DNA of 64,000 bases from Enoplolaimus lenunculus. Lineage: Eukaryota. The stretch spans positions 124,001-188,000 of the forward strand of contig JASANG010002537.1 in NCBI GenBank assembly GCA_030248215.1, read 5' to 3'. Below, in pieces: positions 1-64,000 of the stretch. Every line of letters begins with the position of its first letter. The stretch's first letter is position 1. The notes beneath the pieces were generated by a model, which did no database searches, had not been told where the DNA came from, and worked only from the letters and a program-made list of their open reading frames with translations. The position numbers and the translations under genes are program-made.

Positions 1-479
1 TTGTGCCAACAAATCAGTTAACTTTACCATTAATTTAACTGTTTTATTTTGATTTTGAAAAACTACCGGAACGGTTTTGGAAGTCAAAAATAGTGGTCTT
101 GATATTAGTAAGGTTGAGAAATTCGTTTTGGATTTTTGAAACGTGAATGAAATTACGTATATTAATCGATGATAATTTTTAACCCACGTTAATCAATGTG
201 ACTACCCACTAAGAGGCAGTGTCACTAGAAGAATTGGAGATTGGGAGGCTTAGGTTTAGGATTTGGCTGATGTGTAGGCATTAAATTTAGGCATAGGTTT
301 ATGTTTAGGCTTAGCGAGGTTTGGACCTTTTTTGAAGTTTCAAATACCATTCATCGCATTTTTCGAACGATTTAAATATTGTTGCAAATATAGCCGATGT
401 GTCTCCTTTGTGATGTTGACTGTAACGGACATGGATATTCACCAACGACCTTATTGGCGGAGAAGCAGCAACCTGTGCT

Positions 480-621
480 CGGGCCCGTAGCCAAGAGGGG
501 GCCAGGGGGCTGAGACCCCCCAGGAAAATTTTCAACCTTGCTTATATCTCATTGAAAGCCCTTGAATGCCCACCTAAAAGATTTTTAGCCCACCTAGCAA
601 AGTGAGCTGGCTACGGACTTG
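480..621. mobile_element. hAT-type MITE
   Basis: Perfect 8-bp TSD CCTGTGCT at 472-479 and 622-629. Imperfect TIRs CGGGCCCGTAGCCA / TGGCTACGGACTTG. Related copy at ~10485-10630; similar GCGTAGCC-type ends at ~19378-19521 and ~30219-30378. Confidence 0.8.
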
Positions 622-878
622 CCTGTGCTCTGCTGAGATTGTTAAATGTGTATAGCACCAATCATAACTTGATGACAGGTTATGTGACCTCTGAACCAAT
701 ATAATTTGTGAAATTTAAAAATTTGTACAATAATGACATTCAATTTATCCTACAATTCTGTTGTATTGCAAATAAATACATTACCCAGTCTGTTTTATAA
801 CCTATTGTTTTATCACTTTCAATAGCTATTTGCACACAGTTGAGAATTCTGCTGACTAAATTGTATTGGCTTTTTCAG

Positions 879-3800
879 TGAATTCAACACGAATATTAAA
901 CGAAGACATACACATATCGAATAGGGAAGACCAGACACCATGGATCTCTCGATTGAAAATCCGGTAACGCAATTGTTGTTCAACGAGAGATTTTTTACAT
1001 CGGTTCGCAGTATTTCTAAGATATTTTAAATTGATTTAATTCATTTTGACAATAAGGAAAACGCCCAAAATTGAGACGATAAAAAGCACAACATAATTTG
1101 GCTTTTCAGTTTTACTGTAGGCGAATGAAGGAAAAACATTTTGACAATTATAAGATGTACCTACAATTGTCGTTTTTGGCAAGTAAACTGATATACAGGA
1201 TTGTAGCATTCCTAATTTTATACTTAAACTTTACACTTGAATTTGATGTGAATGGTTGAAATACACTTGCGTTTGGTAGCTTGCAATTTCGCATTAGCAA
1301 AGTTGTGCAGATTTTTTATCATTTCAGGCTTTCTTGGTTGGAGCTACAAATGACAATTGTTCACATACATTCGTGGATTTTGCTTATCGCGTCAGTCGGA
1401 TTCATTGCTTATATTTGCTGCTGGTCGCCGAAATATGGCTCGCGAGCGAATACTAATGATTTCGTGCAAGCGAAAATCTCTGCGTTTAGCAATGCAAATC
1501 CACAGCAATGCAAAATCACTGCCTCTGTGGATTGTTTTGAGCAAAACATAGGTACGCTTGGGGCCGGTTCTGTAGCGGCCTGAGTGAGAGGTGGATAGGT
1601 AATAAGAGTCCTAGGTGACTAATTTGAGTTAATAGAAGTTTATTTCCCTAATTAAAATCAGGAAACGGATAGAGTTTAAAATTAACGCCACCAACGTCAA
1701 TTACCTTAATTCGATTGTGTGAATGCTTCCTGGACCAAACTAAAATTCAGTAGTGAATTTGATTCAAACCTAAAAGTTTACCTATATATTCATAGCAGAA
1801 TACTCAAATTTCAGACGTAAAATGCTTGGCATAATAAGTTTAGATGTGCGGTTCAAAAATCTGGAACTGAATTGAAAAATACGAAGCACTTACGAAACCA
1901 AATAGCGGGGGGTCTACGCTCACAAAAGGCTATATTAATATCAGTCACCCTCTTTTTTTCTGGTCATTACAGAATATACTACGAAAACTACGTGAACAAT
2001 TCATGAGTTAGCTACAATGTACGGACATTAAAAATATTGGAAACGGAAACGGATAGCAATGACAATACAGCAAACATACGAGCATAAAAGTTTCGCAGAA
2101 CATTATCAGTGCAATCTACCGGTACTGAGCAAGTGTGCTAAGACGTTAAACTGATGGTTAATTTGTTAATTTTAGCCAATATCTGCAATATTCTGTTAAC
2201 TTGTTTGGGTTTTACGCTAATTTCCGCCAAAATTCGGAAATACTTTCCTGAAAATTGTGACAGAAGTAAAACAAGAAGCGTTCAACAGATAAATTTTACA
2301 AAACTATGCAAAATTTTACTACCGAAATTACCGGAACCTCCGGCAAAAAAATCTGCCGGAGCTGGAGCCCAATTTTTTGCCGGAGCCGGAGCCGGAGGCA
2401 GACCTCCGGTTGTACCCTGGTCTACAAGTCTGTAATGCTTGGGTAGAAAATCAATTAGCTCACCTTATTTTGCAACCATGGATGTAATATTATAATGTTA
2501 TTTAAGCATTTTCTTCAAGACCCACCGTAAAAGTCAATAAATATTTACATATTTTTAATTTGGAGCAAACATGGATGCGGCCCATATCCAGACTGTTATA
2601 TTATATTGTCCAACTACGACAGAACTGGTATATCTTGTTTTTACCACACGAAGCATTAATAATTTATCTTGAGTGAAATTGCAGAAATACAGGCAATGCA
2701 CTAGCCCATCTAGCGGGGGCTGAGCGAGAAAGCGCACTACCTCCCGTTAGAATTTTTTTAATAAAATGGTAAGGCCCATCTTACAATTTTTGTCCCCCAG
2801 AAAACTGCGACATTACCTATAGCATAAAGTAAAAGTTGCCTTTCCTGCTTGTTCCAGTTCTCCCGTCAAAAATTTCTGCATCCGCCGCGGACCCAATATA
2901 AATATATCAGTTTCTGCAGCGACCAAGCAAATTGCTTTTTACATTTTAGACTCGATTGATCACGTTTGCCAAGCCGGGTACAACTCACGGTTTATAGTCA
3001 CTGCTAGCGACAGCCGTATCACAATCTGGAGCGTTATGGATTGCAGAAAATTTGCGCATTTCGATGTTCCAACATCGCTTTTTTGCTCCAGTTGTACGGA
3101 TGACGCATCTTCGATTCAACCAAACTTTAAACCCGTCGCAAGTGTTGCTCCGCTTAATTCAACTGGCGGAGCAAATTTGCAACGCAACGCAAATTTCACC
3201 GATGATCCAAATTTACGACAACGACGACGCGTAAATTGTCATGACGACTACGGACTGCATCGAAACGATATAAGGGCACGTAGTACGTCCGGTTTGAAAA
3301 CAGATCCAAAATCAATCGGGTTGCGGAAAATTTCAAATGAATTGTATAACGAAATGAAATCTTTGTTGGATGAGTAAGTATTGCATAATCTTTGAACTTT
3401 TTACTCGATTAATGTTAGATTTTTTTGGCAAACGCCGTTTTTCAAAATTATAACTGATATTACGTCTTATTTGAAATGGTATTCTTGCAAAGAAAAAGTT
3501 TTATATGTTCAGTTACCAGCGAAACATGTTTTTGAAGGGCAAAAAATTACACGACAGGCATGCAAAGGTTCCAAATGGTTTACAGAATGGTATAAAATTA
3601 TTCCATGGGCGACCAAAAGAATTCTGAGAACTGAGTGTCCCTCTGTCCTTCTGGTTACAGGCCTGTATACACATACATTTACGAGGATATATCTAGCAGT
3701 ATGTGTCCTTCTTATTATGAGCTGTACTTTTTTCGGCTTAGAAGCACTGATCAATATGCGAAAAGTAGAATACTTCAGAAAGTGTTGCGTTTGTTTTAGA

Positions 3801-6800
3801 GGGTTTGGTGTCAACGCTGCATCGACACGCATTCCTAAAATTTGGTGCTTAGACGCAAACGAAACCATGATATTAACCGGGTTTTCAAACGGTTTTGCAG
3901 CTGTGTTGACTGTTCAAACACCAATTACCATACTTGCTATCTTTGATCCCAATTGCCGAAGTCAACAACGCGCGTACATGGAACGCGAATCTGATTCGTC
4001 AAGCAACGGTGACGCCGGAGTGACAAAATGCGTTCTGGCTTCGAATTTTCTTTTACTGGCATACGAAAATGGCACAGTTAAGCTGGTGGAAAAGTTACAA
4101 TTGGGTTGTTTGGCATCGGTATAGTATCCTTGTTTACTTCATTTAGTTGTGTAAAGAAACGGTACATAATTGCAATGATTAATTTTTTGATCTTCACACG
4201 TTTTCACTTCTGTAAAGAGTCGAAAATGAATTGAACCAATAATGTTCATATAAACTAATTTTTAGTCTTGCAAATTGTAACCAGGGCGATGGTGGGTTTT
4301 TAGTTTAGTTCACCATATGATTACGGTACAATAATTAATTTCAAGCGCGCAGTCCTTGACAAAATGTTATTAACTATAAGCTTATATTTTCTTTTATATG
4401 CAGCTTGCAGTTGCATAATCGTGTGTAAAGAGCCAAGAAAAGTTTTTTCCATTTTTTTCACCTCTTTAAAATAGGAAATCATTTTATTACGTTCGTTTTT
4501 TGCGGTTCTGAACCCTGCTTCGAACTGTTAAAACGATTAAAATTTAAATTTTACAGCGTCCGAGAAAGCTTGCGACAATGGAATCGTATCAACTGCATCG
4601 ATGTTCAGTAACACATGTTCAGGTGAATACGTTTTATATTATGACAAGCGCAATTGATGGAACACTGGGTATTATCAGTTTGACCAACCAACGTCATAAC
4701 GTGCTAAGTATCATGGCTCATTCAAACGTGGTTACTGATTTAAAAATTGGACCAGATATTTACGGCTTTAGGTTTGTAATAATATTTTAGTTTTTTGAGC
4801 TTTTAACGATGCAACGGCTTGTACTCCAAAAAACCTTCAGTGCGCTGCACACTGGAAGCCAATAAGCGTAAGTTGATGCATAGGGAATTTTTTTTGGCGT
4901 CAGTGCGCAGCGCACGGAAGTTTTTTGGTTTCCGTACGCTAAACAGTGAAGCTTTTCGGCATCAAGTGTGTAGCGCACTGAAACTTTTTGGCTTCTCTAG
5001 TACTCATCACACTACACTGCAAAAACTCGTGAGTCACACTGACTCCCTTCGAAATAGACTTACTTTACAGGACTACACAAACTGAGTCAAATTCGACTAC
5101 ACAAATTGAGTCAAATTTGGCTCCACCAGAGTCAAACGTACGACTCGACAGTGAAAATTGATAATTTTAATTACCACTATATTATGTATCGTTCGTTGGA
5201 TCTCAGAAAAATCGTGATTTTCCAATTCACTAGATTAAATATTTCAACGTCAATCTGTATATAATATGTTTGTGTGCAGTTTTTTGTGACCAAAATAGCA
5301 AACAAATTTTTTTTAATCCTTTCAGATTCAGTACGTCATTCTGAGCACCCTGCACGAGGTTCATTACGTCATTTCTCCGCAATTTCAGGAGAGGATACAT
5401 CCCACCGATACGTTCCCGATATAGTCTCATCATTATAAATGTAACTTGTTATTGTCAGCGTGTCAAAAGCATGTCATTTAGCAGATATAACCAAGAAACA
5501 TTTTATGACTTCCATTAATTTTGTATATTTTGTACCATTTCAGTTGCGATTGTATTGGAAACGTGTGTCAAGTGAATCTTCGAAATGGCTCAGTTGAACG
5601 AACTCTACGATTTCCAGGCGAGCCTTGTCCTGTTACATGCCTGTCGTTAACTTTAGGGGTATTTTTAACAGGTACATATATAATGCTTTGCTTTACGACG
5701 AAACCGTACCCAGTGGACTCTCAATTTCTGGGTTCAATTTTTACCCTCTTTGTGATTTTTGTCCTCCGGTGTATACATTTGCTTTATTGGCTTCACAAGG
5801 AATTTCCCTTGAAAATTTTGTCCCATGTTACTTTAAGAGATGTCCAGGTTTGTGGTTGGTTTATAAAAGAGTAGGTTTAGATTCTATATTACATTTTTTG
5901 CTTAGGCTTAGACTTAAGATTAGGCTTAGGCTTAGGAACTCATTTTTGCAACGCTTAGGGTTAAGCGTATGCTTAGGAATACGCTTAATCTACTGTTACG
6001 CCCCTTAAAGTAATATTGGCCAAAATTTTTATACGACGTGACCACCTTTCCAAAACCCTGGCTTGGCCCACAGATCATGAATAAAAAGAAAACATTGGTT
6101 TTTGAAACTATATGTTTCTGGTGTAGCGGTTAGTTCATTTCAATCTTAACTTGTAAAATTTTTTCATACCAAGTTGTAATATCGCTAGTAACCTAATTTT
6201 AATAGTATATATACAAGCAGTTATAACTACTTATACAATTATAAAACGCAACATTATATAAAAGACATCAAATCGACATTTTTAAAGATTTTAATAGTAA
6301 AATCGTGGCCCGGTCGTAGAAAAGGTTTCAGGCATATTTGCCTTACATATCATCCAAAATTTTCAGTGAAATATTTCTTAAAGTGGTAGATGCAAAATTA
6401 CCACTTCAAATGGTCTTATCATGTCTGAATAAACGTACGTGCGGTTTAATAGAATAGGTAGTCATTGACGTATATATCTTGATGGATATAGAGAAACAGA
6501 AGAAGCGTTTCCTCAAAATATAATCTCACTTCAAAACGTATCAAAATCGAATATAAAAGTTTTCAAATTATGACAATGTGTTTCTATAAATTTACAAGTT
6601 TCACGCTCATTCTTGTTAATATTAATTAATAACTTTTTTCTGTGCCAGCTCAAACTGCAGATAACTCTATATGGCAATGGAAACTGGACGATAGCGGCTC
6701 ACAAATAGTCGGAGTTGTTATCAAAGCTTCGACAGAGCCGAGTATTTTTCATCATGCCTCAATTTTATCATTTGACACAAACAAATTGGTACAGGTCAAT

Positions 6801-7028
6801 TGTGACTTGGCAGGAACCATTGGTGTCAAGATATGGAACGTTACAACCAAATTGCCGGTTTCAAAACCTGATTGTGAATTAAATTTAGATCAAAGACGAT
6901 TTAGTGAAATTTTAAGCGATCTTAGTTTGTCAGCACCAAAAATCTTTCCTATTGATGAACGACAGTTTGTGATTGTATCGAATGAACTATACCGTGTAAC
7001 TAACCATTCAAATATATCTGAAATTTAG
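879..7028 (+). CDS. SCAP: SREBP cleavage-activating protein-like, 3' portion (final TM helix and C-terminal WD40 domain); spliced, 5' exons lie upstream of the window
   Basis: In-phase GT-AG exons at 879-963, 1328-1551, 2950-3373, 3800-4118, 4557-4771, 5544-5671 and 6649-7028 (stop TAG; AATAAA at 7032). The TM segment WILLIASVGFIAYICCWSPKYG is followed by WD40 blades IWCLDANETMILTGFSNG, GVTKCVLASNFLLLAYENGTV, HRCSVTHVQVNTFYIMTSAIDGTL and AHSNVVTDL, and the end NELYRVTNHS. Order and sequence parallel my recollection of vertebrate SCAP (IWSLELQGNLIVVGRSSG, GITALVFLDKRIVAARLNGSL, SELSLVYVPS). The donor at 4118 is the least certain boundary. Confidence 0.8.
2148..2446 (+). repeat. 299-bp exact copy of 10729-11027 inside a SCAP intron
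   Basis: Base-by-base identical to 10729-11027. It contains the right part of a MITE plus 27 bp of its flank. Confidence 0.92.
5820..6021. mobile_element. MITE with 8-bp TSD and internal TTAGGC-like repeats (Merlin-like termini)
   Basis: TSD AAAATTTT on both sides. TIRs GTCCCATGTTACTTTAAG / CTTAAAGTAATATTGGCC. Inverted homolog at 17785-17957. Confidence 0.75.
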
Positions 7029-7133
7029 GTTAATAAAAGAAATAATATTAACGAGTTCTGTCATTTCTAATATACTGCACCGCCGGTACAGCGTGTGTGT
7101 AAACGCTCTTACATATGGAAAACTGTGTTATAA

Positions 7134-8700
7134 TGGGTGTACGATGATTTCCTAAACGACAATTGCCCAAACGCCAGAAATCCAGAATTTCCTAAAACCA
7201 CGATTGCTCCAAGCGACGATTGACCAAACAGCAACCACCACAGAAACGTACAAAAGGAGCATAAAGCGAAACATTTCGTCTATAGAATAACCGGTCGAAA
7301 TCAAAAAACTTTCTCGCTCGCGTCTTGGCGTTAAGATTTGTTCAGCTATAGCTCGGATGCCTTATCAGCGAATTCGGACAGAAAAAACACGAAACTTGCG
7401 CGCTTTTCGCGTAGCAAGTTCCGACACAAAACAGCTTTGAAGTTCTTGCAGCGCAAATCATTCACTGAAATTCAAGCTATTAAATTCACTATGCTCATTT
7501 GAACTTTGTTGCTATTCAACTGAGTTTCTTGCACCTACCTTCGTTGCTGAGCGCTTCATGCATTTGCATAAATTCCAATATCAAAATTGTTTGGTATTTC
7601 GCACTCCACGGAGATATTTTACCTAGTTTTACAATTATTGAGCACTAAATAGAAATTCTAGGCTTTAAAAGCGTTTGAGGACAAGAAATGACGAGTAAAG
7701 CCTTGTTCAATGCATGAAAAAAGTCATTTGAAGATCTTACAGCTGCAAATTATAATCACAATGAATATACGCCAGGAATGAATTCATGTATTCACGAGTA
7801 CCTTTGCCAGTCAAATTAATCCATCATCGTTGGCTGAATTGCATATTATTCATGGTTAAATTCATGTCAAATTCAGAATGAAAATTGGAAATGATGTTTG
7901 GTTGCAAATGCCTACAGCTACAAGTAACTCTTGCAAATTGCAAGTGCGAGTTCTCGCTGCAAACTTCTGCATGTGTGAACAGAGCTTCTTTGCTAACTGT
8001 TACTTTGCACTGTTTCTCAGACTTCGTCGCACTTGACCAGTTATATATAACTGCGCATTTACACAACGCATGTTTTTTTAAGTCCGCACCGTATAATGCT
8101 GGAAAATCATCGTAGTCAGTTCTGCTCTGCTGCACTCTATATTCAACTTGTGTTGTGACCCTTGGTTTACTGGACATCTTTACTGTTTGTGTACAATTCC
8201 TCAACCGAACGCAATATGAAACTAAAATTTGCACAGAAATTCGTGGCTTCAGGGAAATGTACAGGCTTTCGAATAACCGCCAGGCTGCTAGATGTAAAAA
8301 TCCCTTGCCGTTCGCTAAACTCCTTACTAAACTTTTGGGTAGCAACGTGTGTCGATCAACAAAAAATTTTTTATGTATCCAACAAGAATATTTTACTTTG
8401 TAACAACGAATAAATTTGTTATGACTTAAATTTTGGTGAGCGTGGGACTTCACACGATTCAGCCTGCGGTTGCAGCCTGCCAAAACGTCACCCATTTTGA
8501 AAAATCATCAATTCGTCAGTAGTGCATTCATAGGCAGCCTCGCAACCAGAAATTGTTTGTGGTATAGGAGGCGAGAAAATTTATAAAGAGACGGCAAGGA
8601 AATGTTTTTCTAACTTAGAATTTTTAATTGTTGAAAAAATTTCGGCCGTACGCGTTTGGGAAATCGTGGGCAGTTGTAGTTTGGGCAATCGTCGCACTCG
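7134..8700. mobile_element. Putative degenerate TIR DNA element with a nested MITE (~7696-7989)
   Basis: The left end repeats ACGATTKMCCAAAC-like motifs, mirrored by GTTTGGGMAATCGT motifs at 8654-8700. The internal 7884-7989 segment resembles the end of the MITE at 45118-45386. Confidence 0.45.
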
Positions 8701-10632
8701 GTGTTATGGGTCCCTCGCTATTTCTCTTACTTGCAACGTATTCAGCTCCTTTGGTGAGCATGATAATTGCACGAAAGTGTATATATATTGTAGTCGGGTA
8801 AACCTAATTATTATTTTGCTAAATATTAATTGTTTTGTTTACGTTCTTGTTTATCTCACATGTCATTTCGTATATATTAAAAATCTAGTATCGCAACCTC
8901 AGTGCTCCATAAAACAAAAGTAGCTTGCATTTTCGAAACGGTAACTATTACGATCGTTTATACTACAAAGAACACAATGGAAATTGTTGCTGTATCTACT
9001 CAAATATTCAAGCAGAGGCTTGAACAATGAAAGGAATCGAGGGGCTACATCTTGTCAGTAAAGTTCTGGATAGACAAGAAAAATCACTTCTATCATATTT
9101 TTCAAATAACTTTATGAATTCTGGTTAAAAAATTTTATTATGCCTGAGTTATTACCGCTTCAAACTGAAATGCAAACAATATTACAGATCGCTCTAAGAG
9201 CCTTTATTAATATGTTTCTTTTTCGCATCAATAAAGTTGTATTCGAAGCATGATAGTGTTGCCATTGGCAACTGCTCGCAGCCAGCCATAAATGTTTTTC
9301 GCAAATACTTTTGCTGATTTTATACGCCGACAAATCATACGAAGTGTACCTACCGCTTCTCAGCACAACGCATTAGCATTATCATTCATTAAACACTCTT
9401 TAAATGAATTGCTTTCATCGTTGCTACGATGAATGCCTGTTAAGATATAAAAAATTCGCCGACAGATGATTGGCTAACGAGTTATAGTGAAATAACTGAT
9501 TTGGCGATGTCCCAAATCGCTGGCAACGCGTGAAATCAGTTTTATTCGATTATTTAAAGTTCAGTAACCAAGGGTCGGATTGTGGAGAGTTTAGCACCAT
9601 CCCAACTCAGCTTCCAAGCTTAGTTGAATGATACATAAAATTTGTGTAATAACTTTGGAGATAAACATTATTTCGGTTCGCAAACGAAGACATTAGAACC
9701 TTTAAACGATTTTTTCAAACATTAAAATTTGGGCGTGAAATGATTAGGGGAAGTCATCAGAAGCTCCGATATGCAAAAAGTTTTGAATGTCGACCATTAA
9801 GGCCCTAAAATTTTAGCACACCCAAACAACATTGCCTGGGAATGGCCCGTTAGTTTCATGTCGCAAATGCATAAAACTTTTGACATTAATAGCTTGATGT
9901 GAGCTTTCATGTCTGTGTTGTGACTATTTCAAGCTGAGCAATATGCTTTACGTATATATATTTGTATATACACGTTTACACTAATATATTTGACATAAAT
10001 TACATCATAAACAGTCTATTTTTTTAAACTGACTCTTACACTGCAAACCTTCAACTTATACCAGCCATTTTCTATGGCATCAATTCAGGAAGATACTTTT
10101 AAGAGTTTACTATATATGTGCTGCTATAAACAAGTGTAACATACTTTGAGCAATGAATATGGATCAAACTCATTGCTTACCTTCATTTGGTACTGGAGGT
10201 ATTTATTTAGTCTAATCAGGGTAATTGACGTGGACTACATCCATTTTTACGTATGCTAATTAAAAAGACTTTTATAGATTTAGACTCAAAATAGGGATGC
10301 AGACCCTTATTACATATCCCCTCTTATTCGGGTAACTGCACTAAATGTGTAAAAAAAGCGTACAAGAGCCAGAAAATTTTACTTGCGTTTAAAGCGCTCA
10401 TTACTAATATTGCTTGATATATCAAGTTCTTCCATCCGGTAGACCCAACGCTAAACGATCACGTTATTGCTTGGCAGGCCCATAGAATAGTGGGGTCAGG
10501 GGGGCTCAGCCCACCCTGGACAAAATTTGTCGCCCCGAGAAATTTTCAACCTTGCTTGTAAGTCAACGAAAACCCTTATATGCACCCACCCTGAAAATTT
10601 TGTAGCCCCCTTACAAGGCGATCTGTCTACAG

Positions 10633-11000
10633 CAGGGTGCAACCGGAGGTGAAAAATACCGGAGCCGGAGCCGGAGGTCACGAAACTTGGCGGAGCCGGA
10701 ACAGGAGGTGAGACGAAATTTGGTAGTAAAACTGATGGTTAATTTGTTAATTTTAGCCAATATCTGCAATATTCTGTTAACTTGTTTGGGTTTTACGCTA
10801 ATTTCCGCCAAAATTCGGAAATACTTTCCTGAAAATTGTGACAGAAGTAAAACAAGAAGCGTTCAACAGATAAATTTTACAAAACTATGCAAAATTTTAC
10901 TACCGAAATTACCGGAACCTCCGGCAAAAAAATCTGCCGGAGCTGGAGCCCAATTTTTTGCCGGAGCCGGAGCCGGAGGCAGACCTCCGGTTGTACCCTG
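10633..11000. mobile_element. hAT-type MITE with CCGGAG subterminal repeats, inserted in the end of another hAT MITE
   Basis: TIRs CAGGGTGCAACCGGAGGT / ACCTCCGGTTGTACCCTG. TSD GTCTACAG / GTCTACAA (7 of 8 match). Confidence 0.85.
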
Positions 11001-11205
11001 GTCTACAAGTCTGTAATGCTTGGGTAGGTTAATATTGTGTTTAAGTAGTTGGAAATTATAATTCAATTAGAACTAATCAGTTTGCTACGTTTACAAGTGA
11101 AGTTTATTGCATATTATAAAAAATAATATACCATAGCGGCTCGAGTTCTGCGTTGAGCCAGGACTGCACCGAGAAAAAATGTGCGGGTGTCTGATTGTAC
11201 GGTTT

Positions 11206-11455
11206 TACACACAAAAAAGTATTTCTGAATTTATTCACAAAAGTATTTTCTGTGGCAAATCTGACAAGTTTTTCTGATATTTAAGACAATTTTTCAAAAA
11301 ATAACTGGAAAACGTTTATTTACAAACTTTATTTCAAAACTTTTCTGAAATATTTTCTGTTATAACAGAAATACATTTCAAGTGCACATTGCTAATTATA
11401 TTTCTTAAATGTAACAAACTTTTTCTGAAATATCAGAAATATTATTTTGAGTGTA
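11206..11455. mobile_element. Small TIR element with (TA)CAC...GTG(TA) ends and TTTTCTGA subrepeats
   Basis: TACACACAAAAAAGTATTTCTGA is mirrored by TCAGAAATATTATTTTGAGTGTA. Confidence 0.55.
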
Positions 11456-12686
11456 TTGTTCAAAAGCAATAACCCCCTGCCACAGTTGAAGAAATTTAAC
11501 TCGTAAAACAAGCTATAACTTAGCTAAAACGTTTTCGCCTCGGCTCAAAGTTGCAACTCGTTGTCGAATTATAAGTTATTGTTAAAGTATATAAACCAAT
11601 ATTTACAAAGTGATGTATCTTATATTAAACCATCAGGATGCCTTCCATCTATTATGGTTTAGTGCGGATTTTAACACTTTCAAACTTTGCATAGTCAAAC
11701 TGGGACATATGCTTTTCCGTGTGTGGTTAAGCCATCTAACACCAACTTTCATAAACAGTATCACGCGGTGACTATTAAAGTTCTCTGAAATTGGAAATGT
11801 GGTTGATTATATTTTGATTTTTGCAAGTTTATTCTTTATTAGTTATAGGCATTTTAGAGCACCTGTCACTCATGCGAACAATTGGCTTTATAATCCAATT
11901 TTTAGTCAGCTTTCGCTGGATAGGTTTTATGTTAAAATATTCACATATAAACAGTTTATAATGTTTATTTTTCTACCAACACAATTGAGAAGCATAGCTA
12001 TATACAGGTGTCACTAAGTTTTCTGAAAATCAATTGGAAAACTCACGGACGCATCAAAAGTTTTAAGATTTTGGATCAATTTTGTTATTTTTGTTTGAAA
12101 TCGAAGTATAAAAACTAAATGATTCCTTACTATACTAATTCGAATTAAAAGAAGTCATGAATATTTATTTTGCCTCTCCATAAGATATTCTCTCGCTATT
12201 CGGTTCAGGCCTGTTTATCGAGCTTCAGTTTTTGGGGCAAACCCCTTTAATTACCTTATTATTCCAGCCATTTCTATGGTTTATTAGTTCATTAAGACTT
12301 GAATATGCTGCTACGAATATATATAATTTTGAGAAATGAAACAATTTCCTTACTGAGCTTAACGTTGCCCTGCTAGCATTCGCACAATCTGATTAGGATA
12401 ATTAACATTTATGAACTAGAGCTCTAAAATTACGAAAATAGACTCCTATTGATTCAGATACAAAATAGAGATCCCGACTCACTTAATACCTTGTCCATCT
12501 TTCGGGTCACTACAACACGTAGTTTGCAACTAGAAGTGAAATAACGAAAATTCCGGCATTTCCACAACGGAAACGGACCTAGACTTGTACCGCAAAACAG
12601 GTATCCGGTTGCACCGTGGAACGTATGCATGTAAATATTGAAGTTTTGTAGAGTTGTTTTTACAAGCAATTTGTGTAAATAAAATA

Positions 12687-15600
12687 ATGCTGACCGGCTT
12701 AGCGCGTGCAAACCGAGCTTCATGGTCAAACTCGAGTGCGCTTTCGTATCCGGTTATCTTGGTCGCGATTTGGTGGCTGTTTAGTTGGATATCGGAGCTA
12801 ATTGCACAAAAAGGCACATCGTTTCCTGTTTACGCTCGCACAAAAGCTGAAGAGTTGAATAAAATATCAGCGACCCCACGAATTTTACACAAGTTACTGC
12901 AGAACACTGCTATCCTTCGAATTGCTTCGTGTCAAAAATTTGCACTGCTAATAACATCATTAGCTGCAGTTTTATCTCAAAGATGCGTCTACAATTCGCC
13001 TCCGAAACATGCGTGCGCCTATTTAATCGCTGCAACTGTTGGTGATTTTCTAGCAACGTTAAGCGTACTTGTAATTGCGACCGTTGCTCAACTGGTTACC
13101 ACGGGTGTCCACTCTAGTGTCGTGAACATACAGCTTGGTCCATTACTGACACTATTTGTAACGTCGCTATTCTGCAATAAACAGCTGGTTGCCTTTTCCG
13201 GCATTAAATCGAACCTAGCGACGAAAGGCTGTGATAAAATGTGCCTTAAAGTATGGTTCGTTACTACGATTGCTTGTACGGGTGCAACATTTGTTGCAAC
13301 AATGAATTCAGTAACATCACGCGTTTGCCTTGTTTTTCAACTCGTTTATATTGTATCGTCAGTTGTTCGCAATTTAAGCTTGAAAGCGTTATATTCAAAA
13401 TGGTCACCTGTTCACTGTTATTCGCTAATTGCGGCGTACGGTCTTTTCCTACTGATACCGTTACAAATGATAAATTTCATATTATCGCTAACGTTCGAAA
13501 CCGACACAGTTGCGGACAACGAAAATTATTGGATACAACACAACTCAGCTTCGTATGAGTATCAAAATTCTGATTATTATTATGATTATGACAATTTTGA
13601 ACATGATACCAAATCAACGAATAGCCTTATAGGTCCTGTGTTTTCTGGAGTATTTCACAGCGGTGCCGCGTTAGCATCAGCATATCTTTTATATTTCACA
13701 CCGTTTCCACTCACTCATGCTTATATCAGTATGGTTCGTGAAATTGTTTACATTTTAAGTTGTAAAATTCTGAGCAGCACGTTTTCAATCTCGCCTTTTG
13801 AAACTCATACAGTGCGTACACGTTCAGTAATGCAATATAATGAATTAATGCAACACAGCTTAAACCAACAAATGGTATCATATTTAGGACTACTACTACT
13901 TGCAGCTAGCGTCGGTTATTATTTCGTGTGTATTATAACATCAAATAATTTGTGGTCTCGAGCACGTTCGACCGATCAGCCAGGACCCTCACCAGCATCC
14001 GGTCAGAAAACAAAACTATGTGTGTCATTGTACGGCGGACTAATTGTATTTGCCATTACTGCAAACGGCATTCTGCTAACAATGAACAATCGTCACACAG
14101 GTTGGGCAGTTACTCAATCATCACAGCATAAAATAGACCCGCCGTACTACGGTGATTACAATTATACGCTAGTAGCTTGTTGGACGTCGTCTAACGGTAT
14201 ACCAGATAGTACGTTGTTAACCAAACTGTGTTATTACGATGAAATTCCCATCGCAATATGTTGTTCGCATGTTGCTTACACCGATCGCGTACAAGAAGCA
14301 CTTGACAACACGATGCTTGGAGAAAATTTGCGTTTCACAAAGTCAGTCGATATATCAAAATTGTTGTTTTCGTCAACGTTTCGTCATCTTTTCCGTTTGG
14401 ATCGCGGTTTATTAATTCGTATCAAAAGCAAACTAAGCCGACAATTTGGTCAATTTTTGGCAAACGCGATCCGATTAAGTGTGCTACTCGCACAACCAGC
14501 CGGTACAATTTACTGCGATTTAGATTATGTCAAACCATCGGTTAAACAGATACCCAACTGCAATCATAGCTGGATACTTGTGGCGAAACAAAATGAACAA
14601 ACAAGACATACTGCACCAATGCTTGTACACATCACAGAAGCCGATCGTACAACAATTTTAGAAATGTTGCGGCGTTTGGTTGACGTTAGCTTATCGACGC
14701 TTGAACAGAACAGGTCAATCTCTTGGACACAAGTAAACCAACGAACTGGCAATAACTCAGGATTGCGCTTATTTACAAACAATCTAAATACGGCGGAAGC
14801 AGATCAAGCCTATGGTGGCGACAAATCGCTGTTAGCGTTAACAAACTATGTTCACAAAATTATGACTGGCAAACTTTGTGACGCACAATTCTGTCCTACA
14901 ACATACGGCATTAATTTAGACAGCAGTGTCAACGAAGCTACGCTTAATAACAGCGGTGAAACAGCGGCTTCGCAACTATTGAAAAACAAAAATCAAAACG
15001 CCAACAACAACTTAGAAAACCTACAAATATCATCGTGGTTAAAATTGGTATGGCTGCAACTAATGCTGCCTGACATGACACTCGAGTATGATGTGTCTCA
15101 TTTTTCTGACAAAATATTTAATAGCAAAACAAGTCTTTTGGACACTTTTGGTCTTCGTGGTAACAATAAATGGCAATGGACAGATGTACACACATTGACG
15201 GTGTGTTCCGGCGCTAACTACGTGAACGCGTCGTATATTGAACATATATCAACGGTAATAAAAACAATGGTGAACTTGACCAAGCAAGAAAATAACGCTA
15301 CAGTCACAAGCGCTGAACGCGAAAGTATAGCGGACCAAAAAATTGAATTTTTGAAAAAATATATCGCAAAGTGTGCAGTTTTACTTTTAAACCCAAATCT
15401 ATGCACAGGCGTAGTTGATGCTAAATCAACTAACGTACTAGTAGACATAGCAAGTGAACATACTCGAAAACTGGTTATTGAAACATTAAAATTCAAATCT
15501 ATACCGGTGTACATATACAAAGAAAACCCAATGGGCAACGAACCCGTAACCGATACACTGAAACGCTTATGTGCACTGCAAACTTCCAGTAAAGTGATAA

Positions 15601-16973
15601 CAGATAAAATTGAAACTGCACTTGTTGGCGTTGCCGTAGACCGCCAAGTGATATGGGCTGGTGAATTGTTTCATGATTTTTTGAACAAATCTTTTTCACA
15701 CCGGTATCCGATTCCAAACCGACTCGGACTCCAACGAGATATGCTCATCGACTTGGTCCACGTTCCAAAATGTGCAGTTAATACTACTCAATATTTTGAA
15801 CACTCAGCAAAACTGAACCGCAACCCGAATTGTTTACAGGATCGTTTGAAAGTGTTGCTGTTGACCGAAGCAGAGCCGAATCCAAATCCCGCACTGTTTA
15901 TGAGGCTCCGCGCCACCATGTTCGCATCGCTACCAGCCGCAGTCAAAACCTGTGCTCAGTTCTTCAAACTAGTTCCGTATCCGAAACCGAAATTAATCAG
16001 TCAATCACAACAAAATCTTTCACCCTTATTTCGTCCTCAAATTCACGACAGCAGTATAAACAATTCTTCAGCTAATGAATACAACCGATTACTATTTCAT
16101 TTGATATTCACAACTACACCACAACAAGCACTTGAAGTTTTTCGGTCATCAATTAACGTTAGCGGCGCGTTTAACTTCCGTCATATGCGAACCATTGAAT
16201 CGATATTTTATCATCATCCAAACGCAACCGTTTTCATTCATAGTAACACACTCGACGCAAAACAAATTGCAATTTTTCCACAAACCGGATATGATTGTCG
16301 GATTTTACCTTATAACTTGCACAAAATAATTGCCCATTCACCAGCGTTTCGCTTTACTGCATCTCGTCTTCACAAAGCTAGCAAAGGTCAATATTGGTAC
16401 AGTCATGAAACCGATTTGCTCCGACTGCTTATATTATACCATTGGGGAGGCGTTTATGTCGATACAGATATCATCCTGGTGCGTCCGTTTGATTCGCTTC
16501 CGGCTAACGTAATAGGCTGGGAAAATGTCAATACTACAATTGGTTCTTTAAACGGAGCGGTACTAAAATTTTCTAACGCTCGTCAACCATTCATTGCGGC
16601 GTGTTTGCGCGAATTTGCGGACAATTACAGACCAGAATGGAGTTCAAACGGTCCTGATCTGCTGACACGGGTGTGGCGGGCACGTAACGCTTCGGATGTT
16701 ACTGTTCAAAAAGATCAAATTACTACTGTTCATTATCAAACGTTCTATATGTTCAAATATAGTCATGTCGGTAGTTTTTGTTTTGGACACATCCCACAAT
16801 CACTGTTATTGGAAAAACTTAAAATAATGAAAACAAACGCATACGCAGTCCACTTGAACTATAAATTAACTGGGAACATTGCGACTACTGATCATAGTAT
16901 GCAAATAAAAAACGGAACACTTTGCAAGCATTTATTGAACTCGTTTTGTGTATTTTGCAATTTTGAATTTTAA
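12687..16973 (+). CDS. Single-exon multidomain membrane protein: SLC35E/TPT-like transporter fused to GT32 (alpha-1,4-glycosyltransferase-like) domains
   Basis: The frame is open from 12642 to TAA at 16973; the first in-frame ATG is at 12687, while the ORF track starts at TTG 12654. The N-terminal ~430 aa are multi-TM with TPT-like motifs (LVAIWWLFSW, VRNLSLKAL, PLTHAYISMVREIVYI, LGLLLLAASVGYY). The C-terminal ~290 aa carry GT32 motifs IESIFYHHPNA, DLLRLLILYHWGGVYVDTD, LNGAVLKF, NGPDLLTRVW and AVHLN. An upstream exon cannot be excluded. Confidence 0.85.
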   Translation: MLTGLARANRASWSNSSALSYPVILVAIWWLFSWISELIAQKGTSFPVYARTKAEELNKISATPRILHKLLQNTAILRIASCQKFALLITSLAAVLSQRCVYNSPPKHACAYLIAATVGDFLATLSVLVIATVAQLVTTGVHSSVVNIQLGPLLTLFVTSLFCNKQLVAFSGIKSNLATKGCDKMCLKVWFVTTIACTGATFVATMNSVTSRVCLVFQLVYIVSSVVRNLSLKALYSKWSPVHCYSLIAAYGLFLLIPLQMINFILSLTFETDTVADNENYWIQHNSASYEYQNSDYYYDYDNFEHDTKSTNSLIGPVFSGVFHSGAALASAYLLYFTPFPLTHAYISMVREIVYILSCKILSSTFSISPFETHTVRTRSVMQYNELMQHSLNQQMVSYLGLLLLAASVGYYFVCIITSNNLWSRARSTDQPGPSPASGQKTKLCVSLYGGLIVFAITANGILLTMNNRHTGWAVTQSSQHKIDPPYYGDYNYTLVACWTSSNGIPDSTLLTKLCYYDEIPIAICCSHVAYTDRVQEALDNTMLGENLRFTKSVDISKLLFSSTFRHLFRLDRGLLIRIKSKLSRQFGQFLANAIRLSVLLAQPAGTIYCDLDYVKPSVKQIPNCNHSWILVAKQNEQTRHTAPMLVHITEADRTTILEMLRRLVDVSLSTLEQNRSISWTQVNQRTGNNSGLRLFTNNLNTAEADQAYGGDKSLLALTNYVHKIMTGKLCDAQFCPTTYGINLDSSVNEATLNNSGETAASQLLKNKNQNANNNLENLQISSWLKLVWLQLMLPDMTLEYDVSHFSDKIFNSKTSLLDTFGLRGNNKWQWTDVHTLTVCSGANYVNASYIEHISTVIKTMVNLTKQENNATVTSAERESIADQKIEFLKKYIAKCAVLLLNPNLCTGVVDAKSTNVLVDIASEHTRKLVIETLKFKSIPVYIYKENPMGNEPVTDTLKRLCALQTSSKVITDKIETALVGVAVDRQVIWAGELFHDFLNKSFSHRYPIPNRLGLQRDMLIDLVHVPKCAVNTTQYFEHSAKLNRNPNCLQDRLKVLLLTEAEPNPNPALFMRLRATMFASLPAAVKTCAQFFKLVPYPKPKLISQSQQNLSPLFRPQIHDSSINNSSANEYNRLLFHLIFTTTPQQALEVFRSSINVSGAFNFRHMRTIESIFYHHPNATVFIHSNTLDAKQIAIFPQTGYDCRILPYNLHKIIAHSPAFRFTASRLHKASKGQYWYSHETDLLRLLILYHWGGVYVDTDIILVRPFDSLPANVIGWENVNTTIGSLNGAVLKFSNARQPFIAACLREFADNYRPEWSSNGPDLLTRVWRARNASDVTVQKDQITTVHYQTFYMFKYSHVGSFCFGHIPQSLLLEKLKIMKTNAYAVHLNYKLTGNIATTDHSMQIKNGTLCKHLLNSFCVFCNFEF

Positions 16974-17784
16974 CGTTAAAACGTTTTCAGTCGTTGTAAT
17001 GTCCAATCATAACCTGCCATTACAATTACTTCGAAATAGTTTCGCACTGTGGTTGCTGTTTTTACAACTACGAGTCAAGATACGAAGCCAAGAAATATTT
17101 ATGCCTATGCTAAACTGAATTTCGTGTATGTTGCACTCCAATCAAAACACCTGTCTGCCCCAATTAATTAATGTGACGTCTAAAACCTGGAAAAATATGA
17201 GTTCGTTTAAGGGACCACATATTTAGAGATTCAACTAAATACGCATGTTTTCTTGGTTACTTTCGCTATATGCAAGCGATTGAAAATTTCGATATTTTGT
17301 TGAGCTAATAAAAATATCTTTATACTCGCCGGTAACGTGTATTTAATATAGATGAACACCGCATATCTGGATATGAAAAATATTCCAATATGTATCCGAA
17401 ATGAAATATGTAGTTGGACATCCCGATATCCGCAGTACATCCGAAATGCTATTGTGTAAAAATTTTTTGGAACAATTTGTAGTTTCTCCACTAAAGTAGC
17501 TAAAAGTAAAAAATTTGTATTCGAACCTTCGGTCATATTAATATTGCACGAAATTTGTAGTGACGCGAATAAGGAGAGAGTCCCACTTTGAGCCCCAATC
17601 AATAAAAGTCCATATCCCTAACAAGAGTACGTAAGCGGATAGTCTTTAAACCGTAATTAGACTCCATAAAATGTCAATTTTTCCCTAATTGTAGCGCATA
17701 AATGACTCCAAGACGAAATAAAGTTGGGATCATAACTTTAAAGCATCATTATCGCTCAAGTTCTAGATAGAAGACAAATAAACG

Positions 17785-17957
17785 GGCCAATGTTACTTTT
17801 AAGGGCGTAACAGTAGATTAAGCGTATTCCTAAGCCTAAGCATAAGCGTTGCAAAAATGTGTTCCTAAGCCTAAGCAAAAAAATGCTATATAGAATCTAA
17901 ACCTACTCTTTTATAGACCCACCAGAAACTTGGACGACCCTTAAAGTAACATGGGTC
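17785..17957. mobile_element. MITE of the same family as 5820-6021
   Basis: Perfect 8-bp TSD AATAAACG at 17777-17784 and 17958-17965. TIRs GGCCAATGTTACTTTTAAG / CTTAAAGTAACATGGGTC. Confidence 0.8.
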
Positions 17958-18849
17958 AATAAACGTTTAATTCAACGGATAGTTGCAATATCGAGTATGT
18001 ATCGATAAGTACTAAAAAGCATGAATCTTTAACGTACCTAGTTTGCGGATTTTGACAACGGTAAAAGTTTTTCCAGAACGAAAATACAAGTTTCCGGTAT
18101 TTTGATGATACTTTCTGTTCCTCTTTCTGGTGAAAATAAAACCTTGCGATTCGAAATTTTTTTCACGCGACATGCAACTTCATTTCCCATACGTTAACGA
18201 AAAAATATATAAATGTTACTCAACTAGTTATCCCGCAACATAATAATCTAACGTTTCAACATATTTTCGTTGTCTGCCGTATTCAAACTTGTCAGAATTG
18301 AAAAAAATAAAAAAAACATGACGCACATTTACCTTCCGTTCCAATCAACTGAAAAAGTTGGGGGCACATTGGCTCTTGTTCTCCCATATTTAAAGCTTTT
18401 GTACGCCATCTACAACCACCTAGGTGAGTTCGCTGGATGGAAATAAAATTTTTCAATTTCACGAAAACTTTTATTTCAAATACGGAACAAAAAATTGATT
18501 CGTAATTTTTGGCCTATACGAAAATTATAAATTGTAAACGAGACTATTTCAAGAATTGAAATTGAGATGTCAAATCGTTTTAAATTCCGTTTTTTGAATT
18601 GCAGTCACAGAAAATACGAAACTGTCTTCACGAAATTTGATGGATGCCGCAATTTGAACATGGCAAATGTTCGATATTTTAAATTTTGAGGACAGCTAAC
18701 CAGATAACTCCAACCAGGTTTTTAGAATGAAGTAAAGGTACAAACCGTTTAATAAAAATCATCATAATGATCACTGTCTGAGCACAGAAAACCCACGCCA
18801 GCTCTGCCTATGTACACTTTGCGCGATTTGTCCGGCAAGAAGATACCTA

Positions 18850-19296
18850 TTGTAGTAACCCGAATAAGAGGGGCACTGATATTTATCTGGCCTCTCCAGA
18901 GGGTACCCCCGTTGTTACTCGGTTACGGACTGTTTTTTATTTTATCCCACCCTCCCTCCTTTTCGTTACTAATATATATTCGGTATTGCAACTATCCCTT
19001 GAATTAAACGTTTGTTTGCCTTGTATCAAAAGCTTGAACGATAATGCAGCGTTATACTTCGGAATGTACTTTCAAAATTTAAGTACGAAAGCAAAAAATT
19101 TGAACTCAAATTTATTTGGTCCTGGAGTCATTTATGCACTACAATTAGAAATAATTGACCTTCGTGGACTCCAATTAGGATTTAGGGACCCTATCCGCTT
19201 ACGGACTCTTATTAGGGATACGGATTCCTATTGATTGGGACTCAAAATGGGGACCCCCTCTTATTACCCCACACCCTCATATTCGGGTCACTACAG
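18850..19296. mobile_element. TA-flanked MITE (Tc1/mariner-type), copy 1
   Basis: TIRs TGTAGTAACCCGAATAAGAGGGG / CCCTCATATTCGGGTCACTACAG with TA on both sides. Colinear with 19591-20017. Confidence 0.85.
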
Positions 19297-19590
19297 TAGG
19301 CTTATTTTGCGACAAAGCAAGCCAAAAGTTTTACTACAATAATTAGAGGCGCGTTCCAGCATGTGTGCTACCGTATGAGGGCGTAGCCAGGTGTAGGAGT
19401 TTAAACCGTCTTTGTGATTTTTCTAAGGGCATTTATACATCTTTCAGTTGGTAACACAGAAAACCCTCTTCGAAATTGTACACGACGTACCCCCCTTTCA
19501 AAATCCTGACTACGCCCATGCCACACTACACTTGTGAAAACCGAGAAGTAAGTACAGTGATGCAATGTGTAAATATCAGTTATCAACGTA

Positions 19591-20017
19591 CTGCAGTAAC
19601 CCGAAAAAGAAGGGGATTGATATTTATTTGGCCTCTCCAGAGGGCACCCCCTGTTATTCGGTTACGGACTGTTATTTATTTTTAACACGCGCTCCGCCAC
19701 CCTTCGTTACTGATATATATCCCGGTGCTGCAACTATCCGTTGAATTAAACGTATATTTGTCTTGTATCAACAGCTTGAACGATAATGCAAGGTTATACT
19801 TAGGAATGTACTTTCAAAATTTAAGTACGCTTTAAAGTTTCGAACTCAAATTATCTGGTCCTAGAGTCATTTATGCACCACAATTAGGGATAATTGACAT
19901 TTATGGACTCTAATTAGGGTTTAGGGAATCTATCCGCTTACGGACTCTTATTAGGGATACGGACTCCTATTGATTGGGACTCAAAATAGGGACCCCCTCT
20001 TATTCGGGTCACTACAG
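19591..20017. mobile_element. TA-flanked MITE (Tc1/mariner-type), copy 2, ending 10 bp from the PRKDC stop
   Basis: TA|CTGCAGTAACCCGAA ... TTCGGGTCACTACAG|TA. A partial inverted copy lies at ~17556-17760 and a fragment at ~10215-10340. Confidence 0.85.
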
Positions 20018-20027
20018 TATTCTACGA

Positions 20028-20089
20028 TCAAAACCACGGGCTCCATCCTTGCCAAATTCTGGCGTAAGTTATCGGATCGATAGCCATTT
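20028..20089 (-). CDS. PRKDC: PRKDC terminal coding exon (FATC end)
   Basis: Acceptor TTTCAG, then (E)MAIDPITYARIWQGWSPWF-TGA, in phase with the upstream exon 20327-20490. Confidence 0.93.
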
Positions 20090-23000
20090 CTGAAATAACA
20101 TTTAAAATGTTTCATCACATCAATTTGATTCTCCGACCATAAAATCATCTACTATAATTTAATTTAGCTGCTAATCATTTATAACGTAACCAGTACTTTC
20201 AAGACACATAGCTCCCGTTTTTGATTCAAGGCTTACACTGATACTTTCGCCAGATACCGACATGACTGTACGATCTTGACAAATAAGAAACATGTTACAT
20301 GTACTACAATTCAATAATTTACATACCTAACAGGCAATCAACTTGCTGTTCGGCCGAGAGCTGGTGTTCTGGATACCCTCTGGGGTGTTTTCGGTCTGAA
20401 CTTGTAACAACATCGTCGTATTTGCCGTACAAAACAGTTTCAACCTTCGGAAAATGTTCGCGCTTGCCAATGCCCAACTTAACCTCGTCTCTATAATCAC
20501 ACAATTACTTCAATTATATTTTTAAGCTCTGCTAATAAGACGCCTTAAGTTACAAGCGTCACAACATAGGATGAATTCGTTCCATTCATTACTGATACCG
20601 AAACATCGTATGACCCAAATGTCACAACAAACGATATCATAATCAAAAAAAGTGCTATATATCACTAATTGAGCGAAGCTCGGAGTTTCGCGAAGCGTTT
20701 TATGTTTTGTACTTGGGGGTCGAAAGATGGATGTCCGTCCGTCTGTCCGTTCGAAGAGAATCTCAGGAACGGCTGAACCGATTTTGATAAACTTTTTTGT
20801 TTAAAAGTCAATTATACTGGTTGTTAACCTCGCAGTGGGGTTTTAAAATTTTAAGCCGTTTATTAGCTGCAGGCTAATTTGCATAATTAATTAAGCCTAA
20901 ATTAGGACTTTCCACAATAATTTAACTAATTGTTACAGTTAGAAGCAATCTAATTTTAGCATTAAAAGGTTTTTGAGTGCGAGGAATCTGCATAGACTGT
21001 TTATAAACCTTCAAAACCGATAATTGAGCAGTTAGCTAACAGATAATTTGCATATTAGCATAGTTTATAAGCCTAAATTAGGACTTTTTACAATATTTCA
21101 CTAATTATTAAGGTTAAAAGCAATATAATTTCAGCAATAAAGGGTTTTTAGGTGCCAGGAATTTAAATAAATAGTTTACGAGCATCCAAAACCGACAACC
21201 GAATAGTAGGCTAATAGATGATTGGCATATTTGCTTAATTGATAAGACAGAATTAGGACTTTTTAAGTTATTTCAATAATTATTAGGGTGACTTAAGGTT
21301 TTTGGGTACGGGGAATCTGAGTAAATTGCTCACATACCTCCAAAACTAATAAATAAATAGTTAGCTAAAAACTAATTTGCATATTACCTTAATTGCTTAC
21401 GTGTGCTCGAGTTTCGCTCAATAAATGTAGTCCACTACGACTGGTAATGTCTTATTATCGTTCCTGATCTGAGCAAAGGGTCTAAGTAATATAATTTGTG
21501 AAATTGAGTATTTTAGTATTATAGCATTCCACATACGTACACCGTTAGCCTCTATCTCTAAATTGACATAGCAATAATGAACAGAATTGCAAATGACCTA
21601 GAAAAAAGATTTTTATAAGCAAAACTTGTTAATTTAGTAAAATATTATCTATAAGGTGTTGTTAAATCTTTTGTTTTACGCTTATTTTTTGCAAAATTGC
21701 ATTAATTTTTGACCGAAATTCTACCAAAAATGAAAACAAAACGTACCAAACATAATATAAACTTTGCTAAATCGTAAACAAAATCTTTTGTGAAAGCAAG
21801 AGATGGCACGAGCTGTCGTTCATTAATTGTTTACTGTCACTAAAAATGACCAATTATTTCTGAATGTGAACCATGCAATTGGATTACAATAACGCAAACC
21901 TTCGAATGGTGATGGGCAACGATAAGACGGTAGTACAACGACCCAGCAATACGTTTTATGTTACCTCATAATCGGAATAGGATTGTCGCCATCAAGTTTT
22001 CGGCTCGCAACATCAATTTTTTGTTTCGGAAACCACACATTTGTTGACGTTATTAGCGCAACAGCAGTCTCTCCATTTTCGCGTAACTGTCGTCGCGCAT
22101 TGTCCTAAGATATTAAACCAGGAACTCATAACAGAATTTTACAATAACGATTACAGTTTTTTGAGTAACAAGATGACTACGAATATTTTCGCTATAAAAC
22201 TTTTGTACCATTGATAATAAAAGCATTTCACTAATATGACCATTACAGGGAACGTTTCCATTAATCTTTTTCAAGCGTATAAAAGTAATTGAATTCAACA
22301 TCAGTGATGTGCGGCAAAGATGGGTGGTCGACCGAGACCGATACCCAACCTAACCTACCGAGACCGAGACTTTTGGTCTCGGTCTCGGTCATTTTTAACC
22401 GTTACCGAAAATAAAAAGAAGATTTTTTAAGCAAAGTTTTGATTTTTATCTGCTCTGAATTGCTGTTTCATACAATTAAACTAATAAATGGCCGCCGAAC
22501 ATTATTTGTTACTTTATTTTTCACTTTGCTACTGTCAATACCTTACGAACAGGCTCGGCACAAATCACACAGTGTCAAAACATCCTCGATACAATCCTAA
22601 TTCAGAGCTATAGTGTTGTTTTTGCTCCTGGATAAACCAAATAGACTGGAAAACTTTTAACATAGCGTCACGTTATAAATACGGATGACCCATAATTTTT
22701 AACACGATGCCTTAAATGATTTAAACGCGAAAATGCAAGTTTTTGTGTTTTGTCACAATAAAATCAAAGTGTTTTAAGTTTCCATTCAAAAATAGAAATT
22801 TCGGTAACCGGAGGGTTATTCTGTTTCTCAAATCGCTGTATAACCAGGTTGCCGTGCTCCACAATCGTTCGCAGTCTGTGTTAGTAGGCGAAATGCGCAA
22901 GTACTCCCGGGCCAAAACTGCGATCAAAGAAAAATCTTTTTGATTCCTTATCGCTTTTTCGCCTCTTTGGTCTCGATTTGTAAACAACCGAGACTGAAAA

Positions 23001-26000
23001 AAGCGAGAACGAGACCAAGACCAGCCATATTTCGAGACCGAGACCGCCCATCCGTGTTCAACATCGGTCTGAAAATTATGTATCCGCCCTATTAATATGC
23101 AAGTTTGAAGCTTGCTCAACAAATTAAAAGTTTAAAATTGTAACAAAAATCCATAAACCAACATTAAAAATGTAATCCTTTCAACTTCTCATGCACAATA
23201 CTTACCATCCAATCTACAGAGGGTTCCTTCACAAAAACTTGCATCGTATTGAGGAGTAAATGCTTTTGTGACCGAAATACGCGCATGGTGTGATGCATAA
23301 CGCTACGAAGCATGCCTTCAACTCCCAATGGCTGTAGCACGTTAATCATTTGGCGAGTCATACGAAATGGAACGAGTTCATTGACGGGTAGGAACTAGAA
23401 AAATATTTTTCTAACTTTTAAAATAAGCAAAAGTATTTATGCAACAGCGTGCGACCGGCCGTTAAAGTATGATTTGGTAAAAGGAACTGGATATTGTCAG
23501 ATAATACCCCGGAAACACTTTCCTGTTTTGACTTTCACGTTTAGAACAACATGCCAACAGAAAACTGGGGCAACATATCAAATCGATTCAATTTCTGAGC
23601 ACAACTTACTACTTATATATCAAATATTGTTTAAGGTGGCGCCATACTTTTCAATAATTTTAATGTCATAGAAGATGCCACTTTTTAATAGGTAAAAGTG
23701 CCCCTAGAAGGGACAGATTGTAATATGTTTCGCTTGAAGCATGTAAAAGAGTTTAAACAAGGGTTAGTTAGACCATAGATCAGTAGGTAATGCTTATAAT
23801 ATTAGCTCCATAACTTCTATGAAAATAGTTGTCATCTATATCTTTGACCGCTGTCTTTCAGTGTTAACACGCTTACGGTCAGCGAAAAAAGAAACATATG
23901 GGCCCAAGGGACATCACCTATCAGCTAAATTTTAGCCTTTGTTGGGTTTTACAATGTTCAGAGTTTATAAGTGATCTAATCCAGAATTCTTCGTTGGAAG
24001 AGGAAAATTTTTGAGTTTTATAATATTATGTTTCTAAAACTTGATTAGTAAATATTTCAATATTGCAAGATTACAAATTGCGTCTATCGATAATCGAATA
24101 AAAAAATGTGCCACCTAACGTGCTCGAATATTTTCGCTATCTTTACTACGACAATTTGATGATGTAAAGTCGAGAAAGTTTTCCAAATTGTGTTCTGTGC
24201 CGTGACATATTTAAGCTATTCATCTAGAAAATATAATTCTAACGTTGCTAAATATTTCAAAGAACATGTTCTGCTAGCACTCAATTGGGATAACTTTTAA
24301 AAAGCAACTGACTGATATACGAAAGGCATGTTGAGCGTTGTACATTAGAACGCCTTGAAAACCAATAGTGTCAATTTATAGCTCAACACTTTTAAGTTCC
24401 TTGGGCCCATATGTTTCTTGTTTCACTGACCGCAAGCGTGTTAACACTGAAAGACAGCCGTCAAAGATATAGATGACAACTATTTTCATAGAAGTTATGG
24501 AGCTATTATAAGCATTACCTACTGATCTATGGTCTAACTAACCCTTGTTTAAACTCTTTTACATGCTTCAAGCGAGACATATTACAATCTGTCCCTCCTA
24601 GGGGCACTTTTACCTAGTTTCTTTCTTTTACATGGGATACGGTGAGGTTTAATGCTAAGTCTACTCCTAAGCGTGCGCCTAAGCCTAAACAAAATATAAG
24701 TCTAAAGCGTACACTTGCTCCATCGCAATCCACCAAAAAGCAGCCTGTTCTAAGCTATAATGCATGAGAGGTTATTACAAAATATTACTGTCTTAGTAAG
24801 CAATTTCAGTAGAACAAACATCGCAGTGACACGTAATCTATTGCACGTTGTCAATAGCATCACACAATAATATCGACTAGCTATGGTAATTACATATTTG
24901 TAATACAATTTTTTCAAAAAATTACAAAAATCAAACTTTTAATAACAACTTAAATGAGACGTTTAGCTGTCCAATTTGTGTATGGTGTCGAAGCGGCTAA
25001 TTAGGATATTAGGCACGTAAGTTACCTCATTCCAGCTCTTCTTTCCTGCAGAGAACATTCTGCAAACTTTCAAAAAGCGTGCATTCTCGAGGCTTGAAAC
25101 ATATATTGAAAACACTACCGTGTTTCAATGATACAGGAATTGATACATGTTAGTTTACAAAAATACAGTCAAATCATCAGCAAAATATCACTTAACGATG
25201 TGTATTAATTCAGCCTTCAATAAACGAGCTACATACGTAACAGGTTAATCATAATAATGAATTGTACTGACTTGCATACTTGCTCCAAACGCATAACCAA
25301 AGTCAATTCCAACCACAGCACCATCGGTTTCTGATATCATTAAATTGCTCAAATGTCGATCACCGATTCCAAGCAAGTAATGAGCAACGGACATTACAGC
25401 GAGCGAAGTACAGTAATTGTTCCGAATTACAAGAAACGCTTCAGGAGTTGCACACATATTAACAAAATGTCGTCTGAATTACATTTACAAACTAAATTAG
25501 AGTCTGACTTTTGTACGCAGCAAAACAATACAATACAAATTTTCCATGAAAATATGAAAGGAAATCATTTGACGTCGCATAGCTAGAGTTTCAAAGTAAA
25601 TACATGACAAATACCTGCAAAAAGGTGTTGTAGCTTGCTACTAAAACAATGTATGCACGTGATGCAAGTTGACACTGAAAATCTAAAATAGTGCTTCTGA
25701 AGTTACATAATTTACCGAAATAGATCCCATGGGATCGCTTCCTGGGCCGCAATCATGCGATCAGTGACCACTTTATTCGATTCGCCGACAAATGATCGAA
25801 GATACGGGGTTGCTGGCGCTTCTGACTTGGTACGTCGTGCAAATGCTTTACGAACAAGTGTCCTGAAAAAGAACAACCAAAGCTCAAATTCGGCTTAAAA
25901 ATCGGTGACATTATATCAAAATAACCTCCGAAAATACACAACGTTCTCTAATAAGTCAGCTTAATTCTCTGCTTACCAGTTCCAGCCTTGTTCTCAACAA

Positions 26001-29000
26001 GTTCGACGTATCCCCACAAAAAGAAGCGCGTATATAATAGGTGTGTATGTAGTTCAACCAGAATTATTAACTTCGCTCGATATGACTAAGGATTTATATT
26101 ATATTCCACTCCAAACCAGTGGCAACCTTCATTCTAAACTAACGTGACGTTGTTCAGCTGATCTTGCTTCAAGTCCATGAGCTTTTTGAAGTCACAAACA
26201 TTTGGTACGAATTCAATCAGTCCCAACCTAAAACATTATGATCATTTTAGTGTATATAGCTCGTCAGTACACATACTCGTTAATTTGCAAAAACGTAACT
26301 GTGGTCATTCTTTCGCATACTTAACTTCCATGAATTGAAACATTCGTTTCTGCTGCACTGCGCTCAAGTATACTCTGAACATTTCGTAAGTAAGTAAACA
26401 TACGTAAATACAGTCACGGACAGAATTAACTGCAACCGCGATCGCGACCCAAACGCGGTTCGAATCGCGATCGCTCGCAACCGCAATTTACGTGGACGCA
26501 AAAACCGCGACTGCGACCGCGCTTCGAACCGCGACTGCGACCGCGGTTCAAACTGCGACTGCGACCGCGGTTCAAACCGCGACTGCGACCGCAGTTCGAA
26601 CCTCGACTGCGAACGCAATTAAAATCGCGTCTATGATCGCGTCTCAAACCGCGACTGCGACCGCGGTTCAAACCGCGACTGCGGACGCAATTAAAATAGC
26701 GTCTATAATCGCCTCAGAAAACCGCGTTGGAGACGCGATCGCTGAAACACTCAGACGTGGCTACAAAACCGCAACCGCAACCGCAGTGGACGCAATCGCG
26801 GTTTCTGCGCGCGTAATTCTGTCCGTGACTGTATATAAGTACAACCCAATAGACAAAAAAATTAAATGAAAATGTTTGCGTACAAAAATCAATTAAAATA
26901 TGTTTTTACATGGCTCATAATTAAATCTTGCTAATTCTGTAGCACAGCTATTTACAAGCTTTAAATTTAAATCCATCAAGTAAATTCTTTTTATGAGCCA
27001 TTCACAACAATTTTGTCCATAGTTCCCCAAAGCATGCAATATTAAAGGGCTATCACGAGGTCGCATTCAAAATGACAACGTGATAGCCCTGGTCTAGAAA
27101 AAATTATTACTCTTACTGCTCATGGGTGTCAAGTTTCAGTCAGTGTCTGAAACCCGGGATAGGTCTGGGCACTGGGTAGTTATATTTATTCCTTCTCTGA
27201 TTTTCAAACTTTGTTTGTTAGCCCAAAGCTAAGAGGAATTTTGCGGCACTCGAAACTTTTCCGAATTTTAAGGAACATAGAAATTTTTCAAAAATTTTGA
27301 TGATGGAAAAATTTCCCTTGTTGGGGTTTGAGGCACTTATTTAAGGAGTAGAAGCGTTTAGCAAACAAAATATCACATCGCTACTATACAGGATATGTTC
27401 GTTGCCATACAGCGCTAAAATTTGTACAGCAATTATTGTTGGTATGTCCAGGCAGATTGTGCAGCATATGTCCAGGCAGATTGTGCAGCAAAAACAGACT
27501 TCTGTTTGTTGCATTGATTACAGAAATTAATTACACAAGTTCACATTAAAAATATCTTTCCAGGTCTCAAAAACTAACCTTTGGTGCAGCCTATAGTTAG
27601 CGTAGCTGCATTTAATGCTTCAACGGACAGCCGAAACTGCAGTCGTACTCTCGGCGCAGTGGGTGGCAAGGTGTCGTTGGGCTTAGTTGCTAGAGCAGAG
27701 CTACTAACTGGCTGCACAATGTCCGATACGAGGACAGCACCACTTTTTTACTTTGTTCAGCTTAGCGTGCAACGCCAAACAAATTAAGAATAATTAGTAA
27801 TTTGTACAGCAATGCAGAAACTTGTCATTTTAAAAATTTTGCGCTACTGAGTTTGAACAATCTTAAACTATGAAAAAGTCACTGAGTCGTCGTATCATAC
27901 TATCATAAAAGCGGTTTTAAAATAGTACTTAAACACAAAACGCTATGATTTTATTGTGACAAAGCACAAATAGTTACATTTTCGCGTTTAAAACATTTAT
28001 GGCATCGTGTAAAAAATGGGTCATACGCATTTACAACGTCTACACTATGTTAAAAAATTCTCCAGTCTATTCGGCTTGCCCGGGATAAAAAACAACACTA
28101 TAGCTTTGAGTTAGGGTTGCACTGAGATTGTTTTGAGACAGTGGGATTTGACCAGGGCTTTTTTGAAGGATATGGTGACGGTCTCGCTCTCAGTTTCGCT
28201 TTTTTTACTGAAACCGCCCATCCCTGGTGCTGTGGATATTATGTAGAACTCGGTGATAACCCAGGGCTATCGCGGCTTTAGAAAAAGACGCTGACACCTG
28301 ATAGTTCTAAGATATAAAGAAATTTCTTTATACATCAAAGGTAACACGATGTCATTTTCAAAACGACATCGTGATCGTCGAAGTTCATCGCATACTTTGT
28401 AGCACTGCTGACAAAGTTATTATGAACAGCGAATTACTTTGTTGTCATTGGAATGACTTGATATGTTTGAATTTTTAAGGACGCCATGCGGCTAGTTGAA
28501 TTCGCTTGAAGAATATGATTCATTTGATAAAATATTTCCATTATCCGCGCATCTTGTCGCAAATCTTCGCCACCTTTAACCAAATAGTCGTAACTTTTTG
28601 CATCGCTGCCAAAAATTGTCACTTTGCGTGGCATTCGAAGTGAAGCCATGTTTGTAATCTTAAAGACAACGCTGTTACATTAATCTGAGAATCAGATTAA
28701 CACCGATAGGTTGGATAGATAAGTAATTAATGTATCTCAAGGTTGCAGTGCTTGCTAAATTTCAACACCCCGAGATGAACGAACACCTTCTACACACGCG
28801 CCAAACTATGCTTGTGTTTGCCTCTGTATACTATGGTTTCATGGGAAATCGCTTAAATATAAAGGACCCAGCGTCACAATTTCCTTCAAAGCTAAGTGTA
28901 TAACTTGTCATGAGAAAATAGAAGTTGTGTCTTGAAACGCTTAAATATTCAGCTGTGTAGCTGCTTGTGTTGTTTAAAACTTTGGGCTAATGTTTAGCAC

Positions 29001-32000
29001 AGGGATACCCATTTTCGAAAGGTGGAAAACTTATAACCGGGAGTGCAACGCAGTCACTCCTGTATGACAGCTAGCAATTCCGCTGGTTTGGTAAGAAAAA
29101 TCACAAGAACGAGTTTGGCAGGAAATCGGGCACGCTTGGTTTGGTAGGAAAATCTGAAGCGTAGGTTTGGTTTAGAAAACGAGCAAAGTGGAAAAGAACG
29201 ACTAGATTTTCCTGGGTTGGTAGAGAAAATCTGAAGCGTAGGTTTTGTTTGGAAAAAGGGTAATAGTAGAAAAGGTTAACGTAAAGTTTTCCTGGTTAGG
29301 TAGGGAATAATGAAGCACAGGTTTTGTTTTGAAAACGGGAAAAGTGGAAAATCGAAACGCCTACATTTGCACTTGGTTGGTAAGAAAATTTAAACATAGG
29401 CTTTGTTTGGCAAATGGCAAAAGCGATAAATTTCAACGCCCGGATTTTTCATGGTTTAGTATATTGTTGGACCGGGATGTTTTGACTGAGTCGTTTTGAA
29501 CTTTGTGTTTCGCGATACTGTAATCTATACATTTTTGCAAGCAGGAGAGGGGAATAAAAATGTGAAGTTGAGCTGGTGGGTGTTGAGTCTAGAATGTAAT
29601 GGTACGGAGTACAAAAAGTTGCTCTGATGAATTTTGAAGGAATTTTTTGAATGTCGGTGTTGGTTAAAACACAAGGACATGTGTCGTAATTCCAGAGAAT
29701 AATTGGTGTTACATTTTGGCGTCTTCAGTGGTTGCCATTGTCTGTATTACTTCGGTGGCGGGTTTGCTGGTTGGCATTATCTGTAATATTTTGACGGAGA
29801 GTTGTTGTATTTCCATATCAGACTATTCGAATAAGTTTGTCAAATGGTCCTTTATCCTATTACAGTGTTTAATAGTATTAACCACTTAGCACATGAATAT
29901 TTTCTAATAGCGAATAAGATAGGGTAATGCAAGTGCCAAAGAAAAACTAACGCAGAAAAATTTTCTTTCACTTGGTTCACAGCAAACTACAGCACCCTTG
30001 ATCCTCTCCCGGTTTGGAGGCACCATAGCAGGACATTAAACAATTCTTTAAAACTAGAAGACCGAAAATTTGTAATGTGTTTTGGCGTTTTTAGTTTGAC
30101 AATTGTTTACTGGTGGGCTTATGCAAGTCAGTCCCCCATCCTGTTTAGGGTATCTTGAAATAACAAGGATTCAGTATAGGGGTAGCCTGCTTACGTATAA
30201 ATTAATTTACATATAATAACAGGAGCGTAGCCAGGGCTGTTTCAGGTGTCAAATTTCCCAAATTGGCATTTTTGTAACTGTGATTTTCAAACACGGTTAC
30301 AAATCTCCCCACAAGAAACCTCTTCGAAATTTTTATGAAACGTAACCCTCCCCCTTTCTGAAATCCTGAATAGGCCAATGTTAATAGAAAACATTTTATA
30401 CAATATAATGAATAGGTCAAAGCTAGAGTTTAGTAGGCTTTTCTGCGTTCCCCTACAGTGAGCTACCGCGCCCCTCAACCCCTCTCGGTTCCAGAGGCTC
30501 TAAGCGGCACACCTACCAAAACTGGGAACGTCTAGACGCTTGAATTCCCTACCAAACTAGGAAACGTCCAGGCGTACTAATTTAACATTTTTCACAATTT
30601 CCAAACAAAACCTATGATTCACATATTCTCTACCAACCCAGGGATAATCTATGCGTTTAAATTTTACCCTTTTATGTTTTTAAAACAAAACCAATGCTTC
30701 AGATGTTCCCTAACTAACTAGGGAAAACAAATACCTTTCAAATTTTTCACTTTTGCCGGTTTCCAAACAAAACCTATGCTTCAGATTTTGCCTACCAAGC
30801 CAGGGAGGGAAAACTCATAATACGTGTTCAGTTTTCCACTTTACCGTGCTCCAAACAAAATCTATACTTCAGATTTTTCCCTACCAACCCAGGGAAAACT
30901 TAGGCGTTTAAAATTTTCAGTTTTCCAGTTTTCCACACAAACTTTACGGTTCAGATTTTGAAGTTTCTGAAGTTACGTAAAATTAAGTATTTCTGAGCTA
31001 GTTATGCATAAAACGCTAACTATGCTGAAAGATTTCTACGTTAAAGAACAATTCCACTTACTCGCCCATCGAACCCACGTATTTTGACATGGTATTCTGG
31101 CATTGGCTTACGTTTGCCACAATACTGGCCTGGTACTTCAGGTAGCTCAGACATAGAATACTGATTTGTGCCGAATTCAGCTAACCACGGTGAGTACTGT
31201 CGCAATTCTGAAGGTGCTTTAAGATCACTGTTCAGAGCGTTAGACATTGTCCCAATAAGATCGCGTACGTTGTCAAAAAATGACTAGAATAATAACATTA
31301 GTCTTTTATTAAATCGAATTATTTGAAACGTTATGAAAACAAAAATATTTAGAAACAAACGTATTTTTCTATTTCATTAGAACAGCAAGTTTATCCAAAA
31401 AGACAGCTACTTAATACAACAACATAAAAATCTCTTTGACAAACCAAATGTTAAATTTATCAACGATACAATATTGATCATTGTTCCATTAAGATCGCGT
31501 ACGTTGTTAAAATCGACTAAGATAACAACATTAAGTCCTTTGCTCAAACCGAATTATTTGAAATGTCGTGAAAATAAAAATGTTTAGAAACAAACTTATT
31601 TTTCATTAGAATAGTACACTTTTCTGAGAAACAACTACACAACAACACCTCTTCAGCAAGCCAATATAATACATTTATCAGTGATAAATTTTCAAAATTA
31701 TACACAGCGTCAGATATCACAATGCCAAAATTTACTGACCATTCGGCAAGAAATCAATCCAAATCATATGAATTTCTCAAGAATTTGTAATAATGTAAGT
31801 TTAGTAATCTCATTTACTTTCGATAAAACCAGCGAGCCATTTTTGCCAAAATTCTGTTCCACTATTCCACGGAATTTCTAAAGAATGATTAAAGTTAAAA
31901 TAAACAGGAGTGCAACAAAAAATTTAATTAACACTCATCGTATGTCCGTATGCCATGTAACCTAAATATTTCATTTTTCGCAAACAGAAAATTTTTATGT

Positions 32001-32246
32001 ATTTCAAAATTTAAAAATCCAATGTAGGTTTCTTGTTAAATATCTTTAGCGAGCAGGCAATTCATTTCAAGGCAAAAGTGGTAACAAAATCATTAAGCTA
32101 CAGAATAACAAAATTCACACGATACCTTGGAGAATTTTAAGCGATATTCACCAGGTCTAAGAGAATTTTTCTCGTAATGAACACCGTCTAAAACACGTTT
32201 ATTTAGTAAATAATAATAATAATAATAATAATAGTAATAATAATAA

Positions 32247-32300
<54 letters not shown>

Positions 32301-35300
32301 CAAAATAATGACAATACTGAAATCAGGTCCGGAAAGCTAAAATTTGACGCGCAGGTCACATGAACATTAATAGAAACGATCGAAAATTAACAACCTAATA
32401 AATTGCTATTCAATCTCCGGATTCAAATATATCAACAGAACTACAATAACAAAGCCATCAAACAGGAAAGATGCGCAGACAAACACATATTACAAGAAAA
32501 GATTAAAAAAATTTACTTTTTGGAAACAATTCCACGATCATTTTGTCATAGAGCTGTGATATTAACTGTTTTGATGCCTTTATCTCAATCAAATTACGGA
32601 ATTCTTCACAGTAGTCCTGAAATATATAAAATCCTATGGATAGGATACTAAATTACACAATATTCGTTTTGGTTGTTATGTTTAGTCTTTGTTTTCCTGA
32701 GAAAATTTGAAGCAATGGACATTAAACAAAAACAGTACAAAAACTTAGAAATTAAAACAAATTAAACTCAAATGCCTATGTACTTAATTCACATCATCAC
32801 AAATACCTTAAAACGAGCATTTGGTTGACTCAAATAATCCAAAGCCTGCAGCAAGTCTGCCACCAAAGGCAACTGTTCCATTTGGCCTTCGAGCCTAAAA
32901 TTTAAAGCCATTGTAAAATAAAACTCAATAATAAGTGAAAGTTGAAAAACCGCAACTTTTTGTACTTTTTGTTCGGTTTTGCGCAACGGGCGTTTACAAC
33001 GTAAAAGACATTAAACCCTACTGATCAGCGCATGCAATCCTTCGACAATACCCAAGGTTAATAAACGAATTTTTGCGGAAAATTTGACATACATTTTTGC
33101 TCAAGCGCTATCAATATACTAGCGTTTAATCCTACGGGCCACCATGAAAATGCATTTAATTAATAAATATTACACTAGAAATATGACACTTTCCCAAGTT
33201 TCACCTCTAACAACAAAATAAACTAACCAATGAATAAATTCGGATGCTTCGGCCATTAACTTCTCAGAGTACCCAGTGCGACTTAACTTGAACGCATAAA
33301 CAACTGCCTATATATAAGAAAGCATTGTTGCAAAATAAACATTGATGCCGAACAGCAGAATGGTATAAATTATCAAATATTGATTTTGATTTTACCTGAA
33401 CCTGAAACAACAACTGGTTGAAACAGACAACTAAGACAATACACACGACAGCGTATTCAGGTATAAAGTATTGCTAGCACCATCAATTCAGACTCACTTC
33501 GGGATATTTTTCAGTGATGCGACGCAGAATACCGAACAATGCACGCCCCTCTGGCTTGTCTACAAGCGCAACCATTTGACTAATCCAGTCTAAAAACATC
33601 CATTCAGGCACGCTTTTTGCCTGAAAAATAGCACGATAAATCGATTAACTTGTTGCATATAATAATATGTACTTACTGTGTACCTTAAGCTGGAGCGTGG
33701 ACAATCATTTAACAAAGCATGTCGTGCAACAGATCGCATTTTAAAATTAATTCTGAAACGAATATGTATTTAGTTGAACTTTGACTGTTCGAACTTCGGA
33801 TATTCAATAACCTGTTTTCTAAACTACATGTTGACTCCTGAAGCAAACAAACTACATGATCTAAAAGTTGGCACAGTACCCGGTAGTATTGAACACAAAA
33901 ATGTGCTAAATTTCGAACTCTCCATTGACTAGTTGTAATGTTGTATGACCTATCAGTAACTGATCGTAGGTGGTACTGTCACTTCGTTAATCCAATCTCG
34001 AGTGAACGGATCGGCAGGCCTAATGGGTTCAACCATGGGTGATTTTGAGTGGGAGCGGGTTTTTAGGCTTACGAATTAAAAATCAGGTTCTAAGAATTTG
34101 AAACTTTACCCATTTTTTGTATTTTTTGCAGTTTTTGTATTTTTTAGCAAATGTTTACTTAAATTTAATATTTTGAATCTTAGAGATGGCGTTAGCGGAA
34201 TGCCACTGTGTTCGCGGTTTTATAAGACAGTATAATTTCAAACCAGGGGCTTTCGAGCGGCGCAGGGCTGAACATGGCGGGATTTTTCGATTGGGATGGA
34301 TTTTTCGAGTGGGGGTATTTTTTGAGTGGGCGATTTTTTGAGTGGGGGATTTGGTCGAGCAAAGGAACGTCCCCACTTGCGAAATAAAAGCTGTATAGAC
34401 CTTTAAGAATACGGGGTCAGTAATGCAGAATATGTAAATTCAGCAGTAAACATAAGTAGTAATAACCCTGCAGTGGGACCCGCCGCGTTCGCTGTCCGAA
34501 CCCACGTGTTTTGACATCACTAAAAATTTGGTACGAGAATTTTGATTAACGACTTTTATCAGAAATCTAAAAGTGTTGACTCTAACTTTATCTGCTACTG
34601 CTACATATAATCAAAGGACGGGTTCCACTAATTTCTTTGAACCATCAAAGTCATGATTTGTGCTCAAATTTCACTTTGATTTTTCAGGTTTTCTTATGAA
34701 AACATTATAACAAAGGCTCAATCGTATAAATGTACCAAATAAAAACTGAATCGTGTATGTGTCGAATAAACAATGAGTTTATTGCATTGTGATTGCTTTT
34801 AGAAACCTATGTGTAATGGTATTTTTATGAAAGAAATGTTTAGTAAATTTTCATTCGAATGTCTTTCATGTCTAATTATTTTGATTGAATTAAACCCCCG
34901 TTCCTTGGTTGTTATCTCCAAGAAACAATTTAGATTTATATTTGGTGTAATTCTGTGAAACTAACGCAACCATCAGATACTTTCAAAGAGTTTGGGGGGA
35001 AGTTAACTGTTTGCATTATATAAAGGTTTTGGTCTATGTATAGAACAGGGCCGGAATGTTTTCTGGTAGGACTGTAATAGAGTAAGCTTAAGCTTTAGTT
35101 TTCTTTTCTTGGGAGGAACTAATAGAATAAGCGTAAGTTTTCGACTAACTTTTTTGCTTAGGATTAGGCTTGGGTAAAGGCTCATCATTACACTTAGGAA
35201 TACACTTATACTCCTGCGTTCCGTTCCTGTTCTATACAAGGGCAGCTTTACTGATGTGAACATTGAGGTGTTTGAACATTGAGAGATAACTGTCTGAGCG

Positions 35301-38300
35301 CAAGCCTCTTGCAAAGACCTCCGACTATATTTACTACGGTTGCATCTTTCCCGGAGCCGTAATTTTTGTCATTTCTTGGGTTAAAACTTTCAAAAACTCA
35401 TTTAATATTTTTATTCCCACCCCATTGAAATTTTGTCGAATCTGAATCCAATTCCGAACCTTTAATATTTTCAGTCTGAAACCTAATTCGAACTTTAGTT
35501 GCCATCTCCCGCTTGGCTTCGACTTGATCATAGTCTTTTACTTCAAAAGCTCAGTTGTATTAAACGAAATGTTTGCATTAAATGTTTATACACATTAAGG
35601 GTGCACGTGAAAATGTGCTTTGTGCTATACGTTACAATTTCGTTATCAGTTGCTTTACTGCTATTATTCTTGAAATGTTTTGACGCATAAGTACTTTAAA
35701 CTGTTTTACCGACACCTCTTCCCAATTTGCCCAATTTTGCTGCAAAATACCAGGAACTACCCATCAACTTGAGCGCAAAGTTAACCTATTTTGAAAACTT
35801 TAGATTAAACCAGTGTATTTATTAATACTATGGCATATGAATCTCATTAGTTTCAGAAATGAAGGTTTGCTGTCTTGTTAGGTTTGGTTTTTTACAGTTT
35901 AGTGTTTCCCTTAATGGCTTGGGGGGCTGCCTTTAACTGCTAGCCCTTTTATTTTTTAGAAAAATATTTGAAGTAATTTGACGTGATGTTTTTAAATAAT
36001 AAATTATAATAATAGAGAAGCAGTGTCTGTTTTGAAGTGCATCTGTGATATGTAAGTCAATTTACCAGTGGGTATGATGCAGGGTGTGACCTGGTATTAA
36101 TTTACCATACACGGACATTGAATTATTTGCCGGAGCCCGGCATCAGTTTTTGCCGGATATAATACCGGAACTGGATATTCGTCGCACCCCGATATGATGG
36201 GGTACAATTTTTAAATTTTTTTGTAATGTTTTTCATCAATTCTACTTCAAACTAGCAAGCGCTTCACCTCCCGATTACTCATTACTTTTAAACTATATTT
36301 GTTGTAATTCAAACTAGCACGCAGCTAAAATACATGTTCGCTCATTTATCTTTTTAGCTAAAAAATATCTTGTTTGGGATTTAATTTAGTGCGCAATAAA
36401 TTTTAGCACCAACGATTTTAGTTTTCTAAAACAATGTTAAAATTTTGAATGCGCATGCTTAGCTTAAAAATCGTTGACTGTTTCAAATATTAATGATTTT
36501 TGCGTACTAGCAGTCATGTAAAGCTGGTCAACATTATTCGTGTGTCGACGTCTTAGAAGCGATGGTGCTTCTTATAGCTGAAGTAAGCTTATAAGCTATC
36601 CCATATGCAACCAATCAATTTATACTTTGATTTTTAGCATTTTGGATTATTCAAATTGACTAATGCTTTTCTTATAAATTGTTTTTTTGACTTGAGCTAG
36701 TACCAATGTTTTCCTTCCATATTAAATTTGCATAATACACATTCTTATCGACAATAATTTTAGCTAAACACCTACCCTGGGATGCAGCAAACTTTCGATT
36801 TAAAGCTGTTGGATGCTGTGACTGTCTACAGAGCGAGTCATTTTGTTCAAAACAATTCATTAATGATAAATATGCAAACGCTGCATGTTAAAATTTTGAA
36901 TATGCATCTTAGTTGTTTCATAATCAAGCAATCGTGTATATTGCGAGGCCATGGGAAGAAAAGTTTTTATTGAAATTGCACCGTAAGCGTGTGTTGAAAC
37001 TTTATAAAAAGTTTGAAGTTAGGTTTAAACTTTTGTTAGAGCAAACAGCACGTCAAATACAACATACATGACAAACATTTTGCACCATGTTAAAAAACTT
37101 CTAATTAGATCTACGGTATGGTAGACCAATGATTTTTTTCTGAGAACGAAGACATTTTACAGCTTGTGGTCTATTAAGAGAGAGGACCGGATACAGATCA
37201 GCATAAAATAGGCAAGCCATGCTGTGCTTGCAGTAGGAGGTTTCATGTAAACGTACATGGATGCACGGATAAAAAGTGTCTTCGCTGCAACATGATAGTG
37301 ATTTGGTTTGATATGATTTTGAGGTACCCTGAAAACTTTTGATAGATGCAGATTTAGGTACCTGAGGTCGTAACAACCGCATCTGCAAATAACATATTTG
37401 CAATAAGTTTAAACTTAATGGAAAACGTTTTATTTTATGTTATTTCGATACACTTCTAATACATATATAGCGTACCTGCAACAGTAAGATCCTCCTCGGT
37501 GGAGTAACTTTTGAACTGCCCTGTAGGAGTGGTAACCACTACACACTCTGCAGTAGTTATGGTTTGTAGAATGCGCTGATAGGTTTCCGCGTGAATACAG
37601 GTGACAGTTGTCTTCATATGGTTTACGATATAGGCAAATCAAGCCAAATTCTTTTTTAGTTTTTTCGAGTGCATCATGCTGTCTTTTACAATGACTGTTA
37701 TCAGTCAACTTTTCTCGATTTTTGACAATCAGTTTGAAGTTGGTTTGACTAAAATTGTTTTCCCACGCCCTATTTTAATATCATCGATGGCGACTTTTCA
37801 CTAAGCTGTTATTAGTCAGATGCTAAAACATTTCACAATATTATCATACCTACAATGCTTTGTGACGATAATCAATGTTTCATTGATTATTTACGGTTGA
37901 GCATAGCAAAAATCGATAAAAAATATATTGAAATTAAATATAACGATCTAACTAAAAAGGAGACCAATAAATGCAATGGCGGTAGTAAAATTAAAGATAT
38001 TTGAATTAGACTTTAAGAAATCTTAGGTTTAAATCAAAATCTTGTAGAAGGTTCAGTTACCGGGGAACGGGTAGGAGATATGTTGTTGTATACCAATTAT
38101 CTATTTTTACGCTGTGATTTTACCGGCGGCCAGCTTGTTGAAGATAACTCTGAAAAACACTAACTTAGATTCCAAATTTAAGCGTGAAGGAACCAGTATA
38201 ATATTACGAGCCTTCAAATGTAAAATATTTAGACTGTAAATTGCTGTATTCTAACAAATTAGAATCGCTAGTTTTAGATAGTTTAGAAAAACCAGTGCAA

Positions 38301-41300
38301 TATGTTAGAGTAGGATTTGTCTAGAGTTACAGTTCCGAAAAAAAGGGAAGCTATTCTAGTTATGTGAAATGTTTTAGCATCAAATAGATCCCATTCCCGT
38401 TTAAAATCAAAGAGTTCAAACAAAGCCAAGTTCAGCTTTCTTGCATTTAATACACATTGCGCAAGAAACAGAATAAATCAAACCTAGGTTTTTCTTGCAG
38501 TTTAGTACACATTGCGCAAGAAAAACGACGACGTGTAAAGTAAGCTTAAATTTCCTCTTTAATTGATGTTAAGGGGTATCCTAATGTTACAAATCCTGCT
38601 GGAGACGTGTAAAGTTAGAGTCAACATTTTTACGACGCTCGTGAGTATATATTTGTTTAAACTTTAGCTCCGTGTTTTGTGGATGCCAATTGAAAATAGA
38701 GTTAGAGTCTGCATTTTTAGGTTTCTGACAAGAGCCGTTACATCAAAATTCCCGTAAAATTTTTAGTGACGTCAAACAACCTGGGTTGGGACAGCAAACG
38801 CGGTGGATCTCACGGCTGGGGTATTACTACCAATATAACCACATAAGTCTGCAATTTCATCTAAATAATTCTATCATATTACATGTACATTCAATAGTAA
38901 ACTTGATTAACGCGATGCCGGCCAACCAGCCATTGACACCACACTAGTGTAAAATCGTTAGGGTGCAGTGCAAAATTCATTTTACAAACCTCTTCAGCGA
39001 AAATTTGAGTGGTTGAATTTGAATGAGTTTCTAGAAGGGTGAGCAGATTTGGAAACCACTCTTGCGCTCCGACAACATTATTTCGCATAGCAGACAGTAA
39101 ACAGCGTGTAAGACTGATTGCGAATCGAGACGAGTCCACCAATGAAGCAACTTTTTCGTCTACAATGACCTCACAGCCTCCTTTTAATAAAATTTGAGGT
39201 AATTGTGTACAAAAAGTCGTTTCTAAAGTTACAATATACACGTTCCAATGTATTAAATTGAAAAGATTAAAAATCTACAACAGCAATGTGTCAGAGTAAA
39301 TCAAAAGGAAATCCATTTAAATTCTACCAAAAATTTATGTTCACCTTCATAAAACCAACTCCAGAAAAAATATATGTACGCGACTCTCGATCCCGTGGCG
39401 CACCAACAACTGTTCCAACAGATACAATGCCTTAGCATAAATATTACAGTACATTGGGTACTGTAGATTTCTCCGTTCTTCAATATTTTAGACTAGTTTA
39501 TCACTGCTCGATGGCCTTGCCGGGGGAAGGTTTACACAACATAGAACCGTTTAAAACATTGGTTCGTTACACCCAAGTAATGGCAAAAAGTCACAACTAT
39601 TCACCCTTGAACAATTCAAACTCTAGCGCACCGTAAAATTCCAAAAACTGCTGTATCAACACAAATGCTCTTACGCTTGCCATGATTAGTGTAAGATGCT
39701 TACTAAGATGTCACCATTGAAAGGATTCCAGACGCTTGCTAACCTCTAAGTATCTGGTCGCAAAATTCAGCAAATTCAAACAGTCCCGCTTTGTTGCTGT
39801 GAGTTGTCGTTGTGGCACTTGCATACAAGTCAAAACATCTATCGGCTAGCGATTTTACGACCTAAAGCAAGATCAAATCTTGACGGTTAAGAATTCTCTT
39901 AAAGTTCAGCATGTCTAATTCAGGGGCCGTAGTCAGGAATGTTTTACGATGCAGCGGTCCAACATGCGAGAGAATCCTTGATAAGTTCAGAAGGGAAAGC
40001 AGGATCCAGGAGACTTTCGAGGGGGTCACACTGTCCTGGATACACAAAAAGCCCGAATATTCAGTGACTGAACTTCCCCAACATGTTAATGTACCTGATC
40101 ATAACCCGCAGTTGTTGGTTTCTTTAATCGAGCCACTGAAGCCAAACGTGCTCTGTCCGTTAGCGAGAGTGACCGCCACAGCTCCGTGAATGTTTGCTGA
40201 AGCTGAGAAACCAAATAATGCATACATTCAGCCAACTGCAACTGCGAAGATTTGTCACCGACTGTGTCATCGAGATCACCTTAAGTTATAATGCATTAAC
40301 ACTTGTAGAAATGGCATCGACATAATTAAGTACAAAAACGAGTAGTAGATGCCTTACGATTCACAGGTAACCGAAAACCATTATTTTAAATACATTCTAC
40401 ATTAATTTAAAAAAACTCAGCTTAATGTCAACACCTATTTACAACGTTAATACTATCCTGAATTGCCACTTCAAGTTATTCAAGTAAAATGAAAACTGTT
40501 GCAAACTACACATAAGACGTCACTAACCTACATCTTCTATTGTCGATATAACATTACAGAGTGACTTAATGGAAGGACTCAACTTTGCTTCAGACAAAAT
40601 GATTTCCACGTTAGCGCTGTTCCATTCTTTCGTGAGATCACAGATGGCAATGTTAGCCGTGGCAACGCTGTCCGCCAAATCAGACAGCATCTGTAATGAT
40701 ATTTCAATAGCTATCACCAACGTTTTGGTCTTAACAATATAGAAAATTGTGTTTCGCTAGTGGGCATAGAGGGTCTCCCCCCATGGTTGAGCCCCATTTT
40801 ACGTTTTAGGTGTTTACCAATAGGAGCAAGCGTGGCAACATCTTTTTATACGCTGAAACTTTCACAATCAGCAAACCAGCTGATTCAAATACAGGAGGGG
40901 GCGCCAATGTTGTGACAGATGCCTTATGTTAAAAGATGCCGCGCGAGCGAAACGAACTAGAAGACAACTTCAATTTTAATATTTTTTTATGGCAGAGATT
41001 TAACCATTTTTATCAAGTCTTCCATTTTATGTTATGCATAATATTCTGTCTTCAAAAATGGGAAAGGTCGCCCCTCTTGCTCCTACCCCCACAAAACATT
41101 ATTTTCCAAAAGCAAACAAATTTTATAGATTAAAAAACTAAACTAACCATTTTGGAATGTCGCAAACACTTAAATGCTGTCGAAAAATTCTTCTGATTCG
41201 CAGCAGCATATGCTTGTTTAATACGCATTTTCAATAATCCAGTTTGAAACTGTTCTTGAATATCTTTGGTTTGAGGCTTGGCACGTTCTGATAGTACACC

Positions 41301-44300
41301 AACAAAAATATCCGCGAACAGCGCCCTAAGGTTTTGGTATTATTGGCATAGCGTTAATATATTTTTGGCAAAAACTTTATAACAAAACCGATAGCTAACA
41401 GTATTGAGAACGTTTATTACAAATATATCAACTTATGTTTTTCGAAAATTGGCAAAGAAATTTATTGTAAAGTTTAATAACTAGACTGCTAAGTTAAAAA
41501 ACACAACTAGGTAAACAAATTCGGTTCAAATACAGAATATGTGATATGCTGGGGATCGCAACTGCAGGTAGGCCCCCCTCGGCGAAAGTCATCAAATTGG
41601 TTTGCTCATCAATTCACATAACCACCCATCATTTAAGTCTTGTCTCTCCACTACTCCAGCATTTTTAGCCTAAAAACCGAACTTTTCTTCGCTTTAAACG
41701 CATAATGTTACAAACGAACGATAAGACATTAAAATGGGTTTTCGTTTAGAAAAGTATTCGCCAATAAAAATTCTCCCGCTCAAGATTTTCCAAGGTCCCG
41801 AACCAGGGCCCCGTTTGATCCCAGCACTTCTTCGGAACCAGCGAGTTCCCAGACAATACATTTTAAAAACAAAATTTGTACCTATTCGAAATTATTTCTG
41901 ACCATGTAACAGAATCATCGTTCGCGTCAGGCATATTATTTGTCCAACCGCTGAGAAACCGCTCACACACAGTCTCTGTGACACCTAAATACACACTTTA
42001 TCTTTGCTTGTGCTTGTACTGCAGTATTAGCAACAGAAACTACACCATCATCACTTTAGAGATAATTAAGATTACTAAACTAAATGTTAAAAACCAACAC
42101 TCTAATCCTGTGAAAAATTGTTCGGCTGTTATTTGCACCAGCGGTTGATAAGCTGTCCGCGCGGCCGCGCTACGTCCGCGTGCGTTTGAGTTCGCGGTCG
42201 ACTTAAAGTTGTTTCAATAACCATTATTTCTGAGTCGTACAGAACTACGTGATGCATCTGCGGCCAACATAGGATGTGTGCGTTCGTTTCTGCCTGCGTT
42301 TACGACCGCGTATGCATGATGGTGTCCTTAATTCTGACCAGAACTATACATTAAGGCAGACGAAAGGCCGCAGTGGCATAAAGCGACGTTTTCAAATTCA
42401 TCACCGAAGACGAAACCCTGGACAAAATTAAATTAATCAATTGTACAATTTGAAAGTTTGTTATTATACTCATCTAAGTAAAATCTATTCAATAAATTAA
42501 AAAATTAATGGAGTTTTACCAGTTTTAATTGCTGCCAAGACCTGCTTGATTTCGACAAGCGGTTGAATTTGATTGATACAACGTCGCCGATTATTGTACA
42601 TTAAACGACTAATGTTTGACCAATCCTAAACTGCTGTGATTTAATTCCACTTTACAAAACTAAAACACGACTGTACTATAAACATAATTAAAACGGAAGC
42701 TAATGTAGAAGGGACCGACCCTGTTACAAGAATATGTCAAATAAAATTCTTTATCTTCAAAATTTTTGTTTTAGTGAGAGACATAGCACGTTCTCGGTAC
42801 CGCTTGTGAAAACAAATATACAAAGAATTTTGTTTATTTTCGTTGGATTTAAACCATAAACTTAGTCATCTTTAAAAAGCACTTAACTGACTAGGCTAAG
42901 CAATAGCAAATATAAGTTGACATTTCCCTTATTTAAAAAAACTATATTATCAAGAACCTTTTAAACTGTTGTTTTTGTGACAAAAATAATATCTGTATTT
43001 AATACGATACCATCGTTTGGCAACGCTATTAACTGGTTTTAGCTTTTCGCGTTTATGTAATGTAACAATCCATTGTTCTCGTTTCAGCGACGCCCAAATT
43101 TCAAAATAAGAATAGGCTTCTATATCAGAATCGGCAAAAATGTTGGTATCGGCACATCCTACTAAATACAGCGCGAACCACAATTAATAACACTAACTTC
43201 TAAAAACTTATTAATGCCCATCTCGCAGTACCATGCGGCGGTTTCGTACTCCAGACGCGTAATATGCCACAATGCTAATTCTTTGGAATGAGCCACCTAT
43301 AAATAAAGGCATAGGCATTGTGTAAATGATTGTTTAAAAAGTGGAAGAAAAATAAAGCAGAACAAATAGATCTAGTATTACAATAGCATTTAAAGCTATT
43401 TATAACGGCACCACGGCTGCAGCACAAATATCTGTACAAGTATGATACTATCAAATGAACAAAGTGGTCAAATCAATGTGGTCACCAAAAATGTCGTTAC
43501 ACATTGAACTATGGAAAACGTCCGAAGCTCTTGCAAAATCAGCAACAATGCGGGCTTTTGCTTACATCAAAACTCAATTTTGTATCAGGATCACCACAAA
43601 ACTGTTTTATGATGTCTGCCATATGCTCGCTATTGTCAGTTTTACCATCGGCGGCAACACGAACCAATGATTTAACCAGCATCGGTAAATAGCGTTCCTG
43701 CAAGATGAAACAATTCATCTCAGGAAAAAAATAACGCGGCCCAATTCGTGTACTTGAACGCACGGTCATTTTCCAAAAGCTCATGACAAAAACCTACACG
43801 GTACGCAAACGAAAATTACTGGATACCAAGGTAAAGGCATAAGTGGATAGAAAATGGCCAAATTCTGTTACAACAAAAGTATTACGATTCTTTTTAATAA
43901 GCAAAATTACTGAAAAAATACTGCATTTATTTGATTTCTCTCCCCCATAAACGGAGCGCGGCAAGCAGAAAACAACTGCTGTCTCCTTTTGTAAGCGATC
44001 AACTATCGGCCACATACTGTGAAAAGGCAAACATGATACCAAAGTATGCGACGAACAAAACCGTTCACTGTTTAAGAGTAAAGACAAAACAACCTGATTA
44101 GCATATTATAATATATGCTATAGATGCAATTGCCCTAAAAATTCATTTTCAATTCTGCGTTTGTATTTTTACGTTGACGATTATTTTATTAACGTAGTAT
44201 TTTGACAGCTATTTAATGCAACCGGGAGTGTTTTAAGAACTTAGCGCAGATTACTGATAACCGTTCACATAGAGTGAACCCGCATAACTACTTTATACCT

Positions 44301-47300
44301 CATTGGTGATAAATTCGACGTTGAAATCAAATTATGTCCGTTTACTGTAGGATGAAGCCACACAGTGCTTTACGTTACTAGGAGAAAAATCAAAACTATT
44401 TGATCACAAACTAACCATGACATCAGCATCATTTATCGGATCGTCAATTTGATCAATCATCCCACGACAAATTTCAGTAATATCGCGCCATTTTCCGAGA
44501 TGCGCCAAACACTAAAACAAAATATATTCTGAGACAGTTATTATAATGAAAGTCAAACACTTGTTTTTGAGAAGTAGAGCTCGTGTTTTCAAATATGTGT
44601 AGCGCGCATGACCAGTTAGTGAAACGTCTTCAATCTTTAGCATTAGTGGATGGTAAATTTCGAAATTTGGCACATTTTCATCCAATAAACCAAGCACAGC
44701 AGCTGTGGTACTTTGATTATTCAAGGATCTGGTACTATGCCCAAATTTCGCACAACTACTTTTTTATAATTGAACGTCTATAACATCTTACTGCGATTGC
44801 ATTTCTGGAAGAAGTCAATGAGGTTCACGTTTTAATACGCCGAAACAAAAAATAAAATTTCAAGCTAACAATAATTAATTTTTAAATCAGCAAACAAACG
44901 TATTATACTTTTGTGCTACTAGAATGGTTTAAAGAGTACACAAATTTATATGCAGTATTCGTTTTATATCCGGTTACGGTAAATAATACATTATCCTAAA
45001 TCGGTAAAATACTATCCAGACACATCCTGATAAATACGCGATAAATAACGTTACAATGTCTATACTCAATTCCGCATAAATTGAATAAACCTGATTTAAA
45101 AACACAATATTTGCATAAAGCTTCATTCAGTTTATTCACATGTGTATGTTTTGCGGCGAGAACTCGCAGCTGCAATTTCTAAACGAAAATTATTGACAGA
45201 AAGAACTTGGAGGTGCAAGTTTTGTTCATTACAAAACTTACAACTACAAGTTGTAGCATCACCAAATTGTCGCGGCAAAACTTGCACGAAAGTTGCAGCT
45301 GCACGTTTCAAATGCAAAAACTTGCACTTGCCAATTGGTGCTTCGAGTTCTCGCTTCAAAAATTTTCACGTGTGAATGAGGCTTTGCGTTAAACAATATT
45401 AATATGTATTTCGTTCAAACGGAAACTAATGCACCTCCAGACGTGACTGTGTAACCAATTCAAGTTCGATTGCCGCTTGTGTAGAAACGTTATCGAGAGC
45501 GCTTAGTGCAACAGACGCCTGAAAAACATAGACAACACACCTCACGAGTAAATCTGACATCAGCAGTTCATTGGCGGTCATAGGATTTTTTCGTGGGGGG
45601 GGGGTGCAGGCTTTTAGATTTTATTTTTTGCATATTAGGCCATGTAATAAAACCGCAATCGTTCTAAAATTTAACTGTTTGTAAAAAATTTCGGGGGGGC
45701 TGCCGTTGCAACAGCAAATAGCAACTGAGGAATAGCCAGAATTTCATTTCACAAAAGTATAACCACACGTCACTCCTATGCTTCGGGGAGGCATGTATCC
45801 AGTTTATCCCCTTTTTGTTAGAATTACGCTCGGGTTTCTGGATAGCAATAGCTAGATTTCCGAAAATCATAAACTTTTTAACAAATTCAGAAATTACACT
45901 TCGACAAATGTTACAATACTGCGATATAAGTAGTATACACCCCCCTTAGGGTGGGTGTATACTACTGATTATACACTACTTCGGATATTATTAACGCGAG
46001 TACTAACGAACAGCAATAGAATACATTACAGTGATTGCAAAACTTAAAGTTTGATTACATTTTTATACATTTCAGCTGCCTCGGCCATATTTCCCATCGC
46101 TTCAGCCTCCATACCAGTTGAGGTTGCTTTCTGTGGCGTCAATTTCTTACAAAAAATCCCTCGCACCTGATCAAACTCGTTTAGTGAGCGGTAAAGCCTG
46201 AAAGAAAAATTATTATTCAAGTTCTGAACTCACACACATTTACGTTTCCGACACTCAAAAATACAAATTGATTGCATTAGATAAAAGTTAAATTTACATT
46301 TCGAAATAGAAAAATTAAGTTATCAAGAAAGATTAATTCTTTAACAACAACTGCAAAGAGGTGCCAACGATTAGTTTTCAACAAGCATAGTGCCGAAATT
46401 TTATTGTTCTTTTTTACATGTCCTGGCTATTTTTCCACAAATACATACAACTGGAAAGTCAGAGGTTATTGAATATTCACTGAACAATAAACCGTCAACA
46501 AGCAAAGCTATCGTAAAATTTTTTAAATATTCATTTCTACTGCTATTTGATTACGTTACGGAGTCCAGCCAGTAATTTTTCAAAATGTGTGTAGCGACGA
46601 AATAAAAACCAATAGTAGTAGAACTATATGTATTGAGCAAAGCTCGGACATATATACTTTTTAATCAGTCTAGTTAAGCGTTCCTAACTTATACAGCACA
46701 AACGGATAGTTTGACAAACTTACTTTTCAATTAGTCTAATATGCAAATAAGTTATTAACTAACTATTCATTATTCCGTTTTGGAGGTTTATAAACAATTT
46801 ATTCAGATTTCTCGCACCAAAAAACCCTTTAGTACTGAATTTGATTGCTTGTAACCGTAATAATCAGTAAAATAATCGGATAATAAGCTTTCAAACAAAA
46901 AAGCTTTTCAAAAACGGTTCAGCCGTTCGGACGGGTATCCGCCTTTTGACCCTCGAGTATAAAACATAAAACGCTTATCGAAACTCCGAGCTCCGCTAGG
47001 AGTTTCGCCTCGCTCAATCATATTTACTCTATTGCACTTACATCGACCCATTATTTTCACATCATCCAAAGCAAACATTAAAAAAATTTAAAACCGCTTC
47101 AACCAACGAAACACAATCAACAGTTACTTCGCTAAACATGCCCACGTTTGCACACTACCACTGTAACCTTCTACTCTTGGACGTTTGTTCGGAATACCAC
47201 TTGTGTTTAGTTTGTGTTGGTATTGGTCAGTCAATATTTTTTCTTCAAGCGCACAGATACCTAAAATTACATTAAGTTTTCCAAACCTATATCTTTCTTT

Positions 47301-48688
47301 GTTCGTTCAAACTAAGGTCATTTTCAAAAGCGAACGAGGAGCACCAATTTAAACAACTTGGACGCAGAAGTTTGAATCTATGAACCAGAGCCGTGTTTGA
47401 AAACTAGAAAAACAAACATGTTAAATGAACTATATTCCTGCAATTACCTAAATCTTGTAAGCCACCCATTTCACTGCCAAGAAGAATGGTTTCCGGCGCC
47501 ACGTCAATGCTGTTTGGATGCTGGTAACACAATCGCTGAAATACATGCAATTAACAATAAAATACTGAGGCCATTCGACACTGAACATTTCAAAACAAGG
47601 TAGCAAGAAGAAGCATAATACACCTAAAACTTAGAACTTAAAAAACGTTATTCAAATAGAAATTTCACCCTAACCGTCTTTTGGTTTAAATAACATCTGT
47701 TCAAATTTAACGACTTAATTTTAAAACCAAGTAAATTATAATAACCAGTCGTAGTGGGACTACATATATTGAGCGAAGCTCGAAAGCACGTAAGCAATTA
47801 AGCTAATATGCAAATTAGCTATTAGCTAACTATTCAACTATCGGTTTCGGATGTTTGTAAACTATTTACTCAAATTCTTCGCACCCAAAAACCCTTCAGC
47901 CACTCTAATAATTTTTGGAATAATTTAAAAAGTCCTAATTTTGTTCTGTCAATTAAGCTAATATGCAAATTAGTTATTAGCTAACTATTAAATTATCGGT
48001 TTTGGAGGTTTGTAAACAATTTATTTAGATTCTTCGCACCCAAAAACCTTCAGTAAACCCTAATAATTATGGAAATAATTTAAAAAGTCCTAGTTTTGTC
48101 TTGTGAATTAAGCTAATATGCAAATTAGCTATTATCTAACTATTCAATTATCCGTTTTGGATGTTTGTAAACTATTTATTCACATTCCTCGCACCAAAAA
48201 CCTTTTAGTGCTGAAATTATATTGCTTTTAACCTTAACAATTAGCGAAATATTGTAAAAAGTCTTAATTTAGGCTCATAAACTATGCTAATATGCAAATT
48301 ATCTATTAGCTAACTGCTCAATTATCGGTTTTGGAGGTTTGTAAACAGTCTACACAGATTCCTCGCACCCAAAAACCCTTTAATGCTAAAATTAGATTGC
48401 TTCTAACTGTAATAATTAGTAAAATATTGTGGAAAGTCCTAATTTAGGCTTAACTAATTATGCAAATTAGCCTGTAGCTAATAAACGGCTTAAAATTTTA
48501 CCCCCTAATGCGAGGTTAACACCCCAGGATAATTGGCTTTCAAACAAAAAAAAGTTTATCAAAATCGGTTCAGCCGTTCCTGAGATTCTTTTCGGACGGA
48601 CAGACGGACATCCACCTTTCGACCCCCAAGTACAAAACATAAAACGCTTCGCGAAACTCCGAGCTTCGCTCGGAGTTTCGCTTCGCTC

Positions 48689-48771
<83 letters not shown>

Positions 48772-51700
48772 AATAATGACAATAATAATGTTGTCGATAT
48801 CTGACACACGAGGCGCAGAATACATACAACCAACAAAAAGATGAAAATATAAAGACAAATTCCAAACTAACCGCTAGACTTCTCATCAGTGGTCCGTAAT
48901 GCGCAGTACTATCGTTAACCAGAGCTTCGACATATCGTGTAAGTTCGGCACAAAATTCATCATGACTAGTGTTCAGCTGGTCCTGATTGTTTAATTCGGA
49001 GAAATGCCTCATCAGCGCATGAAACAAGGATTCCAGCAAATCACATGCGATAACGTTGTCATGCTAAAAATACAAAACTTGACTCTTGTGCAGTACCCTG
49101 CCACAGGCTTAAGCTTACGCTTAGTTTGCCGAAAAGGCTTTCCTAAGGTTATCGTAAGCTTAATCTTATGCCCAAGCCTTTGCCGAAGCCTAAGACCCAG
49201 CCTAAGCTTAAGAACGGCAAGCTTAAGCCTAAGCCTTTATCATTAATAGCAAAACGGAAACAACGCTGGCTAACGGTAAAAGTCAGTACAATGTAAAGGT
49301 AAAATTTAAGCCAAGTAACTGATTAGGTACAAAATGATTGTAGAAACGCAACGGAAATTTTACCTGTGCCAAAGACTGCAAAGGACCAATGATATCTTTG
49401 TATTTAATACAAATATCTGGAAAGTCTCCAGTTCTATACTCCCGGTATAAGGTGACTCGGTGTTCGCGACTCTCTTGCTCAAGACGTTGAGATATCTTAA
49501 AATATTTTTTGTTTTGATAAAACATGGAAGTACCAATGGCGATCCTAGGAATTTTATACATTAGAAGGGTATGTTCGTGTAACTTGCGCATGATTAAATT
49601 TTTTCAATTATCCTTATGGAAAATCATATGTGTACAAAATATTTCGGGGAGGGGGGTGTCCTCTCTCTCCCGGGCCCGCCCACACAGATATGACTGACCT
49701 CAAATTCAACAAATATAGAAATTCTATAATTATTAGACATAACTGTGTGTTATTAAAATCTTGATTCTTACGAACCGAACATTAGCAACTACGGTTTTTT
49801 CAACTACAAATATTTAGTATCCAACCTCACATAGTAATATCATACATATGCATACAATTAGGTACCATATTACTGATTACCTCCACCTGACGTTTACGTT
49901 CTGACGCTACGCGAGCAAAGTATGCCGCCGATTTCTTGTTCGACGAAGAATCGTTGGCAGAGTCACGCGCAACACGCCTTTTGAGCATACGATATCGCTG
50001 TCTTAGATAATCTGGAAGTAACATCGTCGCGTACAAAATAAAACTCGCCTCTCCCTCAACAATACTGCGTTCCTGAAGAAACATGCTCTATTAACTGTTC
50101 TATTGATTTAATACATTTAAAACGTTACACCGTAACAGATAAGAACAACGGCACTAATTCTTCGTTGCTGCCATTTCAACAATAGTCAGTAAAAATAGAC
50201 TATAAACAATTTAAACTAATCTAAAAGAAAACATTGCAGTCGTCACATGAAATTTCAGCTGATATTACACCCACAGAATTAATCTTCATGATACTTCTTA
50301 AAACTGAGAAGACATACCCGTTAACAGTTTGCTTGCGTTCGATTTGAAACTGCCATGCGTTTTCTCTCGTTCAAACATATCAAAAACAAATGTAGAGCCT
50401 GTTTCGTGTGCATTAGGACTATTGTCTTTGCCAATACCAAATGTATCATACGTTGACCCGGTTAGCCAATCATATTTTGCCGTGTGCTGGGAACCTAAAC
50501 TACTAAGAGTGCAATTCAAATACAGGTTTAAAACGAAAGAAAATGTCTTGAAAAATTAGTACTAGAAAAACTGAAGAACTTTACACTTTACATCAACTAA
50601 AACAAACTGTAACTTTCGTACCCAAAGTTGCACTAAAATCGCATTCCAATTGAGTAGCACGCAACCGTCTCTTCCGAGTACCCAGTTGACTAGTTTGAAC
50701 ATCGTTCTGCCCAGCGAACGACTGGCTTAACAATGCTGTATGCCTTGATCGCCACGATGTTTTCACGTTATAAGCCTGTTACAAAATTTTTTTATTAACC
50801 CCATATAATTTAAACACTGCGTTTGATTGTGTCAAGGTGAAGTATATTTTTATTACTCATAAAAGACAATACGAAAAATTAGTATCCTCGCACCTCATAT
50901 TAACTAAATAAAACACAGTTTTCGGAACAAAATGAATAAAATCATATAATACAGTAAACCTCGGCAACAATGCTACTGTATGCGAGTTAAAGCGACTTAA
51001 ACACAAGGACAGAATGGTAAGCCGAACCACGGCTCCGATCATGATCGCTCGTTGAACGCAATCGGCCGCAAACGAGATTTTGCGGCCATAACGGCGCAAC
51101 CTGCCATTCAATAGCTGGAATTAACTTTTGCAACCGGTCGTAAACACAGATACAATCCGGTTTGAAAATTGAGTGTAAACACAATTCAACTGTGATTAAA
51201 TACCGCGACCGCCGATACATTCGCGATTACTGCGCACACATTTCGTCCGTGACTGCACCTCATAGTGACAATCGACCAAAGGTCTCAGAAACAACACTCG
51301 ATTGTAATCTGGGCTATTTGCTGTCAGTTCCAAAAACAGATACGTTGCGTTTGGAAGAAATTGGCTTTCAATCATAGGATGATATACGATTGACAACAAA
51401 TGAGTTGCACGCCTTGCAACGTCAGTTGACAAATGCTTATTGTCGCACCAAAAACCACGCGCTTCCTGTCTAAAATAACAGAAAATACAATACAACCGTA
51501 ATCTTTATTTACCACAAAGGCAACGAAATTGCAACAGTTAGTTACCTCAAAGCATTGGATAGCAATCGTAGTAATAGCAAGAGCTATAATTATGCAGTGT
51601 GTCAATACATGAAATGACTTAATGGAGCTACCGGATCGTATGCGTGCTAAAAACCACAAGCCAACCACAAATACCTAACTAGTACATGGTAGTCCAATGT

Positions 51701-54700
51701 CATCTAATTGGCACAAGACTGCTTTAGTTTAGTAATTAAATACAATACATACTTTATTGAAGGATTGGGATCTGAAAGTAATAACAACAACGCCAGCTTC
51801 GAAAATGAAACAATATTTTGGTCTTCAAGCGAACAAGAATCCCTGAAAAATTAATAGTACAATGGTCAAATCCTAAGCAAATAAGTGTACACGTCTTAAG
51901 TACATATCAGAGGCAGCACGAGCTTTCAGTAATAATTAACATTTACGTGATCAACACTTAGAACATAGTTGCTCGTAAAGCCTTCGTAAGTTTGTTGTAA
52001 CTTCGGATATATCGTTCTACAACAATTTGCCCGTATGCCTGTTAATATTCTGAAAAATCAGGTGCAGAATTTTTTGCCAATCAAAACTGACTATAAAAAG
52101 ATGTCTGAACAACCCTTGTTTCTCTTTCAAACGAAACGAGCCTCACTTGAAGCGGTCGTATATCAGCGAAAATATCTTCAAACATGCCACACGACAGCGA
52201 GAAGAGCGATGATTGACGTTTTTCATTAAAGCTGGTAATAATTCAGTAACTTGTTGTTGATTCAGCTTTGCAACAATCCTTTGCGCAATGTCCAAACACA
52301 ATGATTGCACTGCAGTATTTCTATAAAAAATATTAAAATATTTTTGCATTTCGCTGACAAAGCACGAAACAAAATTAAATACCTACATACACATTTTGGG
52401 AGCATTTGTTCAACAAAAGTATTGCCATTATGCAAATATACTTCCGCCTAAACCTTTTTTCTTAAAATGAATAACAATTTAATTTAATGCCAAATAATCT
52501 GAAATTGTAAATAACAGAAATCGTTCAATAAACTAAGTCAACAACAAAGTGACGTTTTGCAGCCCTTTAAAACAGTATTGAAAATTCAGATCTATCAATC
52601 CAAAGAATGTAGAGCATAATAGAGAAAACTCCAATAATTACCTGGTCGTAAGCAACTGCAGAAAATTTTTATTTTTTAGTTCTCGGTAGACGTCTGGCCG
52701 CAAATCTAAAAGTCGATCAATACAGTTGCCAATGCATTCCAGTGCCTGCAGTTTGACATCGATTCTTCCTCGCACTAACATCACAAGCACGTCATCAATA
52801 TAGCTGAAATGCAATTTATTATAAATTCCACAAACGAGTAAACACATGTGTGGGTGCAGCAATAACCAAGCATTAGTATGCACAGCAAAATTTAGTCTTA
52901 AAATGATATAATAAATGCATTCATTGTTTAGAGCAAAAATTAAAATTTAGAGCCCAAAACATGCCTAGCTAATCAAAACCAAGTGCTACGAACGCGCTTG
53001 CTTGCATGGAACATTATACACTAACGTTATAAGTAATACTAAGTTTCTTGTTTATATTATACTTTGTGAGGCCAATTCCATAACAAAAAGCATACTTCGA
53101 AAAAACGTAGCACATATAAGAATAATTCTCGTGCACTAAGGTGTGTACAACTACTTATTCGCTTATATTCAGTCAAAAAGTGATAAATACACACTCATGT
53201 GTTCGGACCTGTCTATTACTCGACAGAAATGTCTACAAATGCAGTTGAGAACAATTAAAAACTCCAGTTTTCCTTTTCCTCCAATTCGGCAGGAGTCAAT
53301 CGCTGAATAAGCACATTTCAATGCACGCTAAAATATTAAAAATGTTAAAACATGACCACGAGCATGTTGTCTTCAACACAAAATTTAACAAATTCATAAA
53401 ATTTCAGATTCCAAATCCAGCAACACCTGCTTATACAACACAAAATCTAAAAATCACTAGAAAGTTTTTTAGTCCAACGTAGGCTAACAAAACAAATTTT
53501 CCTCAATTTTGACAAATCTGCGTCAATGATGCAACTGTTTATTCAACACAAAATCTAAAAATCACAAGAAAGTTTTTAGTCCAACCTAGACTAACACAAC
53601 AAATTTTCGTCTACTTTGACTAATTCGCGTCAACTGATGAATTCAAAAATTCGGCACGAAATGAATAAAAGTTGCAAGTTCGCTTCTAGTACCTCTTTTA
53701 GTTCGTTTGATTCCTCGCTAGATTGCAAATGTTCCAAACATACTCCCATCACTTCTGCTGCTGTTGCATAATGCTCGCGATATTTCTGTTTCACATGACA
53801 ACCAATCCTCTCAATCAAGCTGAAACACGAAATGAGCACTAACTTGTATATAAATTGGGGTACCACACAAATACATTTATTAACTTCTGGCGTTCGGCTG
53901 TCCCAAACATTGTATGTTTTGTTCCCGAGGGTCAAAAGGTGGATGTCCGTCCGTTCGTCCAACCAACAAAAATCTTAGGAACCGCTGAAGCGATTTTGAT
54001 AACGAGCTTCGCTCAATACGTGTTGTCATATTACACTGGTTATGCGGTGTCATACCCATGTCAATTCGTTTGCGTTGCAGTACGTTTCCGGATGATATCG
54101 AATAGCATTAAAATAGTTAAAAAGTACAGTACAACCCTCGATCTTGTCGGCATTATTCTGTGTAAATTGAACATCTTCGATTAGAAATTATAACATTGCC
54201 ATAATATTCGCAGTGTGCTAGCTGAGCACTGATATTTCTTCAAAGAAAATATACAAAACCATACTTAATTAGCTGATTATCCGCAGGGTTAATTTTATAT
54301 GACAGAAATAGTCCAATTGCGCGTATGATAGTCGTACACATTTGAGGCGTTTCGCAAACTGTTTGACTCTTGCCGTCACAGAGCGCTCGAAGTATCTGGC
54401 TAAAGCAATAACAAACAAAATCAAAAAGAACTTTTAAAATGGAATCATTATATTCAAAAACCCGTGCCAGAGTAGTTCTGGCCTACTTATTAACTGGTCC
54501 ATTTTACCGACTGCATTACCATTGATTTGATTGATCAATGTCTGTGCTGAATTAACTGTACCAGTGCTTAAAGCATTATTGCGTCTTAACCATAAAAACA
54601 CGATATCTTGGCGTTTACCGATCGGCTTTATAATCATAACAAGTGGCATATCGTTAACAGTTTAAAATTACAATCTCTGTAGTGACTTAATGTAAAGATA

Positions 54701-57700
54701 AAAGAAGTAAAACGTCTGCAAAGAAAACGCTTTTCTGAATATACCCTGACAAACTGATTTCTAACAGAAGCTGTGACCATGCTTGCACAACGGTTTGCAA
54801 CAAAATCAAATTTCGTTTTGTAATTTGACGATCAGCACATGGCACGTTGTCGACAATAAAACTAACAACTTCGCGAGTCAAAATACCATTAGAGGACTAA
54901 ACGCAAAAAATAGCACAATTTGTGGCACATATCAAACAATTAAAGTTCACTAATAACTAAGATATTAACCTGCGTTGAATTTATTTGTTTCTATTTTGGT
55001 CTAAACACTAAGGTTAATGAACTTCGTTTAATCCGAAACTAAATATATACAATATCACAGTTAAACCATACAAGTTACGTCCAAGACCGTACAGTAATAG
55101 TGTTAATCGTTCTCATTCGTTTACTGATAACAGTACCGTTTGCGCGCAAGTTATAATAAAAATAATCACGTCAATGGGTTTGGTTTCGCTCCACATCAAT
55201 AGAGTAATAATAGTTTCAATGTACAATCTGTTAAGTCCAGGATTTGTCGTTCCTCCACTTGTAAGGAAACACAGAAGCGGCCCCATCCAAGTCGAACAAT
55301 AAGGTGCAAATTCCTAAAACACAACAATAATTGATCAGTCAGTTTGCCTTTCGAAATCACTAACGTAAACGACCATGAAACTAGAAACTCCGAATTGTAA
55401 AGTTCAAAAAATGGTTTTTAAAATTAGAGATGGTGTAAATCTTCACTGCTCTTTATTAAATCAACAGTCGTTCTACAGTGCATACCTAAGTCATTTGTAC
55501 TGTAGGAGTTAAACATACATTTGCAAGATTATTCACGACTCGAACCAAAAGCAAACGAACATTTTTCGATGTCTTACAGCCACTAGTTAAACAAGTGTCT
55601 TCCACTAACCGCTGCATTTCGCACATCCATTTCGAAACGTTATGGTCTACCTGGAACGAAACACAAACTATGCAATGAGCTTAGATCACTCAAATACTAT
55701 AATGTTGCAGCAGCATTATTTACCATTCTCTAAACTATAAGTAGCCAGCGTTTGACGCAAACAGAACACCTAAGAAAATACAAAATGTTTAATCTGACCA
55801 ACCATAATAAGCAATGGTTGGGTTTCTTAAACTAAGTAAGTACTTCAAAATCGGCATTAATATGTTTTTGTTTAAAAATTAAGAATTTCATATAATTTAA
55901 TGACATAAGTATAGTATTGTCGTTATTTAAGAAAGATTTCAGAAACCCAATCAAAATGTCATTATCAATACAAATCACAACGCATTGCAAGATTCGCTTG
56001 CCTGTGGCTGTTCATTAATATCTTTTTCAAATATATGTCGAATGACACGACTTAGAGTTGAGACACAAGGATGTGCCCCTAGTTCGTCAGAATCCAAAAT
56101 ATTGGAATCTTGTTCGGATAAGCCTGTTTCGCGGCCGACCTGAAATTGAATAAATTGGAAAACTCAAATAGAAAAATTGAGGCATGGCCGTTTTTCCCAG
56201 AACAAATCTCATGGTACTGTCGTAAAACCACATCCCACAATGTTGTCCTCAAATGGAACAAAACACATTCCTGACAGACACAGAATATACAAGTTCTTAA
56301 GCTAATAACTGCACAGTATGTACCTCTGCTTCTCTGGCTCCATTTTTGTCCACATTCCGTTCGCATTCTCTCCCGTTCATATCTTTAGCGGTGCGAGTTC
56401 TGGCTTCAGCATCCGGTTGATGAGAAGACGTTGTAAAATCAAAATTACCGGCAATAACATGCGAAGATATCATCAATGATTGACTTGACAAAGAACTATC
56501 ATTCAAATACTGTGACGACATGAAACGTAGCGTTGTACGCTTTGACATGCTATCGGAACGAGCCATACCAGTTTCGCGATTGCTGTCTGAGCTCAGATTT
56601 GAATATAGACTACGAATCGCGTACATACGGTGTTGATCAGATTTGTACTTAAAACATTTCCAAATTACACCTGATTTGTAAAAAAACATTGTTCGTAGTT
56701 TCTTTGTCTTAGAATCCATTATATGCTGAATATTAGCCGTGGGAGGGTTGCGTTATACAAAAATTTTAAAGGAGGAAGTGCGGTTCTTGGGTTACCAACT
56801 AGATAGATACACAAAACCCCTGGACAAAAATCCCAGATGATGGTTTTACCACTAAACACGCTTTGCTACGCCCTTGTTATTAGCTTGACGCAATCGATAT
56901 TCGACAAGCACAAGTAATCAAATAATTTACCTCGCTGCTTTCCGAAAAATCATATTGCTTCCCTGGATCGACAATTCCATTTAGAACCTGTAGATAAGTA
57001 AAACAACGACTAAAAACTATAAGTAAACAAAGAATTAAGTTTGTATGATACAAAAATGTTACCAACCAATGCTGATTCATTCAAAATTAAACATATGGGT
57101 TATAACTTCATGCTTGGTTAGTATACTGCAAACGTCTAGAACAAAAACAAGATCGTTACGGCTATGATGTATAACAAACATGGTTGTCTCATTACAGCCT
57201 CATTTAAAGACGTTGTCTACATGATAACAATCCTATTCAGAGCTATATAGCTTATAACCAACTGCATACCGTAAACATATGCTGTTTATGCCTCTACATG
57301 AAAATGCCACTTACATTTTCCAAAAATAGCAACGAATAGTAAACTTTGGCGTTTGTTTGCGTTGCAATCAATAAAGCTGACGCACAGTTATACGAAGCAC
57401 AACGAAAATTGAGCCAATTCGATCCTATGCGTAAGCTGTAAAGCTTGAAAATATCGCGACAAATCCTACAAATAAAACATAGTGAAAATCTAACAACAAA
57501 CCGCAGTTATGACGGCGCGTTATTTACGTTCCTATTTTCGTACATACTTCTACTAAGATACCAGTTATAGTTGTTATAACAGCAAAGAATAATAATAATA
57601 ATGACGACGACGACGACGACGGCAACAGCAACAATAACAACAACAACAATAACAACAACAACAACAGCCACAACAACAACAGCCACAATAATAATAATAA

Positions 57701-60700
57701 TAATCATAATAATAATATTCAAAAACCATATTTAATTGAATACATCATGCATGCCACTCTTAGGGTGGCGAAACACATCTAGGCAACGTTAGTGCTCTGC
57801 GCGCGTTTGGAAACCGGTACAATCCAACCGCCACACGAAAGAAATTGTTCGTGGCTATACATCAAATCAACTCACTAGCTATCATTCCAGTGTCTTACTT
57901 AACAATTGTCGAAATAAAAACGACCCCTGCCGTTTCATTCTGCTTCAGAGAAACACTTAGTTGATTCACAAATTCGTGCGCAATGGATTTCCGAATGTCC
58001 GCTTGATCAATGCAGGTGAACAAAAGTTCCAATAAGTGCATACAACTTGTTTTCATCATTAACTGTTCGTCCACAAAGTTCTATAAAAATTTAATCAACA
58101 CAATATTTGCCATCGAAACATTATGAATTTTAGAAAACAACCTGATTTGCCCTGCGTACGCAAAAGGTTTGCACCAATGAATGAATGGCCTTGAATATGG
58201 TTCAAGTAATAATGCATAAAATTTGCAGCAGTGCATAACAGGCACGGCTGTAGTCTCGGTCAAAACCCGAGACCCGAAACCCAACTACCAAGATCGAGAC
58301 TACTGGCCTCGAAAAAAGTTTTAAATGTATTTTTCGTACCACTTTCTTGTTTTATCGTAACAAATTGTTGTATCTGCTTCGAACTGTGAGTAAATTTACA
58401 GTATTAAACTAATCAGCCATTAAAATTTTTTATTTGTTTTATTCAAAACTTATCAATATGTAGTTTCATAAGAAAAATCAGTTGGTTAGTATTAAGAGCA
58501 AGTAAAACCATGTTACTGAGGACAATTTATTTTTAAAATGCAAGTACAAACAATTTTTGCTCGCACACCATTCTTTAAGGTTACCGTAAAACAACTTGAT
58601 AACTTACGTCATTCAATGGTTCTTCAACGATTCGAATGATAGTTCCAATGTTGAGCATAAAAAACGCTCTGACCTGGTTTGCGTCTAAATTGCTCAAAAG
58701 CGGCAATACTATGGATAGAAAAACCCGACGACGAAATTCGACATTGAATTGGCCAGACCGATCAAAAAAAATATCAGTCGGAATGTGGAGCAGAGACCGT
58801 CCATCAGATGCTGAAGCGCTGAAAAGTGAAAAATCCCGCTACGGCGCTATGCTAAAATGAAACCGGTACACTAAAATAACGAAAAACATTAACGGTTCAA
58901 AACATTCACATACATTCAATGATACGCTCTCATTTACACAATATTATACTAGGGCTTTGGGATGAGAACCATTTAAGATGTTTGTCCAGTAGCAAGAAAC
59001 TTTCTTAGAAAGTTTTATGTAACCTGACTACTTTCCAAAACTTCGGCTACGAGTCAGCTTAAATCCACTCAAAACACAGCGCTGTTCAAAACCCGTTAAG
59101 ATCAAATAAATACAGAAAGATGAATCATTTCATGTTCTAAACATTGCCGAACAACAATAGAACATGCCCTTGTCGACTACAGACATCTTTGGCAGCTTAA
59201 CCATTTTACTCGCAAACACATTCATAACAAACGATTCAAAACAGACTTCAGCTCAAAAATTTGCGACCACGTCCAAAGTCCTTACTGAGCATCAATCTGT
59301 ATTCTACCTTTTTGCTACATCTACTATCGCTACAACCACAGAATCGACCCACAAAAACGCCGGATCGCGTCCAATTAGAGGTATAATGCAGTCAAGCAAT
59401 ATCGAAGTATGCGTCAATTTGAACGCACTAAGCAACACAGATACCGCCTCACGAAACTGTGTTAGTTCAACAGATTCAGGTTCAAGTTCAGCTGAACGAA
59501 TTGGAAAGCGATTGATAAAGAATGACTGAAGCCGCGTACGAACTTTGGCAACAACTGCTGCAGTAGATAGTACAGATGAGCTGCGAGGAATTACAACAGA
59601 CATCAGTTCGAGTAGTTTGATCTACAACACGTCATACAAAACGTGGTCTACTTAATTAAGTTTGATGGAATAGCGGATCACCGAACAACACTTTGAGCTG
59701 CGTAATATTACAAATACTTAACATCAATATATAAGACATAAGCAGGTGAGATGTGTGAAACGACTGTACACAAGAGTTCTGTTCAAGTTGTTTAATCTAG
59801 TGTTTCACCTGTATCAAGTTGTCCACAAAAATACTCAAAAATAGGTACATTTTTGCCACATGAAATATTCCTAAGGCAAATAAATACATATGATAATAAG
59901 TAAAACAAAATCAATGTACTAAGATATTTAGAAAATGATCCAATATTTATTTAACTGCATACATATTTGCCTAGTGTCCCGTGTTGTTACGTTTTCAAAT
60001 AATACATTATGTAGCACAATTTCCCGAACACTGCACTATAAAAACAACCAAAGCTAAGCAGCCTCCATGCACTGCGAACAAAAATAGAATTTTTATTTTC
60101 ACTCAACAACGGTGATAAGTACCGTGCTCACCTTTAAATGCATTTCAGTATATGAAGCTTCCAATAACGTTAAATACGATTCAACAATTTCCTCGTACTT
60201 TTCAGACTGGATAACCGCCTTAAAATATTAAGCTTTAAAACAAAAATAAGTGCCTACAGCCAACGTCCTAACGACTATACAAATTCAGTGACAGTCTACA
60301 AATCTCATGTTAAAATATGTTACACAAGAATGAACAAAACATACGTTCACTTTTGCTATGCTAAAAAATAGAAAAAGCAATTACTTAAAAATTGAAGCAA
60401 GTACCTTTGAATCAATTAAACACAAATGGGTCATCAACTCAATAACGATCAACGTATCTTCGCTTGAGATATTCTGATTCGAACAATAGGCGCTAAACCG
60501 AGTGGGCCAATTACGAAAAACTTCAAGCACAAATTTTGATCCCAGTCTGAAATAAAATTGTGGACTAACACAAACCTATGCAGGGACCAAAATTGTGAAC
60601 AACTGGCACCAAACCAGATATCGCGCTTCATGTGACGAAACCGATCCAGTCAGCATCGTTACTAGACCAGTTATTTAACGGAACCAATGTTTTCATTCAA

Positions 60701-61506
60701 AACAAACATCACCTTTTCCTAATTTCACAGCGCTTTAACATGTATTGAGCAACACATACAAACGTCTGAGCAAGCAACCCAGCTAGATTAGTGGACCATT
60801 CACGGCACATCGCTTCGACATAAATCGCTGGCTTTGATAGAATTTCCATACACATAAAGTCTGACAGATTTTCCATGAACAGTTCGCGACGAGTGACAGT
60901 ATTGCCGTTTTCAAGAGACACGGGACTTATGTCTTGCAAAGTATCAATGATAAACATTATCTATAAAGCAAAAACACCAATAGTTTGAATACAGATCCGT
61001 TCCGTTAAGCGACAATAGAAATATGAAATGATTAACTTTCTGATAATATCACAGAACATCTGGACTGTTAGAAGCGTAATGCAATATTGAAATAGTAAGG
61101 TTCTAGCTGTTTTCAAAATCTGCTGAAGCTAATCTGTCTGAAGAATAACCGGGACTGCAATTCGAATTCCAATTTTAGTCCTACTTGTTGTGATACATTG
61201 CATAACAATTCTGTATTATTTATCTATTAAATTGCTTTCGATGAGTTAACTTATCAATAATTGATTCTAGTTTAGCTTTACAGAACCCAAATCATCACCA
61301 ATTTGTTCATGCGACGTTTTTAAAAATTACTGTTGCCAGTCAATGGACACCCTAAATGAATATTATATTTGTCAACACAAATTATCCGTACTACAGTTGC
61401 AAAATTTCAAGTTCCGATTCCTATACCGGTATCAATTTGCTGTTCCGATTCCGTTTCCGGTATAATCCAGTAGGTTTTGCACCCTGATAATAATCATAAC
61501 AATTAT

Positions 61507-61542
<36 letters not shown>

Positions 61543-61564
61543 AATAATAATAATAATAATAATA

Positions 61565-61595
<31 letters not shown>

Positions 61596-64000
61596 TATTA
61601 ATAATAATAACAACAATAATAATTAGCTTGCCTTTGAATTTTGATTCATAGCCGCAATCAAATCCGTAATTGCAGTTATGAATTTTCGTTGAGGCGAGGA
61701 CAGCTTTCGGACAACTTTAGTTGGATGCGGTGGTGCATCCGACAGTTCCTCACAATCGTGTTCCTGGTATGAGTTTGTTGCAAACAGAGATTCAAATATA
61801 TTTAGACACAAACGACCAACGGATGGACATGGATTGAAGTTCAAGTGGAATTTGTGCTTCGTAAGAGTGACATAGCCACGAACGATATCAATTTGTTGAG
61901 AAATATCTAGCGTGTTGTTATTAGTGAACAGCTCCGTTCCGATATTCGGAAATTTGAATTTCGTACTGGTTTCTATTTCAATTTTGTTACAAAACGCTAT
62001 TTTTAGATGTGGCGGTAGCTTGTCTCTCAGCAAAACCAACAGACGATCGCGCGCAGATGCAAACTCGACTGTGCTAGATGCCAATATGTCGGAAATTAAA
62101 GATATCGGTTGAAATACAACGTGAATCACAAAAGCCCAAAGTGGACTACAAGGTTCCCATAAACGAGGACCCGTTGTAGTTTCCAGTCGCGTCAACCCAA
62201 ATTTATCCACAAAACAAGCAATCAGCTGCATTACTCGCATCACTAGCTTGACCCTTGATGTTTCAAATTGTTTCATAACAGGATAAGGAACAAAACTGTC
62301 ACTCAGATCCGCTTTAGCATTATGTTGGCTGCTCGCCAATATACTTTCAACCAAATCGGCAAAAGGTTGACGAATACAGTTTGAGGAAAACCAAAGTATT
62401 GCTTTTATCACTTTCGACCCAGCTTCTGGTTTCAGCAAGCTTTCAACATCCGATAAATCTTTCAGCATAACAAAACAATAACAATCGACTGCAGCCATTA
62501 CATCGCTCATCAAATCGCCAACCCTACGTATAATTTCTGGTGTCGATAACCCGGCATTCAACGTTTTATCTAAAAATTCATCAAAATTCTTGCAGCGAGA
62601 TATTCCTCTCCCAGAGCGAGCAGCAAGAGCCTCCTCCTGACCAGCTGATTCAAAAACATTCACCAACCATTTTTCTCCAAGTTGCTTCACTTTGCCAGCA
62701 ATGTACGCATTCACTGATGACGTTCCCTTTAAATACGGGCAAAACGCTTCCAACATCTCCATTACTTTCATTCTCATTGCAACCTCAGGTTGGCCAATCC
62801 TGCTTAGCAACCAATCTACCGTAGTAGCTAAACTAGCATTATTACAATGAAGTGGTCGTAGACGATTTGAATTATCAGCTAAAAAGACTGTTGCTTTCTT
62901 TGTAATAATACGTATTAAGTGATCTAACGCCGTGGTCAGTTCTTTCGTTGTGCCTACGGCATCACTGTCCCTGTCAGAAAGCACAAGAGCGTTTGTAAAA
63001 TCGACCAGCAACGCTAAACTATACGCATCCCAAATCACTGGCTCTTCTCGAAATTGTACATATATCGAATTGAATGTCACCGCAGCGCCCAGTCGCTTAA
63101 ACGGATTCGGATGTGCTGCATAACAAGAAATGTTACGCATTAAAGTGTGACACCGATCAGCTGCGGATACACCACGTGGAACATTGCCAGATATGACCGA
63201 GGGAGATTGTTTTATGGACCAAGACACAAACTCATTCAAACATTTTGCGCTGAAACGCCGCAATGCAACGTTCGACTCGTTCATAACTTCGGTCATTAAA
63301 AAATCGAGAAGCAATTTCGCTTCCATATTATCGACACCAACAAAACTTGTAAACCAGTGAATCATTTGAAGCACTAACGGTGCAAAAATTTGACGACCGA
63401 TCTAAAATAAAATAATTTGGTAGTCAAACAAGACAATACTGTTTCACTACGTAAACTTCATCCAATAAAAGCAAAGCTTTTAATGATATAAAATTAATTT
63501 TGCTCTTAAACAGGTTCTGCTATACGTCTTTTCATTTTCTTGATTACACCCAGTGTAATAACCCAATTTGAACAACGCGGCTCAATATGCACCCTTGTTT
63601 CTGCTACAAATACAGACACTTAACATACACCACAACAACAACAATCGAAAAGATTGCCAACACGCTGTAACGTTCTTTTATACAAAATTTCAATGCGGAC
63701 TTCCGTCTGTTACAAACTGAAAATATTCCTAAAAACCCTGTACAAAACCACCAAGAAAATGATGTTTGAATGCTAAATACTCGTTTGGCTGCACACCTGA
63801 TTCCAACTTAATAATTATTACCTCGTCCACATCACACGCCAACGTCATCAACGCTGGAAATATATGCGACAAAATCTTTGTTCGTGAACACAATTTGCTT
63901 GTAACATTTTGTACCGTTGAAGAACCAATTAAATACAACACTAGTGAATGTAGCAATTCACATGCAGACGTTTTAGTTTGCAAATCGCTCGACGACACAG
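20028..64000 (-). CDS. PRKDC: DNA-dependent protein kinase catalytic subunit (DNA-PKcs), spliced, about 56 exons in the window, 5' end outside the window
   Basis: Exons join in phase and match DNA-PKcs throughout: ACELLHSLVLY/LACDVD, LQMIHWFT, HPNPFKRLGAAVTFNSIY, YDWLTGST, VTLYREYRTGDFPDI, EVPGQYCGKRKPMPEYHVKI, VKGGEDLRQD, LGIGDRHLSN, GIDFGYAFG, PFRMTRQ, VFVKEPSVDW and the FATC end MAIDPITYARIWQGWSPWF*. The stop TGA is at 20028-20030. Confidence 0.97.
20669..21445 (+). mobile_element. DINE-1/HINE-like non-autonomous Helentron-type element with internal ~150-bp tandem subrepeats
   Basis: Subterminal inverted repeat TTGAGCGAA / TTCGCTCAA, GTCY microsatellite (GTCCGTCCGTCTGTCCG), tandem core units and a 3' hairpin GTAGTCCACTAC; no obvious TSD. 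Confidence 0.7.
22302..23056 (-). mobile_element. Internally deleted hAT transposon retaining a hATC dimerization-domain remnant
   Basis: Perfect 8-bp TSD TTCAACAT at 22294-22301 and 23057-23064. TIRs CAGTGATGTGCGG / CCGCCCATCCGTG and CCGAGA subterminal repeats. Minus-strand peptide FSLIAVLAREYLRISPTNTDCERLWSTATWLYSDLRNRI. Related fragment at ~28060-28226. Confidence 0.88.
23689..24616. mobile_element. Foldback-type element with ~220-bp near-perfect terminal inverted repeats
   Basis: 23689-23911 is the reverse complement of ~24398-24616 with few mismatches; the ends read TA|GGTAAAAGTG ... CACTTTTACC|TA. Confidence 0.88.
25272..25473 (-). CDS. PRKDC: PRKDC kinase catalytic-loop/DFG exon
   Basis: YLLGIGDRHLSNLMI...GIDFGYAFG; acceptor TTCAG, donor GTCAGT. 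Confidence 0.95.
26411..26831. mobile_element. TA-flanked MITE containing a GC-rich 24-bp minisatellite
   Basis: Perfect 18-bp TIR CAGTCACGGACAGAATTA / TAATTCTGTCCGTGACTG with TA TSD. Internal units are CCGCGACTGCGACCGCGGTTCAAA. Confidence 0.88.
28438..28658 (-). CDS. PRKDC: PRKDC kinase N-lobe exon (ATP-binding lysine region)
   Basis: ITNMASLRMPRKVTIFGSDAKSYDYLVKGGEDLRQDARIME; acceptor TTTAAG, donor GTAATT. Confidence 0.93.
29085..29465 (+). repeat. Diverged ~80-bp tandem array; reverse-complement array at ~30510-30960
   Basis: Recurring GGTTGGTAG...AAAATCTGAAGCGTAGGTTTTGTTTGGAAA units. Confidence 0.75.
30510..30960 (-). repeat. Diverged ~80-bp tandem array, inverted relative to 29085-29465
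   Basis: Recurring TTCCAAACAAAACCTATGCTTCAGATTTT...CTACCAACCCAGGGA units. Confidence 0.75.
31247..31690. repeat. Diverged ~235-bp tandem duplication spanning a PRKDC intron/exon acceptor
   Basis: TAAGATCGCGTACGTTGT and the following sequence occur at ~31256 and ~31490. Confidence 0.8.
32208..32300. repeat. (AAT)n microsatellite
   Basis: Directly visible, with two interruptions. Confidence 0.95.
34456..38830. mobile_element. ~4.4-kb degenerate TIR DNA transposon occupying most of the largest PRKDC intron
   Basis: ~135-bp diverged inverted repeats at 34456-34590 and 38697-38830 (GTAGTAATAACCCTGCAGTGGGACCCGCCGCG vs the reverse complement GTAGTAATACCCCAGCCGTGAGATCCACCGCG). A nested hAT MITE lies at 36080-36191 (TSD GTATGATG/ATATGATG). 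Confidence 0.7.
45118..45386. mobile_element. MITE with long imperfect TIRs
   Basis: ATTCACATGTGTATGTTTTGCGGCGAGAACTCG is mirrored by CGAGTTCTCGCTTCAAAAATTTTCACGTGTGAAT. Confidence 0.65.
46610..47020 (-). mobile_element. Shorter, diverged DINE-1/HINE-like copy
   Basis: Same order of hairpin, subTIR, one core unit and the TAAAACGCTT...CTCGCTCAAT end. A further fragment lies at ~53925-54020. Confidence 0.6.
47744..48690 (-). mobile_element. DINE-1/HINE-like element, longer copy with more tandem units
   Basis: Reverse-complement homolog of 20669-21445, including the hairpin GTAGTGGGACTAC, the subTIRs and the (GGAC)n tract; it abuts an (AAT)n run. Confidence 0.72.
48689..48767. repeat. (AAT)n microsatellite
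   Basis: Directly visible perfect run. Confidence 0.95.
53437..53633. repeat. Two-copy ~107-bp intronic tandem duplication
   Basis: CAACACAAAATCTAAAAATCAC...AGTCCAAC...GCGTCAA occurs twice. Confidence 0.8.
57588..57718. repeat. Compound (AAT)/(GAC)/(AAC) microsatellite
   Basis: Directly visible. Confidence 0.9.
61507..61623. repeat. Compound (AAC)n(AAT)n microsatellite next to a GC splice donor
   Basis: Directly visible. Confidence 0.9.
61632..63401 (-). CDS. PRKDC: PRKDC large internal exon (1770 bp, HEAT-repeat region)
   Basis: Acceptor TAG at 63402 is followed by IGRQIFAPLVLQMIHWFT. The frame stays open to NQNSK and ends at a GC donor (AAG|GCAAGC). Confidence 0.9.

What the first reader, a model, noticed from the sequence alone, without database searches (positions are those of the whole stretch)
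12687..16973. Nucleotide-sugar transporter fused to glycosyltransferases: a candidate one-polypeptide Golgi glycan assembly line
Seen: one stop-free ~1430-aa ORF with a multi-TM N-terminus (~12750-13940), another hydrophobic helix (~14016-14083) and a C-terminal domain with GGVYVDTD (DxD at 16461-16469) and other GT32 motifs. Established: SLC35/TPT proteins import nucleotide sugars into the ER/Golgi, GT32 enzymes (A4GALT, A4GNT) use them in the lumen, and in model animals these are separate genes. Inference: the fusion could channel donor sugar straight to tethered catalytic domains to build a specialised glycan or glycolipid. I do not know of a characterised animal protein with this architecture, though uncharacterised relatives may exist in invertebrate proteomes.
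Basis: partly seen in the sequence, partly recalled or inferred. Interest (0 to 1): 0.9.

Follow-up and report, generated by a model that had tools for sequence, protein, structure and literature searches.

The report
Animal pyruvylation fusion protein, eroded copy
This intact 1,428-residue gene belongs to a family found in sponges, hydroids and sea stars that joins a membrane transporter, a predicted pyruvate-transferring enzyme and two sugar-transferase domains in one chain, likely importing phosphoenolpyruvate (not nucleotide sugars) to pyruvate-cap cell-surface sugars, although this particular copy has lost the key transporter and pyruvate-transfer residues and likely works only as a membrane-anchored sugar transferase.

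Summary
The ORF is real: 1,428 aa, stop-free, with no stop or indel where two further DNA runs cover it. It is a strongly diverged member of a family with the order SLC35/TPT-fold transporter, extra TM helix, GT32-like domain, polysaccharide pyruvyltransferase (PvT), GT32. Named relatives are from sponge, hydroid, sea stars and an amoeba. The family transporter resembles plastid phosphate translocators far more than nucleotide-sugar transporters (E 2e-30 versus 6e-8) and keeps their four phosphate-binding residues. Its decay tracks loss of PvT, not loss of GT32: 25 of 26 PvT-dead members have a changed tetrad, while 29 of 39 GT32-dead members keep it. The best reading is a one-chain version of fission-yeast Pet1/Pvg1: PEP import plus glycan pyruvylation. 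That would supply a candidate enzyme for the pyruvylated glycans known from sponges and sea hare. The independent-pairs test was not significant, one pocket residue disfavours PEP, and nothing was assayed. The window's copy has lost three of four transporter residues and the PvT motifs, keeping only the C-terminal GT32 intact.

The parts
12687..16973 (+). Single-exon ORF, 1428 aa, member of the TPT-GT32a-PvT-GT32b family
   Evidence: colinear with relatives over its whole length in alignment A1
12744..13943 (+). 10-helix DMT/SLC35-fold domain (aa ~20-419), eroded: Ile148, Ala327, Arg351, Glu352 at the positions of GsTPT2 Lys204, Tyr339, Lys362, Arg363; no Lys/Arg in aa 108-164
   Evidence: model matches 5y78 Z 20.9, rmsd 3.9, 287 aligned, and 9gs5 Z 21.5, rmsd 3.8, 277 aligned
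13500..13622 (+). Asp/Tyr-rich insertion (aa ~272-312) between helices 7 and 8, absent from the 12 relatives in A1, predicted disordered and by helix count lumenal
14022..14078 (+). Eleventh TM helix (aa 446-464), predicted to place the three C-terminal domains in the lumen; 18 of 20 N-glycosylation sequons lie after it
14154..14921 (+). GT32-like GT-A domain a (aa ~490-745), diverged; carries a CDLD (DxD-like) motif at nt 14517
   Evidence: model matches 8ovt Z 11.0, rmsd 4.1, 184 aligned; family profile hit aa 585-642
14934..15962 (+). Relic of the polysaccharide pyruvyltransferase domain (aa ~750-1092): family NLGD, RD and RxH motifs lost (RIH read as KIE at aa 974-976); N-terminal lobe low confidence in the model
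   Evidence: family PvT profile 21.9 bits versus best of 300 local shuffles 9.8
16083..16970 (+). Intact GT32 (A4GALT/A4GNT-type) domain b (aa 1133-1428) with ETDLLR, DTD, NGP and HLN motifs
   Evidence: Pfam PF04488 and PF04572 over cut-off; 80% of family-conserved columns kept versus 30-35% in the other three domains

Best explanation
The gene is a diverged member of an uncharacterised four-domain family whose intact members likely import phosphoenolpyruvate into the Golgi through their own phosphate-translocator-type domain and use it in their pyruvyltransferase domain to pyruvylate glycans, while this copy has lost the transporter and pyruvyltransferase residues and likely acts only as a membrane-anchored GT32 alpha-glycosyltransferase. 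Shown here: the domain order, the folds (as predicted models), the residue states and their co-variation across 104 sequences. Inferred: PEP/phosphate antiport (pyruvyl transfer releases phosphate, the likely counter-substrate), Golgi location, lumenal orientation of the enzyme domains, and activity of GT32b on a glycolipid or proteoglycan acceptor with UDP-sugar supplied by ordinary separate transporters. The eroded membrane domain of this copy would remain as anchor or Golgi-retention scaffold.
For: (1) The family profile's best solved relative is the plastid phosphate translocator 5y78 (E 2e-30; SLC35B1 6e-8; CMP-sialic acid and GDP-mannose transporters not listed at E<=10). The model of intact member P0003 (pLDDT 90.4) matches 5y78 at Z 30.3, next 25.8. 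(2) The four phosphate-binding residues of 5y78 (Lys204, Tyr339, Lys362, Arg363; bioRxiv 10.1101/169169) map in register onto the family and are exact in 59 of 104 rows. (3) The third lumenal-side domain passes Pfam's PS_pyruv_trans cut-off in 5 of the 11 first hits and equals it in one more. In the P0003 model its best match is yeast Pvg1p 5ax7, Z 13.2, rmsd 4.7, 242 aligned. Pvg1p depends on the PEP transporters Pet1p and Pet2p (PMC4872226). (4) Coupled decay: 25 of 26 rows that lost PvT motifs have a changed tetrad, versus 20 of 78 that kept them; 29 of 39 rows that lost or lack the GT32b DxD keep it exact; only 1 of 104 lost both enzymes. By hand-picked lineages, 1 of 7 PvT-lost versus 11 of 12 GT32b-lost hold an exact tetrad (Fisher p 0.002; 0.02 with a stricter rule). 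Outside the motif columns, PvT-lost rows keep 64% of conserved transporter columns but 88% of GT32b columns. (5) Five relatives of 851-909 aa carry TPT+GT32a+PvT and no GT32b. An Atlas cluster of 60 proteins, 613 aa, carries PS_pyruv_trans (97%) and TPT (93%), commonest in Mollusca (score 0.79, a lead only). (6) Window copy: branch lengths 1.83 / 2.51 / 2.68 in transporter, GT32a and PvT versus 0.56 in GT32b.
Against: The phylogenetically independent pairs test was not significant: PvT loss versus strict tetrad change went the same way in 4.3 and the other way in 0.1 of 7 pairs, median p 0.125; with the looser threshold median p was 0.5. Branch-rate covariation did not separate transporter-PvT (partial r 0.33) from transporter-GT32b (0.29). 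15 of the 26 PvT-lost rows form one clade, and 20 rows changed the tetrad while keeping PvT. The family has Phe at the position that the TPT paper says clashes with PEP (PPT has Asn) and mostly Asn in place of His185, so PEP specificity is not read off the pocket. The sequence match of the family to Pvg1p is weak (E 0.28), so the D106 and R217 equivalences are inferred from motifs and fold. The window model was built with relatives' alignment rows, so its fold is partly inherited, and its mean pLDDT is 62.8. The host animal was not identified and no activity was tested.
Confidence: 0.6

Rival explanations
1. One reading: the membrane domain is, or has become in this lineage, a nucleotide-sugar transporter that channels UDP-sugar to the tethered GT32 domain(s).
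For: The fold is shared with nucleotide-sugar transporters, and the window model cannot tell them apart (9gs5 Z 21.5, 5y78 20.9, CST 19.0, Vrg4 18.9). The membrane domain is kept full length in members whose only intact enzyme is GT32b. Transporter-GT32b rate covariation is 0.29.
Against: The family profile favours 5y78 by more than 20 orders of magnitude. Transporter integrity correlates negatively with GT32b motifs across rows (rho -0.36, n 98), and members without GT32b keep the transporter. The nucleotide carrier SLC35B1 also needs basic residues in TM4 and TM9 (PMC12267056), whereas the window has no Lys/Arg in aa 108-164 and an Arg-to-Glu change in TM9.
Confidence: 0.12
2. The family transporter moves another phosphorylated solute (triose or hexose phosphate, or only exports the phosphate released in the lumen), with PEP supplied by a separate SLC35E-type carrier; the PF04230 domain may transfer something other than pyruvate.
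For: TPT-like Phe in the pocket and His185 replaced. Many relatives have GT32a-PvT-GT32b or PvT-GT32b without any transporter (25 and 28 of 234 proteins, fragments included). 20 of 78 PvT-intact rows have a changed tetrad.
Against: Apicomplexan translocators carry both triose-P and PEP, so one residue is not decisive. The RxH PEP-binding motif is kept in intact members.
Confidence: 0.13
3. The window copy is neofunctionalised as a two-headed glycosyltransferase: GT32a, which lacks a canonical DxD in most relatives, is active here through its CDLD motif and works with GT32b.
For: CDLD at aa 611-613 follows a helix resembling the GT32 RLxxL motif. The GT-A fold is kept. GT32a is conserved together with GT32b in PvT-lost rows (0.86 and 0.88).
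Against: GT32a is the most eroded domain of the window protein by conserved columns (0.30), with branch length 2.51. The CDLD is out of register with the family motif in the alignment.
Confidence: 0.08
4. The gene is a decaying, non-functional copy.
For: Three of four domains lost their motifs; 10 of 18 observed coding substitutions are non-synonymous.
Against: 1428 codons without stop or indel in the window and in run X2, and none in the parts a second sample covers. GT32b keeps 80% of conserved columns and all scored motifs. The same state, transporter and PvT eroded with GT32b kept, recurs in other lineages.
Confidence: 0.05

Closest known systems
Schizosaccharomyces pombe Pet1p/Pet2p (Golgi PEP transporters) plus Pvg1p (pyruvyltransferase, PDB 5ax7)
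   Same: Same two functions predicted: a transporter supplying PEP and a PF04230 GT-B-like enzyme with RxH motif on the lumenal side.
   Different: Separate genes in yeast; here one chain with two extra GT32 domains.
Plastid phosphate translocators (TPT/PPT/GPT/XPT; GsTPT2, PDB 5y78)
   Same: Best sequence and structure match; Lys204, Tyr339, Lys362 and Arg363 kept in intact members, and Thr188 and Phe263 in most.
   Different: No plastid context; His185 mostly Asn; fused to lumenal enzymes; only 1 of 4 phosphate ligands has a basic equivalent in the window copy.
GT32 alpha-1,4-glycosyltransferases (A4GALT Gb3 synthase, A4GNT; Pfam PF04488 + PF04572)
   Same: C-terminal domain passes both Pfam cut-offs, with DxD.
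   Different: Those are type II single-pass proteins (recalled); here the domain sits at the end of an 11-TM four-domain chain. Donor and acceptor are unknown.
Nucleotide-sugar transporters SLC35A-D (CST, Vrg4) and the ATP/ADP exchanger SLC35B1
   Same: DMT 10-helix fold.
   Different: Much weaker sequence match than 5y78; not known to me as fused to transferases (recalled).

Membership tests
GT32 (A4GALT/A4GNT-like), domain b | PF04488 and PF04572 above curated cut-off | tested here: met
   60.6 bits (cut-off 23) and 49.2 bits (cut-off 22.3)
GT32 (A4GALT/A4GNT-like), domain b | DxD metal-binding motif with upstream DxxR | tested here: met
   ETDLLR at aa 1241-1246 and DTD at 1259-1261
GT32 (A4GALT/A4GNT-like), domain b | Retaining alpha-glycosyl transfer from UDP-sugar | not testable with these tools
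   needs an enzyme assay
DMT/SLC35 superfamily (window copy) | 10-helix DMT fold | tested here: met
   model aa 13-422 matches 5y78, 9gs5, CST and Vrg4 at Z 18.9-21.5, rmsd 3.8-4.0; the model used relatives' alignment rows
Phosphate translocator / TPT (window copy) | PF03151 above cut-off | tested here: not met
   no TPT hit at E<=1; family-built profile gives 7.2 bits versus best shuffle 3.4, or 37.4 versus 14.5 without composition correction
Phosphate translocator / TPT (window copy) | Phosphate-binding Lys204, Tyr339, Lys362, Arg363 | tested here: not met
   Ile148, Ala327, Arg351, Glu352; the residue opposite Lys204 varies with the alignment (Thr) but no Lys/Arg lies in that helix
Phosphate translocator / TPT (intact family members) | PF03151 above cut-off and tetrad kept | tested here: met
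   TPT over cut-off in 9 of 11 first hits; exact tetrad in 59 of 104 rows
PEP-specific translocator (PPT) | Asn at the TPT Phe262/263 position | tested here: not met
   Phe in 76 of 78 rows of A3 (Leu in one, Ser or Val in the window row)
Nucleotide-sugar transporter | Closest sequence kin among solved SLC35 structures | tested here: not met
   5y78 E 2e-30; SLC35B1 6e-8; CST and Vrg4 not among the 11 matches at E<=10
Nucleotide-sugar transporter | Nucleotide-sugar/NMP antiport | not testable with these tools
   needs proteoliposomes
Ketal pyruvyltransferase PF04230 (intact family members) | Pfam cut-off and Pvg1p-like fold | tested here: met
   P0003 aa 568-840 versus 5ax7 Z 13.2, rmsd 4.7, 242 aligned
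Ketal pyruvyltransferase PF04230 (window copy) | PEP-binding Arg/Arg-x-His and acceptor Asp (Pvg1p R217, R337, H339, D106) | tested here: not met
   0 of 5 scored residues kept; R337/H339 mapping rests on a 36-residue match to 5ax7 and an assumed chain start at residue 54; D106 and R217 mapping inferred from motif
Ketal pyruvyltransferase PF04230 (window copy) | Pvg1p-like fold of aa 750-1092 | tested here: inconclusive
   region partly below pLDDT 50; 5ax7 not in the listed rows; the wide search of this model could not be run
One-transcript fusion | Full-length mRNA across all domains | not testable with these tools
   no RNA run was listed for this stretch; the single stop-free exon makes a split product unlikely

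The most novel reading that the evidence does not exclude
Sponges, cnidarians, echinoderms and probably molluscs own an undescribed self-supplying pyruvylation machine: one polypeptide that imports PEP and transfers pyruvate onto glycans built by its own GT32 domains. It is the missing animal enzyme behind the pyruvylated sponge adhesion glycan and sea-hare nerve glycolipids. Paralogues repeatedly split the labour, keeping either the PEP/pyruvylation half or the GT32 half, and the window gene is an extreme GT32-only case.
Probability: 0.5. Interest if true: 0.85.

Novelty: new variant of a known kind. Interest (0 to 1): 0.68.

Why it matters
Pyruvylated glycans are known from sponge adhesion proteoglycan and Aplysia glycolipids, but the 2019 review names only three characterised pyruvyltransferases and, in the passages read, none from an animal (PMC6801904; PMC6994554). 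This family supplies named, clonable candidates (Halichondria, Hydractinia, Asterias, Patiria) and a direct test by yeast complementation. It also suggests pyruvate capping, a sialic-acid-like negative charge, is far more widespread in invertebrates than reported. A transporter covalently joined to the enzyme that consumes its cargo would be a natural model for donor channelling in the Golgi. The window gene itself is the eroded form and is less interesting than its relatives.

Tried and rejected
Pfam on the window's N-terminal and middle parts gave nothing useful (one sub-threshold Cache hit). phmmer of the window protein against PDB found only short GT32-type matches. No RNA holder was listed for the stretch, which says nothing on expression. 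No whole genome is held, so paralogues could be sought only in the window; none was found. A PvT-centred profile gave only E 0.38 for 5ax7, below chance-like FICD hits. Branch-rate covariation and the independent-pairs tests did not reach significance. A viral origin found no support: 0 of 62 pattern matches in viral contigs were relatives. In prokaryote genomes 1 of 27 matches was a relative, a 4.6-kb contig 98% identical to P0039, read as probable host contamination; these pattern scans only reach close relatives. An attempt to place the host taxon with the neighbouring DNA-PKcs exon gave only vertebrate hits at 31-34% identity, so the animal stays unidentified. Literature: ten searches listed no paper describing this fusion; several were dominated by irrelevant terms, and subscription journals are largely missing. 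The Pet1 paper is not held. Three look-ups of earlier scan findings returned nothing. The wide fold search of the window model and Atlas searches of the window protein did not complete.
Full report
Observation. The window holds one ATG-to-stop frame at 12687-16973 (+) of 1428 aa, in AT-rich DNA (GC 33-41% per 2 kb) beside a multi-exon DNA-PKcs gene, so the host is a eukaryote, most likely an invertebrate (inference). Pfam supports only the C-terminal GT32 domain. Laying three DNA runs on the locus gave 18 coding substitutions, 8 synonymous and 10 non-synonymous, and no indel or stop; one run covers the whole ORF and the second sample covers part.

Family. A search with the whole protein returned 11 relatives among 7994 scored candidates; 10 are 1131-1206 aa and carry TPT with the GT32 families, most also PS_pyruv_trans. 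A profile search gave 85 among 7995 candidates. A search of 1.84 billion representatives with P0003 gave 479 at E<=1e-30, of which the best 150 were listed. With family-built domain profiles, 110 of 234 proteins in hand have the order TPT-GT32a-PvT-GT32b, 14 TPT-GT32a-PvT, 25 GT32a-PvT-GT32b, 28 PvT-GT32b and 1 TPT-GT32a-GT32b; fragments are included. Names given by sources: Asterias rubens, Patiria miniata, Halichondria panicea, Hydractinia symbiolongicarpus and Balamuthia mandrillaris, all uncharacterised or hypothetical. The window protein is colinear with the family but far diverged (23-28% identity; end branch 1.83). Each of its domains scores above 300 locally shuffled controls, narrowly for the transporter; the GT32a score is partly cross-match to GT32b.

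Folds. The model of intact member P0003 (pLDDT 90.4) matches 5y78 over aa 4-314 (Z 30.3, rmsd 3.2, 288 aligned), a GT-A glycosyltransferase over 353-559 (8ovs Z 16.0), Pvg1p over 568-840 (5ax7 Z 13.2, rmsd 4.7, 242 aligned) and GT-A enzymes over 885-1166. The model of window aa 1-1130 (pLDDT 62.8) keeps the DMT fold (Z 20.9-21.5) and the GT-A fold of domain a (Z 11.0); the PvT region is partly unresolved. Ten helices plus an eleventh, and 18 of 20 sequons beyond it, point to lumenal enzyme domains (inference from established SLC35 topology).

What the transporter carries. The family profile hits the plastid phosphate translocator at E 2e-30 and SLC35B1 at 6e-8. The alignment puts 5y78 His185, Thr188, Phe192, Lys204, Phe263, Tyr339, Lys362 and Arg363 in register with one constant offset. 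The TPT preprint (10.1101/169169; passages and section 7 read) shows the last four bind phosphate and are each needed for transport. In fission yeast the Golgi pyruvyltransferase Pvg1p gets PEP from Pet1p and Pet2p and is modelled to bind it with R217, R337 and H339 (PMC4872226 passages; PMC10435577 passages; PMC6801904 passages and section 5.1.3). The family's ITQRIH motif aligns with the R337/H339 stretch of 5ax7 (weak match, offset assumed). A phosphate-translocator domain fused to a PEP-consuming, phosphate-releasing enzyme suggests PEP/phosphate antiport. Against this, the family has Phe where PEP-specific PPT has Asn.

Comparative test. From 109 proteins covering both transporter and PvT, I dropped 6 near-identical cluster members and added the window, leaving 104 rows. 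Transporter and PvT motif scores correlate (rho 0.70, n 103), transporter and GT32b scores anticorrelate (rho -0.36, n 98). 25 of 26 PvT-lost rows have a changed tetrad against 20 of 78 PvT-intact rows; 29 of 39 rows with GT32b DxD lost or absent keep the exact tetrad; 1 of 104 lost both enzymes. Away from the motif columns, PvT-lost rows keep 0.64 of conserved transporter columns, 0.67 of PvT, 0.86 of GT32a and 0.88 of GT32b. Lineages picked by hand from a FastTree tree give 1 of 7 versus 11 of 12 (Fisher p 0.002, or 0.02 with a 75% rule; one row counted in both sets). The formal independent-pairs test pointed the same way but was not significant (4.3 versus 0.1 of 7 pairs, median p 0.125), and rate covariation did not discriminate (0.33 versus 0.29). 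An Atlas lead shows a 60-member, 613-aa cluster with PS_pyruv_trans and TPT, commonest in molluscs (score 0.79). The transporter's partner is therefore probably the pyruvyltransferase, with moderate statistical support.

The window copy. It has Ile148, Ala327, Arg351 and Glu352 at the four phosphate positions and KIE for RxH at aa 974-976; NLGD and RD are gone. It keeps 0.35, 0.30, 0.35 and 0.80 of conserved columns in its four domains. SLC35B1 also needs TM4 and TM9 basic residues (PMC12267056 passages), so a switch to nucleotide-sugar import is not favoured. The simplest reading is a GT32 alpha-glycosyltransferase held in the membrane by a dead transporter. It groups with four relatives in a similar state, but its branch is long and the placement unsure.

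Comparison and novelty. The parts are known; I found no paper on the fusion in ten searches (listings and abstract starts only, except the papers named here), and passages of PMC3111387 on DMT evolution did not mention it. Pyruvylated animal glycans are reported for the sponge Microciona and for Aplysia (PMC6801904, PMC6994554 passages; the primary papers seen only as references). No supplements were read; gene-list supplements of invertebrate genome papers may mention the architecture. I rate it a new variant of a known kind: the Pet1/Pvg1 logic in one animal polypeptide.

Verdict. Observation confirmed; interpretation partly supported, with the donor reassigned from nucleotide sugar to probably PEP and this copy judged largely dead outside GT32b. 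Best explanation 0.6, interest 0.68, carried mainly by the intact relatives.

Noticed in passing
window 33498-63998, minus strand: Exons of a DNA-PKcs (PRKDC) gene, including a 592-aa stop-free frame at 61623-63401 (Pfam DNAPKcs_CC1-2, E 1e-69); only 31-34% identical to the three vertebrate hits.
   Followed up: partly
L001:2-2674 (CBDATR010000045.1): A family member 98% identical to P0039 lies on a 4.6-kb, 36% GC contig of a Nitrosopumilaceae MAG; probably host DNA binned into an archaeal genome.
   Followed up: partly
window 13500-13622 (+): Asp/Tyr-rich insertion in the transporter domain that resembles a tyrosine-sulfation site (recalled pattern); absent from the relatives in alignment A1.
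   Followed up: no
family-wide (alignment): GT32a lacks a canonical DxD in most members yet is well conserved and tracks GT32b; it may be an acceptor-binding pseudo-enzyme.
   Followed up: partly
P0032-P0039, P0066-P0070, P0004/P0005, P0009/P0010: Several groups of paralogues list the same longest-contig length (for example 1,787,149 and 264,422 bases), which hints at tandem expansion of the family in some genomes.
   Followed up: no
window 2142-2435 and 10606-11016 (+): The same roughly 290-base element occurs twice (near-identical translated frames); probably a dispersed repeat.
   Followed up: no
window 12428-12476: Short multi-copy repeat about 210 bases upstream of the start codon; many contigs match here and diverge on both sides.
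   Followed up: no
window ~1260-7028 (+): Several exon-like frames with beta-propeller-like sequence (WD40-like by eye) but no Pfam hit; an unidentified neighbouring gene.
   Followed up: partly
window 22721-23131 (-) and 26408-26869 (+): A frame that looks like the end of a hAT-type transposase (recalled motif) and a short tandem repeat coding a TATATAV-like run.
   Followed up: no
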